In this document: positions 1 to 64,000 of the stretch, one piece after another | Layout: each line of letters starts with the position of its first letter | Numbering within the stretch: the first letter of the stretch is position 1 | From: Microgenomates group bacterium Gr01-1014_5 | GTDB lineage: Bacteria; Patescibacteriota; Microgenomatia; UBA8517; UBA10165 | NCBI GenBank assembly: GCA_007376395.1 | Contig: VMGE01000004.1 | Span: 70,431-134,430, forward strand | Direction of reading: 5' to 3' | Length of the DNA: 64,000 bases | Translations under genes and position numbers: made by a program | Notes under the pieces: model-generated | Databases searched by the model: none | Told to the model about the DNA's origin: nothing | The model's input: the letters and a program-made list of their open reading frames with translations, nothing else

Positions 1-1
1 A

Positions 2-937
2 GAGCTTTTAGACCGAGCCGAATCCGAGGTCTTTTCTCTAACACAACAGCATGTTGACCGCGCTTTTACGCCAGTCCGTGCAACGCTCGCAGAGTCGTTC
101 GACAGATTAGACGAACTGCACAAAAGTCCGGGGGGATTGCGCGGCGTACCCTCTGGTTTTTCAAGTATTGACGACGCGCTCGCCGGTTTTCAAAAGTCTA
201 ATTTAATTATACTTGCGGCCCGTCCCGGTATGGGAAAGACGGCGCTTGCCCTAAACATTGCCCAGCATATCGCGGTTGTGGAAAAACGCTCGGTCGGCTT
301 TTTTTCACTTGAAATGAGCAAAGAAGAATTGGTTGACCGACTACTCGTTTCGCAAGCTAATATTGACGCCTGGAGGCTCAAGACCGGCAGGTTAAACGAG
401 GATGATTTTACCAGGCTTTCTGACGCAATGGGAATTCTTGCCGACGCACCTTTCTTTATCGATGACACTCCGGCAATGACTTGTTTGGAGATGCGCACAA
501 AAGCCCGCCGCCTGCAGGTCGAAAAAGGTTTGGATCTATTGGTTGTTGATTATTTGCAGTTGGCACGGGGCAGGAGTATGGATAATAGGGTGCAGGAAGT
601 TTCGGAAATCTCTCAAGGATTAAAAAATCTTGCCCGTGAGCTGAAAGTGCCGGTCATTGCCATTTCTCAGTTAAACCGTTCTGTTGAATCCAGGGGGTCA
701 AGAAAGCCGCAGTTGGCGGATCTGCGCGAGTCAGGGGCAATTGAGCAAGACGCCGATGTGGTCATGTTTTTGTGGCGGGAGGAAGAAGATGATTTGGAAA
801 ATTGTATACTAGACGTCGCCAAGCACAGAAACGGGCCCTTAAAAACAATTAAATTGCACTTCAAAGGCGACCGTATCCGTTTCTTTGAGCGGGAGACTAA
901 ACACGCTGTAAATTCTGCTACTCAAGAGGGGAAATAA
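2..937 (+). CDS. dnaB: Replicative DNA helicase DnaB, C-terminal RecA-like domain (5' end outside window)
   Basis: Frame is open from window start; Walker A AARPGMGKTALALNIA, Walker B LLVVDYLQL, DnaB-type H4 motifs; ORF track 137..937 is the same frame. Confidence 0.9.
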   Translation, partial: ELLDRAESEVFSLTQQHVDRAFTPVRATLAESFDRLDELHKSPGGLRGVPSGFSSIDDALAGFQKSNLIILAARPGMGKTALALNIAQHIAVVEKRSVGFFSLEMSKEELVDRLLVSQANIDAWRLKTGRLNEDDFTRLSDAMGILADAPFFIDDTPAMTCLEMRTKARRLQVEKGLDLLVVDYLQLARGRSMDNRVQEVSEISQGLKNLARELKVPVIAISQLNRSVESRGSRKPQLADLRESGAIEQDADVVMFLWREEEDDLENCILDVAKHRNGPLKTIKLHFKGDRIRFFERETKHAVNSATQEGK

Positions 938-1376
938 CGCTTGTCGAGTGTTCAACACGTTCTTTGAAGTCTTCAGCTAATTTAGCAGACACGTCGTACT
1001 GGTCGACATCTTCAAATTTGGGCGAACCTAGACGAGATATATGGTATGTTTCGCCAAAGCTCCAGCCCAGCGAATCGTCCTGTCCAAGAGGAGCCTGGGG
1101 AACAATAACCCAAACGCGTTTTTCTAGAGTGTTGTTGGGTAATTCTACGCAATGTGGAACAAAAATCGGGGTTCTGCCTTCTACGACCAAAGCTTCAATA
1201 GCCCCCGGCTCTCTCAAGTCTAAAACCGGGCTGTGTATAGGAGATTCTACGCTCATTGAGCCGATTAAAGCATATTGATGTTGCTCATTTTGATGAACTT
1301 CGCCGTCGGGAAAGGCTTGAGGAGATTTATGCCGAGGAAAAAAGAAAACGTGAAGAGATACAAAGAAATATACCAT
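918..1376 (-). CDS. Hypothetical protein (possibly shorter, start near 1256)
   Basis: 152 aa ORF on minus strand, protein-like C-terminal half (GSPKFEDVDQYDVSAKLAEDFKERVEH); overlaps dnaB 3' end by 20 nt; no recognisable family. Confidence 0.3.
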   Translation of the reverse strand: MVYFFVSLHVFFFPRHKSPQAFPDGEVHQNEQHQYALIGSMSVESPIHSPVLDLREPGAIEALVVEGRTPIFVPHCVELPNNTLEKRVWVIVPQAPLGQDDSLGWSFGETYHISRLGSPKFEDVDQYDVSAKLAEDFKERVEHSTSVISPLE

Positions 1377-1903
1377 TGTGGTTAATACCGAGTTTAACCA
1401 GTGAACCGGACGAAGAGTTAAAAAATGAACTCAGTCGCAGGTATCCTTACGATATTGCTTTTCGTAGTCAAGATGTGACCAGGAACCACTACTATTATGG
1501 CCCACTTTTTAAAAAAATGTTTGAAAATTTAAACTTTCCGCCTACAACCAGGTCAATTCGGAATTCAGCAGCTCCTCCAGCTGAAAATAAAATACTATTT
1601 AAACAGTTTAATCTTTTGTGCACAAATTGGACTAAACCATACAAATTATATCAATTTAGTGATGATTTCGAAGTTCCTAAAGATAGAGTTGATTGGTTAC
1701 TAAATGATAGTAATTCTATTGATGCTGTTCGTATAGTTCAGCTAAGGTTGAAACAATTAGGATTAGAAAGTGCAAAAAGTGATTTCCTTCTTTCTACTTT
1801 AGAAAGCCTAGGTCTCGGCTTATTACACACAGAAGAAGAAAGCGGTGTTGTATTAGGTTATAGTATGATGAGATTTGTGCAGGGAACTGTTTACTCCTGC
1901 TAA
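1256..1903 (+). CDS. Hypothetical protein in AT-rich segment
   Basis: 215 aa ORF with TTG start in ORF track; charged N-terminus; GC drops sharply after ~1380. Confidence 0.4.
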   Translation: MSRLKHIDVAHFDELRRRERLEEIYAEEKRKREEIQRNIPLWLIPSLTSEPDEELKNELSRRYPYDIAFRSQDVTRNHYYYGPLFKKMFENLNFPPTTRSIRNSAAPPAENKILFKQFNLLCTNWTKPYKLYQFSDDFEVPKDRVDWLLNDSNSIDAVRIVQLRLKQLGLESAKSDFLLSTLESLGLGLLHTEEESGVVLGYSMMRFVQGTVYSC

Positions 1904-1941
1904 CGTTGACAACTATCTTATAGTCTGATATTATCTGCTAA

Positions 1942-2262
1942 ATGGCGGCTGAATTCGAGAAACTAAGGTGCGAAATGGTAGAAAAGTCAGAACAAGTTCG
2001 TGCTTCTGGTCAAGGAAAAAATGCTGAATATCTGCCTCTCTTCTCGGGAATAACCTTTGAACAAATAGCGTTCCACCCCGATCAAATTACAGACGACACT
2101 AAAGTTTTTATAGGATCCCTCATCTATTACGATTCAGAAGGAAAATTAGTCAGAATCTTTGATAAATTAAAAAACGTCAAAAATATTTATACATCCTTTC
2201 CTGAAGGGAGAGTTCCAAGAATTAGGGTTAGAACTTTGCCCAGCCGAAGTTGGCGCATATAA
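1942..2262 (+). CDS. Hypothetical protein, possibly frameshifted (reading frame continues in +1 frame to ~2479)
   Basis: 106 aa ORF whose last ~17 residues look out of frame; a second frame is open from ~2171 to stop at 2477-2479 with protein-like sequence. Confidence 0.35.
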   Translation: MAAEFEKLRCEMVEKSEQVRASGQGKNAEYLPLFSGITFEQIAFHPDQITDDTKVFIGSLIYYDSEGKLVRIFDKLKNVKNIYTSFPEGRVPRIRVRTLPSRSWRI

Positions 2263-2616
2263 AAGACTTGTCGACACAAATCAACAACAAAGTGCCGGGT
2301 ATTTTATCGGCATGGAACCTATTTATCATGGAGGTCTGCTCACACTTTTTAACCTCAATGTTAAGAATGATGAAAGTGGTTTATCTCACAAGTTAATATT
2401 GTCGAATATAAGTAATATTTATATTCCACGGGATCCTGATGACGAATTCGTCTTTTGTATGCCAAGAGCGAAAAATTGACGCACCCATCGTTAATGAATA
2501 AAGAAACGGGAGTCGAACACTATGCTCAAGCAACTCACTTGGGGCTTTCTTGCACTTCTATTTAGAACTCGTCACCCTTGAGCCTAGACCTGGTAAATGG
2601 TAAAATATACTACTAG

Positions 2617-2703
2617 GCCGGGGTGGTGGAACGGCAGACACGCACGCCTCAAGAGCGTGTAATCGCATAGATTGTGAGAGTTCGAATCTCTCCCCCGGCA
2701 CCA
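2617..2703 (+). tRNA. tRNA-Leu (anticodon CAA)
   Basis: Cloverleaf read by hand: acceptor GCCGGGG/CCCCGGC, U8, anticodon stem CACGC/GCGTG, loop CUCAAGA (U33, anticodon CAA, G37), long variable arm, T-arm GAGAG-TTCGAAT-CTCTC, discriminator A, encoded CCA. Confidence 0.85.
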
Positions 2704-2825
2704 CGTAGGAATTTGCAAGCGGCTTTGGTTCGCCTCGCGGAGTTTATCCCGCTTTTGGCGGGACTCGGCGACTGATTCGTATTCAATTTTTAGGGAAGAG
2801 GATTTTTAACTCGAATAATAAAGAT

Positions 2826-3380
2826 ATGATTCCCGTAACAGAACTAAGAAAAGGTGTGACGTTTGAGTTTGGGGGCTCGCCTTATAAAGTTTTAGAGTAT
2901 CATCACATTAAGGTCGGGCGTGGAGGAGCCACAATCCGTGTTTCTGTGCGCAATTTAGTTAACGGGGGAACTGAGGAAAAAACCTTCAATAACGGGGCTT
3001 CCGTTAAATCCATTAATACGGTTAAAAGACGCCTGCAATATCTGTACGAGGCTGAAAATGCAGTTTTTATGGACCCAAAAACTTTTGAACAAGTAGAAAT
3101 AGGAAAAACAGCAATTAACCAGGAGTTAGTCTATTTAAAAGAAGGGCAACAAACCGATGTGCTTTTTTGGGAAGAGCGCGCTTTGGGAATAGAACTTCCG
3201 CCCAACGTAACGCTAACTGTAACCGAGGCGGATCCGGGAGTGAAGGGCAACAGCGCGTCTAATTTTTATAAACCTGCAAAGCTGGAAAACGGACTTCAAG
3301 TGAAAGTCCCGCTGTTTATTAAAGTGGGGGAGAAAGTGCGCGTTGATACCCGTACAGGACAATATGTTGAGAGAGCATAA
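2826..3380 (+). CDS. efp: Translation elongation factor P
   Basis: 184 aa; N-terminal KGVTFEFGGSPYKVLEYHHIKVGRGGATIRV and C-terminal OB domains typical of EF-P. Confidence 0.9.
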   Translation: MIPVTELRKGVTFEFGGSPYKVLEYHHIKVGRGGATIRVSVRNLVNGGTEEKTFNNGASVKSINTVKRRLQYLYEAENAVFMDPKTFEQVEIGKTAINQELVYLKEGQQTDVLFWEERALGIELPPNVTLTVTEADPGVKGNSASNFYKPAKLENGLQVKVPLFIKVGEKVRVDTRTGQYVERA

Positions 3381-3452
3381 TCGGGTTACCAGGTGCCAGG
3401 TTACCGGGTTATCTGGTTTCGGGTTGTTAGGTTTCCAGATTATCAGGTAAGA

Positions 3453-3833
3453 TTGGTTGTGGCGATTAAAGATGTTAAAGACTTGAGGGTTTATCAGCTC
3501 GCTTTAGAACTGTTAGAAGTAGTTTACCAAACAGTTTATAAAATTCCCCATCTTAAACTTAGAACTCAACTTACTAAATCTGCCGAAGCTATAGCACCCC
3601 TAATAAGTGAAGGTTTTTCCAAAAGAAGAAATCCTAAAGAGACTGCTAGGTTTTATGAAATGGCTATGGCTGAAAGCGATGAGGTACTAACTCATCTAGA
3701 GGAAGCAATTATACTCTCAAAAACTCTGCGTACAATTCCCAGAGTCGAGTGTGAGATATTATTAGAAAGATACACAACACTATCGAAGCAGCTTAATAAA
3801 TTATTCAGTGCTTGGAAAAAATTTTCAGCCTGA
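3453..3833 (+). CDS. Four-helix-bundle protein (23S rRNA intervening-sequence protein family)
   Basis: DLRVYQLALELLEVVYQ...LTKSAEAIAPLISEGFSKRRNPKETARFYEMAMAESDEVLTHLEEA matches TIGR02436-like family; ORF track starts at 3393 but likely TTG/GTG start near 3453-3459 after AGGTAAG. Confidence 0.55.
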   Translation: MVVAIKDVKDLRVYQLALELLEVVYQTVYKIPHLKLRTQLTKSAEAIAPLISEGFSKRRNPKETARFYEMAMAESDEVLTHLEEAIILSKTLRTIPRVECEILLERYTTLSKQLNKLFSAWKKFSA

Positions 3834-3880
3834 TTTTCCGAGAACCTGATTGCCTGGTACCTGAAAACCCGATAATCTGT

Positions 3881-4339
3881 TTAGAATACCCACGCGAAGA
3901 CGGCGGCTAAGAGCAGAACTTGGGTTAGAATGCCCAAGAACGGAGGAGCGTCGTTTTGAATACTTTTCTGAAACTTCAAAAGCTTCTCAATTGGCCAAAT
4001 CCTTAAACTGGTAAGAAAATGCGGAGCTTCCAAAACATCCGGCAGAACTCCCATAAACGCTCCTGTAATTACATACATGAATTTAGTTTGGTCGGGAAGA
4101 ACAGTTGAGGCAATAAGCAGGCCACCGGCCAAACTCAAAAAAACGTCAGTGGCAATGAAGGTCAAGGTTTTATTTGAGAGACGGCCGAATTTATTCAGCT
4201 CGGTATTCAAATGGGGATTCCAATGGGGGAGAAGATCGAGAGCAAAATGGCTCGCGAGGGCTAAGGGCAGTGAAAGCGCAGGATTGCCGATTTTAGCTGC
4301 AATTGCCGCACCTACTATTGTGTGTGGTAACTCAAGCAC
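3881..4339 (-). CDS. Small inner-membrane protein, YdjM/DUF457-like metal-dependent hydrolase candidate
   Basis: 152 aa, 4 predicted TM helices, N-terminal LPHTIVGAAIA motif. Confidence 0.35.
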   Translation of the reverse strand: MLELPHTIVGAAIAAKIGNPALSLPLALASHFALDLLPHWNPHLNTELNKFGRLSNKTLTFIATDVFLSLAGGLLIASTVLPDQTKFMYVITGAFMGVLPDVLEAPHFLTSLRIWPIEKLLKFQKSIQNDAPPFLGILTQVLLLAAVFAWVF

Positions 4340-4365
4340 GTTAAATCTGATAATATATTCTTACT

Positions 4366-5019
4366 GTGTGGATGTCAACGTTGGTAATTACATTTTTTAA
4401 TTTTGTTTCCATTTTTGCTTTTTCTTATGTTTTGTGGAAAAAGCTTAAGGAGGATTATCACCACGATACAATCTTTAAATTTACTTTAACGATTTTATTT
4501 GGAGCCGGCGCGGGCTGGTGGGTCGGAGAAAGCTGGGCAAAAGATTTTGTTTTTTGGCTGGTTTTTGCAGGCGGGGGAGGCGCAGGATACTTATATCTGC
4601 AAAGACTAAACTTAAAGTTTTTCGAGATAATAGACGCGATCTCTCTTGGCACTTTTTATTTCCTTTTTTTACTTTACCTCGGCCGTTCAATAGTCCTTTT
4701 TGCTTTACCTAATTACTTTTTTATCGCACACGCCGCACTTTCGGTGTTGCTGATTTTTTTATACGCTTATTTCATAAGAAACTACCGCGGATTCCGCTGG
4801 TACCCTTCAGGGAAAGTGGGGTTTGCCGGCTTGTTTACACTCTCCTTATTCTTCTTGGGACACGGCTTAAGCGCTTTGGTAAAGCATTTCCAAGACCCTG
4901 TAATTTTCTTCCAATATTCACCCTTGTCTTTGAGCGCGGAGGTTGTTAATGTTATACTTTCATTGTCCTTATCTGGAATTCTTGCTTGGGTTTTATATAC
5001 CCGTTCGGGTAGAAGGTAA
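4366..5019 (+). CDS. Hypothetical polytopic membrane protein
   Basis: 217 aa, multiple hydrophobic helices, Gly-rich GAGAGWWVGESW and AGGGGAGY segments. Confidence 0.4.
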   Translation: MWMSTLVITFFNFVSIFAFSYVLWKKLKEDYHHDTIFKFTLTILFGAGAGWWVGESWAKDFVFWLVFAGGGGAGYLYLQRLNLKFFEIIDAISLGTFYFLFLLYLGRSIVLFALPNYFFIAHAALSVLLIFLYAYFIRNYRGFRWYPSGKVGFAGLFTLSLFFLGHGLSALVKHFQDPVIFFQYSPLSLSAEVVNVILSLSLSGILAWVLYTRSGRR

Positions 5020-5022
5020 AAA

Positions 5023-5439
5023 ATGGCAAAAAAATTGAAAAAAGTAATTAGCAACGGAGACAGCAGGCCAGCCGTAATACGAATTCCGGCAAAACTCCTT
5101 TCTCCAATAGGTAAGTTATTAAGCGGCCAATTGCAATCTTTAGAGCGCAGACGCCGCGGTTTAGACAGCGATGATCCTTTTATAACCGGTCGGGAAGACA
5201 GTCTGGCGTCACCTGATACAAACGCGGCCGAGCAATTTGGACACGCAAGAATTGAAGCAGTTAAAAAAGAAATCGACCGCAGGCTTATCCAAATGCGCAA
5301 AGCTTTGGCTCGTATTAAAGTCGGCAGTTATGGAATTTGTGAGGAGTGCGGACAGATGATTGACACAGACCGCTTAATGGTTTTTGCCGAAGCGACACTA
5401 TGTGTAAATTGTGAGAAAAGAAAAGAAAGGTCGAAATAA
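5023..5439 (+). CDS. DksA/TraR-family C4 zinc-finger protein
   Basis: C-terminal CEECGQMIDTDRLMVFAEATLCVNCE four-Cys zinc finger preceded by coiled-coil region. Confidence 0.7.
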   Translation: MAKKLKKVISNGDSRPAVIRIPAKLLSPIGKLLSGQLQSLERRRRGLDSDDPFITGREDSLASPDTNAAEQFGHARIEAVKKEIDRRLIQMRKALARIKVGSYGICEECGQMIDTDRLMVFAEATLCVNCEKRKERSK

Positions 5440-6280
5440 GCGGAGCTTGCTGCTTCGCAGTAAGAAGGTAAAAACAACTGTGACTCCTAACATCCTCTTT
5501 GAAGATTCTGTTGTTTTAGTAGTAGATAAGCCGGCTGGCTTGGTGGTGAATCGCGCTGAGTCTGTAAAAGAACCAACGCTTCAGGATTGGGTTATAAATA
5601 ATTTTCAATTTTCAATTTTCAATTTTCAAGACGGAATAACTGAATTTGAAAAAAGGTCGGGGATTGTTCACAGGATTGATAAAGAGACGAGCGGAGTATT
5701 GCTTGTTGCCAAAACTCCGGAGGCGTTTGTAGAACTGCAAAGGCAATTTAAGGAGCGCGAGATAGAAAAGACTTATATCGCACTTGTCCACGGCAAGTTT
5801 GAGCGCGAGCAGGGGGTAATTAATGCTTCGGTAGGCAGGCTTCCATGGAATAGAGAGCGTTTTGGTATTTTGCCTGGCGGAAGAGAGGCAGAAACCAGAT
5901 ATAAGGTCGTAAAGAATTACGACAAAGTCGCAAGCTCAGCTTATGAATTAAGAATTAAGAATAACGGTAGGGATAAAGCGCATAATTCATTATTCAAGAT
6001 TCATGATTCGTATTCTTTGGTAGAATTTTACCCAAAAACCGGTAGGACACACCAAATTAGAGTACACGCAAAATATCTTCACCACGCCCTGGTTAGTGAT
6101 ACTTTTTATGCCGGCCGCAAAACTTCGCGCCGCGACCGAGAATGGTGTCCGCGTCTTTTTCTCCACGCGGCAAAAATAAGTTTTACCCATCCGGAAACAA
6201 AAGAGAGGGTCGTGATCGAATCTCTATTGCCTGGAGATTTGCAATCGGCATTGTCACACCTCGGAGGCGTAAATCCTTAG
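5411..6280 (+). CDS. RluA-family 23S rRNA/tRNA pseudouridine synthase
   Basis: VVDKPAGLVV, HRIDKETSGVLLVAKT catalytic Asp motif, HQIRVH; start likely downstream of 5411 (overlaps dksA-like stop); contains in-frame heptamer repeat insertion. Confidence 0.8.
   Translation: MRKEKKGRNKRSLLLRSKKVKTTVTPNILFEDSVVLVVDKPAGLVVNRAESVKEPTLQDWVINNFQFSIFNFQDGITEFEKRSGIVHRIDKETSGVLLVAKTPEAFVELQRQFKEREIEKTYIALVHGKFEREQGVINASVGRLPWNRERFGILPGGREAETRYKVVKNYDKVASSAYELRIKNNGRDKAHNSLFKIHDSYSLVEFYPKTGRTHQIRVHAKYLHHALVSDTFYAGRKTSRRDREWCPRLFLHAAKISFTHPETKERVVIESLLPGDLQSALSHLGGVNP
5600..5628 (+). repeat. Heptanucleotide microsatellite (ATTTTCA)x4 inside RluA-family CDS
   Basis: aattttcaattttcaattttcaattttca read directly; encodes NNFQFSIFNFQ insertion. 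Confidence 0.8.
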
Positions 6281-6290
6281 GTGCAAACCT

Positions 6291-6328
6291 AATCCACACC
6301 GGGTGTGGAATAGCTTGGCACATCGGGA
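6291..6328. repeat. Dispersed intergenic element copy A: 21-bp palindrome AATCCACACC-G-GGTGTGGAAT plus GCACATCGGGA
   Basis: Seen directly; second copy at 15044-15081 with identical spacing. Confidence 0.8.
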
Positions 6329-6368
6329 GAACTTGTACTACTTTTACTACTTGTGCTACTTTTAGTTA

Positions 6369-8057
6369 GTGTCAATTTTTCTCGCGGTTAGTATAGGCAT
6401 AATTACTGCGGCTTTCTTCGGCTTCATAGCCCGGCTTTTTCGCCAGCCGCCGATTGTTGGCTATCTCTTTGCCGGACTGGCGCTTGCTTTATTGGGAGTC
6501 TTTAGCGACGATCAGAAACCCCTCTTGCAAACTATGGCACAGCTCGGGGTAACGTTCTTGCTTTTCCTCATCGGATTAGAAATAAACTTGCGGGAACTAG
6601 CCTCAATTGGCAGAGTGGTAATCCTTGGCGGGATAGGGCAGATCTTCTTTACTTCACTTGCCGGTTACTTTATAGCGGCACTTTTAGGATTTAGCACAAT
6701 TGAGTCATTATATATCGCCGTAGCTCTTACTTTTTCTTCCACCATAGTTGTCGTCAAACTGCTTTCTGAGAAAAAAGACCTGGACAGTTTATATGGCAAA
6801 ATAACAGTGGGATTTTTGCTGGTACAGGATATTGCGGCTATCCTCACCCTTGTTTTTCTCTCAGGTTTCCAAACAGCCAGCTTCGAGCCCTTAACTTTCT
6901 TTTGGGTTTTAGTCAAAGGTGTTGGGCTTCTCGCAGTGGTTTACCTTTTGTCTAAATTTGTTTTGACTCGTGTTTTTGACCGGGTTGCTGCGACTTCTGT
7001 TGAGTTGTTGTTTGTCTCGAGCATTGGCTGGATGCTGGGAGTAGCCTCAGTAGTTAGTCTGCCGCAAATTGGATTTACACCCGAGATTGGCGGTTTACTG
7101 GCCGGAGTTGCCTTGGCAAATTCTTCCGCACATTTACAAATAGCCTCACGGGTTAAACCCCTGCGGGACTTTTTTATTACCATCTTTTTCCTGCTTTTAG
7201 GAACCAAAATGGTAGTAGGCTTAAATCCTCAAGTGATAATTCCAGCCTTAATTTTATCAGTATTTGTGGTCGTTGGGGGGCCGCTTATTGTTTTAGGATT
7301 ACTAGGATTATTAGGACACAAGAAACGTACTTCATTTTTATCAGCGGTAACTTTTGCTCAGGTTTCTGAATTTTCTTTAATCCTCATCGCTTTTGGGCGG
7401 AACTTGGGCCACGTTTCGGAGTTTGTAGTAGGGCTGGTAACTTTGGTTGCCGTAATTACTATGATAACCTCCACTTATTTGATCATCAACGGTTATAGAC
7501 TTTATTTAATACTTGCGCCTATTTTGGGAATATTTGAACGCAAGAAAATTCGCGAGACCGCGCTTTCAATAAACCGCGAGTTCGCCGAACACGTTGTCTT
7601 GCTTGGGTGCGACAGGCTAGGCAGAAGAGTTTTGCCGCTTTTAGAGAAAAAGGAAAAGAATGTCGTTGTTATCGATTTTAACCCCAGAGTGGTTTCTGAG
7701 CTTGTAGCCCAAAATCATCAAGCGTATTATGGAGATGCATCTGACATCGAGACTTTAGAGAGTTTGAGTCTTCCCCAGGCAAGGTTAATTGTTTCAACGA
7801 CCGGGAGTCTCGAAGACAATTTAATTGTGCTTGAATATTTAGGCAAACTCGAAAAGCCTCCGCTTTCAATTTTTGCTGCCGCAACTCCCCAAGAAGCCTT
7901 AACCCTTTACGAAAAAGGCGCAGACTATGTAATAGTACCCCAAGTGGCGGCAGGCGACCACCTAGCTCATCTCCTGAGTGTACACGGCATTAATAAAAAC
8001 CACTTCAAAGTACTGCGGGAACGTCACTTCGACCGCCTTGCAAAAGATCGGTTTTAA
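6369..8057 (+). CDS. Kef-type cation:proton antiporter (CPA2) with C-terminal TrkA-N/RCK domain
   Basis: 562 aa, 12-13 TM helices, Na_H exchanger family; C-terminal HVVLLGCDRLGRRV Rossmann (RCK) domain. Confidence 0.8.
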   Translation: MSIFLAVSIGIITAAFFGFIARLFRQPPIVGYLFAGLALALLGVFSDDQKPLLQTMAQLGVTFLLFLIGLEINLRELASIGRVVILGGIGQIFFTSLAGYFIAALLGFSTIESLYIAVALTFSSTIVVVKLLSEKKDLDSLYGKITVGFLLVQDIAAILTLVFLSGFQTASFEPLTFFWVLVKGVGLLAVVYLLSKFVLTRVFDRVAATSVELLFVSSIGWMLGVASVVSLPQIGFTPEIGGLLAGVALANSSAHLQIASRVKPLRDFFITIFFLLLGTKMVVGLNPQVIIPALILSVFVVVGGPLIVLGLLGLLGHKKRTSFLSAVTFAQVSEFSLILIAFGRNLGHVSEFVVGLVTLVAVITMITSTYLIINGYRLYLILAPILGIFERKKIRETALSINREFAEHVVLLGCDRLGRRVLPLLEKKEKNVVVIDFNPRVVSELVAQNHQAYYGDASDIETLESLSLPQARLIVSTTGSLEDNLIVLEYLGKLEKPPLSIFAAATPQEALTLYEKGADYVIVPQVAAGDHLAHLLSVHGINKNHFKVLRERHFDRLAKDRF

Positions 8058-9241
8058 TCAGTTAACATTGAGGAGGCGAGGATAATATCTTTAGTTGCAC
8101 GCTCAGAATTTTTAGCGCGATCTGCAAGGTAATGTGTAAATAATCTGGAAACAACGTCGCTTACACGAGGCGAGAAATGACCTTCTCTTTGTGTCTCTTC
8201 AAGTAAAACAGCTACAGTTTCTAGAAAGTCAGGTTTTGACTGGAGTCTTTTCTTTTGTATTACTACTGCGCCCTCTGCAATATAAAACTCCGGGGCCTCG
8301 TTACAGGTTGGCTGTGGTACTAGCCATGAGCTAGTTGTTCTACTAATTTGTCTTCCGTGACTTTTCCAGCTGGTTGTTAAACCGCCCAAAACATCTGGCT
8401 TTTCCCATTCGCTTACTCCTCGGTCGCTTGCTGCAGAAAAGATGATGACAAGTTTTTCTAGTTTGCCATTATTATCAGGAATTGCAGTCAGTAGAAATTC
8501 GTCGAAAAAGCCTCTATTGTTTGACGCTCCTCTTATTGCGCGTGCTTTTTCCACAATTGCCGCAACTAAAGCTTTTTGACGAGGGGTGAGCATTTTTTCA
8601 GCACTTTGGCGTTCGGCCTCTAAAAATTCTTGTTTGAGACCGCCCATGATAACTGACAGTTCTTTAACGACCGTAGTCGGTTTAATCGCTCCTGGATTTA
8701 GCAGGTCTTTTGCGTCCTTTAAAGACCTAGGGGCTTCAAAAGAAGATCGTTTAAAATATAGAGTAGGAGGTGAGAGCTCCTCCCAATCTAATCCTAGTAT
8801 TGCTGCCGTTGCAATTAAAATAGCCTGAGAATTCAAAACTCGTGACTTGTCAGCATCTTCTACTTCTATACTGGCGCTTTTACAGTAGATATATTCATAA
8901 GGTTCCGAACCTGTTGTAAGAGAGATTTTCACTATTTGCATACCTTGTCCTTTAAGACGTAGTACTCGGCTTAAAGAGTGTGCATCTTTTAGATCTTCTG
9001 GTCTAAGATAAGCAAGAGCGGTAAAAGGAGAAGAGAACTTTCCGACTCTCTGGAAAGCAACCATACTAAAAAGTTCTTCTATCTGCTGCGTAACTGTTCT
9101 TGTAAGTGGGTGTTCTGGTTTATCTTCGAAAGGAATTTTGTCTTCTGAGGTTGTGGGAATTTCGGTTTGAGGAGGCGAGAAAGATGTTTTGCGCTTCCAG
9201 CGCAGGTGATCAAAACCTCTTCTTAGAGCCTCGGCTAACAT
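8054..9241 (-). CDS. Hypothetical protein (395 aa), no family recognised
   Basis: Long ORF with protein-like composition, sole minus-strand gene between kef and LCP genes. Confidence 0.5.
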   Translation of the reverse strand: MLAEALRRGFDHLRWKRKTSFSPPQTEIPTTSEDKIPFEDKPEHPLTRTVTQQIEELFSMVAFQRVGKFSSPFTALAYLRPEDLKDAHSLSRVLRLKGQGMQIVKISLTTGSEPYEYIYCKSASIEVEDADKSRVLNSQAILIATAAILGLDWEELSPPTLYFKRSSFEAPRSLKDAKDLLNPGAIKPTTVVKELSVIMGGLKQEFLEAERQSAEKMLTPRQKALVAAIVEKARAIRGASNNRGFFDEFLLTAIPDNNGKLEKLVIIFSAASDRGVSEWEKPDVLGGLTTSWKSHGRQISRTTSSWLVPQPTCNEAPEFYIAEGAVVIQKKRLQSKPDFLETVAVLLEETQREGHFSPRVSDVVSRLFTHYLADRAKNSERATKDIILASSMLTD

Positions 9242-9329
9242 AAGTTCTTATACGCCTTAAGAATAAGCTCTGTCAACTACTATATTTGATACTTGTGATA
9301 TTTTTCACGCGTGTGGTACCTTTAGATAT

Positions 9330-10331
9330 ATGTCTCCTGCCCGAGGCCATTCTCGTATATCAGATAGTCACAGGTTGCGCGTTCGCCGTGCCAAAACTGC
9401 CTATAAACATAAAAGATCCTCGAAAGGAATTCTCGCGAAATTAATTTTTGTACTTTGCTCTGTGTTCTTTGTTATTTCAATCTGGAAACTTTTTAACTCC
9501 TGGCAAAACAGCCAATGGATTACGGGTACACGGCTAACTATTGTTGTAGCAAGTGATAATCCCAAAGTTTATTCTTATAACCCCCAGGCAGAAAAACTAG
9601 TCGTCTTCGAAATACCCGACAACACACAAATCGAGACCTCCAGGGGTTACGGTCAATGGTTTGCCGGCAGTCTTTGGAAGTTGGGAGAACAGGAAAAGCT
9701 TCGTGGCGAACTTTTGCGCGAGTCAGTGCAGAAATCCTTAGGTTTACCTATTGACGGATGGATTGAAGAAAGGGGAGAGGCTCTGTTTGCTCCCCGTAAA
9801 TTGGGAGTAATGAGCGCTCTTTTTGAGGCATTGACCACGACCAGGATAAAGTCCAACCTGACCTTTTTTGACCGCCTGCACTTATTAATGAAAGTGGGGA
9901 TTGTGGGAATTAGCGCCCGGCGCGAGATGGATCTTACCGCGACAGGTGTCTTAAAAAAGGAGAAGCTCGGCGATGGCGCAGCGGGTTTTAGTGTTATTCC
10001 CGATAAGGCAAAGCTTGCGTTTGAGGGATTGCGCGACGACCTGGTTTTCGCCGAAGAAAAAAAGGTGGTTATTGTAAATGCCTCAAAAAAATCCGGATTG
10101 GCAAATGATGTTGGGCAGATAGCCACAGTTTTGGGTATCCGTATTATTGGTGCACAGACGAGCAGTGAGAAGATAAATGAATGTGAGGTAAGAGGCGGAA
10201 AAAGCGAATTAAAAAGCTTGTCTGCCCGGCGTTTGATAAGAATTTTTGACTGTAATGAGGTGAATGTTAAAGCAGAGAGCCCACAGGATTTAGAATTGTG
10301 GCTGGGAGAAAACTTCGCAAAGAAGTTTTAA
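9330..10331 (+). CDS. LytR-CpsA-Psr (LCP) family cell-envelope phosphotransferase with LytR_C domain
   Basis: N-terminal TM anchor, TRLTIVVASDN...LVVFEIPDNTQIE LCP core, C-terminal KVVIVNASKKSGLANDVGQIATVLG LytR_C-like. Confidence 0.6.
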   Translation: MSPARGHSRISDSHRLRVRRAKTAYKHKRSSKGILAKLIFVLCSVFFVISIWKLFNSWQNSQWITGTRLTIVVASDNPKVYSYNPQAEKLVVFEIPDNTQIETSRGYGQWFAGSLWKLGEQEKLRGELLRESVQKSLGLPIDGWIEERGEALFAPRKLGVMSALFEALTTTRIKSNLTFFDRLHLLMKVGIVGISARREMDLTATGVLKKEKLGDGAAGFSVIPDKAKLAFEGLRDDLVFAEEKKVVIVNASKKSGLANDVGQIATVLGIRIIGAQTSSEKINECEVRGGKSELKSLSARRLIRIFDCNEVNVKAESPQDLELWLGENFAKKF

Positions 10332-10415
10332 GTAACAAGTAACAGGTAACAAGTTAAAACGTGGAAGGGTTCTTTGGAGTTTGATGAAATCGCAGTAATT
10401 CTTCTTACTTGTTAC
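10332..10415. repeat. Inverted-repeat element between convergent genes (GTAACAAGTAA ... TTACTTGTTAC, 3x heptamer GTAACAR)
   Basis: 11-bp perfect terminal inverted repeats ~62 bp apart; related copy CTTGTTACCTATTACTTGTCAC at 15188-15209. Confidence 0.6.
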
Positions 10416-10422
10416 TTCTTAC

Positions 10423-11145
10423 TTACATATCCTGCTCTTCAGTGGTCGAGACATCGGGCTTTTCATCGTGTATTAAATCAGGCGGGGTAAAGGAAATGTA
10501 CCCAGGACGCTCAGTAGAAGAAAAAGAAGGCAGATCCCGTCTTAGCTCTGAGCGTTTTGTCTCTTTAACAAAAATTTTAACCTGGTCAGCCCCTACTGCG
10601 CGGACATATGTCGAGAATTCATTTCCTTCCCGGGTTAGTTTGATTACAACCCGCGAAAGATCGTCGGGAAAACGGCCAATATATTTACCGTTCTCGGTTG
10701 TTACTGAAACCCTATGGGCGTAACACTCTAACCGGACTGGTTCACCAGCGTCCAAAGTGGAAATAACAGCCAGATCTCCTAGATGAATCAGTGTTACTGT
10801 TTTAGTTTTCCCCGGTTCTTCAATGAACAGGTTTGCGGTTGCAACTGGCGAAAAACTGTTTATCCCATTCCTCTTCATTTCTTTGACGGTACTGACAGAC
10901 ATAGCCATTTTCAACCGCTCTAAAGCTTTTAAGGCAATAGTATTATATGAGTCAATTTTTATCACCTTTTTATAATTAGCAATTGCCCGGGATAGTTTTC
11001 CTACTTCGAGATATGCACGGGAAAGACGGTTTAACGCCTCGCAATTTTTGGGGTCTTCTGCGAGGAGTTCCTCATTTAGTCTTATTGCCTCTTTCCAGTT
11101 TCCACGGAGAGCTTCATCAATCGCTTTTTGGGCAAGCTGATCCAT
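10423..11145 (-). CDS. TPR-repeat protein with C-terminal uncharacterised domain
   Basis: Start taken at MDQLAQKAIDEALRGNWKEAIRLNEELL (M35 of 10423..11247 ORF) to avoid overlap with divergent yebC; 2-3 TPR units. Confidence 0.55.
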   Translation of the reverse strand: MDQLAQKAIDEALRGNWKEAIRLNEELLAEDPKNCEALNRLSRAYLEVGKLSRAIANYKKVIKIDSYNTIALKALERLKMAMSVSTVKEMKRNGINSFSPVATANLFIEEPGKTKTVTLIHLGDLAVISTLDAGEPVRLECYAHRVSVTTENGKYIGRFPDDLSRVVIKLTREGNEFSTYVRAVGADQVKIFVKETKRSELRRDLPSFSSTERPGYISFTPPDLIHDEKPDVSTTEEQDM

Positions 11146-11235
11146 AATTATTACCACCTTGAGTATATGTTTCTTATACACATTGTCAAGTGGAACAAAT
11201 GGAAACTGGTAACCTTCACATTGTATAATACGAAC

Positions 11236-11949
11236 ATGTCCGGACATTCAAAATGGTCGACGATTAAACGACAGAAGGGAGTCAACGATGCAAAGAAGGG
11301 ACTTATTTTTTCTAAGCTGGCGCGCGCAATTACTCTAGCCGCAAAACAGGGAGGTATTGACCCTGACGCCAACTTTAAACTCCGCTTAATTGTGGACAAG
11401 GGTAGAGAAGCAAATATGCCCAAAGAGAATATTGACCGTGCCCTTCGCGCGGCGATGGGTAAACTGGCAGGGGAGCTATATGAGGTGACGTACGAAGGGT
11501 ATGGTCCGGGAGGTGTAGCGATTCTGGTAGAGGCAACTACAGATAACAAAAACCGGACTGCGCAGGAAATTAAAAATATATTCGAAAAAGGAGAGGGGAG
11601 TTTAGGTACTCCGGGATCGGTTAGTTATCAATTTGAGCCAAAGGGTTTGATATTGGTAAATAAAGGAACGAGCGCTGATGAAACAATGTTGGCTCTGATG
11701 GAAATAGAAGGAGTAGAAAATATGGATGAAGCTGAGGATGGAATCGAAGTTATGGTTCGGCCAAACGAAGTGTTTTTAACCAAGGAAAAAATCGAACAGG
11801 CAGGAATGCAAGTCGCGTCAGCAGAAGTAACCATGCGCCCCCGAACGCCAATAAGCCTGAGTGAAGATAAAGAAAATAAAGCTCTAAAACTAATAGAAAA
11901 CCTGGACGACCAGGAGGACGTACAAAAAGTATACGTTAACATTACATGA
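11236..11949 (+). CDS. yebC: YebC/PmpR-family probable transcriptional regulator
   Basis: MSGHSKWSTIKRQKG...KKGLIFSKLARAITLAAKQGG signature; start at M37 of ORF 11128..11949. Confidence 0.9.
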   Translation: MSGHSKWSTIKRQKGVNDAKKGLIFSKLARAITLAAKQGGIDPDANFKLRLIVDKGREANMPKENIDRALRAAMGKLAGELYEVTYEGYGPGGVAILVEATTDNKNRTAQEIKNIFEKGEGSLGTPGSVSYQFEPKGLILVNKGTSADETMLALMEIEGVENMDEAEDGIEVMVRPNEVFLTKEKIEQAGMQVASAEVTMRPRTPISLSEDKENKALKLIENLDDQEDVQKVYVNIT

Positions 11950-12755
11950 ATTTGACTAAAAGGCAAAAATTTGTTGCTGCATCCCTGTTTTTGGCTGCTG
12001 TTTCTTTTTTTGTTCAGTATGCAGATGTTGATTATCGTTATCTTGCTATAGTCGGATTTTCTTTATTAACATTGCTTTTATCGGCTTGGGCTTTAAAGGA
12101 CGGGCTAGGGAAGAGTGCCACACTGCTAACCCTTGTTTTACCGGTATTTTTTACAGCCGGCATCCAGCTTTTTTATTTGGGTTTCGAGTCGAGTAATTTT
12201 TATTTGTCTTTGCCGGAATTCTTACAAATGGGGATAAGGGGATTATTTATTCTAGGGTATGCTGTTGGTTTTTATGCTCTTCTTTTAACCGGCAATATCT
12301 ATAACGTAGCGACAGCGCGCACCATTCAGCTTTTGAGAGCGGCTCACGCGGTCGGGTTTGTTCTTTCCTTGGCAACATGTTTTTTCTTATTTAATTGGCT
12401 GTTATCTTTAAAACTTGATTTTTACGTCAATACTTTTGGAATGGGTATTATTGCCATACCGCTTTTTTCTCAGGGATTTTGGTCAATAGAGCTTGAACAC
12501 AGGTTAGGCCGGGAAGTGCTTTATCTAACAGCCTCTTTAGGTTTAATTGTTGCGGAATTTGCTGCAGTTTTGTCGTTTTGGCCGATAACTGTGCCTGTTG
12601 GCTCGCTGACTTTGACAAGCATTGTTTATATTGGCCTTGGTTTGGGTCAAGCCAAGCTCCAGCAAAGATTATTTGAAAAAACCGTACGGGAATATTTAGT
12701 CGTAGGTCTGCTTGTTTTTTCTGCCATGTTTTTAACCGCTAGATGGGGAGGCTAA
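11946..12755 (+). CDS. Hypothetical polytopic membrane protein
   Basis: 269 aa, ~8 hydrophobic helices. Confidence 0.45.
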   Translation: MNLTKRQKFVAASLFLAAVSFFVQYADVDYRYLAIVGFSLLTLLLSAWALKDGLGKSATLLTLVLPVFFTAGIQLFYLGFESSNFYLSLPEFLQMGIRGLFILGYAVGFYALLLTGNIYNVATARTIQLLRAAHAVGFVLSLATCFFLFNWLLSLKLDFYVNTFGMGIIAIPLFSQGFWSIELEHRLGREVLYLTASLGLIVAEFAAVLSFWPITVPVGSLTLTSIVYIGLGLGQAKLQQRLFEKTVREYLVVGLLVFSAMFLTARWGG

Positions 12756-13523
12756 AACTAATTTTCAATTTAAAATTTTAAATTTTTAATGAGGACATCT
12801 TAACAGGGGAGAGAGGGCTCTAATGACACGTACTATCCTATAATTTATTACCGAGATTTCACGGATTACAACCGATAGTTTTCACGCAAACGCTGAAGTT
12901 GACTGCTAGTAGCCTCAATGAAGAAAACCCGAAAGCCATTTTAGCTAATTTCTAGCCACAAATGATATAGTTTGTACGCAACCACTCACTCTTTCGAGTG
13001 TGGATAAGTTTAATCGTAATTTTTAAGCGAAATAAAGTCACGACGCAAAGAGTCATACTTCAGAAGGGAGTGTGAAGTCTCAAGGCGGGTTGCTGCTATA
13101 TTCTCCTCCGGTTAAAATTGAACAACAAATCTTCTCGAGGAACAGATGTATCCAATCAAGAGAAGTAAATCACTATATGTCGCACAATGATACTTTTGCG
13201 ACGTATAGTGAATCTAGGCAGAGAAGTGCTGATTCGCTCCGCTCGAATTTACAATTCTCATTTTTCAATTTTTATTGATCCTTCTTATTCCTTTTTGTTC
13301 TCTAGAAATACCCTTTATCTTATTTTAACACCTTCCGAACACTACCCGAAATCCACTCCCCTACTATGGGTTGTGTGTAAATTTCTAATATCTAATTACT
13401 AATTTCTAAACTAATAAAAAATGTTGACCTAGAATACTGAAGATGGTTAATTAGTGCTTCTTTCATCCAGACAGGCTTTCTAGGGGTCTACAGGAGCTCA
13501 CTTATTTAGACTTTGGGCGGGGG

Positions 13524-13532
13524 TGATATAAT
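13524..13532 (+). promoter_or_regulatory. Extended -10 promoter (TGATATAAT) 5 nt upstream of ATG, implies leaderless mRNA
   Basis: gggtgatataatcggtcATG. Confidence 0.45.
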
Positions 13533-13537
13533 CGGTC

Positions 13538-14263
13538 ATGTCGATAGAAGACACTTCGTCTTGCCAAGAGAGATGGGAGATATATTCTCAAGAAAGCGCC
13601 TATGTCCGCAAAGCCCAAAAAGAAGTAGATAAAGCAAAACAGCTTCTTCCTTATCGCTTAACAACAGAGTTTCGTGATGCTAAAGGATTAACGTTTGACA
13701 ACGGAAAACCAGCAGAGGTAGTTATAGTTTTTGGAGACATAGAAATTAAAATTCCTTACAGAGCATCCACAACCAGATACAGACAATTGCTAGGGCTTGC
13801 CCTGCCGTTTCATAAGACAGGAATAACTAGAAAGGTTGAACATATAGAAGTTTATGATGATTCAGACCTTGATCGGGCAACAAGAGATAGATATTTTAGC
13901 AACACTTTACCAGACCTTAGGACTTTGATAGCCTTTGGCGGAGATTTTTTCAAACATAACGCCCACAGCTGGGAGCATTTAGCCGATGGTGGAGCTTCTT
14001 TAGCCCCTAATGATCGGGGAAAATATAACGCTGTAAATTTTAGCGTATATATCCTTGATGCCTTGACATTTACGCCTGAAAGCGTAGATTTCCGATTGGA
14101 ATGGGGAAAGTATCCTACTACAGAAAGGCTGAAGATAGACACAAGATATCTTGCAACTCTTGATGGAAAAAGGTTTCTGCATCCACAAACTCAAGACCAA
14201 TGGAGATCTGCCTTAGAACAAAACTATCAACGAGAAAAAGCTAAAAAGCCCCAAAGCCTCTAA
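13538..14263 (+). CDS. Hypothetical protein
   Basis: 241 aa ORF; TGATATAAT extended -10 ends 5 nt before ATG. Confidence 0.5.
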   Translation: MSIEDTSSCQERWEIYSQESAYVRKAQKEVDKAKQLLPYRLTTEFRDAKGLTFDNGKPAEVVIVFGDIEIKIPYRASTTRYRQLLGLALPFHKTGITRKVEHIEVYDDSDLDRATRDRYFSNTLPDLRTLIAFGGDFFKHNAHSWEHLADGGASLAPNDRGKYNAVNFSVYILDALTFTPESVDFRLEWGKYPTTERLKIDTRYLATLDGKRFLHPQTQDQWRSALEQNYQREKAKKPQSL

Positions 14264-14348
14264 TCACTACAGGCTTGTCAAGGGAGATTATATAGGTCTT
14301 GCAATAAAATTCTCCGTTCTACGTAGAGTGATAGAAAAATAACGCGAG

Positions 14349-14357
14349 TGATATAAT
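14349..14357 (+). promoter_or_regulatory. Extended -10 promoter (TGATATAAT) 7 nt upstream of ATG, implies leaderless mRNA
   Basis: gagtgatataattgtaatcATG. Confidence 0.45.
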
Positions 14358-14364
14358 TGTAATC

Positions 14365-14994
14365 ATGAATTTAAGCCGAGACGAACGGCTAACAATTGCT
14401 TCCTACGATAATATGGCTGAGGCATGGGCGCGAGAGCATGCAACTCCTGGGTGGTGGTCTGAAGAAATTGCTAAGTTCAAAGGCTACTTACCTACCGGAA
14501 AAATAATAGAAGTCGGTTCTGGTGGTGGGCGTGACGCTAAAGAGTTGGTTGAAGCGGGTTATGGTTATGTAGGCACAGATGTCTCAAGCGGGTTGTTGGT
14601 CGAAGCGAAAAAGCTTAATCCAGGAGTGGCGTTTTTAAATCAAAGTGTTTACGAATTAGATTTTCCGGACAACAGCTTTGATGGGTTTTGGGCGTCGGCG
14701 GTTCTGCTGCATATTCCCAAAAATAGAATCGACGAGGCTTTGCAATCTTTAGGTAGAGTTGTTCGCGACAAAGGAGTTGGTTTCATCTCGGTCAAGCAAG
14801 GCGAAGGTGAAAGGATGGAGTTTGAAGAAGCTCACGCGCCAAGCGTTCACCAAAGACTATTTTCTTATTACTCAGAGGATGAGTTCAAAGACGTTCTTCT
14901 AAGAAACAACTTCACTACACTTGAGTTTTATCTAAAGCCAAGTGGCGGTAAAACTACCTGGCTGGTATTTTTCGTGCAAGCTCGGAAAATATAA
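14365..14994 (+). CDS. Class I SAM-dependent methyltransferase
   Basis: Motif I IIEVGSGGGRD, motif post-I YGYVGTDVS, motif II SFDGFWASAVLLHIP. Confidence 0.7.
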   Translation: MNLSRDERLTIASYDNMAEAWAREHATPGWWSEEIAKFKGYLPTGKIIEVGSGGGRDAKELVEAGYGYVGTDVSSGLLVEAKKLNPGVAFLNQSVYELDFPDNSFDGFWASAVLLHIPKNRIDEALQSLGRVVRDKGVGFISVKQGEGERMEFEEAHAPSVHQRLFSYYSEDEFKDVLLRNNFTTLEFYLKPSGGKTTWLVFFVQARKI

Positions 14995-15043
14995 AATATC
15001 CTTATGTGCCAAGTCTTCGACCCTGAGCTCAGACCGAAGGGCT

Positions 15044-15081
15044 ATTCCACACCTGGTGTGGAATACGTTTGCACATCGGGA
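15044..15081. repeat. Dispersed intergenic element copy B: ATTCCACACC-T-GGTGTGGAAT plus GCACATCGGGA
   Basis: Perfect 10-bp arms; same 6-nt spacer length to GCACATCGGGA as copy A. Confidence 0.8.
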
Positions 15082-15187
15082 TAATATTGTTGTAAATAAG
15101 GTTGTGTCGCACCACGCACAGCGTGGTATTAGCGACGCTAAGCGTCGCACAATCTTGACCCCCTCCCCTGTTTTGGTGTAGTCTTTT

Positions 15188-15209
15188 CTTGTTACCTATT
15201 ACTTGTCAC
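15188..15209. repeat. CTTGTTACCTRTTACTTGTYAC repeat copy upstream of xerC
   Basis: 20/22 identity to reverse complement of 10332-10353. Confidence 0.6.
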
Positions 15210-15222
15210 TTATTACTAATTT

Positions 15223-16164
15223 ATGGAACTTGCTAAAGCTCCAAAATCAGAACTTGAACGTTTAATTCAGGAGTATCTCGAATATTTGGAAGTTGAAAAG
15301 AACGTTTCTCCCCTAACTGTCCGTAATTATGCCCATTATTTGCGCAGGTTTTCAGGTTGGATGGCTGAGAGAGCGAAGCTTGCAGATATAACCCAGGATT
15401 CTGTTAGACAGTACAGGGTTTACCTCTCCAGGCTGCCGGGAGGAGATAACGGAGCTATCTCGCGCAAGACCCAAGGCTACCACATTATCGCTTTGCGCTC
15501 CTTACTCCGCTGGCTAATTAGAAACGATAGACAGGTGTTATCCCCGGACAAGATTGATTTGCCAAAATCCGAAGGGCATTCAGTCAAATTTCTTAATGGC
15601 GAACAAGTTGACCGTTTGTTAAACTCTCCGTCTTTGTTCGCAATCCAAGGCAAACGCGACAAGGCGATATTAGAGGTGCTCTTCTCTACCGGGCTGCGAG
15701 TTTCAGAGTTAACTAAACTTGATCGCGACAAGGTCGACTTAGGTCACCGCGAGTTTGGCATAATCGGCAAAGGAAACCGCAACCGGGTGGTATTTTTGTC
15801 CGGGCGGGCGGCAGAATGGATTGATAACTATTTAAAATCCCGGGATGATAACTACAAACCGTTATTTATCAGGCACAAAGGCAAAGTTGATCCTTCGACG
15901 TCGGACGAAGAAATGCGCCTTACTCCCCGCTCGGTTCAGCGCATGATTAAAAAATACGCCAGAAAAGTGAATATTCCGGTAGACGTAACGCCCCATGTCA
16001 TGCGCCATTCGTTTGCCACAGACTTACTTATGGCCGGAGCCGATTTGCGCTCAGTCCAGGAAATGTTGGGTCACAAAAACATTTCTACAACCCAAATTTA
16101 CACCCATGTTACGAACAAACAGTTGAAAGATGTACACGAATCGTTCCATGGCCGCGGAAAATAA
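15223..16164 (+). CDS. xerC: Tyrosine site-specific recombinase XerC/XerD family
   Basis: R..HxxR..Y catalytic set: GLRVSEL, HVMRHSFATDLLMAGADLRSVQEMLGHKNISTTQIYTHV. Confidence 0.85.
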   Translation: MELAKAPKSELERLIQEYLEYLEVEKNVSPLTVRNYAHYLRRFSGWMAERAKLADITQDSVRQYRVYLSRLPGGDNGAISRKTQGYHIIALRSLLRWLIRNDRQVLSPDKIDLPKSEGHSVKFLNGEQVDRLLNSPSLFAIQGKRDKAILEVLFSTGLRVSELTKLDRDKVDLGHREFGIIGKGNRNRVVFLSGRAAEWIDNYLKSRDDNYKPLFIRHKGKVDPSTSDEEMRLTPRSVQRMIKKYARKVNIPVDVTPHVMRHSFATDLLMAGADLRSVQEMLGHKNISTTQIYTHVTNKQLKDVHESFHGRGK

Positions 16165-16208
16165 TTAACTCTTTGCAATTAACACCCAACATCTGATATT
16201 ATCAGCAA

Positions 16209-16886
16209 ATGGCCGCAAGAGCACGAAGAGTTATACCCAAGACACAGAAAATAACAAAAAGCGTAGTTGAAAGAGAAGTTGCCGAGGTAGTTCTGACCCC
16301 CCCTTTCCTTTCTCGAAACAAACTTTTCTCAAAACAAGTACTTGTCGGTTTGGCAGTTGTCCTCCTTCTGCTTTTGGTAGTTAACAAAAAACACTGGTTT
16401 GTTCCCGCAACGGTTAACGGTTTGCCAATACTCTCCCCGCAAGTAATTGTTAGACTTTACAGCGATTACCGCTCCCCGGCTGTGAGTGAACTTGTTGACG
16501 AAAGGATAATTATGGCAGAGGCGAAGAAAATGAATGTTTCGCCAAGCCGTGAGGAAATAAAAGCTAGAATGGCAGAACTTGAGACTCAAGTAGGAGGAGC
16601 AGACAGCCTTAATAAATTATTATCACAAGAAGGCACAAGCCGCACTTCATTAGAAAGAAGAATGAGTATGAGGCTAGCCCTTGAGAAAATTTATTCTAAT
16701 GAAGCAACGGTGTCTGCAGAAGAAATAGATGAATTTATAACAACGAACAAAGCTCAGTTGACGGCAAGTGATTCAGCTAGTCAAAAAACAGAGGCCGAAG
16801 CGCTTATTAAACAAGATAAGCTTGGAGCGATAATTAACCAAAAGTTTGCGGAGCTTCGCGAAAAGGCAAATATTAAAATATTCTGA
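16209..16886 (+). CDS. SurA N-terminal-domain-like periplasmic chaperone-like protein with TM anchor
   Basis: N-terminal TM helix, then helical domain resembling SurA_N/PpiD N-domain. Confidence 0.4.
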   Translation: MAARARRVIPKTQKITKSVVEREVAEVVLTPPFLSRNKLFSKQVLVGLAVVLLLLLVVNKKHWFVPATVNGLPILSPQVIVRLYSDYRSPAVSELVDERIIMAEAKKMNVSPSREEIKARMAELETQVGGADSLNKLLSQEGTSRTSLERRMSMRLALEKIYSNEATVSAEEIDEFITTNKAQLTASDSASQKTEAEALIKQDKLGAIINQKFAELREKANIKIF

Positions 16887-16916
16887 GAATATTTTAAGTC
16901 TAACTATTAAAATCTT

Positions 16917-17123
16917 CTAGACCTTTTGTTTTTTTGCTACCTTTTTAATATAGATTTTTGTGTAAAACAGTGGTGTGATTACTGGGAACGCCCAGAAAGC
17001 AAAAAGCCAGACAAGTTTATCTGTGGGATTTTTGAATTTTCGAGACAGAATATCAGACAGTACAAAGTAATATACAAAAGTCGATATCAACACAATAGTG
17101 AAGAACACAATGATATAAAACAT
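16917..17123 (-). CDS. PLDc_N-like small membrane protein
   Basis: Two TM helices with LFAFWAFPVITPLFY motif; start taken at M35 of ORF 16917..17225. Confidence 0.4.
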   Translation of the reverse strand: MFYIIVFFTIVLISTFVYYFVLSDILSRKFKNPTDKLVWLFAFWAFPVITPLFYTKIYIKKVAKKQKV

Positions 17124-17262
17124 AGTTAGGTCTGGAGACGATCCTACCACTTTAGACCCGCTTTCTTCAATTGCTCTAATTAAATTAGAATTAGGTGAGG
17201 GTACATCTGCTTTTGTTAGGTTCACAAATTAAGTAAAGCACTCTTAGGGGTTAGTGTCAACT

Positions 17263-19929
17263 CTAATTTTCTGATTCTACAGGAATTGGTTCGGACTCGA
17301 TTTCCTCTTTGTCTAAAATCGCAACTGCGGCAACTTTGTCTGATTTATCCTTGCCAAAACGCATCAGAATTACTCCTTGGGTAGCTCTGCCCAATTGCGG
17401 AATATTTTTCAAAGGCAATCTGATGACTTGTCCAGAGCGGCTGGTAATAATAATTTGCTCAATGTTTTCCGTAACCATCATGGCGCAGGCCAGTTCACCT
17501 GTTTTGTCTGAGAGTTCTGCAATTTTTACTCCAGACCCGCCGCGTTTTTGTAATGGGAAAGCGACAACAGGAGTACGTTTGCCCAAACCGCGCTCTGTAA
17601 CAACCAGAATGTCACGGAAAAACTTTTTCCTGCGGTCTGTGGGAATATTTTCTTTTTCAGGGAAGACTTCCATGGAAATAACCTGATCTTCCCCTGTCAG
17701 CATAATTCCCCTTACCCCATGAGAGTCCCTCCCCATTGGACGGACATCCCCTTCTTTAAAACGGATTGATTTACCCCGCCGGGAAGCCATAATGACCTGA
17801 TCTTCCCCTGTTGTTTGGCGTACCCAAGCAAGCGCGTCTCCGCGGTCTAGGCGGATGGCAATTAATCCCGAAGTACGTAAGTTTTTGAATTGGGTCAAAG
17901 AAGTTTTCTTTATAGTTCCGTTTCTGGTTGCCATCAAGAGGTATTTTACCTCTGTGCCATCCAGAACGACTACTGCTTCGATGACCTCTCCCTGGTCGAT
18001 GTTAATCAGATTAACGATTGCTTGGCCTTTTGCCTGGCGCGATCCTTCGGCGATTTCCCAAGCACGGGTAGAAAATACCCGTCCGCGGTCGGTAAAGAAC
18101 ATTACCTGGTCGTGAGTTGACGCGGCAACCAGATGCGCGATTTCATCCTCTTCTTTTGTGGTCATCCCAATAACTCCCTTGCCTCCCCTAGCTTGCGATT
18201 TGTAAGTTGAGCGCGGGACGCGCTTAATATAACCGGTTTTAGTGATCATGATTAGGACTTCTTCGCGGGCTACCAAATCCTGCTCTGAGATCTCTCCCAC
18301 CGGCTGCATGTAAATTTTTGTCCTGCGCTCGTCACCATACTTTTCTTTTAAAGCTATAAGTTCGCTGGTTATGAGGCCTAAGATTTTTTCAGGATGCATT
18401 AAAAGATCTGTTAAATGAGCGATTAACTCCTGGATCTTTTTATACTCTTCCTCAATTTTTTCGCGCTCTAGGGCCGAGAGGCGTCTGAGCTGCATGTCTA
18501 AAATTGCCACAGCCTGAATCTCGGTAAATTTGAATTTTTCCATAAGGCTGGTTTTGGCTGTGTCTGAGTCGCGGCTTTTACGGATTGTGGCAATGACTTC
18601 GTCCAAATGGTCAAGTGCAATTACAAGTCCTTCCAGGATGTGTCCCCGCTTCTTGGCTTCTGTGAGGTCATAAATAGAACGGCGGGTAACGACCTTTTGT
18701 CTGTGTTTGACGTATTCAACCAAAATTTGTTTTAAAGCCAGGGTTCTTGGGGTACCGTCAACTAGAGCGACAAAGTTTGCAGGGAAAGTGTTTTGCAGTT
18801 GGGTATGTTTGTAAAGATTATTTAAAACCGACTTTGGCCGGGCGTCTTTTTTAAGTTCGATAACGACTGACATTCCCTTTTGGTCTGATTCGTCTCTTAA
18901 GTCTGAGATGCCGACTATCTTTTTGTCCCGCGCAAGTTCTGCAATTTTAGCAACAAGCAAGGCTTTGTTAACTTGGTAAGGAAGTTCGGAAATCATAATT
19001 CTTGATTTGCCGCGCTCGGCTTCTTCGATCTTTGCCACTCCGCGGACAACAATGGTTCCGCGTCCCGTACCATAAATTTCCGTCATGTGTTTAGCTCCGT
19101 AAATGACCCCTCCTGTTGGGAAATCCGGACCTTTAATATACTTGACGAGCTCTTCTGTGGTGATTTCTGAGTCGAAGTCGGTGTTTGGAGCCACAATTGT
19201 AATGTCTTTTTGTCTCCCTTCTGCAACTGCTAGATCAATCTTTTTAATAGCGAACGTAGCCTCACTGTTCTCGCTTTTTCCGTTTTTTTCTGTGTTCTGT
19301 GTACTACGTCCCTTTTCCTGCGACACAGCGCTACCTTTTTCGATTGTGGCGATAACTGCTTCGACTACTTCGTTAAGATTGTGGGGAGGGATTTTGGTAG
19401 CCATTCCGACGGCGATTCCCTCAGAACCCATAAGTAGAAGGTTGGGCAAGGTTGCCGGCAGATAATTTGGCTCTTTGATTGTGCTGTCGAAATTTTCGCC
19501 AAACTCAACTGTATCTTTTTCGATATCGGCTAAGAGTTCCTGGGAAATTTTGGCCGGGCGTGCTTCTGTATAACGCATTGCAGCCGGTGGGTCACCGTCT
19601 ACCGAGCCGTAATTTCCCTGTCCGTCGACGAGCGGATAGCGCATGGAGAAGTTTTGCGCTAAACGGACAAGAGCGTCGTAAATCGGGCCGTCTCCATGAG
19701 GATGAAATTTTCCCATGGTTTCTCCGACTATTTTGGCAGACTTGGTGTAAGCAGAGGCTGGCGTAAGACCCATTTGGTGCATGGCAAAAAGAATTCTGCG
19801 GTGTACAGGTTTTAGACCGTCGCGCACGTCAGGCAGGGCTCGTGAGACGATAACCGACATGGCATAGTTAAGGTACGATTTTTGTACCTCAGTGGTTATT
19901 TCGACTTGTAGAACTTTACCGATATTCAT
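17263..19929 (-). CDS. gyrA: DNA gyrase subunit A
   Basis: YAMSVIVSRALPDVRDGLKPVHRRILFAM, catalytic Tyr region, C-terminal beta-pinwheel repeats; carries a ~60 aa low-complexity insertion. Confidence 0.95.
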   Translation of the reverse strand: MNIGKVLQVEITTEVQKSYLNYAMSVIVSRALPDVRDGLKPVHRRILFAMHQMGLTPASAYTKSAKIVGETMGKFHPHGDGPIYDALVRLAQNFSMRYPLVDGQGNYGSVDGDPPAAMRYTEARPAKISQELLADIEKDTVEFGENFDSTIKEPNYLPATLPNLLLMGSEGIAVGMATKIPPHNLNEVVEAVIATIEKGSAVSQEKGRSTQNTEKNGKSENSEATFAIKKIDLAVAEGRQKDITIVAPNTDFDSEITTEELVKYIKGPDFPTGGVIYGAKHMTEIYGTGRGTIVVRGVAKIEEAERGKSRIMISELPYQVNKALLVAKIAELARDKKIVGISDLRDESDQKGMSVVIELKKDARPKSVLNNLYKHTQLQNTFPANFVALVDGTPRTLALKQILVEYVKHRQKVVTRRSIYDLTEAKKRGHILEGLVIALDHLDEVIATIRKSRDSDTAKTSLMEKFKFTEIQAVAILDMQLRRLSALEREKIEEEYKKIQELIAHLTDLLMHPEKILGLITSELIALKEKYGDERRTKIYMQPVGEISEQDLVAREEVLIMITKTGYIKRVPRSTYKSQARGGKGVIGMTTKEEDEIAHLVAASTHDQVMFFTDRGRVFSTRAWEIAEGSRQAKGQAIVNLINIDQGEVIEAVVVLDGTEVKYLLMATRNGTIKKTSLTQFKNLRTSGLIAIRLDRGDALAWVRQTTGEDQVIMASRRGKSIRFKEGDVRPMGRDSHGVRGIMLTGEDQVISMEVFPEKENIPTDRRKKFFRDILVVTERGLGKRTPVVAFPLQKRGGSGVKIAELSDKTGELACAMMVTENIEQIIITSRSGQVIRLPLKNIPQLGRATQGVILMRFGKDKSDKVAAVAILDKEEIESEPIPVESEN

Positions 19930-19949
19930 ATCAAATATTAAATTTCAAA

Positions 19950-21959
19950 TTAGACGAGAAATGGTGCCAAAAGTAATGCCACCACGTTTGCCACCTTGAT
20001 CATAGGATTAATTGCCGGGCCTGCTGTATCTTTGTAGGGATCGCCAACCGTGTCTCCTGTAACTGCCGCTTGGTGAGCAACACTCCCCTTTCCTCCAAAA
20101 TTGCCATCCTCGATATACTTTTTGGCATTATCCAAAGCAGCTCCTCCAGTGGTCATAGAAATAGCTACAAAAAGACCGGTAACTATTACCCCGATTAATA
20201 ATCCGCCCAGAGCCGTAGGGCCTAAGAGCAGACCAACGACAACTGGCGCAACAACCGGCAAAAGCGCAGGGACAATCATTTGGCGAAGTGCCGCTTTTGT
20301 CACAATATCTACACAGCGGGCATAATCCGGCCTTTGTGTTCCCTGCATAATGCCTTTTATTTCTTTGAATTGCCGTCTTATTTCAACAACAATCGCCATT
20401 CCGGCTTTACCAACAGCTTCCATGGCAAGACCGGCAAATAAATAAGGAAGGGAGGCTCCGATAAGGATTCCCACAAGAACGTTTGGATCGGCCAGAGAAA
20501 AAACATTTGCCGCGCCTTCTCTGGCTAGTTCTTGTGTATATGCTGCAAAAAGCACAAGTGCGGCAAGACCGGCCGATGCTACGGCATATGCTTTAGTAAC
20601 AGCTTTAGTTGTGTTGCCAACGGCGTCTAAAGCATCTGTAATTTTGCGCACACTCCCCTTTTGTCCCGACATCTCAGCAATTCCTCCGGCATTATCGGTT
20701 ATTGGTCCAAATGAATCAATGGCAACGATGATTCCGGTTAAAGAAAGCATGGAGACGGCCGCAATTGCCACGCCATAAAGCCCTGCCAAGCTAAAAGAAA
20801 GCAGGGTTGCTCCGGCTATTAATAAGATGGGTAGAAAAGTAGACTCCATGGAGAGCGCCAGTCCAGCGATAATATTAGTCCCGTGGCCGGAAACCGAAGC
20901 TTCGGCGATTTTTTTAACAAACCGGCTGTTCTTGCCGGTATAAATCTCGGTTAAAACAACCATGCCGATTGTGACTACAATTCCGATTAACGAAGTCAAA
21001 AACAGTGTCGTGTTGGGTATTCCAGGAATTCTTGGCGAGAAAAAGACGAGCACACCCAAAAGACCCAAGACAGAAAAAACAGCGGTGGCTCCTAACCCTT
21101 GGTAAAGAGCAGGCATAATTCTTCCGCTTTTGGGTAGTTTGACAAAAAAAGTTCCGAGAACCGAGGCAATGAGTGCTACGCTACCCAATAACAAAGGGAA
21201 ATAAATACTTGCGTTTCTTTCTGCAAAAAGCAGTGTGGCTAAAAGAATGGCAGAGACAGTAGTTACGACATATGTTTCGAAAATATCTGCCGCCATTCCG
21301 GCACAGTCTCCAACATTATCCCCGACTAAATCTGCAATGACTCCTGGGTTGCGGGGATCATCTTCGGGAATTCCTGCCTCGATTTTGCCTACCATGTCAG
21401 TTCCCACATCTGCTCCCTTGGTGTAGATTCCTCCACCAAGCCGGGCAAAAACCGAGATTAAGGAACCTCCAAATCCAAGTCCGACTAACGCACCCACAGG
21501 GGATATGCCAATGATGTTTGCAATTAAAATGACTAAGGCTATAGATAAAAGCGCAAGCCCGCCAACTAAGAGTCCTGTAACGGATCCGCCCTGAAAAGCG
21601 ACTTCAAGCGCCTGAGCTAGACCTTTTTTAGCAGCTTGGGTTGTGCGTATGTTTGCTCTTACCGCAACGCTCATGCCAATATATCCGGCGAGGGATGAAG
21701 TAAAGCTTCCGAGGATAAATCCAAGTGCATAGTCTGAACCAAGAGCGATCCATAGAAGTATTGTTAAAACTAATGCCACCAAAGCAACGGTTTTTGTTTG
21801 ACGGCCAAGATATGCCTGGGCCCCTTCAGCTATCGCCTGGGCAATAGACTGCATCTTTTCGTCTCCTGTAGGAAGAGCCAAGATTTTGCGGATTAAAAAC
21901 GCGCTAAAACCCAAAGTTCCTAAAGAGGCAAAGACGGCAAAAGTTACTTCTGGTATCAT
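19950..21959 (-). CDS. hppA: Membrane-bound H+-translocating pyrophosphatase, K+-independent type
   Basis: [39 protein letters not shown]; GNTTKA (Lys) variant indicates K+-independent class. Confidence 0.95.
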
Positions 21960-21961
21960 GT

Positions 21962-23944
<1,983 letters not shown>

Positions 23945-24015
23945 CTAGCTATAAGTATACAGTTTTAGGATTGTCTTTGCAAGGCTTTTTAGCCTTATTT
24001 TAACGAGTGTGTGGT

Positions 24016-25263
24016 TCAGGAGAGATTTTTCAAAAAGATGGGTTTTACCGCTTGCGCAAGGAGTGCAAAAATAAGTCCAAAAACAATAAAAACGATTGTC
24101 ACATCTACTTTTTCCGTGATTAGCGCGATGAGTAAAATTGGAATTGGCGTTACAACCGACCCGGAGGCATAAACAAGCGCAAAAACCCGACCCAGCATTT
24201 TTTCTGGAGTGTTTTTTTGCAGTATCGTACGCGAGTGTACTGCGATAAACACCGCAGATATTCCGGCAACAACTGCTCCGGTGGCGGTTATTGCTCTCAA
24301 TAAAAGCATACCTCCTGTTAATTTTGTCACGTAGCCGCCTGCTAGGCCGATAAAAAGCATAGCCAGACCAAACGCTAAAGAACCCAAATAAATCATATAC
24401 CCCTTGCTTGCTCTTTCTTTTAACTTATTAAGCAGGTAGACGCCAATGCCCAAGCCGAAACCCAAAGGAATAATTAGAAAATAACTAGTGGAAGTAGACG
24501 GTAACCGTAAATAAGTTTTAACAAAATCAATAAAGAGGATTGCCATGAGCCCGATACAAAACTGCATTAAAGTTAACATGACAATAGGAATGAATATTTT
24601 TGTATTCGTACGGGTTATGTCCAAAACTTCCCGGGTTAGTTTTTTCGCGTGGGAAAATAGTTGCGGGTCAAAACCGCGGTGTCCGTTATTACTCAGAGTT
24701 AATGTTGACGACAAAACGAAGCCGATAGCTGTTAGAATCGCGGCAATAATAAAAGTAGACTGATCCCCATACTTCTCTAGCCCACCGAAGAACTGAATTA
24801 CAGGTCCTGCTAAGCCATATCCCAAGAGTACTGAGCCAAACCCGGTGAATAAAAAAAGCGCGTTCGCGCGTTCCAAATCCTGTTTTTTAACAATAGTTGG
24901 CAGTGTTGCAGATTCGGCGGGCGTAAAAACCTGAGACACGCAAGAAGAAAGAAAAGCTATGGCTAATAAAAACCAATAATTGTGAGTAAAGACGGCATAA
25001 GCGGCAAAAAGTAAAGCAAGTAGTGCATCACTGGTCAAAATAATCCACTTGCGGTTTGATGTGTCTACAATTGCGCCGGCAAATAAACCGACCAAAAAAG
25101 AAGGGAGGGTCATTACTGCGTAAAATTGGGCGATAGCGAATCTCGAGCTCGTTATCTGGTCTATGAGAAGTAAAATGGTGAAGTTGGACATATTGAAGCT
25201 GGTTTGCAAGAGAATTTGGTTTCCCCAAAGCCGCATAAACTGCCCGTTTTTTAAAAGTTGCAT
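24016..25263 (-). CDS. MFS transporter
   Basis: 415 aa, 12 TM helices. Confidence 0.75.
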   Translation of the reverse strand: MQLLKNGQFMRLWGNQILLQTSFNMSNFTILLLIDQITSSRFAIAQFYAVMTLPSFLVGLFAGAIVDTSNRKWIILTSDALLALLFAAYAVFTHNYWFLLAIAFLSSCVSQVFTPAESATLPTIVKKQDLERANALFLFTGFGSVLLGYGLAGPVIQFFGGLEKYGDQSTFIIAAILTAIGFVLSSTLTLSNNGHRGFDPQLFSHAKKLTREVLDITRTNTKIFIPIVMLTLMQFCIGLMAILFIDFVKTYLRLPSTSTSYFLIIPLGFGLGIGVYLLNKLKERASKGYMIYLGSLAFGLAMLFIGLAGGYVTKLTGGMLLLRAITATGAVVAGISAVFIAVHSRTILQKNTPEKMLGRVFALVYASGSVVTPIPILLIALITEKVDVTIVFIVFGLIFALLAQAVKPIFLKNLS

Positions 25264-25286
25264 TAGTTTATATTATCAAATACCAG

Positions 25287-26117
25287 TCATTTTTTATTAC
25301 ACACGGCAAGTAAAAAGACTGGCTCTTTTTGACACCCTGAAACAATGGGTTTGACTTGTGAGTCGGCATTAAAACAATAATATGCTATTAAAAACATAAT
25401 AGGTAGTCGGTATAAACGATGGTTCCATGGAAGCCCCAAATGTTTTGCTAAAATTCTAAAAGGAAAAGTTAAGTTTGCGACTTTTAAATATTTTTCTCTG
25501 TCAACAAACCTTTGTCCGTAAATGTTTTTAATCTCCCAGCCTCCTTTATCTAAAACTTCTAAAAACTGGTCAAGGCCGTATTCTTTTTGGTGATACTTAT
25601 ACCAAGGAGAATTTTCTCGCTCTGCATAGGGAGAAAAAAGTGGGGCATTAGGTGTAGAAATGACTAGTTGTCCTTCCCCTGTATGGAGTCTTGCTAAATT
25701 TCTCAAAAAAACTAGGTTTTGCTCACAAGAAACGTGCTCAAGGGTCTCAAAACTTACAACCCAGTCTGCAGGCTCTATAGTTTGTGTATCTTGGAGGTCA
25801 GCTAAATCTATTTTATAAAAATGCACTCTTGGATTAGGAGTAAATTCGTTTCTTGCTTCACGAAGCGCGTCTTCATTACAGTCAAGTCCAATTACCCGTC
25901 CTGCATCTGTGTGAGTTGCAAGATAGTGTGTTCCCCAACCCGACCCCGAGGCAGCGTCGATAACCATTTCAGGAGAACCTTGTATGAGATTTGCAGCAAA
26001 TATGTAGCGAGACATGTGGTCTCTCGGGGTGGAATTCCTAAATTTACCCCAATAGGTATTTTCTCTCTCTGCCTTTTTATACCTTTCTGCGGTAACTCTC
26101 TCAGGAAGCATGCCCAA
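25287..26117 (-). CDS. Class I SAM-dependent methyltransferase
   Basis: VIDAASGSGWGTHYLA (motif I), VIGLDCNEDAL, VVSFETLEHV. Confidence 0.7.
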   Translation of the reverse strand: MGMLPERVTAERYKKAERENTYWGKFRNSTPRDHMSRYIFAANLIQGSPEMVIDAASGSGWGTHYLATHTDAGRVIGLDCNEDALREARNEFTPNPRVHFYKIDLADLQDTQTIEPADWVVSFETLEHVSCEQNLVFLRNLARLHTGEGQLVISTPNAPLFSPYAERENSPWYKYHQKEYGLDQFLEVLDKGGWEIKNIYGQRFVDREKYLKVANLTFPFRILAKHLGLPWNHRLYRLPIMFLIAYYCFNADSQVKPIVSGCQKEPVFLLAVCNKK

Positions 26118-26221
26118 GTTTAATCGAGTATAAACAGCATTTCAACTCGACATACTGATATTTGTTTATATTCTAGTAAGCAAAAAGTTGTACTTTAGCT
26201 AAAAGTCAAATTTAGTTAATT

Positions 26222-26257
26222 TGACCAGCCAACTTGCAATTGCAAGTTGTTTGGTCA
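26222..26257. promoter_or_regulatory. Palindromic operator TGACCAgcCAACTTGCAATTGCAAGTTGttTGGTCA (20-bp perfect core)
   Basis: Upstream of methyltransferase 25287..26117 and downstream of regulator gene. Confidence 0.55.
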
Positions 26258-26845
26258 CATATTAAAGTATTCTTTGTAGGCTTCTTCGTCTTCTAATTGA
26301 CCCACGGTGAGTATTTTGACATTTTCTCCTATATCGTAAAGCTCTCTTAAGAACATTACTACTTCCTCGCAAGGATATGGATAGAGATAAACACTTTTTT
26401 GCAGTTGGTGGAAATTAAGCCTTTTGAGTGTTGTTCTGATGGCTTCTCTTGCGGCATCTTTACCTTTGGGTATGTCATAGGTAATTATTCGCCAGCGTCC
26501 GTCCCATTTTTCAGGTGTGGGTATGGTTAAATCAGCGAGATTGTGTTGAAATAATTTTCTTCTGCCCCGCTGGGTAATTTGTAAAACAAACTTTTCTCCG
26601 TCGTTCCAAATTTTAATATACTTTTTCTTCCTTAACTCTTTTAGCCTTTCCCTTAGCCTTCTTTCATCAAATTCTTCCCATTCCTCTTCTCCCAAGAGGC
26701 TCGCGATATCGTCATAACTTAAAGTTTTTTTAAAAAGTCTGGATAGTCCCGGCGCCATTAAACTTCCGGCGATAAATGCACCCACAGCCGCGATAGCCAA
26801 AATTTGCTTAGCTTTGGGGTACTTTTTCTTTATTTTTCTGAGCAT
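26255..26845 (-). CDS. wHTH plus Cas2/PaaX_C-fold putative transcriptional regulator with N-terminal TM helix
   Basis: WRIITYDIPKGKDAAREAIRTTLKRLNFHQLQKSVYLYPYP resembles Cas2/PaaX C-domain; flanked on both sides by CTTGCAATTGCAAG palindromes. Confidence 0.4.
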   Translation of the reverse strand: MLRKIKKKYPKAKQILAIAAVGAFIAGSLMAPGLSRLFKKTLSYDDIASLLGEEEWEEFDERRLRERLKELRKKKYIKIWNDGEKFVLQITQRGRRKLFQHNLADLTIPTPEKWDGRWRIITYDIPKGKDAAREAIRTTLKRLNFHQLQKSVYLYPYPCEEVVMFLRELYDIGENVKILTVGQLEDEEAYKEYFNM

Positions 26846-26884
26846 GATTAAATAATAATAGGTTTACAAACATTTGACAAGATA

Positions 26885-26900
26885 TCTTGCAATTGCAAGA
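26885..26900. promoter_or_regulatory. Palindromic operator TCTTGCAATTGCAAGA adjacent to TTGACA -35-like hexamer
   Basis: In divergent promoter region between regulator gene 26255..26845 and membrane protein gene 26958..27509. Confidence 0.55.
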
Positions 26901-26957
26901 ATTGTGGGCAAATTAATTAATTTTATTGCTTAAAAGTTGCTATACTTTATTTAGGTA

Positions 26958-27509
26958 ATGTTAAATTTCGATTTGGTAAAAGTATTTTTTATAACCTTAT
27001 TTTTTAGTTTTGGCGTGCAAGCCCTATTTTACTTGAGATATGCTTTTGGCAATAGAAAGATAATACGAGAACACAAAGCAGTAATTGCCTACAAATCCGG
27101 AGTTATCGGTGACGGGGTGCTTATTCCCCTAACCAATGTTTTTGCCTGGCTGGTTCTTGGACAACTGGCTCCATGGAACACGCAGCTTAATTTTTTCCTC
27201 ACAACAGGTGCAACCGGCTTATTAATTACCTTTTTGTTTCATTGGGGACAGCAAAGGTTTCACTTAACCAACTGGACAATGCCCACTTCCGGTCACTGGA
27301 CCCTGCTTGGGGTATATCACGCGATATTTATGTTTTGCGAAATTAGTTTTTTATCTTTTGTCTTATTTAATTATCTGTTTAGTGTCTTTGACGGTACGCG
27401 AACTGGCGGCGTTCCCCTTTCTTACGCCTTAATTATCCTTTTTCTTTTCTTCGTCACTTTTGTCCACGATTATTGGCGGACACTATTTTCGAAGTTTGTT
27501 GCGAAGTAG
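26958..27509 (+). CDS. Hypothetical membrane protein
   Basis: 183 aa, 5-6 TM helices, divergent from regulator gene. Confidence 0.45.
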   Translation: MLNFDLVKVFFITLFFSFGVQALFYLRYAFGNRKIIREHKAVIAYKSGVIGDGVLIPLTNVFAWLVLGQLAPWNTQLNFFLTTGATGLLITFLFHWGQQRFHLTNWTMPTSGHWTLLGVYHAIFMFCEISFLSFVLFNYLFSVFDGTRTGGVPLSYALIILFLFFVTFVHDYWRTLFSKFVAK

Positions 27510-27540
27510 CCCAGAAGCCCGGTTTGTGAAAACTTAGCCA

Positions 27541-28134
27541 ATGTGGAGTATAATCAAGCCCAACAGCATGGGTGTTGAAGCACGAATTAAACAAAACGAA
27601 GAGGTGATAACAGAGAGTGTAGTAGGCGTCGGCGCACTGCTTGTTACACCTGACTTAAAATTTCTAACTGTTCAAGAATTAGAAAATAAACGTTCTACTG
27701 GCAAGATAGCAGGTATGAGAACGGCTCCAATGGAAACAGTCGTTGACGGCGAGTCAGACGACGATGCTCTAAAAAGATTATTTCAAGAGGAGGTAGTCCT
27801 TGACGAAGCAGAGCTTCCTTTAGATAAAAAAGTTCTACTTTGTAAAATACAGTTAACAAAGGGTGTATGGTTGCATGGCTATCTACTTCAGATAGAAAGG
27901 CCAGTTCTTGCCGTAATAGGAACAGAGAATCACGAAGTTTCCGATCCGCTCTGGACAAGTATTGAAGAAGTTTTACATAGCAATCCTGACAACCGGCAGT
28001 TTCGTCCTGGAGTTAGAGAGCTTGTTTTTAGTTATCTGAATTTTCTGAAAAGTCCGGAAAATTTTTCTCCACACATTTATCCTCAAACCCAAGGCCAAGT
28101 GCCGGATGAGGCATTCGTCAGTCTCAGAGCCTAA
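27541..28134 (+). CDS. NUDIX-like hydrolase with degenerate Nudix box
   Basis: GKIAGMRTAPMETVVDGESDDDALKRLFQEEV approximates GX5EX7REUXEEXGU with one-residue offsets. Confidence 0.35.
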   Translation: MWSIIKPNSMGVEARIKQNEEVITESVVGVGALLVTPDLKFLTVQELENKRSTGKIAGMRTAPMETVVDGESDDDALKRLFQEEVVLDEAELPLDKKVLLCKIQLTKGVWLHGYLLQIERPVLAVIGTENHEVSDPLWTSIEEVLHSNPDNRQFRPGVRELVFSYLNFLKSPENFSPHIYPQTQGQVPDEAFVSLRA

Positions 28135-28937
28135 CTAAAATGAATTTTCGTTCCAATTTTCTTCCCTGCCAAGACTCCTGTTAACACCTCTTGCTTCAGA
28201 CCGTCTACTATATAGATACTCTTTTTTCTTAACTCTCTTTTAACGGCAACCATCTTTCCATACATCTCACCCGTTACGTTAATCTTAGATGCGCCCTGGG
28301 ACGCTAGTATTTTTAAAACCTTCTTGAAATTTCGGTTATTAACCTCTGGAATCAATTTAGCGCGAGGATTAGATTTAGGGTCTTGCTCGAAAATTCCGTC
28401 AACATCGGATAAAAAGACAACCTTTTCAGCCTTTAATTTTCTTGCCAGATAAGAAACTATTGTGTCGCCTGAAAGAACTGAACATCCCCATTTAGTATCT
28501 AAAACACCGTCTCCAAAAAGAATGGGTACCAATCCTTGATTTAGCGCGTTATTAATAATTGCTACACTAAAGCTTTTAAACTCACCCTGCTCTTGTTCGG
28601 CAAAACTGTGCGGAACAATACTTACTGCTGGAACCGCCCGGCTTGTCAGGGATTTAATTACAAACTCATTCAAATCCAGCATATTTTGAAGAGTTTGTGC
28701 ATACGCCAGCTTTTGTTTAGCGGTCTTCATTCCTTTGTGCAGGTTGAATTTCTTAACATTAGGGTGACCAAAAGAACCTCCTCCGTGCACCAAGACAATC
28801 CTGTACTTTCCGGTCCTGACAATTTGCGCTATTTCTTTGGTAAGTAGCCTAATCACCGATAATCTTGCTTTTGGAGTTTTGCTCTTTTTGTAAGTTATTA
28901 CGCTTCCGCCGAGTTTGATAATAACCAGAGGCTTCAT
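28131..28937 (-). CDS. Isopentenyl phosphate kinase (amino-acid-kinase fold, archaeal type)
   Basis: IIKLGGS, LVHGGGSFGHP, PAVSIVPHSF, VLSGDTIVSYLARKLKAEKVVFLSDVDG, INVTGEMYGK align closely with archaeal IPK from memory. Confidence 0.8.
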   Translation of the reverse strand: MKPLVIIKLGGSVITYKKSKTPKARLSVIRLLTKEIAQIVRTGKYRIVLVHGGGSFGHPNVKKFNLHKGMKTAKQKLAYAQTLQNMLDLNEFVIKSLTSRAVPAVSIVPHSFAEQEQGEFKSFSVAIINNALNQGLVPILFGDGVLDTKWGCSVLSGDTIVSYLARKLKAEKVVFLSDVDGIFEQDPKSNPRAKLIPEVNNRNFKKVLKILASQGASKINVTGEMYGKMVAVKRELRKKSIYIVDGLKQEVLTGVLAGKKIGTKIHFS

Positions 28938-29009
28938 ACCCTCGGATTATACCAGAGGCAGAGTTACAGCGCATTTCTTGCGCCAGACGAGGCAAACTCA
29001 AACTATCTC

Positions 29010-29249
29010 TTAATTTCCTTTTTCAAGAACTGTTACTCTCTTGTCAAGGTTGTCTAAATTATCAGAAACTCTTTCGTGTGACATTTCGTGCGCTGCGTTT
29101 TCCTCTTCATTCCTGGTTTGTGTACCGGCTTTCTCGTCCAGTTTGTCAAAGATGTCGCTTTTGAGTTGAGTGAATTTGCCATCCATTTTCTCTTCAAATT
29201 CGTCAAATCTTAAATCTAAATAAGCTTTTGTAATATAATCATTTGCCAC
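29010..29249 (-). CDS. Hypothetical small acidic coiled-coil protein
   Basis: 79 aa ORF. Confidence 0.3.
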   Translation of the reverse strand: MANDYITKAYLDLRFDEFEEKMDGKFTQLKSDIFDKLDEKAGTQTRNEEENAAHEMSHERVSDNLDNLDKRVTVLEKGN

Positions 29250-29296
29250 AACTTAAAGATACAATAACTAACTTATTAACTCAACGAGCAAAGCGG

Positions 29297-31084
29297 TTAC
29301 GGCACTATCTCCCTCCAGACTTTGCCTTTGCGCAGAAGCTCACGGGGGAAGGTGAGGAGGAGGTCAGGGGCATATTCAAAGTATTCTGATGCCGTAGTTG
29401 AGTTTTGTCCTGCTCCTAAATCACGTTCTAGTGCCACTCCACCCCAGGCAATGACAGAACCTCTGACATATAGGCGGGAGCTTCCTGCCCCTGTGGAGAA
29501 CAGGCCGTCAGTCAGGAAGATTCCTTCCAAGCTCGGGTTGTTAGGATGTGAGACCTGAGGGTCAAGAGTTAAATTTCCTTTAACGATTGCCCCAAAGAAG
29601 CCAACGCCATCCTCAATGGTAATGTTGTTGCCGATGGTTAAATTACCGTTAACAATTAATATTATTTTTTCAGTCATCTCGTTTAGATTACTATTGGTTG
29701 ATAAATCTCCGTTGCGGTAATTCCAGAAGTAACCATCGGGGCGCTTTTTGTTTTCGTTTTTCAGTTGGCTGACATTAATGGTCGCTGTGTCAATGGCATA
29801 TATAGGGTTGGTAAACACTTCCGGAGGGACACTGCCTGTAAAGTATTCATAGTTATACTCGCGGCCAGTGTAAGGTAAAGGAGTAATCTGCGCCTTCCAG
29901 TCTTTGGAAGAGAGAGTCCCTGCCCCTGTACTGAGTGTTCCAGAGTAAGCTACAACCCCGGGATAACCTCCTGCCCCATCTTTAATTAGTTCGTAGGCAG
30001 AACTCGGAATTGTCGACCTAATGTCTCCTTGGGAGATTAAGTCTCCGTCTTTCACCTGCCACCAGGCAGGAAGGTTGGCACACACTCCCCCCAGGCATTG
30101 CAAATCCCCACTGCAGGACGAACCGGAACAGCACTGTTGGGCAAAAGCGCCGCATGCAACACACACACCGCTTTGACAAATTTGTCCATTACTGCAACCG
30201 GGCTGGCTAAGGCAAGGTGACTGGGTATATGCAGTATCAGTGCATGATCCGCCTCCGCTATAGGTATTGTACGTGCAGGTTTGACTGCCTCCTCCCCCGC
30301 ACTGGAGACTGCAGGTAGAGCAGTTGCTAGCGCCTTGATCACAGGCAGGAGTTACAGGAGGACCCCCGCCCCCAGGCGGAGTTCCCGGAGCATCGCAAGT
30401 CGGGTTGCAATTATTGCCCGTACAGTTGCAGTAAAGCTGACCGGTACAGCAGGTGAGAGAGCCGACATAGAAGCCGCAGTTGCCTTGAGCGGGAACAGTG
30501 GTGCAAGCACCTCCACTACTTGGAGACGGGCTGGGAGAAGCAGTGGTGCCACCACCAGAAACACATTGAGCTGCGGTTGCCCCGCTGTTGCATTGGGAGT
30601 AGCAAGTGCACCAGGCGTCTCCCGGAGCAGTAAATGTCCCATAATATCCACAGTTCGCATCCCACTGTCCTGCGGTACAACCTCTGCAATTAACAGAATC
30701 AAAGTAACCACTTGTGCATACTGGAGAAGGGGATGGGGAAGCAGTTGTTGCCCCGCCAGTACCGCCGCACCCGCTACAGTCTCCTCCGCAGGGGCCGGGA
30801 GGGTTGTTAGACTGTGATCTGCGGCAAAATCCGTCGCAATAGAAATATTCACACTGACTTGGAGGCGTGGTAGTTGTACAAGATCCCTCACCCCATGTAT
30901 CTACACAGTTTTCTCCGTTCTCATCACAGGTTGTGGTACGTTCTCTACCCGTACACTCCCCTCCTGGACAATCGATATCACTTGTACAACCCGCCGAAGA
31001 ACTTGCAGGGAATAAAAAGAAGGACGCGAAAAACAAAACAAAGAGGGTGGACAGAAACAAGGAAATTATATGTACTTTTCTCAT
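29297..31084 (-). CDS. Secreted cysteine-rich repetitive protein with C-terminal beta-rich domain
   Basis: Signal peptide MRKVHIISLFLSTLFVLFFASFFLFPASSSA, >60 Cys, GGTTASPSPSP repeats, C-terminal NGNLTIGNNITIEDG...RGSVIAWGGVAL. Confidence 0.6.
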   Translation of the reverse strand: MRKVHIISLFLSTLFVLFFASFFLFPASSSAGCTSDIDCPGGECTGRERTTTCDENGENCVDTWGEGSCTTTTPPSQCEYFYCDGFCRRSQSNNPPGPCGGDCSGCGGTGGATTASPSPSPVCTSGYFDSVNCRGCTAGQWDANCGYYGTFTAPGDAWCTCYSQCNSGATAAQCVSGGGTTASPSPSPSSGGACTTVPAQGNCGFYVGSLTCCTGQLYCNCTGNNCNPTCDAPGTPPGGGGPPVTPACDQGASNCSTCSLQCGGGGSQTCTYNTYSGGGSCTDTAYTQSPCLSQPGCSNGQICQSGVCVACGAFAQQCCSGSSCSGDLQCLGGVCANLPAWWQVKDGDLISQGDIRSTIPSSAYELIKDGAGGYPGVVAYSGTLSTGAGTLSSKDWKAQITPLPYTGREYNYEYFTGSVPPEVFTNPIYAIDTATINVSQLKNENKKRPDGYFWNYRNGDLSTNSNLNEMTEKIILIVNGNLTIGNNITIEDGVGFFGAIVKGNLTLDPQVSHPNNPSLEGIFLTDGLFSTGAGSSRLYVRGSVIAWGGVALERDLGAGQNSTTASEYFEYAPDLLLTFPRELLRKGKVWREIVP

Positions 31085-31848
31085 TTTGTAATCTTTATCC
31101 CCGCTTCTTTGAGGAGTGAATCTGCAGGTTTAAACCTTCTTATGACGACCCAAGAAGCAATTAAGTTTCCGTTTGCATCTTTTAAGTTGGTATTATTTTT
31201 TGTATCAATCTTCACAGTTACCCCTAAAGTGTCACCTTTAATGATTAATTTACTTAATTGATTCTCTGTTAACTTGCCGATTAAGCTTATCGGGTAAATT
31301 TTTACTCTCTCTGTGTTTTGCGGTTTGGGGATAGTTAAGCTTAAATCTTCAACTCCCAACGCCGTGCCGTAGATGTCTATATCGTTGATGTTTTCTGCTG
31401 CAAAACCAATCCTGATTTTAGGAAAAACAGTTACTTCTCCTTGGGCGTCCCTTGTTTGCAGTTTATCTTCCAGTACTAGATACCTGTCTTTTGAGTTTCC
31501 AATTCCTTCCCACTCGACAAAACTCCCAATTATGTAATCTATGATGTTGTTTTCAGAAACAGACAGCAAAACATCTCCACTCTCGTTTGTTATTTGTGTG
31601 TTTTTGTCGAGTTTGTAAACGCCAACTCCTGCAAATTCGCGGTAACTTATTCCTGTATCGGCGTAATAAAGAGCTCTTCCTGTCTTATCCCCTCTTGAGT
31701 CATACAAGACGTTCTCCTGCGCCTTTATACCCGCTAACCTGAAAAGATAATCTTTGTTGTAAATTACCAGCAGTGCGCTTAAACCAAGAAGCAGAAAGGA
31801 GATTAGTAAAACCAACAAAAACTTACCCTCCTTGAAGTATGAAAGCAT
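31081..31848 (-). CDS. Membrane-anchored hypothetical extracellular protein
   Basis: N-terminal TM helix LLVLLISFLLLGLSALLVI then 230 aa soluble domain; 4-nt overlap with upstream gene. Confidence 0.5.
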   Translation of the reverse strand: MLSYFKEGKFLLVLLISFLLLGLSALLVIYNKDYLFRLAGIKAQENVLYDSRGDKTGRALYYADTGISYREFAGVGVYKLDKNTQITNESGDVLLSVSENNIIDYIIGSFVEWEGIGNSKDRYLVLEDKLQTRDAQGEVTVFPKIRIGFAAENINDIDIYGTALGVEDLSLTIPKPQNTERVKIYPISLIGKLTENQLSKLIIKGDTLGVTVKIDTKNNTNLKDANGNLIASWVVIRRFKPADSLLKEAGIKITK

Positions 31849-31895
31849 TACTTAATTATTATTCTTGAAGAGTCTATAGTCAAGGAGTTTGTCTA

Positions 31896-33215
31896 TTAAC
31901 GCCAAGTATCTATTCGTTGGGCGTATCCATAACTTGTTGGACCTCCCCTGATGCGCCGCGTTGTATATACTGGATCGCCTTTTTTAAAGTACAGATTCAT
32001 AGCTGTCAATGCAGAAGCTATTTCGGTTGATTTATAATGCGTCCATACCTTGGGGTATCTAGCAATGTAGAACCAAATCGAATCTTGCTCCTGCGGAACA
32101 AAGGATATTTCGTTTATTTCGTTCAAATCGTCTTTATTGGTGGCTATTTTCAGTACTAGATTATTACCGTCTACAGACCAATCAATAAGTTTACCGGAAA
32201 GCTGAAGTGTATGAGTTTTTTCATTTATACCTTCTTTACGATACCAAGGCATGTTTAATGCTTTAGCAACCTGTTCCTCGTCATAGATAAATCCTCCCGG
32301 CGGCAACGGAGGTACATTTACGGTCGGTTCTGTCTTTACCGGTTGTTCAGGTTGAGCCGAGAAATTGCCAAAGTTTAGGTCAGGGGAGGCAAGTTGGGCA
32401 TCGCGTGGGACGAGACCTGCGGCTTTGGCGGCATCTCCGACTAAAATTCTTTGAATTAGTCCGTCTTTTTCCCAGCGCTGAACTGCAATTCTCTGCATTC
32501 TCCAAACTTTGTAGCCGCCGTAGTCCTTGCCTTTTGAAGTAAAAACTCCTACTTCCAGCCCGCTCCTGCGGTAACTATTGGCAAACTCAACAACGTCTGA
32601 GGGAACTCCAAAGATGTCTACTCTGTTTCTAAAGGCTATCTCTAGATTTCCGCCGGATTTATCGTCTACTTGCTCATATGGGGGAACAGTAACTCCCAGG
32701 GAACCGTTATCAAGTTTTGCGTCCAACCCTGCTTTGTTCATTTCGTCCAAAGTGTTCCAAAGGCGGACTTCTCCGGTAGTTGGTTCTTCCTGCACCATTA
32801 AGCCTTGATATCCGAGCATATTAAATCCGTCCGGAGCTTTCCAGGCATTAGTTACCCTGTAGCCAAACTGGTCTACTGTATATTTAGTTTCCGCAACAGC
32901 GCGTATACGGGCAGTAACCTCAGAAACTCCACCGTCTGCCTCTGCAGTCCTAATACCAACACCGAGTGATGAAAGTCTTTCTGCAAGACCGGTGGCAGGA
33001 TTTGTTCCTTTAGCCTCCGAAACAATTGGTTTAGGTGGCTGTGGAACGGTTACCTCAGGGCTAAGAGCTGCTGCTCCTGCAGCAATTGAACTCACTCCCA
33101 CCAGTCGGAGTGCTCTGCTCCAGAAAGAAGGTCTGGTATCTCTGTGTTGGACTGAGCCTGTAACTGTACCTATTTCTTGTCGGCTTGGCATTGGCTTCTC
33201 CTCGGAATCTGGCAT
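31896..33215 (-). CDS. Hypothetical secreted protein
   Basis: 439 aa; N-terminal RPSFWSRALRLVGVSSIAAGAAA signal/Tat-like region. Confidence 0.5.
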   Translation of the reverse strand: MPDSEEKPMPSRQEIGTVTGSVQHRDTRPSFWSRALRLVGVSSIAAGAAALSPEVTVPQPPKPIVSEAKGTNPATGLAERLSSLGVGIRTAEADGGVSEVTARIRAVAETKYTVDQFGYRVTNAWKAPDGFNMLGYQGLMVQEEPTTGEVRLWNTLDEMNKAGLDAKLDNGSLGVTVPPYEQVDDKSGGNLEIAFRNRVDIFGVPSDVVEFANSYRRSGLEVGVFTSKGKDYGGYKVWRMQRIAVQRWEKDGLIQRILVGDAAKAAGLVPRDAQLASPDLNFGNFSAQPEQPVKTEPTVNVPPLPPGGFIYDEEQVAKALNMPWYRKEGINEKTHTLQLSGKLIDWSVDGNNLVLKIATNKDDLNEINEISFVPQEQDSIWFYIARYPKVWTHYKSTEIASALTAMNLYFKKGDPVYTTRRIRGGPTSYGYAQRIDTWR

Positions 33216-33301
33216 ACCTAACTTCTGAATATACTACATTATATCCGGTTTAAGCAAGAGGTGTTAAAATTACTAGAGGTTGAAATTTTCAGCCATGGAA
33301 C

Positions 33302-33871
33302 TCAACGTCTTTCAGGACCAACTGCCCGTCTTCCTAGAACTGATTCAAAAACTAATTGCAATTCCTGCACAATCTCTGCTGCTGGCCGCTCAGAATCAAC
33401 AACTAGATCTGCCTTGTTTATTAGTTCAACCATACCCGCCTCTAACTTCCAGTTGTCAATCAATGCCATTTCCTTTCCTGCTTCTGTTTTATTGGTACCT
33501 AGTCTCCCCTCCATCCTCGCTTCTCGCGTTATTTCCCCAACGGTCAAGGCTATGATGAAAACTTTACAATCTCCAATACTTTCTAATAGAGTTTGAGGAA
33601 TCCGCCGGTCATAAGAACCGTCAATTATGACCGCTTGTCCACTACTTTGCTCTTTAGTGACTCTGACGGTTTCCTGCAACGCTTCATCGAGAATAACTTG
33701 CAACCCTACCGACTCAAGCCAGTGTCTTGTACGTGTGTATCCCTCTCGTTCCGCAAGCTGGTGAAGAATTTCCCGTTCGCCCACAATAGGAATGCCTAAT
33801 CTTTCTCTAAGAAAACGTGCGATTGTTGTTTTACCTGTAGCCGACAAACCTGTAAACAAAAAAATATTCAT
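33302..33871 (-). CDS. P-loop kinase-like ATPase
   Basis: Walker A FTGLSATGKTT, DxD VIIDGSYD; start at M27 of ORF 33302..33949 giving ATGA overlap with upstream NUDIX gene. Confidence 0.55.
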   Translation of the reverse strand: MNIFLFTGLSATGKTTIARFLRERLGIPIVGEREILHQLAEREGYTRTRHWLESVGLQVILDEALQETVRVTKEQSSGQAVIIDGSYDRRIPQTLLESIGDCKVFIIALTVGEITREARMEGRLGTNKTEAGKEMALIDNWKLEAGMVELINKADLVVDSERPAAEIVQELQLVFESVLGRRAVGPERR

Positions 33872-34281
33872 AGGTTGAGTAATGTTAATACTTCTTTTAT
33901 ACCCGGAACCAGCTTGGGCATTTTTCGTGCTTGCGCTAGGTTCACCCATTTGTATTCCGAGTGTTCTTTACTTAATAAAATCTTTCCTTTGTAGTGTGTG
34001 AGCATAATAATTCGCAAAAGATGTAGACGTTTTCCTGCAACTGAGAATGTTTTGGAACATACATCAAAACTTTCGGCATCTTTCAATTTAAGTCCCAGTT
34101 CTTCGTCAAGTTCGCGAGCAAGAGTTTCTCTTGGTTGTTCACCAAATTCCATTTTTCCTTCTGGTAGCTGCCAATACTCTTGAAAACTCTTATTGGTTTT
34201 AGAGCGCTTGAGAAGAAGGATTCTTTCTTGAGCATCGCACAGAACGCCAGTCACTAATATAACAAAGCCGTTATCTCTCAC
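33868..34281 (-). CDS. NUDIX hydrolase
   Basis: Canonical Nudix box GKMEFGEQPRETLARELDEELGL. Confidence 0.75.
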   Translation of the reverse strand: MRDNGFVILVTGVLCDAQERILLLKRSKTNKSFQEYWQLPEGKMEFGEQPRETLARELDEELGLKLKDAESFDVCSKTFSVAGKRLHLLRIIMLTHYKGKILLSKEHSEYKWVNLAQARKMPKLVPGIKEVLTLLNL

Positions 34282-34501
34282 AAACCTCCCTTATTTTTTT
34301 TGGGAGCATTGAGAAGATTGTTGCAAGCTCTCTATCGGGATACGCCCTGGAGAGCATGTTGGCCTGGGAATCCATCAGCTGGATATATTTATCTACATTA
34401 CCAAGTAAAATTTTAAGCAGTTCTGAAGAGTGCCCGACGGCCTTTATTATCCCAGCCATAGATTTTCTATTATATCCTGCTTGTGCAAGAAGTATCAACA
34501 A
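34271..34501 (-). CDS. Hypothetical small protein
   Basis: 76 aa ORF only. Confidence 0.2.
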   Translation of the reverse strand: MLILLAQAGYNRKSMAGIIKAVGHSSELLKILLGNVDKYIQLMDSQANMLSRAYPDRELATIFSMLPKKIREVCER

Positions 34502-34534
34502 TACTACAGGTATGTTTAGGAGTGCAACTTTTTA

Positions 34535-35506
34535 TCAAGAGGGAAAATGAGGAACTCTTAGTATTTTGGAGTTATTGCTTCTAAGAAAGTTTCCAATCCG
34601 ACTCTTATTCCCACAAATAAACTTTTTTATTGTCAATAGAGAAGGCACCGTACTTGCACCTATTCCCCCAAGTTTTTCTTTCTCAGCTATTTTTAAACTC
34701 GCATATAGAGAGGCAAATAAAGCTGCTTCTTTTAAATCTTGATACTGTAGAAAATGTATAATAAAAGCAGTTGCATAGACGTCTCCCGCACCGGACAGGT
34801 TTACAGGCTCATTAGAAGATAACTCAAAGGCCTTGATTCTTATGGGTTCTTTTGGGGTATTTTTATAAACAAGAGATCCATTTCTGCCGCACGTTAGAAC
34901 AGTTACAGAACTATGCATTATTAGCCTCTCGAGCAACAATTTTCGGGAAAAACCACTGTTATTAATAGTAATATCTTCTTCACTAAACACTGTAATTCTA
35001 GAGTAAGAAAGCGAGGATATTTTTCTCCAAACGATTTGTTTAACCTTACCGCTTTTTTGTATCTTACGAAAGTATCCCTGGGGAGTTGCTGTAAAATAAC
35101 CTAATTTTTCTAGAATAGGGAAAAGAGCCTCTTCTACTTCAGCAACAACTGATGCTATTAATATCACTGAGTTGTCTGGAAAACTTGGGAAAAAGTCTAG
35201 ATCTTCAACAGTGATTCTTTCTTGGGTATCGGTAACTACCTGCTCTCGGTTACCATCTTTACTAAAAAAATTTTTAAAGGAGGTTAAACCCTTCTTAATA
35301 TTCGATTGTCGAATGGGTAGCGGATATACAACAATCCCCATTTTTTCAAGTTGACGGACGTATGGATGTTTTTGTGGTATTTTAGTGATGATATGGGCTC
35401 GAAATCCCAGTTTCATTGCAGCAACCGCCGAGTAAACAACCGCCCCTGATACATGGCTTCTCGGCACGATATCTTCAGTCACATGTCCTATTGTATAAAA
35501 ATTCAT
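34535..35506 (-). CDS. PfkB-family (ribokinase-like) sugar kinase
   Basis: N-terminal GG-like region and C-terminal SGAGDVYATAFI catalytic GAGD motif. Confidence 0.75.
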   Translation of the reverse strand: MNFYTIGHVTEDIVPRSHVSGAVVYSAVAAMKLGFRAHIITKIPQKHPYVRQLEKMGIVVYPLPIRQSNIKKGLTSFKNFFSKDGNREQVVTDTQERITVEDLDFFPSFPDNSVILIASVVAEVEEALFPILEKLGYFTATPQGYFRKIQKSGKVKQIVWRKISSLSYSRITVFSEEDITINNSGFSRKLLLERLIMHSSVTVLTCGRNGSLVYKNTPKEPIRIKAFELSSNEPVNLSGAGDVYATAFIIHFLQYQDLKEAALFASLYASLKIAEKEKLGGIGASTVPSLLTIKKFICGNKSRIGNFLRSNNSKILRVPHFPS

Positions 35507-35653
35507 AATACAGTTTACCCTAAAGTTTTACCCATCTTACCGCTCGCTGAATACACATCTTATCACATAGGATTTTCAGAATTTACCGTTAATCAATACT
35601 ATAAGTAGATATTGGGGTACGTTGAGGTTATAATTAGCAAATTAGTCGGTTAT

Positions 35654-37315
35654 ATGGGCAAGAAAATAGTGATTGATCCAAAAAGTCGTCTATATTTAGG
35701 TATCGGGGGTTCTACCCACGACTTTTCGGCATGTTTACTAAAAGACGGAAAGATAGTATCCGCAATAGAATCTGAAAGGATTAGTAGGGTAAAACATTCG
35801 CTTGATATGTTCTCTCCCATTAACTCTTCCATAAAATACCTCTTACCTCAAAGAACGAAGATTAATGAGATAAGCTCCTCTGACATTCTCAATATTTATA
35901 ATTGGTATGATTACAAAGATCAAATTAAATTTTACAATCACCACTTATGTCATGCTGCTTCCAGTTTTTTCACAAGTCCGTTTAAAGAAGCAGCAGTCTT
36001 TGTTTGCGATGGATTGGGAAGCTATAATCACACTAGTAAAGGGTATGAATATGAAACCTACTCCTATTACTCTGCAAAGAATAGACATATCAATCTAATA
36101 AAAAAGAATGTTGGCTTCGTGAACGAGCAACTAGATGAAACACACGTACACTCTATTGATGTCCCGAATTCTCTAGGGCTTTTTTACAACACCATAACTA
36201 AGCTTATTGGTTTTGGTTTTTTACAGGACGGCAAGACAATGGGGTTATCAGCTTATGGTAATAGCAATAAATATTACAAACAAATTATAGAATATTTTAG
36301 TTTTAAGCCTAGTGGTATTATTAACATATCTTTTGGCGAAAAAGAGGCTAAGCTGTTCTATGAACAAAACAATAGATATAAGTCATCAAAAACCAGATTG
36401 GAATTTCACGCAAACATTGCTGCGTCAAGTCAAAGGATATTAGAGGAATGTTATTTTTACTGTTTAAATTATCTCTATAAAGTCGCTCCTAATGATAATT
36501 TGTGCATTTCTGGTGGGGTTGCCTTGAATAGTGTCGCGAATGGGAAAATTACTCAGAACACACCTTTTAAAAATATTCACATCTTCCCTGCATGTGGTGA
36601 CGCGGGTATAGCAATCGGATCGGCATATTTATCTTATTATAAAGCGAACCGAAGGAGAGTGCTTGTAAAAAATCAGTCTCCGTTTCTTGGAAAGAATTAT
36701 AGCAAAAGTGCAATCTTATCTGCTCTCCGAGCAAAAAGAGTTAAACATGTCGAAACAACCAATGTCTATACGAAGACCTCAAAGTTACTCACCAACGGTA
36801 AAATAGTCGCGTGGTTTCAAGGCAGATCGGAAATAGGTCCTCGAGCTTTAGGACATAGAAGTATTCTGGTTGACCCGAGAAAAAGATGGATGAAAGACTA
36901 CTTAAACAAAAAAGTTAAAAAGCGGGAACCTTTTCGACCATTTGCGCCAGCGATTTTAGAAGAATATGTGAGTGAATTTTTTGAAAAGTCACGAAGATCT
37001 CCTTATATGCAAGAAGTTTTCACTATTAAAGAACCTATGCAAAAATTTATACCTGCGGTTGTACACGTAGACGGAACAGGAAGGATACAAACAGTCGGTC
37101 CTGATAATGAAAAGTTTTATAGACTTATCAAAAGCTTTTACAAAAACACAGGTGTGCCTGTGGTTTTAAACACTTCGTTTAATGTAAATTCAATGCCAAT
37201 CGTAGAGACTCCAGAAGATGCCATTGAATGCTTCTTGCAGACCAAAATCGATGCACTTGTAATAGGCAACTTTATTTGTACAAAAACAAATGACAATAGA
37301 AAGACCAACAAGTAA
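35654..37315 (+). CDS. Carbamoyltransferase, NodU/CmcH/TobZ family
   Basis: LGIGGSTHDFSACLL, YNHHLCHAASSFF, ASKH-fold N domain and Carbam_trans_C-like C domain; start at M15 of ORF 35612..37315. Confidence 0.8.
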   Translation: MGKKIVIDPKSRLYLGIGGSTHDFSACLLKDGKIVSAIESERISRVKHSLDMFSPINSSIKYLLPQRTKINEISSSDILNIYNWYDYKDQIKFYNHHLCHAASSFFTSPFKEAAVFVCDGLGSYNHTSKGYEYETYSYYSAKNRHINLIKKNVGFVNEQLDETHVHSIDVPNSLGLFYNTITKLIGFGFLQDGKTMGLSAYGNSNKYYKQIIEYFSFKPSGIINISFGEKEAKLFYEQNNRYKSSKTRLEFHANIAASSQRILEECYFYCLNYLYKVAPNDNLCISGGVALNSVANGKITQNTPFKNIHIFPACGDAGIAIGSAYLSYYKANRRRVLVKNQSPFLGKNYSKSAILSALRAKRVKHVETTNVYTKTSKLLTNGKIVAWFQGRSEIGPRALGHRSILVDPRKRWMKDYLNKKVKKREPFRPFAPAILEEYVSEFFEKSRRSPYMQEVFTIKEPMQKFIPAVVHVDGTGRIQTVGPDNEKFYRLIKSFYKNTGVPVVLNTSFNVNSMPIVETPEDAIECFLQTKIDALVIGNFICTKTNDNRKTNK

Positions 37316-38483
37316 TAACGATACAGAAACTCTAAAGACCTACCGTGCGCAACTTGAATTATTTCTCAGAGAACGTGGCTGGGAAAGGAGAGATTGCTCA
37401 AGATGTGAAAGGCAATACTACGCCAAAGGAGTTTCGCAAAATTGTGGAGATTCAACGTGTTGTGGCAGTTTCGAATTTCTCCAAGATGTTAGAAGAGAAA
37501 GATCTCTAACACTTCCTGGGTTAGAAATAGTTGTTCGGAATCACTTCGAGAACGCAGGGTTTGAACTCCATCCTCCTAAATCAATTCTCAACGAAGGTGG
37601 TACAACGTTGTTCACGTCAGCTGGAGTCCAGTTATTAGACGACTGGGTATTAAAGGACGCCAACCCTCCCCGGAGACCTCTTTATGTATCGCAACCCAGC
37701 GTTCGTACACAGCACCTTGACAGTATAGGAGAGGGTAACTCTTTGTCTTTTGTAAATATATGCACAGAGGTTGCTAATGCAACTCCAGAAACACACTTCG
37801 TAAATTTAGACCATTGGCTAGACTGCTTGTCTAGACTTGGTCTATATGTTGGAGATATTACCTTGCACGAGAGGAGGCTAATTCAGCAATGGGGAGATGT
37901 TACACTCAAAAGCGAAATTATAGCCATTTTCTATAAAGGACTAGAGATTGGAGACGGAAACTATAATTATGGCTTTACTCCACAAGCATCCAACGCCACA
38001 TTCATTAGCGACTTTGGTTTTGGACTTGAAAGATTGGCGTGGATTTTGCGTAAAGGTTCGTATTTCGACGGAGTAGGACCATTAAGTGAATCTCTTAAAG
38101 GAAACAGTGTTCTCCAAGAATTAATTAAAACACTAACTTTACTCTCTTCTTATGGACTCGAACCCTCAAATAAAGATAGGGGTTATCGTTTCAGGCTTTT
38201 TGCGAAAAAGCTGGTAGCTCTTACTTTCCCTGAACACTGCGTAGTTTTCCCATTGGCTTCATATTACTATAATTATTGGAAAAACTTTGCTGACTTGCTG
38301 ATCCAACAGGATCTTGTAGTAGACATAATACAAAGAGAGTATGACAGAAACTACAACCAGAGGGTCAACTTATTACTCTCGGCAAAGTCTGATCCTAATT
38401 GCCCAACAGAAGAATATCTCTTAAAATTACTTATGTCCAGAGTTAGCAGAGATGGGATTGCTCAAATACTAAGGGGTAATTAA
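37290..38483 (+). CDS. Stand-alone alanyl-tRNA synthetase catalytic-core homologue with N-terminal Cys zinc ribbon
   Basis: TLFTSAGVQ (AlaRS LLFTNAGM), SQPSVRTQHLDSIGEGNSLSFVNICTE (SQRCVRAGG...FFEMLGN), SDFGFGLERLAWIL (DTGMGLERIAAVL); only 397 aa, no tRNA-binding/editing/C-Ala domains; CSRCERQ...CGDSTCCG. Confidence 0.7.
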   Translation: MTIERPTSNNDTETLKTYRAQLELFLRERGWERRDCSRCERQYYAKGVSQNCGDSTCCGSFEFLQDVRRERSLTLPGLEIVVRNHFENAGFELHPPKSILNEGGTTLFTSAGVQLLDDWVLKDANPPRRPLYVSQPSVRTQHLDSIGEGNSLSFVNICTEVANATPETHFVNLDHWLDCLSRLGLYVGDITLHERRLIQQWGDVTLKSEIIAIFYKGLEIGDGNYNYGFTPQASNATFISDFGFGLERLAWILRKGSYFDGVGPLSESLKGNSVLQELIKTLTLLSSYGLEPSNKDRGYRFRLFAKKLVALTFPEHCVVFPLASYYYNYWKNFADLLIQQDLVVDIIQREYDRNYNQRVNLLLSAKSDPNCPTEEYLLKLLMSRVSRDGIAQILRGN

Positions 38484-38489
38484 TATTAT

Positions 38490-39191
38490 ATGATCTTATT
38501 CTTATCAGGGGGTGGCAATAGTAAAGATTCTAAAGAACTCGATAAAAGATTTTTAGATCTTTTGCCCAACAAGAAATTTCTCTATATACCAGTCGCTCTC
38601 GAGGGAGAGCAAAATTATTCTTATCGAAAGTGCTACGAGTGGATTAAAGACGTTTTTTCAATACTGACTAGTAATTCACCGAATATAACAATGTTGACGG
38701 ATTTGGCCTCGGCTAACATGGACTTCTTAAAATCTTTTGACGCCATATACATAGGAGGAGGAAATACATACAAGTTAATAGGTCGTATGGCGGAAAGTAA
38801 ATTTAATAAATTATTACTTGCGTTTGTCAAAAACGGTAAACCAGTGTATGGAGGGAGTGCTGGAGCTATAATATTCGGAAAAAGTATTGCTACGGTTGAA
38901 GAAGAGAATGTAAACAATTCTAGTTCTGACCAGGGATTAAATTTACTGAAGGGTTTTTCTGTAAAATGTCACTATAGAAATACAAAAAGTGAAGTCGATT
39001 TAATTAATAACTTTATCAAGCAGAGAAATGGTGGGGTATTTGCTCTTCCAGAACAAACAGGTTTAATCATTACAAACACCTCAATTGAAGTTGTGGGAAA
39101 TAAGCCTGCTTATGTCTTCTCAAACAAACGACGCGGATCTGCAAAAAATATAGGTAAACTTATCCGAACAGGAAGTTTTGTGTATTTATAG
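38490..39191 (+). CDS. Peptidase S51 / type-1 glutamine-amidotransferase-like protein
   Basis: MILFLSGGG, AIYIGGGNTYKL, VYGGSAGAII pattern of PepE/cyanophycinase-like fold. Confidence 0.55.
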   Translation: MILFLSGGGNSKDSKELDKRFLDLLPNKKFLYIPVALEGEQNYSYRKCYEWIKDVFSILTSNSPNITMLTDLASANMDFLKSFDAIYIGGGNTYKLIGRMAESKFNKLLLAFVKNGKPVYGGSAGAIIFGKSIATVEEENVNNSSSDQGLNLLKGFSVKCHYRNTKSEVDLINNFIKQRNGGVFALPEQTGLIITNTSIEVVGNKPAYVFSNKRRGSAKNIGKLIRTGSFVYL

Positions 39192-40104
39192 TGGTGATGG
39201 CAACTACTGCTTGTTCAGAAATACCAAATAAATCTTCGATGACTCTTACTTCATCAGAATAAGCATGTTTGCTACGAACTACCCCATCTGCTTCTATTGA
39301 AGTTGTCCACGGCTCATCTGTCCCCCATACAAGATTACCCTTCATCAACTGATAATATCTTAATAACGAGCTCGCGGGTTTCAACGGATCTATCATATTT
39401 GGATACTTTACGCTAGTATTACCCTCAGAAACAGCAGCGCATAATTGCAAAAAGGGAGAGCAGTCTATGTATATATTGCCCATTCTCGAAATCTCAAAGA
39501 TTGCTTCCTGGTCAAGTGCTGCCAAGTGTGCAACACATAATCTAAGCTTTGGGAATTGTCGGCCTATCTCTAAAATATTGCCTGGGCGAGACAGTGCATC
39601 TGGACCCGAATGAACTAAAATAGGCAAATTATTACCCTGAGCAAACTCAGCGAATCCGCTTGTAATAAGTTTCTCTGCGCCACAACCACAGGCTAGAGTA
39701 TGAAATTTTAAGCCGTAAATTTTACCTGAATCTAAAAGTTCTCTTAAAAAATCGATCTGCTTGTGTACTTCTGTGTTCGGATCAATACACGCGAAAGGAA
39801 ATATATCTCCCTTAAATTGTTCACAATCACTGACAAGCACCCTGTTTTCTGTTTGATAAGGGAAGTCTTGAAAACCTGATGGCTCCCTTCTCCCTTCCAA
39901 AACCAAGGTTCTTGTGTTGTAATAAGTCGAACCTGGAAATGGAAAAGTGACTACTTTGTCAACACCTGCAAGTCTAGCCTTGAACATTAAGTCGGAAACA
40001 GCTTGTGTGTGGGGTAAGTTTCCTACAAAATAGTTATATGCATCAGTTCCCCCAGAATGAGTATGGCAATCTATGGCATTTCTAATCCCAAGTTCTTTTA
40101 ACAT
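39160..40104 (-). CDS. Amidohydrolase-2 family metal-dependent hydrolase (TIM barrel)
   Basis: AIDCHTHSG metal-binding HxH, conserved His/Asp downstream; 314 aa. Confidence 0.6.
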   Translation of the reverse strand: MLKELGIRNAIDCHTHSGGTDAYNYFVGNLPHTQAVSDLMFKARLAGVDKVVTFPFPGSTYYNTRTLVLEGRREPSGFQDFPYQTENRVLVSDCEQFKGDIFPFACIDPNTEVHKQIDFLRELLDSGKIYGLKFHTLACGCGAEKLITSGFAEFAQGNNLPILVHSGPDALSRPGNILEIGRQFPKLRLCVAHLAALDQEAIFEISRMGNIYIDCSPFLQLCAAVSEGNTSVKYPNMIDPLKPASSLLRYYQLMKGNLVWGTDEPWTTSIEADGVVRSKHAYSDEVRVIEDLFGISEQAVVAITTINTQNFLFG

Positions 40105-41348
40105 CAGTGGTTTATAAGTTTTCCGTCTATAAATTCTGAAGTAATCTTTTGAACCTTGTCTAGATAACTATTAACAACTTTATAGACAACCGCCTTGTCT
40201 GCTAGTGTGACTACTCGAATTAACCAAGGTTTGTCGAGAGGTCCACCGTTTTGCGAAACTATTTCAACAATATTTGATTTACCTGTTTTTTTATATAACT
40301 TAGATGATATCTTCTTGGTCACGACTGAATATATAAAACCAGAATAATACCTGGGATTTTTACCGTTAACACCTTCCATACTCATCGGTCTGTTTGATGT
40401 GATAAGACCGTTTGCTCTATTGCCTCTCCCAACAACACCGATATCACCAGACAAAGATGCACCTGATACCGTAAGATATACATTCAACTTTTCGTAATCA
40501 TCCTTTGTATTAATAGATATATCGATAGAATGTTTAGGTAAGTGTGTTTTAAATTTTCCCTCTATTATCCTACCAATAGTTTCTAAATTATTTTTGTAAT
40601 TCGTAAGGGAATGTACGTATTTTGCAATTTGCGGTATACACAAAGTAATACCAATTTTTTTCTGATTTCTAACAGCCATAATCTTAATATCAGATCCCAA
40701 CCACTTAAATTTCACTTTTGTTTTCTTATCGTTCAAGAACTTCTCCACTCTAAGTACTGCCGTCTCTAATTCTGAGTATGGAGAATATGCTATACAGTAT
40801 GAGGTGTCGTTCGCTACCAACTTCTCATAACCTCTGACGTGTACTTTATCCTTAGGTGAGAACATACTAGCTATAGCTCCTTTGCTATTTTTAATAGTTC
40901 CTGGACCGGGATAATCTGTTAGTTTGTTTTCTATCTTTATGTCGTGTTCGAGATCGACCAGAGGAAAGCGCTCTTTAAAATAATTTTTTATCGACGAACT
41001 TAATATCTCGTTCACAGGGATATCGTTTCCCTTATAAGAATAGGTAATCCTTCCTGCAATAATTACTCTAATTGGTTCTAGAAATTCTCCCCCACCGAAA
41101 TCGATCCTAGTCTTTCCACCGATTATCATAAGCTTGTCTATCTGATGGTGAAGAACTAACCCATCACATCTCTTTGTTGTATAAATGGAATATCTACGAC
41201 TAAGATCAGCAGCTAAACTATCTGCAATACTGTCAGGATGTCCCAGACCCTTCCTTTCGATTGTTTCAAAATCCCCATAAAAAGGGTTTGCATCTACTAT
41301 TGTAAGATGACTCGTCTTAATCCCATTTGGCCCAAAAGATATCGACAT
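40104..41348 (-). CDS. S-adenosylmethionine synthetase, archaeal type
   Basis: ERKGLGHPDSIADS, HHQIDKLMIIGG, NDTSYCIAYSP, INTKDDYEKLNVYLTVSGASLSGDIGVVGRGNRANGLITSNRPMSMEGVNGKNP align along whole length with archaeal MAT. Confidence 0.85.
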   Translation of the reverse strand: MSISFGPNGIKTSHLTIVDANPFYGDFETIERKGLGHPDSIADSLAADLSRRYSIYTTKRCDGLVLHHQIDKLMIIGGKTRIDFGGGEFLEPIRVIIAGRITYSYKGNDIPVNEILSSSIKNYFKERFPLVDLEHDIKIENKLTDYPGPGTIKNSKGAIASMFSPKDKVHVRGYEKLVANDTSYCIAYSPYSELETAVLRVEKFLNDKKTKVKFKWLGSDIKIMAVRNQKKIGITLCIPQIAKYVHSLTNYKNNLETIGRIIEGKFKTHLPKHSIDISINTKDDYEKLNVYLTVSGASLSGDIGVVGRGNRANGLITSNRPMSMEGVNGKNPRYYSGFIYSVVTKKISSKLYKKTGKSNIVEIVSQNGGPLDKPWLIRVVTLADKAVVYKVVNSYLDKVQKITSEFIDGKLINH

Positions 41349-41507
41349 GTTTAATATTTATAAAAACAGTATTGCTACGCATAGCGCGCCCTATCACTTC
41401 TAAATTCGTTTTAGATTGCTTCAAGGTGGCGTGTTATTATAACAAAAACACACAACCTAATACTCTTTTTGAGCAATTTCTCTCTCTTGCACATTCTTGG
41501 TTAAAAT

Positions 41508-41915
41508 TTGATTTTCCTTAAAACTTCCTATATACTCTGCCAAATGTTACTCGAAAAACTAGGTAGCTACCTAACTGCTGCTGAAACCAAAGAGCAGATA
41601 ATAGAACAATGTAAAAAGACAATTGAAAAACTTGGATTGTTTGAAACTTTGCTAGATCTTACCTCAAATAATACTCAGGTTACCTTAGACTTGGATACGT
41701 CTATACCCAATAATAAGATTTATATTCAGCTGAAAGTAACACAAAAATTTCCAGGGACGGCAACCGAGATAACGATAGGGGTTAAACCAGACGAAGCAAC
41801 GGTTCATGGCCAGAAGACAGACGAAGAACGTTATAAGAAATTTGACGTAGTAAATACACCCATAGATCAACTTCAACGGGAGTTTAGAGAAACAATCAAA
41901 GGCCTCGTCTCTTAA
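41508..41915 (+). CDS. Hypothetical protein
   Basis: 135 aa ORF, AT-rich. Confidence 0.3.
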   Translation: MIFLKTSYILCQMLLEKLGSYLTAAETKEQIIEQCKKTIEKLGLFETLLDLTSNNTQVTLDLDTSIPNNKIYIQLKVTQKFPGTATEITIGVKPDEATVHGQKTDEERYKKFDVVNTPIDQLQREFRETIKGLVS

Positions 41916-41990
41916 AACTAAGCTCCTATGGTGCGATTTCTCTCCAAACGAAGCCGGTGCGACGCGGTGAAAAATTGAAAATATTAAATA

Positions 41991-42356
41991 TCACTCGAGC
42001 AAAACTTTGTTATCCAGAATGCTCGGGTATCTAACGCCTAAAATTGTCAATTCTTCTTTAACTTCGATTATTTTTTCTGGTGTGTCTTCTGGAACAGCTA
42101 GGTAATCCCCTTTTTCCAGTTCAAACGTTTCCTTGCCGACTCTAAATACAGCCTCGCCTTTTAAGACTACCATATATTCTCTTCCTTTTGGATGTTTGTG
42201 CAATTTGTCTGATGGCGTACCAGGTACAAAGGTCTTGTAATATATCTCTATGTGATCATCTTTGAAAGAGCTTCCGTCAGGGAAAAATTGCCCCACCAGC
42301 CAGCCTCTCATTGTTTTTTGCTGGACAGAAACTTTCCCTATTTGAATATTACTCAT
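41991..42356 (-). CDS. Cupin-domain protein
   Basis: HKHPKGREYMVVLKGEAVFRVGKETFELEKGDYLAVP two-motif cupin signature. Confidence 0.6.
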   Translation of the reverse strand: MSNIQIGKVSVQQKTMRGWLVGQFFPDGSSFKDDHIEIYYKTFVPGTPSDKLHKHPKGREYMVVLKGEAVFRVGKETFELEKGDYLAVPEDTPEKIIEVKEELTILGVRYPSILDNKVLLE

Positions 42357-42921
42357 TTTTATTCCTTTGTTCGCTCTCGATATTGTTAACGAGTTCTGCC
42401 AGTTCTTCCTCGGTTAACAAACGTATATCTAGTTCTTTGGCGACTTCGCGAATCTTATTTTCTGCTTCGCTCTTCTTGTTTTCATCATCAACGACCAACT
42501 CAAGCTCCAAGTGATATTGCCAATGCTCGCTAAATTTTAGTGCAAGTTCGACTCCATTATATAAGTAATTATTTCTTTTTTGAAAAGAATGCATTATGTT
42601 ATCGGTAACTTTCAGTTTAGTAAATATTTCTACTGCTCTGCCTACTTCACTTTGCTGTACAGGGAATTCTATTTCTTCAAAAGCGCTTCCCTTGCCAATT
42701 CTATTTAATTTTAGAGTTATTTTCGCTGTACCTTGAGAAGTGTTGCTGGTAACTTTCAAAAGCTTGTCGGGAAAAATGAAGAAGTGCACGTCTTTATCGT
42801 CTTCACCCAAGTTTTCTGCGTTTTTATCCAGAAATTGTTTAAGACGGTCGTATTCTGCCTTGTCAAAAACAGACCTAAATTCTATTTCAAAATTTCTCGC
42901 AGACTTGTTCGCTTTCTTCAT
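42349..42921 (-). CDS. CYTH-domain protein (triphosphate tunnel metalloenzyme)
   Basis: N-terminal EIEFRSVF (EXEXK-type start), alternating acidic beta strands; start at M16 of ORF. Confidence 0.55.
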   Translation of the reverse strand: MKKANKSARNFEIEFRSVFDKAEYDRLKQFLDKNAENLGEDDKDVHFFIFPDKLLKVTSNTSQGTAKITLKLNRIGKGSAFEEIEFPVQQSEVGRAVEIFTKLKVTDNIMHSFQKRNNYLYNGVELALKFSEHWQYHLELELVVDDENKKSEAENKIREVAKELDIRLLTEEELAELVNNIESEQRNKNE

Positions 42922-42992
42922 CGCGTGAAGAAAGTATAACAGAGCTGGACATAAGACAAAAAACATATTATTACAATGCTATAATCTTATTT

Positions 42993-43451
42993 ATGGAAGA
43001 TAGAAAAATACATATTCGTTTAAGACTTATTATTATAAAAAATGGCAAGCTTTTAGCTTCATATACCAAAAAACGCGATTTTTACTTTTATATCGGAGGC
43101 CATATGGAAAATGGAGAAACAGTGCTTCAAGGGTGCAAGAGAGAAATTATTGAGGAATGTGGGGAAGGAACTGAATTTACACTAAACAAAATTCTTTATA
43201 TTAGAGATTTCTTTGACCCGGATAACGGCGAACAAAATCTTGAGCTTTTTATTTTGGGTGATATTAATAAAGATAAAGGGCTTGAACACAAATTAGATTA
43301 TCAACACCCTGACGGTTCGATGTGGTTAACCTGGCTCGATGTCGAAAATTTACCTAATAATATATTCCCCAAACAATTAAGCAGTAAACTTTTGGAAGAT
43401 TACAAGCAAGGATTCCCTAACTCCGGGGAATATATTGGCGAAATTGAATAA
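42993..43451 (+). CDS. NUDIX hydrolase
   Basis: Nudix box GGHMENGETVLQGCKREIIEECG. Confidence 0.7.
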   Translation: MEDRKIHIRLRLIIIKNGKLLASYTKKRDFYFYIGGHMENGETVLQGCKREIIEECGEGTEFTLNKILYIRDFFDPDNGEQNLELFILGDINKDKGLEHKLDYQHPDGSMWLTWLDVENLPNNIFPKQLSSKLLEDYKQGFPNSGEYIGEIE

Positions 43452-43530
43452 TACTACGGCGCAATCTCGCGCCTGACAGTCCCCATTATATTCATTTAAA
43501 AAGAAAGATGTATGTCAGCCTACTCACACT

Positions 43531-44613
43531 CTAAAAAGCCAGGAGCGCCCCGAAGATTATTAGTAAGAATCCGGCTCCGATAGCCAGGTAAGTTGGAAGG
43601 CTAAACCCGGCAACCGGTGTCTCGCCTGAGGGTGTGGTTGTTCCCCCTTGAACTCCGGAAACAGTAAATGTGGTGGTGTAAGTCCCGTTAGAATCGGTAA
43701 TGGTAAGCGTGTGCGTTCCTGCTGACAAGGTCGAAGGGATGGCGTAACTCCATTTACCTGTTGCGTCGGCCTTGACTGTAGCCGTTATCGGTTCAGATTG
43801 AATTGTAATGGTTACGTTGGAATTTGGTTTGGCAGTTCCTGTGATTGTATCCCCTGCCTTGACCGTCTTGTTGGCTGGCAGTGTGACCGTAGGTTTTGCG
43901 GCTGGCGAGGCTGAGGCTGAAGGCGCTGCTGATGGTGAAGGCGAGGCAATTGATCCGCCAACTGGTGCAGTAGATGGGCTAGGAGAGGCAGAACTTCCCG
44001 CTACGGGAGACGCCGAGGGTGAGGGTGATAACGGTAATGCTGGCGAGGCTGATGCTACCTGTGCCGGTGATGGAGAAACAGCTCCACCAGCCGCCAGAAT
44101 AGATATGGTTGCCGGATTTTTAGCAATAATGACGTTTGTCGCTTCGCTGGTTCCCGCGGCCTTAGTATTCGGACCAAAAGTAATTGCCGCATTCCCTGCG
44201 GCCTTTGCTTCAAATTTAAGTGTGGCGATGGTCCCTTTTCCCTGGGGAGGGTTGGCTGGTTGTGCTCCTAAAGAAATAGTGGCAGACCCGGCTGTATTGT
44301 TGATTTGGGCTTTAGCTAATTCGACCGGTAAAAGTGTCGAAGGAGAAAAACTGGCGAGTGTTAGCTTTTCTTTATCGAAATTAATCTCCAGCTCAGTTCC
44401 GGAGAGAACGTTGGTCGAAGTGTCTACCTCAACCGTAACATCAAAGCTTTCCCCGACCAAAATAGTCTTAGCTGGTTTTTTAATACTAATGGTTGTTGCC
44501 GGAGCCGCTTTTTCGCGGAGATCTTGCTGTTGGCGCATTAAATAAAGCCCGGCTCCCAAGCCAGCCAAGATTAAAAATAAAACAATAATAGCGACAATTT
44601 TCTTTGTACTCAT
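43531..44613 (-). CDS. Cohesin-domain surface protein with Ser/Pro/Ala-rich linker, Ig-like domain and C-terminal TM anchor
   Basis: N-terminal TM, cohesin-like ILVGESFDVTVEVDT...GKGTIATLKFEAKAAG, SPSPS linker, C-terminal hydrophobic anchor. Confidence 0.6.
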   Translation of the reverse strand: MSTKKIVAIIVLFLILAGLGAGLYLMRQQQDLREKAAPATTISIKKPAKTILVGESFDVTVEVDTSTNVLSGTELEINFDKEKLTLASFSPSTLLPVELAKAQINNTAGSATISLGAQPANPPQGKGTIATLKFEAKAAGNAAITFGPNTKAAGTSEATNVIIAKNPATISILAAGGAVSPSPAQVASASPALPLSPSPSASPVAGSSASPSPSTAPVGGSIASPSPSAAPSASASPAAKPTVTLPANKTVKAGDTITGTAKPNSNVTITIQSEPITATVKADATGKWSYAIPSTLSAGTHTLTITDSNGTYTTTFTVSGVQGGTTTPSGETPVAGFSLPTYLAIGAGFLLIIFGALLAF

Positions 44614-44615
44614 AT

Positions 44616-45164
44616 CTAATCAACAATTATATAGCCTGCGGTGGTTTCTTTTAAAACATTAAAGGATTTTTGCACAGCTGCTGCCTGGCTCCCTTCGAGA
44701 CTTAGATTACTCCTGCCTTTTTGCAGACCTTTAATTTTTATTTTTGCAACAGTCCCCTTTCCCTGTTTTGCCCTAATACCTCCAAGAACAAAAGTAACGT
44801 TACCTTTCTTTTGGTTAATCGTTTGCTCTAAAACGTTTGCTTTTTCAAAAAACAACCCAGGAGTAATATCTGTAACTTCGATAAATTTTGGGTTGTAGGA
44901 AAGTACGGCTTCTACTGCGCTTACTGAATCTTCATTCGTGTCGATGTTAATCGTCACGAAAGTTTCAACACCTTTTTTAACCGTAATATTTGCCGGGTTA
45001 AGGGTCAATATTGTTGTTTTTTCCTCACTTAACGCTTGAACATTCAATTTGTTTACGGATAATTTATCCGTACCGGATACAAGATATGAAAAAGTACCCA
45101 CACCAATTAGTGCCAGGCATAAAAAAGCGAGACTCCAGTTTTTAAGGACAGAATTTGTTTCCAT
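44616..45164 (-). CDS. Cohesin-domain protein
   Basis: VKKGVETFVTINIDTNEDSVSAVEAVLSYNPKFIEV...GKGTVAKIKIKG. Confidence 0.55.
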   Translation of the reverse strand: METNSVLKNWSLAFLCLALIGVGTFSYLVSGTDKLSVNKLNVQALSEEKTTILTLNPANITVKKGVETFVTINIDTNEDSVSAVEAVLSYNPKFIEVTDITPGLFFEKANVLEQTINQKKGNVTFVLGGIRAKQGKGTVAKIKIKGLQKGRSNLSLEGSQAAAVQKSFNVLKETTAGYIIVD

Positions 45165-46276
45165 TAATCCCCTACTTTGCCGAAGTTTTGCACGACAAGA
45201 TTGTAATCAAAAATGTCGACGTCGTTGTCGAAATCTAAATCAGCAGGACTTCCCCCGGAAGGCATTCTTGACCCAAAATCCTGGACGATTATATTGTAAT
45301 CAAAAATGTCGACAACATTATTGTCAACAATATCTCCAGCTATTAATCCAAGATACCCGTCTTTCGGAACAGTTACGGTTTTGCCCGTACTGAAACCTAC
45401 CGTGCCAATTTTCTTTCTCAGCTGGGATAGCGCATTTACAAAAATGTGGTAGGTACCGATAGGTGCCGTTAGGCTGGCGGTATATGTTCCGTCGCCGTTG
45501 GTTACGGCACCTGAGGTAGCGCTTGAATCCATTGGTTGACCAGAATCGGCAAGTGCAGATTCGAATCTAACATCAACGGGAATTTTCCGGCCGCGTTCGG
45601 TAGCTGATCCTGAGGTCACCCCTTCAAATTTAAGGTTAAGAATAAGATTGTCGACGGAAGGTGGGTTTGATTTTGAAACGTATACACTCGCCGGGTAAAA
45701 ATTACTCGCGACATTTACTTGTTTGTAAATGGCCGCGACTTGCGAACCGTCTGCCAGGGAAAGAGTGGCGTTGCCTTCTTGATTTGAAGCCACGAATTTA
45801 ATGGTGGCCACTTTGCCATAGCCTGAAACTGGTGTTTCTGTTTTACTACCGACTGCGAAAGAAATTGTTGTGGGCGGTGGCGGGTATTGAAGTGTCATTA
45901 CGTCAGGAATTGTGGGTTCTTCTAGGATTACCGGCAGAAAGCCGCCCACAGTCACCCCTGCTTCTTCTGCGTGCAATAGTGTGCCGTCATAAGTCAAAAC
46001 AATCTCTGCGGCAGTGACATTATTAGAACCAGTGTCCAACATGACGTCGACATAAAATGTTTGGTTTGGTGCGACGTTTATAATGTCAGGCTGAAGTGAC
46101 AGTGTTGCCGGGAATTCATAGCCGCCAGTACCGGAAACAGGAGAACCGGCTCGCGAGAATGGATTCGTTGGAGAAAGCGCGAGATAAACAATTACCGGGG
46201 TAACCAAAAGAAAGACAAAAAGGCTTGTTAGGGCAAATCGTTGAGTGAAGTTTAAACTACGCCATTTTAGGAACAC
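45164..46276 (-). CDS. Cohesin-domain protein with C-terminal tandem dockerin
   Basis: Cohesin core FYVDVMLDTGSNNVTAAEIVLTYD...GKVATIKFVAS; C-terminal DIVDNNVVDIFDYNIIVQDFG ... DLDFDNDVDIFDYNLVVQNFG dockerin repeats. Confidence 0.65.
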   Translation of the reverse strand: MFLKWRSLNFTQRFALTSLFVFLLVTPVIVYLALSPTNPFSRAGSPVSGTGGYEFPATLSLQPDIINVAPNQTFYVDVMLDTGSNNVTAAEIVLTYDGTLLHAEEAGVTVGGFLPVILEEPTIPDVMTLQYPPPPTTISFAVGSKTETPVSGYGKVATIKFVASNQEGNATLSLADGSQVAAIYKQVNVASNFYPASVYVSKSNPPSVDNLILNLKFEGVTSGSATERGRKIPVDVRFESALADSGQPMDSSATSGAVTNGDGTYTASLTAPIGTYHIFVNALSQLRKKIGTVGFSTGKTVTVPKDGYLGLIAGDIVDNNVVDIFDYNIIVQDFGSRMPSGGSPADLDFDNDVDIFDYNLVVQNFGKVGD

Positions 46277-46312
46277 ACCCTACTGTAATATACTATTAAT
46301 AGGAGTGTCAAC

Positions 46313-47539
46313 TTGAGATTTATTACGCGGTTAACTATTCTTAAAATTACCTTTTTTTCAGGGATTTTTTTGCTTCCTTTTATAGTTTGGCCTGCCTCAC
46401 CTACTCCTTTTGAAGTTCCCAGGGTGTGGGTATTTTCCCGCTGGGTTGAATTATTAGTTTTTCTGTTGGTTTTTAATCTTGGAAAAATTCAAAACAAACC
46501 AAATGTTTGGCTTTTATTTCTTACTCTTGCATTTTTCTTAATCGAGGCTGGCGCTTCTTGGTTTGGAGTTGATTGGACAAAGAGTTTAATCGGCAACTAT
46601 TACCGCGCCGATGGCCTTATCACTCTACTGCATTCTGTGATTCTTGTATTTTTCCTCGCTTTATTTTGGACCAAGAGTTATTCACGGACACTGGCTTATG
46701 TTTTTCTTTTTAGCTCTGCTCTGGTTTCTTTTTGGGCGCTTGATGAATTTATTAGCCTGCATTTTTTGAGAAACCTGAGTATTCCTAATTTTTCCGGAGC
46801 AGTTGGCGCTTCGTTTGGCCAGCCTAATTTTTTGTCCGGGTATCTTTTAGTCGGACTCCCCTTCTCGTTTTATGCCTACACCTTAAATAGCGGAGGTTTT
46901 CGTGCACTTGTTAGAATCGGCATTATATTACAAGTCTTGGCTGTCTTTTTAACTATGTCATGGGGTGGCATCCTTGGATTAATTCTGCTGTTGCTTTTTT
47001 ACTTTCTTTTGTCAGGTAAAAAACTAGCAGTCAAAATTTCTCTTGGGTTAGTATTGTCACTGACCCTGGCCGGCGCATTATTTTATTATGCCCAAAGCCG
47101 TCCTAAATTTGTAGCTGGTTTTCAAGAAATCGCTCTTCATCCCCAAAGCAGGGAGCGCATTATTAAAAACACGTTATATGCGTTTAATCTAAAGCCGTTT
47201 GCCGGATGGGGGCGGTCAAATTTTGATTATGCTTTCACGGCCAATCCCAACGACACAAGGTATGGCAGTGATGTTTATGTGGACCGCGCACATTCGGTGC
47301 TGGCTGAGACTGCTATTTCCTCGGGAGTAATAGGCCTTACTGCTTATCTTTCTTTGGCTATTTTTGCGCTTGTATTGATTTTAGTCCGGTTAAGGAAAGG
47401 TAAGGACACTGGTTGGAATAAAGCACTACTAATATCACTACTGCTCTACCTTTTCCACTCACAGACAAACGTTATTTCAATTAATGAAGAATTTTTCTTC
47501 TGGCTCATTGCAGGGATCGTGGCAAGTAATGAGTCGTAA
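46313..47539 (+). CDS. O-antigen ligase (Wzy_C) family membrane protein
   Basis: ~10 TM helices, periplasmic loop with HSVLAETAISSGVIGL Wzy_C motif. Confidence 0.6.
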   Translation: MRFITRLTILKITFFSGIFLLPFIVWPASPTPFEVPRVWVFSRWVELLVFLLVFNLGKIQNKPNVWLLFLTLAFFLIEAGASWFGVDWTKSLIGNYYRADGLITLLHSVILVFFLALFWTKSYSRTLAYVFLFSSALVSFWALDEFISLHFLRNLSIPNFSGAVGASFGQPNFLSGYLLVGLPFSFYAYTLNSGGFRALVRIGIILQVLAVFLTMSWGGILGLILLLLFYFLLSGKKLAVKISLGLVLSLTLAGALFYYAQSRPKFVAGFQEIALHPQSRERIIKNTLYAFNLKPFAGWGRSNFDYAFTANPNDTRYGSDVYVDRAHSVLAETAISSGVIGLTAYLSLAIFALVLILVRLRKGKDTGWNKALLISLLLYLFHSQTNVISINEEFFFWLIAGIVASNES

Positions 47540-47597
47540 ACCCTCTTTTTTAGCTTTCCAAACCGGGTTTGGAAAGCTAAAGTGGAATTCTGAATGG

Positions 47598-48248
47598 TTA
47601 CGTTTTTTTGAAGAATTTACTTTTGTAAATGACGTATGCCGTAATAACAACGACAGCAAAAATAACTAATCCCCAATAAGCATCTTTTGTATAGAGGTTC
47701 ATATAGAATTCTTCACCGGCATAATAAAGTATTGTGTCGGGAAGAAGGGAAATTAAAGTAGCTAAAATAAAGCGAGGGTAACTAATTTTGGAAAGACCCG
47801 CAAGGTAGCTGATAAAATCCATAACCGGGCCGGTTGTAAACCTAAGCACCAAAAAACCAAGAAACTCTGTTCTTGCAGAAAGCTTTTCTTCCCAATGGTG
47901 CAACTCCTGCAAAGGTACAAAACGTTTTACAAAAGGTTCTCTGAACTTTCGAGCTAAAGCAAAGGCGAGACTGGTACCTATAAGCATTCCAAGAGAGGAG
48001 AAAATAAACGACCAAAACCAGCCAAAGGCAGGAAGAAGCGCTAGCGAAACAACTCCGCCCGGCAGAGGCGGGATAACGATAGCCAGTATTCTCCAGAAAA
48101 TTACCAAAAAAGGCGCGAGAAAGGTGTGTTCTTTAGCAAAAGCAATGATCGCGTCAAGGTTTGAAGGAACAAGGAATACAAAGAGAGTCAAAGAAAACCC
48201 AGTCAGTAAAAGGGTTAACAAAGCAAGCCCTTTGGGTTGTTTATGCAC
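47598..48248 (-). CDS. DedA/TVP38 (VTT-domain) membrane protein
   Basis: FLAPFLVIFWRILAIVIPPLPGGVVSLALLPAFGWFWSF VTT signature. Confidence 0.75.
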   Translation of the reverse strand: MHKQPKGLALLTLLLTGFSLTLFVFLVPSNLDAIIAFAKEHTFLAPFLVIFWRILAIVIPPLPGGVVSLALLPAFGWFWSFIFSSLGMLIGTSLAFALARKFREPFVKRFVPLQELHHWEEKLSARTEFLGFLVLRFTTGPVMDFISYLAGLSKISYPRFILATLISLLPDTILYYAGEEFYMNLYTKDAYWGLVIFAVVVITAYVIYKSKFFKKT

Positions 48249-48274
48249 TTCTCATACTAGCAAATTTAATCTGT

Positions 48275-48916
48275 CTAGGGTAGGTTGAGGAAAAGATCTC
48301 CGAGCGCCAATTTTACGTTAACATTATTTTCTATATCAAGCCGTGTTGTTTCGATTTTTTCTGCCAATTCAGCGTGCGCCCGCGAGGGTTGTTTTAATAA
48401 AAACAGACGTGCTCCGGCAATTAATTCAGTGCAAAAAACCAGCGCTTCCTGCCGGTCGCCAATCTTGTTTAAATAATCCAAACGTTGGGCTGGAGTTAGC
48501 TTGATAATAGTTTTTAACTTTATTCCTGCCGTTTCTTGAAATTCCGGTATTGCGTTTCCAAGATTAATTTCTTGACAGCGTGAACGAATTGTGTCTAAAA
48601 CTTGTTCGCGGTTAGGGGTAGTAAGAACAAACAAGGTTTGCCCTGAAGGCTCTTCCAGCGATTTAAGAAAGGCATTCGCGGCTTCAGGAGTCAATAACTG
48701 CGCTTCTTCGAGATAAACCGCTCTACCGGCTTCGGGATCTTGCGGGGAAAAAGAAAGTTTATGTTTGAGATTCCTGATTTGTTCAATGGTATGCTTACTG
48801 TCGGTTATCAATTCGTGAATCTCTTTGATGTTTTGTTCGCGGACGAGAGACTGAAACTTTTGTTTTCTATCTGTGATGTTTTTACCAGTAATTAAATACG
48901 CGTGCATTGTTTGCAT
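48275..48916 (-). CDS. holB: DNA polymerase III delta-prime-like clamp-loader subunit
   Basis: HAYLITG, AANAFLKSLEEPSGQTLFVLTT, sensor TIRSRCQ. Confidence 0.65.
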   Translation of the reverse strand: MQTMHAYLITGKNITDRKQKFQSLVREQNIKEIHELITDSKHTIEQIRNLKHKLSFSPQDPEAGRAVYLEEAQLLTPEAANAFLKSLEEPSGQTLFVLTTPNREQVLDTIRSRCQEINLGNAIPEFQETAGIKLKTIIKLTPAQRLDYLNKIGDRQEALVFCTELIAGARLFLLKQPSRAHAELAEKIETTRLDIENNVNVKLALGDLFLNLP

Positions 48917-48939
48917 TTTACCACTTATTTCGTGGTAAA
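48917..48939. promoter_or_regulatory. Inverted repeat TTTACCAC-N7-GTGGTAAA in 30-bp holB/pilB divergent spacer
   Basis: Read directly, abuts holB start codon and lies 8 nt from pilB ATG. Confidence 0.4.
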
Positions 48940-48946
48940 ATCAGGT

Positions 48947-50710
48947 ATGCCTGCTATTGCCAGCCCCGCTCAGAACGGGGTCTCTGCATCTACAAACGGG
49001 GTTGCCCAACCGGTTGATTCTGCTTCCACCCTGGCTGACGTTCTTGTTTCTCAAGGGCTTTTAAAAAAAGAACAGGCAGAGGCAATTAAACTTCAAGAAT
49101 TACAGGAAGGAAAAACCCAGGAAGAGATTATTCAAGCTTTGGGAACCGTAAACGAGGAGCAACTGGCTCGTGCCAAAGCGTCATTTTATAACATCCCTTT
49201 CTTGGATTTAAACCAAGCCCCTATTTCTCCGGAAGCTTTAGCAGTTTTGCCCCAATCTGTTGCCGCGAGGTTTTCCGTACTTCCAATTTCTGTAAACCGC
49301 GAAAAGAACACGCTCGACCTGGCTATGGCCAACCCTCTTGACTTATCAGCGAATGAATTCGTCGAACAAAAAACAAACCTGCGTGTTAACCCTTTAGCGG
49401 TTGTCCCCTCACTGCTCGCCAAAATACTTACCGAACGTTATTCCATAGGCTTGGCAGAAGAAGTCACAAGCGCCTTGAAAGAGACCGATATCGGTGAAAA
49501 AACAATTGATCTTTCAAAATTATCTGAAATTATTTCAGAGGCTCCAATTGCCAGGATTGTGAAAGAGCTTTTAGCTTTTGCCGTTAAAGCCCGTGCTTCT
49601 GATATTCATATCGAGCCCGAAGAAAAACAAACCAGGGTCCGCTACCGTATTGACGGAATTTTGCAGGAAAAGTTTACAATGCCGCGCCAGTTTCATGATG
49701 CCTTAATCTCAAGAATTAAAATCTTGGGTGGAATGAAAATTGACGAAAAGCGGATTCCCCAAGACGGCAGGTTTAGTTTTAAGTCAGGCTTAGAAGAGGT
49801 GGATTTACGTGTCTCGTCACTGCCGATTGTTTATGGAGAAAAGATCGTTATGCGTTTATTAAAGAAAACAGGAGGCGTTCCCGATTTACCGGATTTGGGT
49901 TTAAGAGGACGAGCTTTAAAAAATTTGCAGGATGCAATTTTGCGGCCCCACGGAATTATTCTTGTTACCGGTCCAACAGGGAGCGGAAAAACAACTACGC
50001 TTTATTCGGTTTTATCAAAGATTAATACTCCCAAAGTCAATATTTTAACTCTTGAAGACCCGGTTGAATATAAAATGGCCGGTGTTAATCAAGTGCAAAT
50101 TAATGCAGATGCCGGTTTGACTTTTGCCACGGGTTTGCGCTCGTTTCTGCGCCAAGACCCCAACATTATCATGGTCGGAGAAATTCGCGATCAGGAAACG
50201 GCACAGCTGGCAATCCAGGCTTCTTTAACCGGACATTTGGTTTTTGCAACTTTGCACACTAATTCAGCGGCCGGCGCACTCCCCCGCTTGGTTGATATGG
50301 GAGCAGAACCGTTTTTAATCGCTTCTACTATTACTTGTATTCTTGCCCAAAGGGTTTGCAGAAAAATACACGAGCCCTGCCGGGAAGATTACACGCCCGA
50401 GGCGCCAGTGGTTGAAGATATGAAGAAGACGCTGGGTAATCTATGGAGCGCTAAGGATCCTGTGAAACTCTACAAAGGTAAAGGCGACCAGGAAGACGGC
50501 AATACAGGTTATATGGGCAGAGTTGGTATCTACGAGGTTATGCCCATTACCGAGAAAATAGGACGTTTGGCCATTGCACGGGAATCGGCAGAAAGTATCC
50601 AAAAACAAGCAGAAGAAGAAGGAATGATTACCATGAAGCAGGACGGATATCTCAAAGCTCTTGACGGAATTACCACTATAGAAGAGGTTTTGCGCGTAGC
50701 ACAAGAGTAA
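48947..50710 (+). CDS. pilB: Type IV pilus assembly ATPase PilB (GspE family) with N-terminal T2SSE_N domain
   Basis: Walker A GPTGSGKTT, Asp box, Walker B IIMVGEIRD, His box, tetracysteine CRKIHEPC; start at M16 of ORF. Confidence 0.9.
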   Translation: MPAIASPAQNGVSASTNGVAQPVDSASTLADVLVSQGLLKKEQAEAIKLQELQEGKTQEEIIQALGTVNEEQLARAKASFYNIPFLDLNQAPISPEALAVLPQSVAARFSVLPISVNREKNTLDLAMANPLDLSANEFVEQKTNLRVNPLAVVPSLLAKILTERYSIGLAEEVTSALKETDIGEKTIDLSKLSEIISEAPIARIVKELLAFAVKARASDIHIEPEEKQTRVRYRIDGILQEKFTMPRQFHDALISRIKILGGMKIDEKRIPQDGRFSFKSGLEEVDLRVSSLPIVYGEKIVMRLLKKTGGVPDLPDLGLRGRALKNLQDAILRPHGIILVTGPTGSGKTTTLYSVLSKINTPKVNILTLEDPVEYKMAGVNQVQINADAGLTFATGLRSFLRQDPNIIMVGEIRDQETAQLAIQASLTGHLVFATLHTNSAAGALPRLVDMGAEPFLIASTITCILAQRVCRKIHEPCREDYTPEAPVVEDMKKTLGNLWSAKDPVKLYKGKGDQEDGNTGYMGRVGIYEVMPITEKIGRLAIARESAESIQKQAEEEGMITMKQDGYLKALDGITTIEEVLRVAQE

Positions 50711-50816
50711 TTAAAATTCAAAATGCAAAAATCAAAATTGCAAGTCAAAATTCAAAAGTGCTATTCTGAACTGTTGCGTAACTTTTGCCTTTTAACTTTT
50801 GCCTTTTAACTTATCT
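50711..50816 (+). repeat. AT-rich repeats upstream of pilT (CAAAATT-like units; AACTTTTGCCTTTT x2)
   Basis: aacttttgccttttaacttttgccttttaactt read directly. Confidence 0.7.
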
Positions 50817-51875
50817 ATGGAATTTGCCCAACTGCTCCAATTAGTCGTTGACAGAAAAGCTTCTGATTTACATTTAGTGGTTGGTTTGCCTCCTATGCTT
50901 AGGGTAGACGGTCTCTTGGCGGCAGTTCCCAACGAGCAGGTTTTGGCTCCTGAGGACGTCGACCGTTTAATAAAAAGCTTTTTAACCGCTGAACAAATAG
51001 AAAGAGTCACAGTTAATAAAGAAATAGATTTGGGTGTGTCTTTCTCGCAAAACGCCCGTTTCCGCGCCAATATTTATCATCAAAGGGGTTATATAACAGC
51101 CGCCTTGCGCAGAATTCCCATGGAAATCCCAACGATTGAGGGATTAAAGCTTCCACAAATTCTTTACACTTTCACCAAACTTAGACAAGGCCTGGTTTTA
51201 GTTACCGGACCCACAGGTCACGGTAAATCAACTACAATCGCCGCCATGCTGGACGAAATTAACAAAACCCGTCCCGCACACGTTCTTACCATAGAAGACC
51301 CCATTGAATTTGTTTTTACGCCGCGCCAGGCAATGTTTTCCCAAAGAGAAATGCGCGAAGACACTTTATCCTGGGAAATCGCGCTCCGCTCGGCTCTGCG
51401 TGAAGATCCGGATATTGTGCTCATTGGTGAGATGCGCGACTATGAAACAATAGCCGCGGCGCTTACCATTGCCGAGACAGGACATCTTGTCTTTGCAACG
51501 CTGCATACCAATTCCGCCGCTCAAACCATTGACCGGATTGTTGACGTTTTTCCTGAAAATCAACAGTCTCAAGTGAGGCTCCAGTTGTCAAACGTTCTTG
51601 AGGGCGTGTTTTCACAGCGCCTTGTTCCTCTGCTTTCAGGAGGGAGAACAGCGGCGTATGAAGTGTTGACCGGAACCAATGCTGTCCGTTCTACCATCCG
51701 GGACGGTAAAACGCACCAAATTGACAATATTATTCAAACTTCTGCCGAGTTTGGTATGACTACTCTGGAAGCGAATTTAGCTGCTTACGTCCAACAAGGA
51801 TTAATTTCCCTCGAAGAGGCTATAAGCTTCTCTATCCGCCCGGAAGAACTGACTCGCATAGTTAAAGGCTCTTGA
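50817..51875 (+). CDS. pilT: Type IV pilus retraction ATPase PilT
   Basis: GPTGHGKSTT, DIVLIGEMRD, AIRSALREDPD, GHLVFATLHTNSAAQTIDRI. Confidence 0.9.
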   Translation: MEFAQLLQLVVDRKASDLHLVVGLPPMLRVDGLLAAVPNEQVLAPEDVDRLIKSFLTAEQIERVTVNKEIDLGVSFSQNARFRANIYHQRGYITAALRRIPMEIPTIEGLKLPQILYTFTKLRQGLVLVTGPTGHGKSTTIAAMLDEINKTRPAHVLTIEDPIEFVFTPRQAMFSQREMREDTLSWEIALRSALREDPDIVLIGEMRDYETIAAALTIAETGHLVFATLHTNSAAQTIDRIVDVFPENQQSQVRLQLSNVLEGVFSQRLVPLLSGGRTAAYEVLTGTNAVRSTIRDGKTHQIDNIIQTSAEFGMTTLEANLAAYVQQGLISLEEAISFSIRPEELTRIVKGS

Positions 51876-51878
51876 GCT

Positions 51879-53087
51879 ATGAATGTATTTAAATATCAGG
51901 CAAAAGACCAAACTGGAAAGAAGATCACCGGCAAAGTAGAGGCAGAAACCGGACATGACGCCGCGAGGCTTTTGCGGGAAAGAAATCTGGTTGCTTACCG
52001 CATTTCCCCCCAAACACCCTTTTTTCTTTTAGATATCTTTAATAAAGCAACAAACAAAGTTTCCCTTGCCGACGTGTCGATTTTAACCCGCCAGTTTTCA
52101 ACCATGATTTCAGCAGGTTTGCCGATAACTGACGCTTTGGTAATTATCCGTTCCCAGTGTGCTCCGCAAATGCTGCCGATTGTTAACCAGATACTGTCTG
52201 ATGTTCAAGGCGGGAGTTCTTTGGCAGAGTCTATGGGGAAACACCCTAAAGTTTTTTCGCAAGTCTATGTGTCGCTGATTAAAGCAGGAGAGTCGGGAGG
52301 TGTTTTGGATAAAATCTTGGCGCGTTTGGCTGAAAATTTGGAAAACGAGCGTGAGTTTCAAGCAAAGGTAAAAGGAGCGATGATTTACCCCGTGGTGGTC
52401 GTTTCTGGTATGGCTGTAGTTGTTTCGGTTATGCTTATCTTTGTTATTCCAAAAATAACCTCTATCTACCAGGATTTCGGAGCAAAACTGCCAACTCCGA
52501 CATTAATTTTGATAGGACTTTCGAATGGTGCCCAGAAATATTGGTGGCTGGTAATTTTAATCGGCGCGGGTATTTATTACGGTTTTACGCTTTATAAAAA
52601 AACTCCCGGAGGGCGTATGAAGGTAGATGAGTGGAAATTCAAAATACCTATTATTGGCAACTTGCAAAAACAAGTTATTTTAACCGAATTTACAAGGACT
52701 CTTGGGTTACTCGTCGGTTCCGGTATCCCTATTCTCGAAGCCTTAAAGGTGGTTTCCGGGGCAGTTGATAATGTTCTTGTTGCCCAGGCATTAACGCGCG
52801 CCGGAGAAAAAATAGAAAAAGGGTTTACTCTCGCCTATGCACTCTCGCAAGAAGCAAAAGTATTTCCTGCAATGCTCTATCAAATGCTGGCAGTTGGCGA
52901 AGAGACCGGAAAAGTAGACGAAACCCTGCTTTCTGTTTCAAATGTTTTTGGACAAGAGTCAGAACATACGGTGCGTAATTTAACAACCGCTATTGAGCCA
53001 ATTATTATGATTGTTTTAGGAATTATCGTTGCCGCTTTGGTTATTGCGGTTATTCTGCCTATCTTCAACCTTTCGTCACAATTCTAG
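51879..53087 (+). CDS. pilC: Type IV pilus inner-membrane platform protein PilC (GspF family)
   Basis: Two GspF repeats, three TM segments. Confidence 0.9.
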   Translation: MNVFKYQAKDQTGKKITGKVEAETGHDAARLLRERNLVAYRISPQTPFFLLDIFNKATNKVSLADVSILTRQFSTMISAGLPITDALVIIRSQCAPQMLPIVNQILSDVQGGSSLAESMGKHPKVFSQVYVSLIKAGESGGVLDKILARLAENLENEREFQAKVKGAMIYPVVVVSGMAVVVSVMLIFVIPKITSIYQDFGAKLPTPTLILIGLSNGAQKYWWLVILIGAGIYYGFTLYKKTPGGRMKVDEWKFKIPIIGNLQKQVILTEFTRTLGLLVGSGIPILEALKVVSGAVDNVLVAQALTRAGEKIEKGFTLAYALSQEAKVFPAMLYQMLAVGEETGKVDETLLSVSNVFGQESEHTVRNLTTAIEPIIMIVLGIIVAALVIAVILPIFNLSSQF

Positions 53088-53130
53088 AGCCATTCAGTCT
53101 GTCGGGTGGTCAGAGAACTCGGTACTCCGG

Positions 53131-53242
53131 TGAATCAGGGTCTCAGCAAGTGTCAGTGTTATCAGCACATTCTGTGAGTCAGAAATTTCTGACACTCTGA
53201 TTAACTGATATTCTGAAGTGCTGACTACCGACACCCTGATTA
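53131..53242. repeat. ~110-bp imperfect palindrome with periodic TCAG (left arm) / CTGA (right arm), core TCAGAAATTTCTGA; candidate bidirectional terminator or structured RNA
   Basis: Between convergent pilC and pilin genes; arms share AATCAGGGT...GTCAGAA. Confidence 0.5.
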
Positions 53243-53806
53243 TGGGCAGGTAATAGTTGAGGCAGAGAATACTTCAAAATTAGTATCGTTGTTTCCGCCG
53301 TCGTTAATCATCTTTATCTTCTCCTTGTTTGAAGCGGATTCCATATAAGTACACAATTTATATCCGGCTGTTGAGTATCTGAAATAATAGTATGCGTTAG
53401 TTCCAGGAACTGCTGTCCCTGCCGAATCTGTGACAGAAGTTGCTCTGTTGATGGGATCAACAGGAATCACATTTGCGTAAGGACAGAGATTTACTCCAAG
53501 CCAGTTTGTAGAACATGTTTTTAAGACTGTAGGACCACTTTCCTTATTTGCGTTTAGCCCTGTAAGTGTACCAGGATTATCTTGGTAGTATTGCTCAATA
53601 ATGGCTTGTAAAGTGGCCATGTCTTTTAGCCTTGCAGTGTCGCGGGCTTTCTTTTGCGCCTCGGCAGGGTTGATGGCCACAAGAGCAACTGTGGCAAGAA
53701 TTCCCAAGATACCAATAACTACGAGTACCTCGATAAGTGTGAAACCGAGTTTTAACTGAAGCTTTCTTTTATTAAGAGCAGATATAAACATTTGTAAGTT
53801 ATTCAA
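53240..53806 (-). CDS. Type IV pilin (probable major pilin) with long leader
   Basis: Class III signal ...KLG|FTLIEVLVVIGILGILA, mature-domain ARDTARLKDMATLQAI pilin pattern; largest and first pilin adjacent to pilC. Confidence 0.7.
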   Translation of the reverse strand: MNNLQMFISALNKRKLQLKLGFTLIEVLVVIGILGILATVALVAINPAEAQKKARDTARLKDMATLQAIIEQYYQDNPGTLTGLNANKESGPTVLKTCSTNWLGVNLCPYANVIPVDPINRATSVTDSAGTAVPGTNAYYYFRYSTAGYKLCTYMESASNKEKIKMINDGGNNDTNFEVFSASTITCP

Positions 53807-53890
53807 TTATTGACACTTCCGTGTTCTTCTGTCAAGCCCCAATTTGAGTTCATATTTCCATCTCTTCTGCACTTGTGGTACTTTTAAGTC

Positions 53891-54448
53891 ATGGAAAAAA
53901 TTAAAGGTATTACAAAAATTAGACTAATCTTTGGAATTGCTTTTCTGGCACTCATCTTTACTGCTTTTTACTCGCAAATAGATCCAGCAGAAAAGACGAA
54001 GCAAAAAATTGACCGCGAGAATACAGAATACGCAAAAAATATTCTCGGAGCTGTTGCAGGTTTTTACCAAGACACAGGCAGAATGCCTTGGACGGATGAC
54101 TTTGGCTCGGAAAAAGGCGAGGCTCCTTTAATGTTTACTCAAGTGACGGAAACTTCTGTAGGGATTTGCGAAAACACCAAGTGTGCCGGCCCTGGCGAGT
54201 TGGCTCTAAAGGAGCAGAAACTCTACCCTCTGCCTTTTGGAGCAAAAAGTCTGCTTGTTGGCAAAGGTACTTCTAATAGTGATCCGGTTTATGTCTGTTT
54301 CGTACCAGAATCACAAAACATTCGGGAAAAGACGGGAAGTCTTTATAGAATAGAGGAGCTTAAAAAGAAGATTTTCACCGGAGACCTTCCCGCTTGCGGC
54401 GACAATGTCGACTGGAAAGACGAATCCTGCTACGTTTGTATTAAGTAA
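53891..54448 (+). CDS. Membrane-anchored Cys-containing hypothetical protein in pilus locus
   Basis: N-terminal TM, 6 Cys, no prepilin cleavage motif. Confidence 0.4.
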   Translation: MEKIKGITKIRLIFGIAFLALIFTAFYSQIDPAEKTKQKIDRENTEYAKNILGAVAGFYQDTGRMPWTDDFGSEKGEAPLMFTQVTETSVGICENTKCAGPGELALKEQKLYPLPFGAKSLLVGKGTSNSDPVYVCFVPESQNIREKTGSLYRIEELKKKIFTGDLPACGDNVDWKDESCYVCIK

Positions 54449-55239
54449 TGACACTCTTTGAGTATTTAACTCTGCTTATTTTTGGACTTGTTAGCGGTTC
54501 TTTTTTAGGTATGCTTACCTACCGTTTGCCGCGTTCCTTGCATTTTGGCGGAAGATCATATTGTGACCATTGCAAGAGAAAACTTTCTTGGAGCGAAAAC
54601 CTGCCCTTAATTTCCTACCTTGTTCTTAAAAAGTGCAGGTGCGGCAAGAAAATCCCCTCACGTTATCCGTTAATCGAGGCTGCAACAGCAGGATTTTTTG
54701 TTCTGACGGGTTTTGCATACTCGGCAAACATTAACAGCGGTTTTTTAGATACTCTTCATTCGCGTTTGGGGCCTGCTACCCTGCCATTTCTACTATTAAT
54801 AGTTATGGTTCTTATGGCTCTTGCCGTTATTGATATAGAGCGGCAAATCTTGCCTGACGCTCTAGTTTATATTTTAGGTCTTATTTTCGCAGTCTACTTT
54901 ATCCTCTTTGCCAACAACTTATTGTTTTCGCATTTGTTGTGGGGATATTTGAGTTTTCTCTTTTTTCTTACAATTTATTTAGTCACAAAACGCCGCGGTA
55001 TGGGGTTTGGAGATGTTAAATTGTCGTTTGTTTTGGGAAGCTTCTTGGGTTTTGAGCAATCTATTCTTTGGCTGTTTGGGGCGTTTACCTTAGGCGCTGT
55101 TGCAGGTCTAATTCTTCTTGCTGTCAGACGTGCTAAACTGGGATTGCCAATACCGTTCGGGCCTTTTCTTCTTGTTTCTTTTTGGTTGACTGTTTTCTAC
55201 GGGGAAAAGATTGTTGGTTGGTATCTTAAGCTACTATAA
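54448..55239 (+). CDS. pilD: Prepilin peptidase PilD (A24 family) with N-terminal zinc-binding CxxC...CxxC
   Basis: CDHCKRKLSWSENLP...CRCG, catalytic Asp-containing TM regions, GFGDVKL motif. Confidence 0.9.
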   Translation: MTLFEYLTLLIFGLVSGSFLGMLTYRLPRSLHFGGRSYCDHCKRKLSWSENLPLISYLVLKKCRCGKKIPSRYPLIEAATAGFFVLTGFAYSANINSGFLDTLHSRLGPATLPFLLLIVMVLMALAVIDIERQILPDALVYILGLIFAVYFILFANNLLFSHLLWGYLSFLFFLTIYLVTKRRGMGFGDVKLSFVLGSFLGFEQSILWLFGAFTLGAVAGLILLAVRRAKLGLPIPFGPFLLVSFWLTVFYGEKIVGWYLKLL

Positions 55240-55254
55240 TAATTTATATTCGGT

Positions 55255-55755
55255 ATGAAGAAAAACGAAATAATAGGCGTCGGAATAATCCTCGCGGTAA
55301 TCTTCATAGCCGCCTTTTTTAATCTGAAAAATTCCCTGCTTTTGGCCCGCGACGTCCAACGCAAAAACGATTTAAAGCATATTGCTACCGCACTGACTGC
55401 TTATACGGATATAGCCCGAAGCTATCCAGGGGCAATAGACGGAAAAATCGCAAACTGTGGAATTGGCATGAGCGAGGCTTGCCGCTGGGGTATTGATCCA
55501 TTAAATGCTTCAGAATCGGCAATTATGGAGAGAATGCCGAACGATCCTTCTTGGGCTCAAAGTTATTCTTATCTTTACCGCTCAAACAGAAAAGATTTCC
55601 AGCTTTATGCTCATTTGGAAGACAAAAACGAAGAGGAAATTGACCGCGATATTGAGAAAAAAGGATTTTCCTGCGGGGTGGCAGTCTGCAACTTCGGTCT
55701 ATCGTCTTCAAAGCTTCCTTTAACTGAAAACATCGAAGAAGTGGTTGAAGAGTAG
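55255..55755 (+). CDS. Pilin-like protein with non-canonical N-terminus
   Basis: TM helix followed by ARDVQRKNDLKHIATALTAY pilin-type helix, but no G-1/F+1/E+5 prepilin motif. Confidence 0.45.
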   Translation: MKKNEIIGVGIILAVIFIAAFFNLKNSLLLARDVQRKNDLKHIATALTAYTDIARSYPGAIDGKIANCGIGMSEACRWGIDPLNASESAIMERMPNDPSWAQSYSYLYRSNRKDFQLYAHLEDKNEEEIDRDIEKKGFSCGVAVCNFGLSSSKLPLTENIEEVVEE

Positions 55756-56245
55756 TATGAAAATAAAAATTAACGGTTTCACACTGATTGAGGTTTTGGT
55801 TGTAATTGCTGTTATTGTCAGTATTACTGCTGTTTCCGGAGGTTATTGGGCAGCCGGAATTAAAAAGGGGCGCAACACAGAGCGCAAGTCAGACCTTGCC
55901 CTTTATAAGGTAGCTCTGGAAAATTATGCCTCTGCTAATAATTCTTATTATCCGTCAGCTGTTACCACAAAAAGGCTTTCTGTTTTTTGCGCGAGTTATT
56001 TAGCGCTTTATATTCCTGATTGCCCTGAAGACTCCTATTATGGAAACGACAACACCCTTGTCTACAACTATCAAGCTTACGGCGGGAATCCTTTGGAGGT
56101 TGATGGCGACCCGACTGCTTTGCGCTGGGTTATGTGGTCAAAACTTGAAACAACCAGCAAAATATGGGTATCCTGTTCTAATGGCAAGAGCGGCGAGATG
56201 GATTCCGTTGGTTTTGCGGTAAGCGACGCGAACTGTCCACTCTAA
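55745..56245 (+). CDS. Type IV pilin-like protein (prepilin-type N-terminal methylation domain)
   Basis: KING|FTLIEVLVVIAVIVSI, then TERKSDLALYKVALENY. Confidence 0.7.
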   Translation: MKSSMKIKINGFTLIEVLVVIAVIVSITAVSGGYWAAGIKKGRNTERKSDLALYKVALENYASANNSYYPSAVTTKRLSVFCASYLALYIPDCPEDSYYGNDNTLVYNYQAYGGNPLEVDGDPTALRWVMWSKLETTSKIWVSCSNGKSGEMDSVGFAVSDANCPL

Positions 56246-56290
56246 CCGCAAATTTTTAATTTTAAATTTATAATTTAAAATGAAATCATA

Positions 56291-56788
56291 ATGTTTAAAT
56301 ATTTAAATACTAAAAATTCAATAAAAATTTCAAATTTCAAATTTCAAATTGGATTTACCCTTATCGAGCTGATGGTGGCAATTACAATTGTGGGAATTTT
56401 GGTCGCGCTTTCTACCTCTGCTTTTCTTGGCGCCAAGAGATCGGCCCGTGACGCCGAAAGGAAAGCAGATTTAGAAGACATCCGCTCAGCTTTGGAGATT
56501 TACCGTTCTGACTGCGGTTTATACCCGCCGGACACTGGAGCTGGCGCTCTGGTTCCCGGAGCCGCGCTTACTGCAACTTGCGCAGGTGCTGTAAATACCT
56601 ATATGTCGCTAGTTCCGCAAGACCCGCTTAAGGATCAAAGCGGTTATGTTTATAAATACACCCGTCTAACCAGCAGTACCTATCGCCTTTGTGCTTACTT
56701 GGAAAACGGCTCGGGTGTGGTCATTGCGTGTGGTAAATGCGATGAGTCAAATGCTGTTGATTGCAACTACAGTGCTGTAAACCCCTAA
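56291..56788 (+). CDS. Type IV pilin-like protein
   Basis: ...KFQIG|FTLIELMVAITIVGIL, ARDAERKADLEDIRSALEIY, C-terminal Cys pair; leader spans AAATTTC repeats so true start uncertain. Confidence 0.7.
   Translation: MFKYLNTKNSIKISNFKFQIGFTLIELMVAITIVGILVALSTSAFLGAKRSARDAERKADLEDIRSALEIYRSDCGLYPPDTGAGALVPGAALTATCAGAVNTYMSLVPQDPLKDQSGYVYKYTRLTSSTYRLCAYLENGSGVVIACGKCDESNAVDCNYSAVNP
56325..56350 (+). repeat. (AAATTTC)x3.7 microsatellite at 5' end of pilin gene
   Basis: aaatttcaaatttcaaatttcaaatt. Confidence 0.8.
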
Positions 56789-56828
56789 CGTGATAATTTT
56801 AAATTTAAAATTTGAAATTTTTAATTCC

Positions 56829-57332
56829 ATGCGCCAGCGTGGCTATACTCTTGTCGAAATCATGATCGGGATGACAATTCTTTCTTTTTTGTTTATCGGC
56901 GGGTATACAGCTTACCGGGAATTTGTGCGCAGACAAATTTTAACCATAGCCACAGAGGATCTGAAGGTGAATCTCAATTCAGCCAGACAAAAGGCGCTTG
57001 GCGCAGAACGACCCGATCCAAACAGCGGAGAATGTTTGGGTGACTTTTTGGGATACTCGTTTACTTTTAACGAGACTTCTTATACTATGGCTCCCAACTG
57101 CGAAGATGTGAGTCCTGGCGCTCTATCCCCTTTCGTTAAAACAGTTAGCTTGTCTGCTTCTGTTTCTGTATCTATACCTGTTTCTGATACAGCCAGTCCA
57201 AATAAAATTTTATTTAAGGCACTGGGCGGCGGAACCGATGTTACAGGCACTCCAGCCGTTATTACCCTAACCCACACCCAATCGGGAAATTTTAAAACTA
57301 TTACTGTTACAGGAGCAGGAGTCATTAAATGA
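56829..57332 (+). CDS. Minor pilin-like protein
   Basis: MRQRG|YTLVEIMIGMTILSFLFIGG; start at M14 of ORF 56790..57332. Confidence 0.6.
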   Translation: MRQRGYTLVEIMIGMTILSFLFIGGYTAYREFVRRQILTIATEDLKVNLNSARQKALGAERPDPNSGECLGDFLGYSFTFNETSYTMAPNCEDVSPGALSPFVKTVSLSASVSVSIPVSDTASPNKILFKALGGGTDVTGTPAVITLTHTQSGNFKTITVTGAGVIK

Positions 57333-57787
57333 AAAAAAACAGAAGCAAGGGACAGAGTCTTTTTGAATTGATTATTGCCATAGGTATAGGAATTATTATC
57401 GTGACGGCAATTGTGCAGTTAGTCACGATTTCTGTACGCAACGCAAGTTTTGCTAAAAACAAGAATGAGGCAACGCGTCTTGCCCAGCAAGCCTTAGAAT
57501 GGCTAAGGTCTGAAAAAGAAAAGGACTGGGCTGTTTTTTACAATCGTACCGGAAACCCTGCTTATTGGTGCCTTCCCACTCTTGCTTGGATCGCGGGTCA
57601 GTGCGGGTCTGGACAAACTATTTCCGGCAGCACGACTTTTACAAGACAAGCAACTCTTGACCAGGATGACATTGATGATGATGGTGAAGTAATTGACATC
57701 GCGGTGGTCGTGGTGACTGTGTTTTGGACAGAAGGCGGAAAAACACATCAATCTCAGGTAACAACTCAATTTGGGGAGACTGATTAA
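57329..57787 (+). CDS. Minor pilin-like protein
   Basis: KGQ|SLFELIIAIGIGIIIV prepilin-like N-terminus. Confidence 0.6.
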   Translation: MKKNRSKGQSLFELIIAIGIGIIIVTAIVQLVTISVRNASFAKNKNEATRLAQQALEWLRSEKEKDWAVFYNRTGNPAYWCLPTLAWIAGQCGSGQTISGSTTFTRQATLDQDDIDDDGEVIDIAVVVVTVFWTEGGKTHQSQVTTQFGETD

Positions 57788-57805
57788 TATAGTACCAATC
57801 TAATT

Positions 57806-58318
57806 ATGAAACAAAAAGGCCATGCCTGCCGGCAGGCAGGATTTTCACTACTTGAGATTGTTGTCGTAATTACTCTCTTTACCGGTATTGTCTTTTTTGC
57901 AAACCAGGCGTTGTTTTCTACCTTAAAAGGTAATACAAAATCTCAAGTCTCAACAAAAATAAAACAAGCGTCGTCTTATGCGTTTGATCTCATGGAAAGA
58001 GAGTTGCGGCAAAGTACAGCTGTCGGTACCTGTACTTCCACCTCTATTGCGTACACAAATATAGATGGTGTACCGTCCTCATTTGTTTGTAATACGGGTA
58101 CGGCAGGATTTCTTACTTCTGGCCCAACCCTTACACAAACAAAGATAACTCCTGATGATGTTGCAGTTACTGCCTGTAATTTTTCCTGCACTGTCTCAGG
58201 TTCTTCACGTACCGTAAACCTCGACGTTACCTTTGCTCAGACAGGGAATTCTGCTCTCCTTCGTGTCGAAGAAACCGATAAATATCAACTAAAAAACCAA
58301 ATCCTACTGAGAAATTAA
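57806..58318 (+). CDS. Minor pilin-like protein
   Basis: RQAG|FSLLEIVVVITLFTGIV. Confidence 0.6.
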   Translation: MKQKGHACRQAGFSLLEIVVVITLFTGIVFFANQALFSTLKGNTKSQVSTKIKQASSYAFDLMERELRQSTAVGTCTSTSIAYTNIDGVPSSFVCNTGTAGFLTSGPTLTQTKITPDDVAVTACNFSCTVSGSSRTVNLDVTFAQTGNSALLRVEETDKYQLKNQILLRN

Positions 58319-58366
58319 AAATTGACACAGTGTGCCAAATTAAGGTTAAATAAAACTGTGAGAAAT

Positions 58367-59242
58367 ATGCGTGGACAGGCTTTGGTGGTCATTGTCTTAA
58401 TTATGGCGGTTGTTTTAACCATTGCCCTTTCCGTTGTTTCGCGTACAGTAAGCGACATAAATATTTCTACAAAAGAAGATGATTCTTCGCGGGCGTTTTC
58501 TGCTGCAGAGGCAGGGGTTGAGCAAGCTCTGCTTAAGGGCACACCGCAAACTTTTGGAGCGGAAGTCGGAAGCACGGGTAGTTTTAATGCAACCATTAGT
58601 CAGCTTACAAGCGGCGGTACTGAATTTGCCGTTCCCATACTTCTCTCTTCCGGAGAAATAGCCCCTGTTTGGTTGGTTGAACACGATGACATAACTTCAG
58701 AACTTATCTGCTCTGACTTAAAGCCATGTTTTACAGGTGACGAATTGAAGGTTTGTTGGGGAGAACCCGGTACGCCATCTGATTCTTCCACAACTCCTGC
58801 CTTGGAAGTTTCTGTGGTTTATACCGAGTCTGAAAATTTTTCAACCACAAAAATTGCCCGCGCCGCCTATGATCCCCATCCAACCCGAGCTAATAATTTT
58901 GAAAAAGGCGCAGACGGCGGAGAGGCGATTGATGGCGTTGCTTATGAATTTTGCAGGAAAGTCAACCTTGTAAATCTTGATGTTAACATCAGAAATACAG
59001 GCAGTGCTCGTCCCGGTCCCCAATATGCCAGACTGAGGATGCTTTACAATACAACTCAATCTCAGCCCGCCGGAGTTAAAATTGTCGGGGCTGGAAATTT
59101 GCCGCTTCAGGGACAAAAAGTTGTTTCCACGGGGACGTCAGGAGAAGCTCAAAGAAGTCTTGAAGTATATAAACTTTTTTCAGACCTGCCGCCAATTTTT
59201 GACTATACTCTTTTTTCCGGCGCTGGAGGAATTGTAAAGTAA
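58367..59242 (+). CDS. PilX-like minor pilin/tip-associated protein
   Basis: MRGQ|ALVVIVLIMAVVLTIALSV PilX_N-type N-terminus; start at M16 of ORF. Confidence 0.55.
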   Translation: MRGQALVVIVLIMAVVLTIALSVVSRTVSDINISTKEDDSSRAFSAAEAGVEQALLKGTPQTFGAEVGSTGSFNATISQLTSGGTEFAVPILLSSGEIAPVWLVEHDDITSELICSDLKPCFTGDELKVCWGEPGTPSDSSTTPALEVSVVYTESENFSTTKIARAAYDPHPTRANNFEKGADGGEAIDGVAYEFCRKVNLVNLDVNIRNTGSARPGPQYARLRMLYNTTQSQPAGVKIVGAGNLPLQGQKVVSTGTSGEAQRSLEVYKLFSDLPPIFDYTLFSGAGGIVK

Positions 59243-59326
59243 ATTACTAATTAACCTAATTAACCTAATGACCAAATTATTTTAGGATTTAGAAATTAGA
59301 AATTAGAATTTGGAGCAAAGCGACTT
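59243..59326 (+). repeat. AT-rich tandem repeats (CTAATTAAC x2.5; GAAATTA x3) upstream of pilM
   Basis: ctaattaacctaattaacctaat ... gaaattagaaattagaattt. Confidence 0.7.
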
Positions 59327-60355
59327 ATGCCTGCCTTTGGTTTAGATATTGGTACTACTTCTATTAAAGCTGTTCAGCTTGACAAACAAGGTGAAAATTT
59401 TAGCCTGCTCGCCGCGGGAATTACCCCTACTCCGACTCGCGGGATGGAAACTGAAAATCAAAAAGACCTGGAAGCTGTTGCTGTGGCAGTGAAAAAGTTG
59501 ATTACCGACACCAAGATTACAAGCCGTGATGTCGCAATTTCTCTACCAGAGTCAAAGGTTTATACACGGCTGATTAGCCTTCCTCTTTTGACTGACGAAG
59601 AGGTGTCATCGGCAATTGCTTGGCAAGCAGAGCCTTATATTCCAATTCCTGTAGCGGAAGCAAGTCTTGACTACCAAATCGTGGGAAGAACAGAAGCTGT
59701 TCAAGGAAAGCCGGGAAAGACAGATGTTTTATTAATAGCCGCATCTAAAGCTTTAATTAAACAATATTTAGATGTTTGCAGTATTGCCGGTCTAAACGTG
59801 GTTCATGTGATGAGTGAATTATTGGCGTTAACCAGCGCCCTTGCAACCGATAAACAGACAGTACTTTTGGCAGATATCGGGTCAACTTCAACCGACTTTG
59901 CCATTGTCCGTTCAGGGCAACTTTTAGTCAGCCGTTCAGTGGCAACAGGAGGCAATGTTCTTACGCGCGCGGTTTCTGCCGGGTTATCGGTAGACACGCA
60001 AAGAGCAGAAGAATACAAAAAGTCTTATGGATTAAACGCGAGTTTTCTTGAAGGAAGAGTAAAGGCGTCAGTCGAGCCTGCTTTCAGAGTGATTGTTGAG
60101 GAGGCTAAAAAGACAATCCAATATTACCGTTCTGAAATCGGTCGGGACGATCAAGTATCATCCATGATTTTGTCGGGCGGTACGGCAGGAATTCCTGACA
60201 GCACGTCCTATATCGCGAACGCTCTCGGGATTGAAGTCTTGGTGGGTGATCCGTTTGCGGGTATTGCCAAGAACGAACAAACCGCAAAGTCCCTTGCTTC
60301 CTGGGCGCCTTTGTACGGAATTTCAGTGGGGCTTGCCAAATACTCATACACCTAA
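59327..60355 (+). CDS. pilM: Type IV pilus assembly protein PilM (actin-like ATPase)
   Basis: FGLDIGTTSIKAVQL, DIGSTSTDFAIV actin-fold phosphate motifs. Confidence 0.85.
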   Translation: MPAFGLDIGTTSIKAVQLDKQGENFSLLAAGITPTPTRGMETENQKDLEAVAVAVKKLITDTKITSRDVAISLPESKVYTRLISLPLLTDEEVSSAIAWQAEPYIPIPVAEASLDYQIVGRTEAVQGKPGKTDVLLIAASKALIKQYLDVCSIAGLNVVHVMSELLALTSALATDKQTVLLADIGSTSTDFAIVRSGQLLVSRSVATGGNVLTRAVSAGLSVDTQRAEEYKKSYGLNASFLEGRVKASVEPAFRVIVEEAKKTIQYYRSEIGRDDQVSSMILSGGTAGIPDSTSYIANALGIEVLVGDPFAGIAKNEQTAKSLASWAPLYGISVGLAKYSYT

Positions 60356-60876
60356 TGCAACCATCTAAACAGAAAATTAATCTTTTACAGCAGGATCTGG
60401 TTGTCGCAACCAGGTTTCGGCACCTGGGCAAGATTAGCTTAATAACCACAGGTGTTTATGTCTTTATTGTCATGGGTCTTTTTTCGGTACTTTTTCTTAC
60501 ATCACGCCAGAAAAATAGCTTAGAAACACTTGCGGCTGGTTTGACCCGGGACGTCCAGTCTCTAAAAGAGACAGAGGGATTGCTTGTTACTCTCAAAAAC
60601 CGCCTCGGCCTTTCTAAATTAATTTTGGGAGCTGCGGCTCCCACTCCTTCAGAGTTTATCGAGAAGCAAATAAAATCTCTACCAGAAGGGGTGGAGGTTA
60701 CCTCGTTTAAAGCTCAGGAAGACGGAACAATCACCCTCTCTCTCAGAGCGCAAAACTCTCTCAGTATTATAAAATTCATCAACACGCTAAAAGAGCAAAA
60801 TCCCGTAACCGTTGTACTCAACTCCCTGATTCAACTTGAGGATGGAACTTATTCTCTATCCGTAAACGTCAAATGA
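60355..60876 (+). CDS. pilN: PilN-like bitopic inner-membrane protein
   Basis: INLLQQD, single TM, position after pilM, 4-nt overlap. Confidence 0.6.
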   Translation: MQPSKQKINLLQQDLVVATRFRHLGKISLITTGVYVFIVMGLFSVLFLTSRQKNSLETLAAGLTRDVQSLKETEGLLVTLKNRLGLSKLILGAAAPTPSEFIEKQIKSLPEGVEVTSFKAQEDGTITLSLRAQNSLSIIKFINTLKEQNPVTVVLNSLIQLEDGTYSLSVNVK

Positions 60877-61565
60877 TTACCAGTATTATTGCTAAAATAC
60901 CGCTTGCTTACAGATCTTTTATTTTGCCTGCGTTGGTATTGGTTTCCATTCTTGCTTTTAGTTTGACCATAGGACGCGCTGTTTGGGAAAAAATCGTGCA
61001 GGAAAGAGGAGTAGTTTCCGCTTTACAAACAGACAACGCAAAACTTTTAGCAAAAAAAGAAATGCTGGCAAGCCAGGACAATAAAACTCTTTTAATAAAA
61101 ACCCAAGCTGCGGTTGACGCAATCCCGGCAGAAATTCCGGCACTTCCAACTCTTGCCTCTCTCAATTTTTTAGCAACTCAGACAGGCGTTACGGTGACAG
61201 ATTTTAGAATAACAGAACGCAAAGATAAAAAAAGTGAAACAAGTTATTTAGAAATGGTCGTCAATTTTGAGGGAATAACAACTTCTTCTTTAACTTTTCT
61301 CAATGAGTTGAAAAACATGGCTCCCTTGGTAAAGGTAATCGAAATCGCGTCAACTGTTCAGGCAGAAACTGCGCGTTCTAAAGTAACTCTCAACTCAATT
61401 TGGTCGCCTTTGCCGAAAGATTTAGGGAAACCTAACTCTCCTCTTGAACCGTTATCGAAGGCTGACGAAGAAGTAGCCAATAAATTATTACAGTTGAAAA
61501 AGTCAAAGTCGAAAGTTGCAGAAGGTTCAGTACCTCAGGGGAGAGCCAACCCTTTCGCGCTTTGA
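60873..61565 (+). CDS. pilO: PilO-like bitopic inner-membrane protein
   Basis: Single TM then coiled coil, follows pilN with 4-nt overlap. Confidence 0.5.
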   Translation: MITSIIAKIPLAYRSFILPALVLVSILAFSLTIGRAVWEKIVQERGVVSALQTDNAKLLAKKEMLASQDNKTLLIKTQAAVDAIPAEIPALPTLASLNFLATQTGVTVTDFRITERKDKKSETSYLEMVVNFEGITTSSLTFLNELKNMAPLVKVIEIASTVQAETARSKVTLNSIWSPLPKDLGKPNSPLEPLSKADEEVANKLLQLKKSKSKVAEGSVPQGRANPFAL

Positions 61566-61596
61566 AGAAACGTTTATGTTTATTTTGAAAAAACAC

Positions 61597-61842
61597 TTAT
61601 GTTTGTGCGGCTTCTTTTTCTAATAGATTGATAAAAACCTTCTCTTGGTCAACTATTGCCCGTGCGCGCGCTAAAGCTCTAATGGCGCGTATTGTTTTGC
61701 CTTCCTTGCCGATTAAAATCCCCATAACTTCCTTAGGAGCAACAATTGTGTATGCTTTTGCTCCGTCTTGTTCCTGGACTTGAACTTGTATCTCTTCATT
61801 CTCTGTGAGAGAACGGGAGATGTATTCGAGTAGTTTTTTCAT
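61597..61842 (-). CDS. KH-domain RNA-binding protein (YlqC-like)
   Basis: VMGILIGKEGKTIRAIRALA GXXG KH motif; adjacent to rpsP. Confidence 0.7.
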   Translation of the reverse strand: MKKLLEYISRSLTENEEIQVQVQEQDGAKAYTIVAPKEVMGILIGKEGKTIRAIRALARARAIVDQEKVFINLLEKEAAQT

Positions 61843-61848
61843 ATAGTT

Positions 61849-62076
61849 TTAATTCTCTGAGGTAAATAGTTTGCGGACAGTAGGACTTGGCGCGGCGCCT
61901 CGTGTGATCCAAGAAAGGTAGACGTTATGGTTAGCGACAAGCTGCTTTTCTTTCGGGTGCCAATGTCCGATTTGCGCCACGATTTTTCCGTCGCGTTTAG
62001 AGCGTGTTTCCGTAACAACAATTCTGTAATGCGCGGCGTGTTTTTTACCGGTTCTCGATAAACGAATTTTCAGCAT
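61849..62076 (-). CDS. rpsP: 30S ribosomal protein S16
   Basis: MLKIRLSRTGKKHAAHYRIVV. Confidence 0.9.
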   Translation of the reverse strand: MLKIRLSRTGKKHAAHYRIVVTETRSKRDGKIVAQIGHWHPKEKQLVANHNVYLSWITRGAAPSPTVRKLFTSEN

Positions 62077-62113
62077 ATACTTACGAGTATTTTATCAAAA
62101 ACAGCTTCGAGTT

Positions 62114-62830
62114 TCAAGGAGCGGATTCTTCTTCCCATTTTTTTAGGGCGTTATCGGCAGCATCCTGTGCCGCTTGCTGTTTACTTGAGCCGCGCCCTGC
62201 GGCATAAGGAAGCCGGTTAACAAAGACCTGAATTGTAAATGTTTTAGCGTGATCCGGGCCAACAGACGTCACAGTGCGGTAAACAGGGGCGGCAAACCCG
62301 GCCGCCTGGACATATTCCTGCAAAAGACTCTTGGGATCTTTTAGAGATTTTTTGACAACTTCCGGTATCTTTTCCAGGATGTAGGCGGTTATAAACTTTT
62401 TAGCCTCTGGTAACCCTTGGTCAATGTAAATCGCGCCTACCAGAGCCTCGAAAGTATTGGCTAAAAGACTGGTGCTTTCCCTCCCTTTACTCTTTTCTTC
62501 TCCCCGGGAAAGAAAAAGCAGCGCTCCGAGATTTAAGGCACGGGCTGACGCGGCAAGCGAAAGCGTGTTTACCAGTTTAGACCTCAAAGCTGTTAAGTGC
62601 CCCTCGTCTTCCCCGGGAAAGCGGTTATAAACATGTTCTGAGACGATAAATTCCAAGATAGCGTCTCCTAAGAACTCTAACCTCTCGTTTGACTCTTTTT
62701 CTTCTGAACTCTCGTTAAGAAAAGATTTATGGATAAAAGCTTGGTGCAGGAGCGCCTTGTTTACAAAATTAACGCCAGTTGTTTGTTCAAGAACAACTTC
62801 TTGAGAATTATTCCAAATCTTCGGGGACAT
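62114..62830 (-). CDS. rnc: Ribonuclease III
   Basis: ERLEFLGDAILEFIVSEHVY catalytic motif, C-terminal dsRBD. Confidence 0.9.
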   Translation of the reverse strand: MSPKIWNNSQEVVLEQTTGVNFVNKALLHQAFIHKSFLNESSEEKESNERLEFLGDAILEFIVSEHVYNRFPGEDEGHLTALRSKLVNTLSLAASARALNLGALLFLSRGEEKSKGRESTSLLANTFEALVGAIYIDQGLPEAKKFITAYILEKIPEVVKKSLKDPKSLLQEYVQAAGFAAPVYRTVTSVGPDHAKTFTIQVFVNRLPYAAGRGSSKQQAAQDAADNALKKWEEESAP

Positions 62831-63047
62831 ATTTACCTATTGTTTCAAATAGTTCTTCCACGGTTTTTGCCTGGGCAGCTTCGTCTGGGTCGATTTCTGT
62901 TTCATACTTTAGGTTGACCGTGGTAACGATTTCTGCAATGTCGGCGGCACTTAGACCTAGATCCTGGCCAAGCGTACTTGTTTCATCGATATCGCGCGGA
63001 TCAATCCCTAAAGATTGAGCGATAATATTGAGTACTTCGTCGTGCAT
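62808..63047 (-). CDS. acpP: Acyl-carrier-protein-like protein
   Basis: Four-helix ACP-like 79 aa, DLGLSAADIAEI around phosphopantetheine site with Ser shifted by one residue; 23-nt overlap with rnc. Confidence 0.6.
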   Translation of the reverse strand: MHDEVLNIIAQSLGIDPRDIDETSTLGQDLGLSAADIAEIVTTVNLKYETEIDPDEAAQAKTVEELFETIGKYVPEDLE

Positions 63048-63049
63048 TT

Positions 63050-63409
63050 TTATTCTAAATTTTCTTCTATAACAACAGTTCCCAGTACTCCGTTGACAAA
63101 AGCCGCTGAACTTTCGCCCCCAAGGCTCTTAGCCAGTTCTACGGCTTCGTCAATAATAACGCGAACCGGCTCCTCTCTGTCAACTAGTAATTCATAAACA
63201 GCAAGTCTAAGAATTGCCAAATCGATTTTATTGAGCTTGGCAAGCGGCCATTCGGGCGCGGTCTTGGCGATTATGGGATCAATTTCTTCCTTTTTCTGCC
63301 AAATTTTTTGAGTTAGGGCAGACAACTCCTGCTTCTGGTTAAAGCTGGCGGCAAATAACTCTTGGATAATAGCTACTCTTTTAGAATGACGGGGATCAGG
63401 AGTTTGCAT
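63050..63409 (-). CDS. nusB: Transcription antitermination factor NusB
   Basis: RRAREAAVQ-like core replaced by KRVAIIQELFA; ILRLAVYELL, VIIDEAVELAK typical NusB helices. Confidence 0.8.
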   Translation of the reverse strand: MQTPDPRHSKRVAIIQELFAASFNQKQELSALTQKIWQKKEEIDPIIAKTAPEWPLAKLNKIDLAILRLAVYELLVDREEPVRVIIDEAVELAKSLGGESSAAFVNGVLGTVVIEENLE

Positions 63410-63560
63410 GATGCCAGCCGCAATGTGAGCAAGTTAAGTGAGGCATTTTTAATTTTTTACAAGACGGACAATTGGCTAAATTCGGGAGAGCAACAGCAAA
63501 TTTGCCTCTTCGCTTTCCGGTTCTTGCACGGGTTGATTTTTTCTTTGGTACTGCTGGCAT
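63396..63560 (-). CDS. rpmF: 50S ribosomal protein L32 (zinc-ribbon type)
   Basis: MPAVPKKKSTRARTGKRR...CPSCKKLKMPHLTCSHCG; start at M13 of ORF. Confidence 0.8.
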   Translation of the reverse strand: MPAVPKKKSTRARTGKRRGKFAVALPNLANCPSCKKLKMPHLTCSHCGWHHANS

Positions 63561-63617
63561 ATAGTGTAGTTTAGCACAGAGTACCCCCGGGCTCAATGAT
63601 TGTTTTTAAACAAGAGG

Positions 63618-64000
63618 TCAGTTTGAAGAGATTTCGGTCTTATCTTTGATGAGTTTTTTGATTTTCGGATGCTTATCTATCTGTTCTATTATTTTTTCGG
63701 CAACTTCGCGCGCCAGTTTAATTAGTTCAAGATCGGAATAAGAACCAACTTTTAATTCTGGGAAGCCGGACTGGGCAGTGCCATAGACCTCGCCAGGACC
63801 TCTTAGTTTTAGGTCGAGATCTGCCAGTTGAGGGCCGGACAGACCCCCCTCTAAAGCTTTTAGGCGTGTATAAACCTTTTGGGATCTGTTCTCGGTAAAA
63901 AGCAGACAATAAGATTGCATTTGGGCTCTGCCCACACGTCCTCTGAGCTGGTGAAGTTGAGCCAAACCGAATCTTTCCGACGCCTCTATCAACATAATTG
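63618..64000 (-). CDS. recG: ATP-dependent DNA helicase RecG, C-terminal part (5' end outside window)
   Basis: LAQLHQLRGRVGRAQMQSYCLL helicase motif VI and RecG C-terminal tail. Confidence 0.8.
   Translation of the reverse strand, partial: IMLIEASERFGLAQLHQLRGRVGRAQMQSYCLLFTENRSQKVYTRLKALEGGLSGPQLADLDLKLRGPGEVYGTAQSGFPELKVGSYSDLELIKLAREVAEKIIEQIDKHPKIKKLIKDKTEISSN

Follow-up and report, generated by a model that had tools for sequence, protein, structure and literature searches.

Palindromic repeats dispersed in the genome have been studied extensively in Proteobacteria, Firmicutes and cyanobacteria; for CPR bacteria, full-text literature searches brought up none. Intrinsic terminators consist of a hairpin with a stem of 5-14 bp immediately before a U-tract, 3' of a gene on the same strand. 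Sites of the dif/Xer type may adjoin the gene of their recombinase, as in the pairs difSL-xerS and difH-xerH.

REPs are 20-40 nt long, have a single stem of 5-13 bp with an unpaired GTAG or CGTC tag at one end, are mobile, lie mostly downstream of genes, form families of tens to thousands of copies per genome and are associated with RAYT, a Y1 transposase of the IS200/IS605 type (PMC3733652). Bacterial MITEs include Correia/NEMIS, ERIC and Nezha (PMC3184786). The core of a dif/Xer site is made of two inverted arms of ~11 bp around a centre of 6-8 bp, and there is one such site per chromosome, at the terminus (PMC2958812).

Here we analysed a window, by which we mean the whole stretch of 64,000 nucleotides under study, whose Xer and Kef homologues are 76-98% identical to metagenome-assembled proteins of Candidatus Blackburnbacteria (Microgenomates, CPR). 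We read two intergenic sequences of this window, copies A and B, as ~57-nt low-copy palindromic repeats of Blackburnbacteria-like Microgenomates which behave in the manner of REPs and MITEs and supply a hairpin at transcript ends, and we give this reading a probability of about 0.55. The repeat family is previously undescribed; the element itself is of a known kind. Related contigs and loci carry L-numbers as labels; L045 is from Candidatus Woykebacteria and L085, L100 and L106 are from Blackburnbacteria.

Sequence and fold of the repeat

A repeat finder aligned positions 6289-6331 of the window with positions 15042-15084, the 43 nt in common being 86% identical. A search of the window with the palindrome pattern and up to three mismatches, for which 0.02 chance matches are expected in shuffled sequences, returned only copies A and B and a related hairpin at 47.5 kb. 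As the initial annotation had described, the palindrome of copy A is AATCCACACC-G-GGTGTGGAAT (6291-6311), with eight perfect pairs and further outer pairs, and is followed after 6 nt (AGCTTG) by the box GCACATCGGGA at 6318-6328; the core at 6290-6328 reads TAATCCACACC-G-GGTGTGGAAT AGCTTG GCACATCGGGA. The palindrome of copy B, ATTCCACACC-T-GGTGTGGAAT (15044-15064), is likewise followed by 6 nt (ACGTTT) and the same box GCACATCGGGA at 15071-15081, the core at 15043-15081 reading TATTCCACACC-T-GGTGTGGAAT ACGTTT GCACATCGGGA. Copy A lies, also as described, between an upstream PseudoU_synth_2 gene of the RluA type (rluA) and a downstream Na_H_Exchanger+TrkA_N gene of the Kef type (kef), and copy B is flanked by a methyltransferase gene and a gene for a Xer-type tyrosine recombinase (xer).

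The core of palindrome and box is thus as first reported, but the extent given for the element was too short at its 5' side: since the box pairs with a left arm, the true start lies upstream of the palindrome, by ~18 nt in copy A and ~46 nt in copy B. The full copy A (6273-6329, plus strand, 57 nt) is an imperfect palindrome that can form a three-tier hairpin. Its left outer arm ATCCTTAGGTGC at 6273-6284 holds the rluA stop codon TAG (6278-6280), the 5' arm of the middle and apical helices spans 6285-6301, the loop centre is G 6302, the 3' arm spans 6303-6317 and the right outer arm, which is the box, is GCACATCGGGAG at 6318-6329. The predicted minimum free energy (MFE) was -23.2 kcal/mol (z -3.2) on the plus strand and -23.7 kcal/mol (z -3.7) on the minus strand, and the covariance-model match covered 6267-6335 with 76.9 bits.

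The full copy B (14998-15082, plus strand) has 85 nt, including an insert of 27 nt. Its left outer arm ATCCTTATGTGC (14998-15009) begins 3 nt past the methyltransferase stop codon (14992-14994), the insert (15014-15040) folds into an additional hairpin 5' of the apical palindrome, which occupies 15043-15065 with T 15054 as its loop, and the right outer arm is GCACATCGGGAT at 15071-15082. The fold was branched, with an MFE of -34.2 kcal/mol (z -4.3), and the covariance model matched 15025-15088 with 41 bits. A pair of small hairpins, CACCACGC-ACA-GCGTGGT and AGCGACGC-TAA-GCGTCGC, was seen between copy B and the xer promoter at 15097-15148; it is conserved in L088 and L100 and missing in L089 and L090.

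The third and shorter relative, AGCTTTCCAAACC-G-GGTTTGGAAAGCT at ~47552-47578, has no defined strand. It retains the middle and apical helices of the family, without the outer arms and the box, and occupies the spacer of the convergent genes 46313-47539 (plus strand) and 47598-48248 (minus strand). The covariance model matched it at 47536-47591 (23 bits, E 6e-4), and its fold had an MFE of -22.9 kcal/mol and a z of -4.7.

Alignment of the copies with RNAalifold revealed that the box, CACAUC-G-GG, is able to pair with the 3' arm, and the box is therefore a direct repeat of the 5' arm CACACC-N-GG. When the flanks were extended, the box was found to pair also with an upstream segment ATCCTTA(G/T)GTGC in most of the well-preserved copies. 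This form of the left arm occurs in A, B and L088, with TTCCTTATGTGC in L090, and a second form, ATCC(C)GA(T/C/G)GTG(C/T), occurs in L073, L077 and L079. Because the left arm was absent from the search pattern, its complementarity to the box constitutes independent evidence. The consensus of the long palindrome is ATCCCGATGTGC-AAAGCTATT-CCACACC-N-GGTGTGG-AATAGCTTT-GCACATCGGGAT. Three helices are stacked in it: an outer helix in which (A)UCC..GUGC pairs with GCAC..GGGA(U) and whose 3' strand is the box GCACATCGGGA, a variable middle helix in which AAGCUAUU pairs with AAUAGCUU, and an apical helix CCACACC-N-GGUGUGG that is invariant in full copies.

Of the 16 aligned copies, 8 had the long hairpin, and its architecture was the same on either strand. 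In the alignment of these eight copies 80% of the cells were paired, as against 33-49% when the partner was slid by 1-3 columns. Well-preserved copies folded at -23 to -34 kcal/mol with z from -3.2 to -6.3, and the degenerate copy of L100 reached a z of only -1.9. Orientation is weakly defined since the element is nearly symmetric; in L079 each side carries a box, and the covariance model scored both strands of the element.

No Rfam family matched the element even at E values up to 10, the best local matches being 13-15 bits against thresholds of 39-90, and a known RNA family was rejected on this ground; tRNA was the sole match in the Rfam scan of the window. Covariation, which the initial annotation had named as a check, was no higher than in column shuffles and not statistically significant, also in the 8-copy alignment, and for this reason it does not separate a palindrome of the DNA level from an RNA structure. 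Compensatory changes were observed at 47.5 kb (CACACC/GGTGTG to CAAACC/GGTTTG) and in L077 and L090 (TTCC/GGAA to GTTC/GAAC), and the outer helix of L088 carries one C:G to T:A double change relative to the window. These changes favour selection for pairing and are too few for a statistical decision. The sequences of the apical helix and of the GCAC...GGA arms are themselves conserved across lineages, which would not be required of a mere terminator and is a hint that a protein recognizes them, possibly the one by which the element is copied.

Occurrence in related genomes

The initial annotation had considered that A and B might be the only copies and that related genomes might lack them. On the contrary, ~20 distinct further copies came to light in contigs of low GC, among them those of Woykebacteria (L045) and Blackburnbacteria (L100, L106 and L085), and the copy upstream of xer is kept in relatives. 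When 185,579 species genomes were scanned with a strict pattern, 59 matches were obtained, 58 of them chance or coding matches (e.g. cysteinyl-tRNA synthetase genes, Gemmatimonadota), and the only real one was Candidatus Woykebacteria L045; the strict pattern misses diverged copies such as those of L088-L090 and L100. A relaxed pattern gave 26 matches in metagenome contigs, 18 of which lay in low-GC contigs (0.36-0.50) and represented ~11 distinct copies, L061 (GC 0.50) being one of the 18 and having no features of the element. The relaxed pattern had no match in viral contigs, and a phage origin was rejected accordingly.

The covariance model R1, built from eight full-length copies and run on the window with filters off, returned exactly three significant sites there (A, B and 47536-47591). 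It also matched in L100/L101, L105 and L106/L107 and found no copy in 40 kb of L095 and L098. The densities were three copies in the 64-kb window, one in 21.7 kb of L100 and one in 6 kb of L106. Further degenerate or partial copies were recognized by simple pattern searches in L077, L084 and L074.

Copies were found in either orientation, with the motif on the strand of the downstream gene in ~12 of 14 loci and antisense to both neighbours in L076 and L085. Five copies (L045, L081, L082, L089 and L090) lie in divergent spacers, where there is no upstream gene to terminate. Comparison of the flanking genes, which the initial annotation had also proposed, revealed no common function downstream (kef, xer, DUF218, purD, ispG, HIT).

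Some loci were peculiar. Between purN and purD of L074, ~60 nt upstream of the palindrome, there are 4-5 tandem units TATTTCCACACC with a period of ~14 nt, which may be iteron-like or a product of replication slippage. At 695-753 of L060 an element-like sequence (apical helix and right arm) lies in frame inside an M24 peptidase ORF and has CTACTCAAGGCACATCGG in common with L077. Four contigs end in the element or right beside it (L087 start, L093 end and L105 start, Logan unitigs; L082 end, a JGI metagenome contig), and the L081 and L082 sequences have the right side in common and diverge from within the 5' arm. Such ends reflect either repeat-induced branching of the assembly or real rearrangement breakpoints.

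The gene order rluA, kef, yebC, DUF5656, xer and gyrA (minus strand) is syntenic in three Blackburnbacteria genomes. The closest relative (L100-L103, with a Kef 98% identical) does not have copy A, and neither does L104 (83%); the rluA stop and the kef ATG are separated by 5 nt in L100-L104 versus a spacer of 88 nt with the element in the window. The surplus of the window at this junction amounts to ~103 nt (6261-6363), namely 12 nt of flank, the 57-nt hairpin and a 34-nt tail. Relative to L100 and L104, the tail is found together with the hairpin in the window only; in the window, rluA ends at a new stop codon in the left arm and kef starts with GTG, not ATG. A related copy of type A lies 680 nt upstream of kef in L105. 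No target-site duplication was detected, as there was no direct repeat at the junctions when window positions 6261-6368 were compared with the empty sites of L100 and L104, the boundaries being blurred by local divergence. Identity near the junction was lower than in kef and the identity profiles were patchy; given this and the lack of a duplication, transposition and recombinational replacement are indistinguishable at copy A.

Five genomes carry the copy upstream of xer: the window, L088 (whose Xer is 98% identical), L100 (with the 98% identical Kef), L089 (Xer 84%), in which the copy is degenerate, and L090 (Xer 79%), in which the hairpin is intact with compensatory changes. The upstream neighbour of this copy varies among the five genomes, and the region upstream of xer is empty in two others, L095 and L098/L099. 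At a third site, between purC and HIT, L085 has the element, and L106 lacks it upstream of HIT. Divergence between the window and L088 is ~14% in the element and, at third codon positions, 26% (xer) and 40% (methyltransferase gene), which suggests that the element is under moderate constraint.

Promoters and upstream regions

The initial annotation had joined to the motif a tail that it took to be similar in A and B. This resemblance did not hold: the local alignment score was 12 (P ~0.06 against composition-preserving shuffles), the stretch concerned in copy B lies ~105 nt from the box and does not adjoin it, and the comparable pyrimidine-rich sequence is the 5' region of xer. Nothing 3' of GGGA was conserved in the alignment of the copies. 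The tail of copy A (6330-6368, plus strand) is the kef promoter region and falls outside the repeat family. It carries an extended -10 element, TG-C-TACTTT (TG at 6354-6355, TACTTT at 6357-6362), which precedes the GTG start at 6369 by 6 nt, and two unrelated genes, 9330 and 53891, also have the arrangement CTTGTG-N-TACYTTTA 6-7 nt ahead of their starts. Because the arrangement recurs before unrelated genes and nothing 3' of GGGA is conserved, the tail is a kef promoter with a start of the leaderless type and not part of the repeat.

Many genes of the window have, 5-8 nt ahead of the ATG, a hexamer resembling TATAAT (often TGnTATAAT) and lack a Shine-Dalgarno sequence (e.g. the starts at 13538, 14365, 16209, 28937 and 42993), and most of its genes appear from these sequences to be leaderless. 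A shared operator plus promoter, one of the options first offered for the motif, was not borne out, as no -10/-35 lies at a fixed distance from it. Hand alignment of 12 copies likewise excluded a sigma-70 promoter built into the motif (no -10/-35 at fixed offset), and sigma-54 (TGGCAC-N5-TTGC) or ECF (GGAAC-N16-CGT) promoters (no fixed-offset element in the 12 copies, GGAA not conserved).

Two other kinds of repeats were noted in the window. AT-rich phased repeats (AATTTTCAATTTTCAA...) occur in upstream regions at 5590-5630, 12750-12800, 13236-13286 and 56250-56350. Since the first of them falls within the rluA ORF as mechanically called, rluA probably starts downstream of 5630; the called RluA ORF had no match in an exact look-up, the true start probably differing from the ORF start. 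A 42-nt repeat (26219-26260 and 26872-26913) with the palindrome CTTGCAATTGCAAG flanks a gene with a PaaX/Cas2-like domain (26255-26845, minus strand), and its two copies are probably the operators of that gene itself.

Interpretation of the repeat

Among the options of the initial annotation, a REP/MITE-like element gave the best fit, the copies being dispersed, present at filled and absent from empty sites, found in both orientations and in part degenerate, but strict membership in the REPs or the MITEs did not hold. We propose that in each full copy the three-tier hairpin would be formed by one strand by itself, which is most plausibly RNA transcribed from the upstream gene, and that the hairpin may serve as a transcript-end structure (terminator, 3' stabiliser or insulator) separating adjacent transcription units. 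Between close relatives, copies are gained, lost, truncated and internally duplicated, like selfish DNA of the REP/MITE type, and they could be copied through transposition in trans or through recombinational transfer.

Copies overlap a stop codon or begin 0-14 nt past it in A, B, L088, L106, L076 and L085; in A, L045, L079, L085 and L106 a leaderless promoter follows 0-30 nt after the copy ends. The promoters that follow the element include that of kef, TTGACA-16-TAAAAT-6-ATG in L106 and TGTATAAT in L079. A U-rich tract follows GGGA in L045, L069 and L075, copies A and B have no U-tract after the stem, and a scan with a terminator consensus recovered only the apical stem, on the minus strand. 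The copies in divergent spacers, the missing U-tract of A and B and the conservation across lineages argue against the transcript-end hairpin being the whole story.

A hairpin module specific to CPR bacteria and recognized by a protein as single-stranded DNA or RNA would be a bolder reading, and we hold it to be improbable. A dedicated factor, either a mobiliser of the HUH type or an RNA-binding terminator or processing factor, would read the apical helix and the GCAC...GGA arms, and the element would act as a portable cassette of terminator and promoter. If true, the joint arrival of element and leaderless promoter, as at rluA-kef, would split operons and rewire expression in minimal genomes.

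It is unlikely that the element is instead an operator in double-stranded DNA, with four half-sites CACAYC-N-GG (<- -> <- ->) bound by a dimeric or tetrameric regulator or by a nucleoid protein. The box does repeat the 5' arm directly, both being exactly CACACCAGG in L090, the apical sequence is conserved across lineages, the tandem TATTTCCACACC units beside the L074 palindrome are iteron-like, and copies adjoin promoters, five of them in divergent promoter regions. However, the distance to the promoter ranges from 0 to ~100 nt, the downstream genes are without a common function and sites come and go between close relatives. The symmetric changes in both arms at 47.5 kb and in L077 and L090 would weaken a dimer site, and the middle helix varies in sequence with its complementarity kept.

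A substrate of a single-strand-specific HUH/tyrosine transposase (REP-RAYT or IS200/IS605-like), moved in trans without target-site duplication, is quite unlikely. It would agree with a hairpin and a conserved box at fixed spacing, the lack of a duplication at the one filled/empty pair, the occurrence of both orientations, the in-frame intragenic sequence of L060 and the mobility and mostly downstream location of REPs (PMC3733652). On the other hand, the GTAG/CGTC tag is absent, the box is base-paired within the long hairpin and not single-stranded, the copy number appears far under that of typical REP families and the xer copy stayed put across genomes whose Xer are 79-98% identical. No transposase, RAYT, HUH or Y1 gene was found by Pfam among the ~45 ORFs of the window or in the fetched loci, and neither contained an IS with matching ends.

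An independent structured RNA that is restricted to these bacteria, either a small RNA or a cis-regulatory leader, is very unlikely. Of the RNA motif first suggested, the stable hairpin stands: the fold recurs with z down to -6.3, ~12 of 14 loci have it on the strand of the downstream gene and the copy upstream of xer is conserved. Against it, no Rfam match and no significant covariation were obtained, the element has near symmetry, with scores on both strands, and in L076 and L085 both neighbours have the opposite sense to it. Moreover, the element would lie outside the mRNAs of leaderless genes because it is upstream of their promoters. An RNA motif in this sense is still a slim possibility.

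Under the reading as a REP/MITE-type repeat with a transcript-end hairpin, small hairpin repeats would be carried and exchanged even in the small, tightly packed genomes of CPR bacteria. At rluA-kef, one copy coincides with the change from a 5-nt operon junction to a hairpin and a new leaderless promoter, and the junction offers a concrete handle on the remodelling of transcription units in yet-uncultured organisms. The repeat breaks metagenome assemblies of these organisms, and its analysis also revealed a probable dif site and chromosome terminus.

The dif-like site and the presumed chromosome terminus

A dif-like site, TCACTATATGTCGCACAA-TGATAC-TTTTGCGACGTATAGTGA, was found at 13170-13211, with arms of 18 nt (89% complementary) and a spacer of 6 nt; its inner 11-nt arms, ATGTCGCACAA and TTTTGCGACGT, agree with the definition of dif. 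It lies 2 kb upstream of the single XerA-type gene, the product of which passes the NCBIfam XerA model NF040815 (226.9 bits, cut-off 220), and corresponding sites are found 0.45-2 kb upstream of xer in L090 (513-540), L095 (9548-9571) and L098 (9126-9149). From its sequence and position, 13170-13211 is probably the dif site of this CPR chromosome. A dif half-site, GTCG(C/T)ACAAT(C/G)TTG, overlaps the -35 of the xer promoter at window positions 15144-15157 (GTCGCACAATCTTG) and recurs in L088 (1871), L089 (1236), L090 (~2482), L095 (9899) and L098 (9953). It covaries with the dif arm, with C in the window and T in L090 and L095, which suggests that Xer may regulate its own gene.

Cumulative GC skew peaks at ~14000-20000 and gene orientation changes from plus to minus at ~17 kb, as at a terminus. 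Past the switch, gyrA, an H+-PPase gene and gyrB lie on the minus strand; the gyrA of L095 (14888-18214) has an intein (PF14890) and that of the window does not. The dif-like site and AT-rich phased repeats lie within 780 nt (12756-13537) that have no ORF and no Rfam match and contain one perfect DnaA-box 9-mer (12999-13007, minus strand).

That the repeat itself is the dif of the single Xer recombinase, with A and B flanking an integrated element of ~8.7 kb that exploits Xer, is extremely unlikely: copy B lies ~140 nt upstream of the only xer gene and near the switch of GC skew and gene orientation at ~17 kb, A and B are direct repeats and several contigs break inside the element, but the palindrome has a 1-nt centre where a recombination core would have a spacer of 6-8 bp, at least three copies occur in the window and others elsewhere are far from xer, and the A-B interval is ordinary syntenic chromosome in relatives and therefore not an integrated island. 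Together with the separate canonical dif-like site, the A-B synteny and the 1-nt centre effectively refute it.

Relative to the DnaA box (TTWTNCACA), the arms TAATCCACA, TATTCCACA and nTTTGCACA each agree at 8/9 positions, and the window has 26 DnaA-box-like 9-mers versus 14 expected, a mild enrichment; the bases past CACA (YC-N-GG) are conserved as strongly as the 9-mer itself. A cluster of DnaA boxes and sites of the parS, matS and Ter types, considered by resemblance only, were held to be less likely given the terminus-like position at the skew maximum, the same orientation of A and B on either side of dif and the conservation beyond the 9-mer.

Comparison with known systems

Like difSL-xerS and difH-xerH, copy B is immediately upstream of a single xer gene and near the presumed terminus; unlike them, the element has a 1-nt centre and multiple copies, and a separate canonical dif-like site exists.

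With intrinsic (Rho-independent) terminators the element shares a GC-rich-based hairpin right after stop codons, a U-run in L045, L069 and L075 and, for the 47.5-kb copy, a position between convergent genes. It differs from them in its interrupted stem of 25-27 bp, in the lack of a U-tract in A and B, in its conservation across lineages and in the copies of divergent spacers.

Like REP/BIME sequences, the copies are short extragenic palindromes capable of forming hairpins, mostly just 3' of coding regions and in either orientation, which vary between strains and are occasionally intragenic; roles in termination and mRNA stabilisation have been proposed for REPs. Unlike REPs, the unit has ~57 nt and three stacked helices with 25-27 positions per arm, of which only the apical 21-27 nt would fit a REP, and no GTAG/CGTC tag is seen in the alignments, GTAG occurring solely within the L077 stem. 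In the sequences covered the copy number appears very low (~1 per 20 kb, none in some relatives), no RAYT was seen in the window and, unlike that of described REPs, the host is a CPR lineage.

The element differs from MITEs in that the one filled/empty pair compared has no target-site duplication, in that 57 nt is at the extreme small end of their sizes and in that its innermost part, not the termini only, is most conserved. On the contrary, the inverted outer arms ATCC..GTGC / GCAC..GGAT, the absence of an ORF, the length of less than ~400 bp, the long stable stem-loop and the filled versus empty orthologous sites (rluA-kef, HIT and upstream of xer) are those of a MITE. Like MITEs, the repeats can bring or abut promoters and terminators and can remodel operons.

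Follow-up and report, generated by a model that had tools for sequence, protein, structure and literature searches.

A conserved gene module shared by CPR bacteria and DPANN archaea, combining AlaRS-like, S51 hydrolase and methionine adenosyltransferase-like proteins, with a possible role in aminoacyl-nucleoside-type chemistry

The window analyzed here (64,000 nt; VMGE01000004.1, positions 70,431 to 134,430) contains, at 34.5-43.5 kb, an island of ten consecutive genes. Nine of these had been flagged as a set, five of which constitute a conserved core (35612-41348), encoding a carbamoyltransferase (CT), a truncated AlaRS-like protein (ALA), an S51-family hydrolase, an Amidohydro_2-family enzyme (AH2) and a homolog of archaeal methionine adenosyltransferase (MAT). 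Conserved among CPR bacteria and DPANN archaea and horizontally spread, the underlying ALA/S51/MAT module is apparently undescribed so far; the core seen here is an elaborated variant of it. By analogy with known systems, we give roughly an even chance to the interpretation that the core module builds, and can undo, an aminoacylated adenosyl-type small molecule.

All nine domain calls of the initial annotation are upheld by Pfam profile matches, at ORFs located precisely where they had been placed (Table 1). The tenth ORF, of 135 aa, has no match in Pfam, NCBIfam or PADLOC and no homolog at any of the loci from other genomes, and nothing ties it to the module. As had been claimed, GC content is lower in the ten island genes than in the 60 other genes of the window (0.371 ± 0.022 versus 0.429 ± 0.032; Mann-Whitney P = 2e-5), as is GC3 (0.328 versus 0.389; P = 4e-4). 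This drop is genuine yet modest (∼6 points), with a sharp right edge (GC 0.338 to 0.500 at 43451/43531) and a gradual left edge. Neither att repeats nor an integrase bounding the island was found in the window. The proposed two convergent operons are confirmed for the core: CT-ALA-S51 on the plus strand (CT and ALA overlapping by 26 nt, ALA and S51 separated by 6 nt) and MAT-AH2 on the minus strand (1-nt overlap), overlapping by 32 nt where they meet (39160-39191).

Table 1. Genes of the island, with positions in the window and domain matches.
Feature	Position	Strand	Match
PfkB-family (ribo/nucleoside-type) kinase	34535..35506	-	Pfam PfkB 1.6e-10, GAGD motif
CT, TobZ/NodU-type carbamoyltransferase	35612..37315	+	Carbam_trans_N 8.5e-41, Carbam_trans_C 6.6e-70; opens + operon
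ALA, truncated archaeal-type AlaRS-like	37290..38483	+	Pfam tRNA-synt_2c 1.1e-7 (31.2 bits, cutoff 30.3)
S51-family serine hydrolase (PepE/cyanophycinase-like)	38490..39191	+	Peptidase_S51 2.1e-29, also weak GATase_3
AH2, Amidohydro_2-family metal hydrolase/decarboxylase	39160..40104	-	Pfam Amidohydro_2 5.2e-6 (26.8 bits, cutoff 26.4)
Type-A MAT-like, archaeal-type methionine adenosyltransferase homolog	40104..41348	-	AdoMet_Synthase PF01941 1.6e-98
135-aa ORF	41508..41915	+	
Small cupin	41991..42356	-	Cupin_2 1.7e-11
CYTH (triphosphate-tunnel) protein	42349..42966	-	CYTH 7.3e-6
NUDIX hydrolase	42993..43451	+	NUDIX 2.5e-6, complete Nudix box

Linkage was evaluated in 62 non-redundant loci, all from genomes other than that of the window and mostly from CPR and DPANN, a partner being counted if located within 6 kb of ALA in an eligible locus. 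The module has ALA as its signature gene, and S51 is the constant partner of ALA (49/50 loci); MAT is found in 47 of 48 loci and SerRS in 28 of 40. CT (6/28) and AH2 (8/29) are lineage-restricted tailoring genes. Sampling reciprocally, starting from MAT, again yields the module, the gene order and orientation of which differ from locus to locus. The minimal module consists of three genes, none of them encoding a SAM-using enzyme, while variant loci carry additional tailoring enzymes (MIPS, phosphatases, glycosyltransferases, methyltransferases, ATP-grasp, racemase). Recombinases or IS elements adjoin the module in L001, L004, L006, L027, L036 and L040, and no transporter or regulator is consistently linked to it among the loci compared. 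Co-occurrence is far above chance for the five core genes and not for the whole set of nine, so that the set put forward in the initial annotation holds as a unit only for its core. Such a gene set had also been considered unusual for a CPR-like genome, which proved wrong, the module being found predominantly in CPR and DPANN genomes. The contrary outcome that had been named, ordinary housekeeping genes with neither a compositional break nor co-occurrence, is not what is seen, since a break and co-occurrence are both present.

Outside the core, associations are sparser. The PfkB gene, divergent from CT across an intergenic region of 105 nt, recurs in none of the 62 ALA loci (0/23 eligible); L065, the nearest relative by MAT, carries a 39%-identical homolog immediately after its module SerRS-2, and PfkB is probably an accessory of the module. 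The cupin (a 30%-identical 120-aa homolog two genes past ALA in L059; 1/24 eligible loci) and NUDIX (orthologs with 68% identity 2 kb upstream of CT in L001-L003 and 55% in L051; 2/24) are possible accessories. CYTH recurs once, in L026 (46% identity, 3 kb from ALA; 1/23), and its tie to the module is marginal. Both PfkB and CYTH lie inside the low-GC block.

ALA comprises the aminoacylation domain and a portion of the tRNA-recognition domain, the editing and C-Ala domains being absent. By sequence it matches archaeal AlaRS, with which its N-terminal CxxC...CGD..C motif aligns, although the archaeal AlaRS equivalog scores only 60 bits against a cutoff of 745. The entire AF2 model (pLDDT 89.3) superposes on the N-terminal parts of A. 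fulgidus and P. horikoshii AlaRS (query-normalised TM ∼0.70), with only 16-18% identity over the fold. Motif-2 QPxxR, SF.N and D...GLER are invariant in 16 ALA homologs, and the same holds for the catalytic Arg residues of class II and the Asp that binds the alpha-amino group. The family comprises at least 279 clusters at 50% identity and is present in at least 46 of 185,579 species representatives, indicating that CPR genomes do not carry it universally. MAGs labelled Gammaproteobacteria, Bacillales and Sphingomonadales (bin labels as given) have it too, and no viral contig carrying it was found. ALA is known fused to methyltransferase domains and to S51, the latter in P0180 and its cluster mates (568-614 aa). 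L059 shows a parallel arrangement, in which an MccF-family S66 peptidase and a radical-SAM-like protein accompany a second AlaRS-like paralog. In S51, the GGSAG nucleophile elbow and HY motif align with Lmo0363 and Asp-dipeptidase.

The MAT-like protein had been called an archaeal-type SAM synthetase. It is indeed a PF01941 homolog, with full-length homology and ∼37% identity to solved archaeal MATs, but not a plain housekeeping MAT: its score of 303 bits compares with NCBIfam MAT cutoffs of 435-577. In TkMAT numbering, His33, Asn161, Asp201, Tyr271 and Asp283 are retained, while E43A, N64Q, deletion of E280, D284I, V314R, H316Y and K319F are common to all type-A proteins. These seven positions are invariant across four solved MATs, and all of them, N64 excepted, are kept in nearly all type-B MATs. 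Adenosine- and amine-binding residues are kept, methionine-side and charged residues are changed, and the gating loop is longer than in archaeal MAT. By these residue patterns, the protein belongs to a remodelled subfamily that keeps adenosine-binding and catalytic residues and has lost five otherwise invariant charged residues.

Module-linked SerRS copies are canonical by TIGR00414. Next to the module, L065 has two SerRS genes that have diverged from each other (33% mutual identity), one of which clusters with other module-linked SerRS; it is for this locus only that the linked SerRS is established as an extra copy. SerRS is missing from about 30% of loci and was not found in the 64-kb window. 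Likewise, a radical-SAM enzyme adjoins 12 of 13 informative type-A MATs and none is encoded in the window. Two partners that are frequent in its closest relatives are thus missing from the window copy, which may therefore be a trimmed or altered version.

The closest solved relatives of CT are the natural-product O-carbamoyltransferases 7xb6, GdmN, NovN and TobZ, and an HHLCH (HxxxH) motif is seen in its sequence. CT adjoins the AlaRS-like gene in L001, L004, L005, L007, L040 and L059 (46-70% identity). AH2 has no sequence match in the PDB; its orthologs, 50-62% identical, are located within the module in L001, L005, L007, L012, L014, L022, L051, L059 and L065.

From these direct observations, namely gene content, conservation, fusions, fold, residue patterns and the two SerRS genes in one locus, we infer the following chemical steps and biological role. 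The MAT-like enzyme would use ATP to form an S-adenosyl or 5'-adenosyl compound. In type-B modules, which are common, this would be SAM; type-A enzymes such as that of the window would probably give another product or work by altered chemistry. ALA would then attach a small amino acid, namely Ser, Ala or Gly, to this acceptor, taking it either from its own aminoacyl-adenylate or from aminoacyl-tRNA provided by the linked SerRS, a logic modelled on AcmD/AcmF of ascamycin and AbmK/AbmF of albomycin. S51 would strip off the aminoacyl group again, for proofreading, activation or self-protection, in the manner of AcmE or MccF. In the window's lineage, the product would be tailored by the TobZ-type carbamoyltransferase and the Amidohydro_2 enzyme, with possible contributions of the PfkB kinase, cupin and NUDIX hydrolase. 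The extra SerRS that accompanies the module in relatives suggests a product or intermediate resembling seryl-adenylate, in which case this SerRS would be a resistant or dedicated copy.

Type-B MATs resemble ordinary SAM synthetases and one of them (L063) is found without the module, so that MAT might only supply SAM as a cofactor, which speaks against the proposed steps. In an unlikely alternative, ALA joins an amino acid to a precursor of sugar, inositol or cell-envelope type, as in mycothiol synthesis by MshC or in lipid or peptidoglycan aminoacylation, and MAT only gives SAM for methylation. MshC, a CysRS paralog ligating Cys to GlcN-Ins, provides a precedent; genes for myo-inositol-1-phosphate synthase, His_Phos/HAD phosphatases and GT1/GT4 directly adjoin ALA in variant loci (L038, L052, L041, L054, L055, L012, L061), and VanY and S11 DD-carboxypeptidases flank L053. 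All these genes are sporadic, however, while MAT is near-constant (47/48), and the core contains neither a Fem/MprF-type transferase nor a membrane protein. Moreover, the absence of a SAM-using enzyme from the minimal module argues that the MAT product is itself a substrate.

Equally improbable, in our view, is a role in conflict or defence, in which a nucleoside or nucleotide modified by the radical-SAM and MAT-like enzymes (with a nucleotide kinase) would poison phage or host replication or translation, ALA being an add-on modifier and S51 the antidote. The type-A MAT/radical-SAM/SPASM pair does occur without ALA, beside AAA_28/thymidylate-kinase-like genes, in Hyalangium and in an Ardenticatenaceae locus flanked by genes for an nSTAND NTPase, Metallophos-STAND and an integrase, and the GT4 of L012 weakly matches 'GT4-conflict'. 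Yet such defence-island surroundings were seen at one locus only, the window lacks a radical-SAM gene, the weak similarity of the radical-SAM protein to prokaryotic viperin (55 bits) is far under the cutoff of 180, and this enzyme has a SPASM domain. PADLOC gives zero matches for any core protein, and the ALA family is on no viral contig.

We regard a housekeeping function as more doubtful still. Here, ALA would either serve as a split or alternative AlaRS of the kind known from Nanoarchaeum or act on tRNA in some other way; SerRS and MAT would be normal single copies, S51 a plain dipeptidase, and their linkage co-regulation only. Canonical SerRS copies, the canonical residues of type-B MATs, tRNA-Ser genes abutting the module in L014, L022 and L040, and the tendency of compact CPR and DPANN genomes to put unrelated genes into operons are in line with this. 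Against it stand the distance of ALA from AlaRS (16-18% identity; 60 bits against 745), its presence in the non-CPR-labelled MAGs and non-universality in CPR, the two SerRS genes of L065, the ALA-S51 fusions, the invariant residues missing from type-A MAT and the deviant GC of the block. That unrelated accessory genes came to lie together by chance in a variable, AT-rich region is a negligible prospect, ruled out for the five core genes by their joint recurrence, with fusions, in many independent lineages, and possible only for the peripheral genes (PfkB, cupin, CYTH, NUDIX and the 135-aa ORF), which have little or no conserved association and lie in an island not delimited by att repeats or an integrase.

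The aminoacyl-nucleoside interpretation remains the best fit. The initial annotation had likened the genes to tailoring cassettes of aminoacyl/carbamoyl nucleoside natural products, which agrees with the AcmF-like truncated architecture, the linked hydrolase, the adenosyltransferase homolog and the second SerRS in relatives; its comparison with sulfamoyl-adenosine pathways does not extend to the sulfur chemistry, no sulfamate or sulfotransferase chemistry being present. Among ultra-small CPR bacteria and DPANN archaea, dozens carry a cassette that resembles aminoacyl-nucleoside antibiotic machinery, and its compound is apparently undescribed.

Compared with known systems, the window MAT-like protein shares the conserved catalytic His33, Asn161, Asp201, Tyr271 and Asp283 of archaeal MAT (TkMAT, MjMAT, SsMAT and PfMAT structures) but falls far under curated equivalog cutoffs, and the usual partner of type A is a radical-SAM/SPASM enzyme. 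MshC is the mycothiol Cys:GlcN-Ins ligase and, like the proposed ALA, an aaRS catalytic-core paralog that uses ATP to ligate its substrate to a small-molecule acceptor; inositol-phosphate synthase, phosphatase and glycosyltransferase are also encoded in some variant loci. However, MshC is class I and ALA class II, the module lacks thiol-related genes, and its inositol and glycosyltransferase genes are sporadic. Microcin C is an aminoacyl-adenylate mimic, with a dedicated serine peptidase, MccF of family S66, that confers immunity by cutting the aminoacyl-nucleotide bond. A peptidase of family S66 adjoins the second AlaRS-like paralog in L059, whereas the module has no MccB-type adenylating enzyme or precursor peptide and its main hydrolase is S51.

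The primary study on ascamycin is reportedly that of Zheng et al. in ACS Catal 2024. As described in a later source, the truncated AlaRS-like AcmF of Streptomyces sp. 80H647 aminoacylates an adenosine-type nucleoside, with a canonical aaRS encoded in the cluster providing aa-tRNA and a dedicated hydrolase removing the aminoacyl group; AcmF also takes Ser- and Gly-tRNA and has lost its ATP/Ala-activation residues (N219Q, D232E) (PMC12945691). By that description, ALA shares the truncated architecture of AcmF, having aminoacylation and tRNA-recognition parts only, and the module resembles AcmD/AcmF/AcmE in combining an aaRS-like protein, a linked canonical aaRS (in relatives) and a hydrolase. 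Unlike in AcmF as described there, the Asp and the Arg residues of motifs 2 and 3 are retained in the ALA family; with these adenylation residues in place, its tRNA dependence is uncertain. Against the same account, the linked aaRS is SerRS rather than AlaRS, the hydrolase S51 rather than an alpha/beta-hydrolase, sulfamate and halogenation genes are absent, and the acceptor would presumably come from the MAT-like enzyme. The hosts also differ, being CPR and DPANN.

In albomycin biosynthesis, the aminoacyl-tRNA synthetase homolog AbmF condenses a seryl group onto a nucleoside, a second SerRS (AbmK) serves biosynthesis and self-resistance, and the cluster (AbmE, AbmI, AbmJ) includes carbamoyltransferase, methyltransferase, radical-SAM and nucleoside-kinase-like enzymes (PMC9032320). 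AbmF is not reported as AlaRS-like, in contrast to the module protein; thioheptose, PLP, siderophore and NRPS genes are absent from the module, and the window itself lacks SerRS and radical-SAM genes. Compared by described gene roles, the two SerRS of L065 nevertheless parallel albomycin AbmK/SerRS2.

The initial annotation had placed nine protein-coding genes, with a domain assigned to each, in a stretch of the window that we refer to here as the island. All nine ORFs were recovered at their positions and every domain was matched by Pfam, strongly for the carbamoyltransferase (CT), the S51-family peptidase (S51) and the PF01941 SAM-synthetase homolog (MAT-like protein). The AlaRS match of the truncated AlaRS-like protein (ALA; 31.2 bits, cutoff 30.3) and the Amidohydro_2 match (AH2; 26.8 bits, cutoff 26.4) barely exceed threshold, and CYTH and NUDIX lie a few bits over their cutoffs. 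A tenth ORF of 135 amino acids gave no match to the models searched. The reported AT-richness holds, as GC content is 0.371 in the ten genes versus 0.429 in the window's other 60 (Mann-Whitney P = 2e-5) and GC3 is 0.328 versus 0.389 (P = 4e-4), with a sharp border on the right at 43.45/43.53 kb. The core genes are tightly packed in two convergent operons, as described, with CT-ALA-S51 on one strand and MAT-AH2 on the other. Att-like or flanking direct repeats, an integrase and a tRNA were sought as delimiters at the island edges and none was found. A promoter scan was at chance level, and in the island Rfam yielded no riboswitch or sRNA at gathering score or E ≤ 1 apart from a chance miRNA match.

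Several features were recorded in the flanks. The two copies of a 43-nt direct repeat are 77% identical and hold the region's best two sigma-70-like promoter matches (11/12), both on the minus strand, one upstream of a single gene and the other upstream of a NUDIX/AAA-kinase pair; the repeat looks like a duplicated promoter cassette. In that pair, left of the PfkB kinase gene, the gene of a nucleoside/nucleotide-kinase-like P-loop protein, whose AAA_17/18/28 and cytidylate-kinase-like matches are weak, overlaps one with a strong NUDIX match. Further left, a 595-aa ORF of unusually high GC content (0.51) has no Pfam match; it is intact in one sample (L010) and in another (L011) is split into three calls of 252, 96 and 179 aa, which suggests strain-level frameshifts or a hypervariable gene. 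On the right, two cohesin-domain proteins adjoin the island. One of them (360 aa) carries a GC-rich Ala/Ser/Pro low-complexity tract of degenerate tandem repeats and a C-terminal hydrophobic anchor; it marks the sharp GC step and is probably located at the cell surface.

Coordinates of the features discussed (positions in the window, or in the named locus of a relative)
Feature	Location	Coordinates	Strand
Ten-gene island	window	34.5-43.5 kb	
CT, TobZ/NodU-type carbamoyltransferase	window	35612-37315	+
ALA, truncated archaeal-type AlaRS-like protein	window	37290-38483	+
S51, S51-family serine hydrolase	window	38490-39191	+
AH2, Amidohydro_2-family protein	window	39160-40104	-
MAT-like protein	window	40104-41348	-
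135-aa ORF	window	41508-41915	
NUDIX gene of the island	window	42993-43451	
595-aa ORF	window	29297-31084	-
Gene downstream of a repeat copy	window	31896-33215	
43-nt direct repeat, two copies	window	33238-33280; 34469-34511	
P-loop kinase-like/NUDIX pair	window	33302-34281	-
Two cohesin-domain proteins	window	43531-45164	-
Tandem repeats of the 360-aa cohesin-domain protein	window	43901-44077	
HD_4 gene and PF01941 fragment	L001	4404-5190	
Third aaRS-type gene beside the module (472 aa)	L041	12307-13725	
Type-A MAT group, Hyalangium rubrum	L058 (JAXIVS010000008.1)	9000-14133	
ALA2 locus	L059	489-3801	
Type-A MAT group, Ardenticatenaceae	L060 (JACKBS010000034.1)	722-16630	
AlaRS-related protein, Rhizobium leguminosarum	L064 (plasmid pRL9b6)	218263-219165	
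Amino-acid racemase	L065	6364-7074	-

The AlphaFold model of ALA (397 aa) is confident (pLDDT 89.3), and the entire protein can be superposed on the N-terminal portion of archaeal AlaRS as well as on catalytic fragments of ∼440 aa. ALA consists of the aminoacylation and tRNA-recognition domains, without an editing or C-Ala domain, and the zinc ribbon initially noted is indeed present as a CxxC...CGD..C element shared with archaeal AlaRS. Across 16 family members, motif-2 QPxxR (R139), motif-3 GLER (E247, R248) and the alpha-amino Asp (D241) are invariant, so that binding of ATP and of an alpha-amino acid has probably been retained in ALA. Given its score of 60 bits against the archaeal AlaRS equivalog (cutoff 745), its rarity and a host range that includes non-CPR bins, a split housekeeping AlaRS of the Nanoarchaeum kind can be rejected. 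Genetic-code expansion or a dedicated tRNA was likewise discarded: ARAGORN found no recurrent or unusual tRNA in 51 loci, only three of which have a tRNA-Ser next to the module.

CT contains both a Kae1-like N domain (Carbam_trans_N, 141 bits) and a YrdC-like C domain (Carbam_trans_C, 234.5 bits), shows the HxxxH motif (HHLCH) and has GdmN, NovN and TobZ as PDB relatives (E 1e-58 to 1e-73). With 144.5 bits against the NodU equivalog (cutoff 1000), it is a member of the TobZ/NodU/CmcH family and not NodU itself. The S51 domain scores 103 bits (cutoff 23.9), and its nucleophile Ser (GGSAG) and 'HY' His align with Lmo0363 and alpha-aspartyl dipeptidase; the protein falls below the PepE equivalog cutoff (67 versus 156). 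PfkB matches its domain model at 41.3 bits (cutoff 25.8) and has the C-terminal GAGD motif as 'SGAGDVYA', with no equivalog-level match.

ALA is 100% identical to its counterpart in the CPR bacterium Microgenomates group bacterium Gr01-1014_5, the source of the window. In an index of 5.8 billion proteins, ALA has only 16 close homologs, and the same genes surround them. In 185,579 species-representative genomes, a pattern scan returned 46 ALA loci, distributed over named CPR lineages (21), archaea (10, DPANN where named), MAGs labelled Gammaproteobacteria, Sphingomonadales or Bacillales (8) and unclassified hosts (7), while an HMM scan of 1.84 billion cluster representatives (E ≤ 1e-30) puts the family at at least 279 clusters at 50% identity. 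Neighbours within 6 kb of ALA were tallied in 62 non-redundant loci from genomes other than that of the window; a locus entered the denominator when it carried the gene or extended for at least 6 kb in both directions. S51 (49/50 loci) and a MAT homolog (47/48) are near-constant neighbours, followed by SerRS (28/40), radical SAM (12/29), AH2 (8/29) and CT (6/28). The island's NUDIX gene (2/24), cupin (1/24), CYTH (1/23) and PfkB (0/23) are rarely or never found there, nor are the left-flank kinase, the left-flank NUDIX or the 135-aa ORF (0/23 each). A PfkB homolog of 39% identity does occur in L065, the closest relative by MAT, on a contig that ends before ALA.

Gene order and orientation vary among lineages (SerRS< ALA> S51> MAT<; MAT> ALA> SerRS>; rSAM> MAT> ALA> S51>), which points to selection for linkage and not to synteny by descent. 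Reverse sampling from MAT homologs recovered the module in most cases, and Rosetta-stone fusions join ALA to S51 (568-614 aa) or to SAM-dependent methyltransferase domains. Co-occurrence and fusions thus indicate that the island is real, but that the functional unit comprises five genes (CT, ALA, S51, AH2 and MAT) rather than the nine first grouped together. We are highly confident that this core constitutes one functional module; PfkB, cupin and one NUDIX accompany it occasionally as accessories, and the CYTH link is marginal. The module is conserved and mobile. Nor is it an unusual capacity for a reduced genome of the CPR type, as had been proposed, since it is characteristic of CPR and DPANN. 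No ALA relative was detected in IMG/VR, and plasmids gave no more than a weak, unrelated match, an 'alanine--tRNA ligase-related protein' of Rhizobium (L064; 27% similar to ALA). About 50 Rhizobium plasmids carry this 300-aa protein, a different stand-alone AlaRS-core paralog, beside RES-Xre and VapC-Phd toxin-antitoxin pairs. A further distant paralog, ALA2 (373 aa), has lost the motif-3 Arg ('GFGIET') and lies ∼10 kb from the main module on the L059 contig, in the order methyltransferase< ALA2< CxxxCxxC radical-SAM-like protein (375 aa, no Pfam hit)< S66 MccF-family peptidase<.

The MAT-like protein matches PF01941 as a full-length domain (residues 26-410; 330.6 bits, cutoff 27), yet it scores below the curated NCBIfam MAT equivalog and subfamily cutoffs (265-303 versus 435-577 bits), as do the other module MATs tested. 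Module MATs were aligned with four solved archaeal MATs, using TkMAT numbering and the residue roles from its structure (PMC3853416). The window protein, like all module MATs, retains the catalytic His33, the residues Asp201 and Asp283 that bind ribose and amine, and Tyr271, which stacks on adenine. The window protein belongs to a remodelled form, type A, and carries N64Q, E43A, a deletion of E280, D284I, V314R, H316Y and K319F. All type-A proteins share these changes, with A, S, L or C at E43 and F or I at K319, and type A also keeps Asn161, one of the methionine-carboxylate binders of TkMAT (His62/Asn64/Asn161; PMC3853416). The altered positions are invariant in the four solved MATs and, except for N64, kept in nearly all MATs of the common form, type B. 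The lost charged residues would line the triphosphate/metal site, and we infer a changed chemistry for type A.

Type-B MATs are common in Paceibacteria-type modules and keep all canonical motif residues; a sub-group has altered methionine-carboxylate binders (H62R, N64M). Because of these residues, and because a MAT similar to type B also stands alone in one CPR contig (L063), type B is probably a genuine SAM synthetase. A simple housekeeping gene is plausible for type B, whereas the residue evidence rules it out for type A, and a housekeeping role for the module as a whole appears very unlikely. In the closest Microgenomates relatives (L001), an HD_4 protein and an 85-aa PF01941 fragment precede the module; the fragment looks like the remnant of another MAT gene.

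About 100 type-A proteins were identified, including those of the cultured myxobacterium Hyalangium rubrum and of an Ardenticatenaceae MAG. The type-A gene lies directly 3' of an orthologous radical-SAM/SPASM gene in 12 of 13 informative loci. The partner is absent in L065 and in the window, whose 64 kb contain no radical-SAM remnant. In H. rubrum (L058), the radical-SAM/SPASM and type-A MAT genes precede those of a RimK-type ATP-grasp, an AAA_28/thymidylate-kinase-like protein and a B12-binding radical-SAM enzyme, and the group adjoins an MbtH/thioesterase/PKS-NRPS region. In the Ardenticatenaceae locus (L060), an nSTAND NTPase and a Metallophos-STAND protein bracket an APH kinase, an AAA_28 kinase, the radical-SAM/SPASM and type-A MAT pair and a GT2, and the contig has a phage-type integrase at its end; this context looks like a defence island. 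The left-flank AAA-kinase/NUDIX pair of the window showed no similarity to the AAA_28 kinases of these two loci, and orthology with them was rejected.

The module-linked SerRS genes pass the curated serS model. Two SerRS genes lie within 5 kb in L065, on either side of AH2 and the type-A MAT, and share only 33% identity. One groups with the module-linked SerRS of L001, L005 and L014 (61-66% identity), the other with that of L004 (60%). At least the L065 lineage therefore has a second, module-associated SerRS. No SerRS is present across the 64 kb of the window, whose module copy is a trimmed type-A version lacking the radical-SAM and SerRS partners. In the DPANN-type locus L041, the order MAT> SerRS< ALA> GT1> precedes a class-II aaRS-like gene (tRNA-synt_2b and HGTP_anticodon, 472 aa), the third aaRS-type gene in one module. 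In L065, SerRS-2, PfkB and a 93-aa ORF are followed by an Asp/Glu-type amino-acid racemase (TIGR00035, 156 bits), which hints at a D-amino acid in that variant.

Since the minimal three-gene module has no SAM-using enzyme family, the MAT product itself may be the acceptor of ALA. SAM or a related 5'-adenosyl compound would offer an adenosine ribose like that of tRNA A76 together with a free amine. ALA would aminoacylate this acceptor and S51 would take the aminoacyl group off again; in the window's lineage the product would be tailored by CT and AH2, to which PfkB, cupin and NUDIX may contribute. We consider the case for an aminoacylated adenosyl-type small molecule to be evenly balanced. The extra SerRS hints that the product or an intermediate could mimic seryl-adenylate; that the product is an aaRS inhibitor, with SerRS as immunity or supply gene, is a tentative proposal. 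Similarly speculative is the broader notion that CPR and DPANN commonly carry an aminoacyl-adenosine pathway mimicking seryl-adenylate or aa-tRNA. It would be built from a recycled AlaRS core, an S51 'antidote', an archaeal SAM-synthetase homolog and a self-resistant second SerRS, and in the type-A branch the MAT homolog would couple a new adenosyl-transfer chemistry to a radical-SAM enzyme. Episymbionts might use the product as a chemical weapon or signal against hosts or competitors.

Aminoacylation of a sugar, inositol or envelope component is an unlikely alternative; MIPS, phosphatase and glycosyltransferase genes speak for it, although they occur sporadically. We regard a nucleotide-modifying conflict system as similarly improbable. 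A known anti-phage defence system was rejected, as CT, ALA, S51, AH2 and MAT all lack a PADLOC match; NUDIX gave one weak match to PDC-S07 (4e-4).

CPR and DPANN account for a large share of microbial diversity and are episymbionts described as metabolically minimal. They are considered almost devoid of secondary metabolism, and little is known of their chemical interaction with hosts. If the proposed aminoacyl-adenosyl pathway is correct, it would provide a defined bioactive small molecule for these groups and a four-gene target for heterologous expression. Regardless of the product, three enzyme groups are defined here that are uncharacterised and have clear assays. The first is the stand-alone AlaRS-core family and the second the ALA-S51 fusion proteins. 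The third is the SAM-synthetase subfamily with a rewired active site, also paired with radical SAM in myxobacteria and Chloroflexota, for which H. rubrum is a tractable organism. A literature search, which was not exhaustive, returned no published description of an AlaRS-like/S51/MAT/SerRS module.

By description, the module shares its cast of roles with the ascamycin and albomycin clusters, and its combination of aaRS-like transferase, hydrolase, duplicated target-type synthetase and adenosyl-compound enzyme follows the logic of Trojan-horse aaRS inhibitors. According to the account of ascamycin in PMC12945691, AcmF is an AlaRS-like enzyme truncated to its aminoacylation and tRNA-recognition domains, and it transfers an aminoacyl group from aa-tRNA to an adenosine-type nucleoside; the cluster's own canonical aaRS, AcmD, makes the aa-tRNA and the hydrolase AcmE reverses the AcmF step. 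In albomycin, AbmK, a second SerRS, feeds the aaRS-like condensing enzyme AbmF and confers self-resistance, and the cluster also encodes a carbamoyltransferase, a methyltransferase, a radical-SAM enzyme and a nucleoside-kinase-like protein (PMC9032320). ALA resembles AcmF in its truncated domain architecture, and the neighbourhood of ALA2 with its MccF-family peptidase and radical-SAM-like protein is a further likeness. On the other hand, AcmF has lost the ATP/alanine-activation residues (N219Q, D232E) and depends on aa-tRNA, whereas ALA keeps the adenylation residues. The linked aaRS is SerRS in the module and AlaRS in ascamycin, the hydrolase is of the S51 family, unlike in the known systems, and only the module has an archaeal MAT homolog as a constant member and CPR and DPANN as hosts. 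The tailoring cassette first suggested is partly supported, on its aminoacyl-nucleoside side by ALA, the hydrolase, the MAT homolog and, in relatives, SerRS, but not in its sulfamoyl-adenosine-type chemistry: sulfotransferase and sulfamate genes are absent from the window and the core, with sulfotransferases only on the flanks of L006 and L060. By analogy, the module is best filed as a variant of the aaRS-like-dependent aminoacyl-nucleoside pathways.

Follow-up and report, generated by a model that had tools for sequence, protein, structure and literature searches.

Alanyl-tRNA synthetase (AlaRS) is counted among the synthetases that have changed least in evolution, and to our knowledge AcmF (2024) is the only AlaRS catalytic-domain paralog that has been characterised. 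AcmF belongs to the ascamycin system of Streptomyces sp. 80H647. It is a stand-alone, truncated AlaRS-like protein composed of the aminoacylation domain and parts of the tRNA-recognition region; it puts an aminoacyl group on a small molecule, and a companion hydrolase takes that group off. It has lost residues for the activation of ATP and alanine (N219Q, D232E) and uses Ala-tRNA(Ala) supplied by a dedicated AlaRS (PMC12945691). Class II cores devoid of a tRNA anticodon- or acceptor-binding module are also found in GlyQ (the bacterial GlyRS alpha subunit), AsnA, EpmA/GenX and HisZ, which perform other tasks or depend on a partner. In class I, the CysRS paralog MshC is an aminoacyl-tRNA synthetase (aaRS) paralog without tRNA-binding function: it forms an aminoacyl-adenylate, then acylates the amine of GlcN-inositol.

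In the window (the whole 64-kb stretch of DNA analysed here), an earlier note had described a stand-alone AlaRS catalytic-domain paralog of 397 aa. Its open reading frame (37290..38483, + strand, ATG start), which encodes a putative AlaRS-derived stand-alone ligase hereafter called ALA, was confirmed, and the three AlaRS core strings that had been claimed were all found in the translation: TLFTSAGV at residues 106-113, SQPSVRTQ...SFVNICTE at 134-160 and SDFGFGLERLAWIL at 240-253. ALA matched Pfam PF01411 with 31.2 bits (cut-off 30.3) and the NCBIfam archaeal AlaRS model TIGR03683 with an E-value of 1e-16, and phmmer aligned it to archaeal AlaRS of the PDB (E 3e-12 and 2e-10). Alignment of the ALA-family profile to the AlaRS profile with hhalign gave a probability of 99.8% (E 2e-29) over 274 columns. 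The AF2 model of ALA had a pLDDT of 89.3, and Foldseek compared it to archaeal AlaRS with TM values of 0.70-0.72. The similarity thus held in Pfam, NCBIfam, phmmer and profile-profile searches as well as in structural superposition, and these HMM, phmmer, profile and fold comparisons show that ALA is an AlaRS catalytic-core paralog whose family descended from archaeal-type AlaRS. That it is not the housekeeping AlaRS was also borne out: its scores lie far under the curated NCBIfam cut-offs (60.4 against 744.7 bits for TIGR03683; 36.2 against 457 bits for TIGR00344), and Mid2 (which carries Asp450, the Asp that reads G3:U70), the editing domain PF07973 and C-Ala are absent from the 397-aa protein. 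Canonical AlaRS of about 570-650 aa is frequent in CPR bacteria; a tblastn search of the 64-kb window with CPR AlaRS proteins detected no second alaS.

ALA is built of an N-terminal helix and Cys4 ribbon, a class II aminoacylation domain and a shortened Mid1-like helical domain. It shares about 20% identity with archaeal AlaRS (A. fulgidus, 3WQY/2ZTG; P. horikoshii, 2ZZE) and differs from these enzymes by a missing GPCGPC-type loop and by the shortening of Mid1. The N-terminal Cys zinc ribbon pointed out in the earlier note (C36-x2-C39 ... C52-x4-C57; 37395..37460, +) does contain four cysteines, all kept in about 65% of 139 family members, but it is no novelty: residue-by-residue alignment to 2zze and 2ztg matched C36, C39, C52 and C57 to the N-terminal Cys4 motif of the A. 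fulgidus and P. horikoshii enzymes. The ribbon was therefore inherited from archaeal AlaRS and is neither an added domain nor a new fusion. At the other end, alignments and the AF2 model delimited a helical C-terminal domain (residues 265-397; 38082..38480, +). Using A. fulgidus AlaRS domain limits for the Mid1/Mid2 assignment (PMC8464048), residues about 265-353 align with Mid1, including the PSN..GY..R motif, and ALA ends close to the Mid1/Mid2 boundary. The claim that tRNA-recognition, editing and C-Ala domains are lacking consequently stands for Mid2, the editing domain and C-Ala, but not for Mid1, which by alignment is retained in shortened form. In true AlaRS, G3:U70 is read by an Asn in Mid1 and an Asp in Mid2 that are both more than 95% conserved (PMC6055181). 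The equivalent of A. fulgidus Asn359 is present in the window ALA as N294 (in P292-S-N294) and is kept in 71 of 139 relatives (51%). Judged from the lack of Mid2 and Asp450, the 51% conservation of this Asn and the subfamily-variable pocket described below, the ALA family is not a tRNA(Ala) enzyme. A role in RNA binding is still conceivable for the Mid1 motif that ALA keeps (R280, L284, G289, P292, G298, R302).

Conservation of the active site was counted across the same 139 members. The segment T106-Q114 (TLFTSAGVQ; 37605..37631, +) corresponds by conservation and hhalign to AlaRS 'TLFTsaGMQ', and its Q114 is 98% conserved. In the motif 2 core QPSVR (37692..37706, +; AlaRS 'SQ.sfR'), R139 occurs in 138 members, and Q135 and P136 do not vary. 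R139 aligns to R69 of E. coli AlaRS, which contacts the alpha-phosphate and the carboxylate. The following SFVNICTE stretch (37746..37769, +), assigned like motif 2 by conservation and profile alignment, is equivalent to AlaRS 'TFFEMLGN'; F154 is conserved, and a family-specific, invariant N156 stands in place of the FFEM Glu. In the motif 3 region D241-F-G243-F-G-L-E247-R248 (38010..38033, +; AlaRS 'D235-T-G237-M-G-L-E-R'), identified by conservation and alignments, D241 is present in 137, E247 in 138 and R248 in all 139 sequences, the change of D241 to Glu being confined to distant subfamilies. W201 (132 of 139) and G243 are kept and correspond to AlaRS W170 and G237. The motif 2 and 3 arginines and the Asp that binds the alpha-amino group are thus present and near-invariant, but the alanine pocket is changed at two positions. 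By hhalign, the strand E219-I-G-D222-G-N224 (37944..37961, +) maps to AlaRS 'E-I-W-N212-x-V214', so that, mapped by motif and in E. coli numbering, Asn212 is replaced by Asp222 and Val214 by Asn224. Both positions differ from subfamily to subfamily (D88/I12/E12/V11 at position 222 and N42/V22/S22/G18 at position 224). Since the side-chain pocket is remodelled and variable across the family, we assign no amino-acid substrate, and alanine is not established. Adenylation of an alpha-amino acid with ATP is suggested by the near-invariant motif 2 Arg, Trp201, Asp241 and GLER, a pattern that argues for selection on this reaction. As predicted from its residues, the family still has an active site for adenylate formation; of the remaining AlaRS domains it keeps Mid1 in shortened form and has dropped Mid2, the editing domain and C-Ala.

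At 50% identity the ALA family falls into at least 279 clusters, and nearly all of these come from uncultured CPR bacteria and DPANN archaea. A species-genome search based on a 16-sequence alignment and limited to two peptide patterns gave matches in 46 of 185,579 genomes. The clusters of ten representatives contained no cultured host, all sources being metagenomic, and our literature search found nothing on the family or on the combination of S51, SAM synthase and synthetase. ALA represents a large, so far uncharacterised family.

In the window, ALA lies in a group of genes transcribed from both strands. Upstream, a TobZ/NovN/GdmN-type O-carbamoyltransferase (35612..37315, +; Pfam Carbam_trans_N and Carbam_trans_C) matched 7xb6, GdmN, NovN and TobZ of the PDB with E-values of 1e-58 to 1e-73. 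TobZ, NovN and GdmN are O-carbamoyltransferases of sugars and natural products. The 26-nt overlap of this gene with ALA, from which the earlier note had deduced translational coupling, is exact, but the arrangement is clade-specific: the carbamoyltransferase occurs in 10 of 97 ALA loci, all of one clade. A PfkB-family sugar kinase (34535..35506, −; profile matches), divergent from the carbamoyltransferase, has homologues in just two other ALA loci and is only a possible cluster member. Downstream, the S51-like gene that had been noted begins 6 nt past the ALA stop (38490..39191, +; Pfam E 2e-29); its product is, by sequence, a peptidase S51 (PepE-like) serine hydrolase. A convergent gene for an Amidohydro_2 metal hydrolase (39160..40104, −; Pfam) overlaps S51 by 32 nt and lies downstream of an archaeal-type methionine adenosyltransferase (SAM synthase, MAT; 40104..41348, −; Pfam PF01941, E 2e-98), with a 1-nt overlap. 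Residues 26-411 of this MAT align to 7p82, a SAM synthase of solved structure (E 2e-64), and its hallmark motifs are intact. Neither MIPS, GT4 nor PIG-L was present in the window, where the partners are the carbamoyltransferase, Amidohydro_2 and PfkB; SerRS was also absent from the 64 kb. An Rfam scan of the window detected no riboswitch or T-box, the one tRNA-Leu being distant from the cluster, and PADLOC found no defence-system match among six cluster proteins.

The earlier note had not linked the SAM synthase to ALA; S51 and the archaeal-type SAM synthase are universal partners of the family. In 49 loci found via ALA itself, the S51 hydrolase was adjacent or fused to ALA in 42 and MAT was adjacent in 38. 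Reciprocally, ALA was detected in 48 of 77 MAT-seeded loci. The Ser-His-Glu triad of S51 (S123, H161, E188) is invariant in 81 partner sequences. Natural ALA-S51 fusions exist (P0119, P0228), as does an ALA-methyltransferase fusion; some operons carry ALA without S51, and one locus (L045) has ALA without MAT. Within five genes of ALA, 23 of 49 loci carry a bona fide serS (475 bits, over cut-off), which is variously arranged. MAT also adjoins true ProRS, MetRS and SerRS genes in some loci, so part of the linkage may reflect a housekeeping neighbourhood. Two such neighbours were considered and set aside. A 486-aa class II synthetase after MAT-S51, examined as an alternative ligase, is a genuine ProRS (566 bits, over cut-off), and the TIGR00398 domain model identifies a 482-aa gene of L087 as a MetRS (363 against a 336-bit cut-off), which scores under the full-length MetRS cut-offs; both belong to housekeeping. 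ARAGORN tRNA-Ser hits beside ALA in L068 and L070 were false positives located inside the S51 coding sequence, and no consistent tRNA gene linkage to ALA was seen across the loci examined.

Other partners are clade-specific: inositol-phosphate synthase, GT4, PIG-L deacetylase, sugar aminotransferase, radical SAM enzymes and the TobZ-like carbamoyltransferase. Amidohydro_2 occurs in 10 of 97 loci and never shares a locus with PIG-L. Genes that could build an amino-sugar or inositol acceptor stand beside ALA in several subfamilies (L093-L129, L133-L136), and at least one sugar/inositol tailoring gene lies within five genes of ALA in 39 of 97 loci. Tight operons of the type MIPS-MAT-ALA-S51-GT4-GT4-PIG-L have gaps of −17 to +11 nt, with one exception between S51 and GT4 (overlaps of −77/−71 nt in L127 and L122, from longest-ORF start calls), and are accompanied by a PHP phosphatase in L115 and L121. 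Further operons read rSAM-rSAM-DegT aminotransferase-MAT-ALA-x-MIPS with GT4, and MAT-ALA-rSAM-DegT-GT4. Glycosyltransferases occur in every one of these operon types, together with an enzyme that produces a free amine (PIG-L deacetylase or sugar aminotransferase). The MIPS/GT4/PIG-L operons belong to the subfamily furthest from the window ALA (21-25% identity, pocket Glu222, some with Glu241), so that carrying the sugar inference over to the window ALA is indirect. Most CPR loci consist of just ALA-S51-MAT, often with SerRS and without nearby sugar genes; the acceptor there, and possibly in the window lineage too, may therefore be something generally available.

Our preferred reading, which we hold tentatively and put somewhat short of an even chance, is that ALA would act as an ATP-dependent amino-acid ligase, analogous to MshC, on a small molecule of the amino-sugar or aminocyclitol type and not on tRNA. 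The small-molecule acceptor is suggested by the neighbouring genes; for the amino acid, and for what S51 and SAM do, we likewise offer inferences. Like MshC, ALA combines an aaRS catalytic core and adenylation residues with the absence of a tRNA-binding module, and the partners of the MshC pathway (inositol-phosphate synthase, GT4, phosphatase and PIG-L deacetylase) are of the kinds found beside distant ALA members. As MshC is a class I CysRS paralog whereas ALA derives from class II AlaRS, this resemblance is one of analogy and not of homology. ALA differs from MshC further in having no evident thiol or zinc site and in its constant extra partners S51 and SAM synthase. The ligase would bind ATP and a small alpha-amino acid, form the aminoacyl-adenylate and pass the aminoacyl group on to a small molecule other than tRNA. 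The accepting amine or hydroxyl would most likely belong to a glycoside of the amino-sugar or aminocyclitol type; the resulting bond would be an amide, as made by MshC with GlcN-inositol. The earlier proposal of "alanine, or an analogue, onto a non-tRNA acceptor" thus agrees best with the gene neighbourhoods as to the acceptor; alanine itself is not supported, given a pocket that differs and varies. In the window genome, the same molecule may also be O-carbamoylated by the TobZ-like enzyme and unmasked by the Amidohydro_2 hydrolase. S51 would act on the ligase product or its precursor, where it might deacylate, proofread or take off a protecting residue, and the linked SAM synthase could feed SAM to the pathway's methyltransferases and radical SAM enzymes. 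A simple ligase model does not account for a SAM synthase that is constantly present.

Among the other readings, one would make ALA a transferase like AcmF, which performs no activation and moves an aminoacyl group from an aminoacyl-tRNA (e.g. Ser-tRNA(Ser) made by the neighbouring SerRS) to a small acceptor in the former ATP site. An adenosine derivative, for example SAM or a carbamoyl nucleoside, could be this acceptor; the ever-present SAM synthase could make one of adenosine type, and S51 would take the role of AcmE. AcmF, described as likewise truncated, is served by an aaRS of its own (AcmD) and by the hydrolase AcmE (PMC12945691). The change of Asp241 to Glu in some distant subfamilies matches the D232E change of AcmF, and the frequent serS is only suggestive of an aminoacyl-tRNA donor. 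We nevertheless consider this reading unlikely: AcmF has lost most of its ATP/alanine-activation residues, whereas ALA, compared with AcmF by description, retains R139, D241, E247 and R248, which its family keeps almost invariantly. ALA also has archaeal-AlaRS features and CPR/DPANN hosts; Mid2 and the G3:U70 readers are missing, tRNA genes are not consistently nearby and the window contains no SerRS. Rather more improbable is a modifier of macromolecules resembling EpmA/GenX or GluQRS, by which an amino acid would be placed on a protein residue or a modified tRNA nucleoside, after radical SAM enzymes or methyltransferases had made either the amino acid or its acceptor ready. The radical SAM matches are weak, sub-threshold and spread over many subfamilies (strongest to maturases and MoaA, none to 2,3-aminomutase), no gene for a candidate acceptor, whether protein or RNA, shows conserved linkage, and the tight operons with glycosyltransferases, deacetylase and aminotransferase point to a small molecule.

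The AlaRS of Nanoarchaeum is split, and a minimal or split AlaRS that still charges tRNA, with S51 in place of the missing editing domain, would suit the position of S51 in the natural fusions, which is that of the AlaRS editing domain, as well as the intact catalytic residues and the loci that place ALA among aaRS genes. A Nanoarchaeum-type split was rejected on HMM scores (60 against 745 bits), pocket variation and the missing Mid2 with its essential Asp. The half-conserved Asn, the frequency of canonical AlaRS in CPR bacteria and the small number of species genomes matched in the two-pattern search add to this, and we regard any tRNA-charging form as very unlikely. Least probable of all is a non-catalytic regulatory subunit, of the kind that HisZ is for HisG, which would respond to an amino acid or ATP and so regulate the neighbouring SAM synthase or S51. 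HisZ-type paralogs do provide a precedent and occur among the structural neighbours, and the SAM synthase linkage is constant in both domains of life; yet the adenylation residues are near-invariant as a complete set, ALA operons without S51 or, in L045, without MAT exist, and the pocket diversifies with pathway context.

The ALA family spans two radiations of ultra-small, mostly uncultured symbionts. It is tied to the S51 hydrolase and the SAM synthase, and several lineages have it inside inositol or amino-sugar pathways. Should ALA be a small-molecule ligase, as we prefer, this would bring to light specialised metabolism in organisms credited with hardly any. It would also supply a class II counterpart to MshC, and a compact enzyme for adenylation whose pocket varies naturally. 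A more speculative proposal, which we think doubtful, is that ALA-S51-MAT might form the core of a new CPR/DPANN pathway to an aminoacylated small molecule. This could be a mycothiol- or aminoglycoside-like aminoacyl amino-sugar-inositol (redox buffer, solute or host-directed agent) or, more radically, an aminoacylated SAM or carbamoyl nucleoside that imitates an aminoacyl-adenylate; in the latter version S51 would serve as the module's own deacylase, much as in the AcmD/E/F system of ascamycin. In CPR bacteria both the ligase and the SAM synthase are archaeal in character, which points to transfer of the ALA-S51-MAT module between domains.

The ligase gene (37290–38483, plus strand, ATG at 37290) encodes a 397-aa protein whose translation contains all three AlaRS motif strings quoted in the earlier note. 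The gene arrangement described there was also recovered: the carbamoyltransferase ORF (35612–37315, plus strand) ends 26 nt inside the ligase gene, and the S51-like gene (peptidase S51, PepE-like; 38490–39191, plus strand) begins 6 nt past the ligase stop. By single-sequence HMM the likeness to AlaRS is weak, PF01411 matching in the Pfam scan with 31.2 bits (cut-off 30.3) over residues 84–148 only. The archaeal AlaRS model TIGR03683 matched with E 1e-16, so the proposed similarity holds in HMM searches, and phmmer aligned residues 24–264 and 278–353 to the P. horikoshii and A. fulgidus AlaRS chains (E 3e-12 and 2e-10). The analysis as a whole shows that the ligase descends from an archaeal-type AlaRS. 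The N-terminal zinc ribbon noted earlier does have its four cysteines, but they align with the Cys4 motif at the archaeal AlaRS N-terminus, so the ribbon was inherited from the ancestor rather than newly fused on. It has been lost in about one third of the family.

The protein had been described as devoid of tRNA-recognition, editing and C-Ala domains. Alignment and structural model revealed no Mid2 with its essential G3-reading Asp450, no editing domain and no C-Ala in the 397-aa ligase, but a shortened Mid1 is kept C-terminal to the catalytic domain (D277, R280, L284, G289, P292-S-N294...G298-Y-R...R302). In A. fulgidus AlaRS, Mid1 and Mid2 span residues 258–419 and 420–484, respectively (PMC8464048). 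Because ligase residue 353 already aligns to about residue 421 and only 44 residues, modelled as two or three helices, remain, Mid2 must be absent. The equivalent of Asn359, more than 95% conserved in true AlaRS (PMC6055181), is kept in the window protein but in only 51% of its relatives. These data show that the ligase family has lost the tRNA(Ala) identity apparatus, the editing domain and C-Ala.

Residues were placed on E. coli AlaRS numbering by motif, from the profile alignment. R139 (R69, motif 2), W201 (W170), D241 (D235, which holds the alpha-amino group), G243 (G237) and E247-R248 (GLER, motif 3) are conserved in 138, 132, 137, 113, and 138 and 139 of 139 relatives, respectively, and the motif 2 and 3 arginines are thus in place. 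The alanine pocket is only partly preserved: W201 and G243 are kept, but N212 and V214 are replaced by Asp222 and Asn224 in the window protein. Positions 222 and 224 vary within the family, and the variation tracks gene context. Asn156, invariant in the family, takes the place of the Glu in AlaRS 'FFEM'. The adenylation residues are retained by the ligase family.

A word-indexed search of 5.8 billion proteins returned 16 family members, one being an identical hypothetical protein labelled 'Microgenomates group bacterium Gr01-1014_5'. An exhaustive profile search gave 279 representatives of 50%-identity clusters (E 1e-30 or better), the best 150 of which are mostly 370–420 aa long; all ten representatives that were looked up have metagenomic sources. 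Among species-representative genomes, the family occurs at 46 loci, mainly in Patescibacteria and DPANN archaea (Woesearchaeota, Nanoarchaeota). A handful come from MAGs bearing the labels Gammaproteobacteria, Sphingomonadales or Bacillales; among them, locus L045, of a MAG labelled Sphingomonadales, has 68% GC and is clearly non-CPR. Canonical AlaRS of about 570–650 aa with an editing domain is common in CPR bacteria; none was found within the 64-kb window.

ORFs were called (longest-ORF starts) and clustered in every fetched locus. Within five genes of the ligase, in the 49 loci found via the ligase itself, we observed S51 in 42, archaeal-type SAM synthase in 38, bona fide SerRS in 23, Amidohydro_2 in 9, carbamoyltransferase in 7 and radical SAM in 5. 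Reciprocally, among 77 usable metagenome loci seeded with the SAM synthase alignment, 48 carried the ligase next to the SAM synthase and 41 carried S51; many of the others were too short to judge. The S51 triad Ser123/His161/Glu188 is invariant in 81 partner sequences, and natural fusions join the ligase to S51 (P0119, P0228, L056) or to a methyltransferase (P0175). These data establish that the ligase is linked to SAM synthase and linked to, and sometimes fused with, an S51 hydrolase with an intact predicted triad. The window SAM synthase (40104–41348, minus strand) probably works, since residues 26–411, almost the entire protein, align to the solved enzyme 7p82 (E 2e-64) with signature motifs intact. 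SerRS genes lie near the module in varied arrangements and lineages (e.g. L019 8537–9877, L135 6425–7672); the window has none. Two ARAGORN tRNA-Ser calls inside the S51 5' end (L068 2591–2673, L070 2574–2656) were rejected as false positives in the GGG...D motif region.

Several subfamilies have tight same-strand operons. One reads inositol-3-phosphate synthase, SAM synthase, ligase, S51, two GT4 and PIG-L deacetylase, with mycothiol INO1 and Mca/MshB as the best-matching models and a PHP phosphatase in L115 and L121; gaps are -17 to +11 nt, except for a -77/-71-nt S51-GT4 overlap (L127, L122) produced by longest-ORF start calls. Another comprises two radical SAM genes, DegT-type sugar aminotransferase, SAM synthase, ligase, an unknown gene and inositol-phosphate synthase, with GT4 on the opposite strand. 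A third comprises SAM synthase, ligase, radical SAM, DegT aminotransferase and GT4, then SerRS. Locus L096 has an additional GFO/IDH/MocA oxidoreductase. Each type combines an enzyme generating a free sugar or cyclitol amine (deacetylase or aminotransferase) with glycosyltransferases, and at least one gene for sugar or inositol tailoring lies within five genes in 39 of 97 ligase loci, showing that the ligase is recurrently embedded in sugar, inositol and amine pathways. In mycothiol biosynthesis, MshA is a GT4, MshB a PIG-L protein and MshC an aaRS-like ligase. The operon logic is that of mycothiol and of aminocyclitol/aminoglycoside pathways, a comparison drawn from what is established about these pathways and from PMC9437257. 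In L045 (8444–13085), the ligase accompanies radical SAM, DegT/PseC-type sugar aminotransferase and GT4, SAM synthase and S51 both being absent; its pocket is E222/I224/E241/S243, with Phe at position 201.

We suggest that the ligase makes an aminoacyl-adenylate and, by analogy with MshC, would acylate a small-molecule amine. S51 could hydrolyse the product or a precursor, SAM would supply radical SAM enzymes and methyltransferases, and in Gr01-1014_5 carbamoyltransferase and amidohydrolase may act on the same molecule. The most serious alternative is the use of aminoacyl-tRNA as acyl donor, as for AcmF of ascamycin biosynthesis, the sole characterised AlaRS catalytic paralog, which has its own synthetase and a deacylating hydrolase as partners (PMC12945691), an arrangement resembling SerRS, ligase and S51; however, AcmF has lost the activation residues that the ligase family conserves. 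Macromolecule modification in the style of EpmA or GluQRS, a minimal AlaRS for which S51 does the editing, and a HisZ-like regulator each fit the data less well.

The main weakness of acylation of a pathway amine is that most CPR loci have the three-gene core only, often beside SerRS. In some loci, moreover, SAM synthase adjoins a genuine ProRS or MetRS gene; the linkage may therefore partly reflect a neighbourhood of housekeeping genes, and a universal compound could be the acceptor. SAM synthase lies in synthetase-rich neighbourhoods in L105, L116, L119, L125 and L130 and in L087 and L117, followed in some by S51 and genuine ProRS without the ligase, and in others by a truncated GluRS/GluQRS-like gene (281–328 aa) and MetRS. 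Reviews name no AlaRS catalytic-domain paralog besides AcmF, and no paper on the family or on the ligase-S51-SAM synthase trio was found. Acylation of non-tRNA targets by aaRS paralogs is already known as a kind; what is new is the family itself, together with its origin from archaeal AlaRS, its distribution in CPR/DPANN lineages and its fixed partnership with S51 and SAM synthase.

By sequence, the window carbamoyltransferase is a homologue of natural-product O-carbamoyltransferases (TobZ, NovN, GdmN and 7xb6, E 1e-58 to 1e-73). In the convergent operon, SAM synthase is followed by the Amidohydro_2 hydrolase (39160–40104, minus strand) with a 1-nt overlap. Amidohydro_2 and PIG-L never occur together in one locus, which fits, without proving, alternative routes to unmasking an amine. 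The five-gene cluster (35612–41348) has a lower GC content than any other 5.7-kb stretch in the window (0.375; mean 0.423, sd 0.021). A serine recombinase lies directly upstream of the carbamoyltransferase in L001–L003, and an rve-type integrase occurs in L005; the module may be mobile. Flanking genes (33302–34281 and 41991–43451) encode two NUDIX hydrolases, a CYTH triphosphatase-like protein, a cupin and a P-loop kinase, nucleotide-handling functions that may or may not be part of the pathway.

Further out on the minus strand, a 595-aa protein that is rich in Cys, Gly and Thr and has a hydrophobic stretch near its N-terminus (29297–31084) and a 439-aa protein (31896–33215) have no Pfam match. 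Three successive Ala/Ser/Pro-rich minus-strand ORFs with hydrophobic N-termini, then a Wzy_C O-antigen-ligase-like membrane protein, occupy 43531–47539; judged from translations alone, the three look like surface proteins. A type IV pilus gene set (48902–60355) encodes a PilB-like ATPase with MshEN domain, a PilT-like ATPase, a PilC-like T2SSF protein and PilM, and its run of small uncharacterised ORFs (150–185 aa) at 53.9–58.3 kb possibly encodes pilins. Finally, a membrane H+-pyrophosphatase gene (19950–21959) sits between gyrB and gyrA at 17263–23941 (minus strand).
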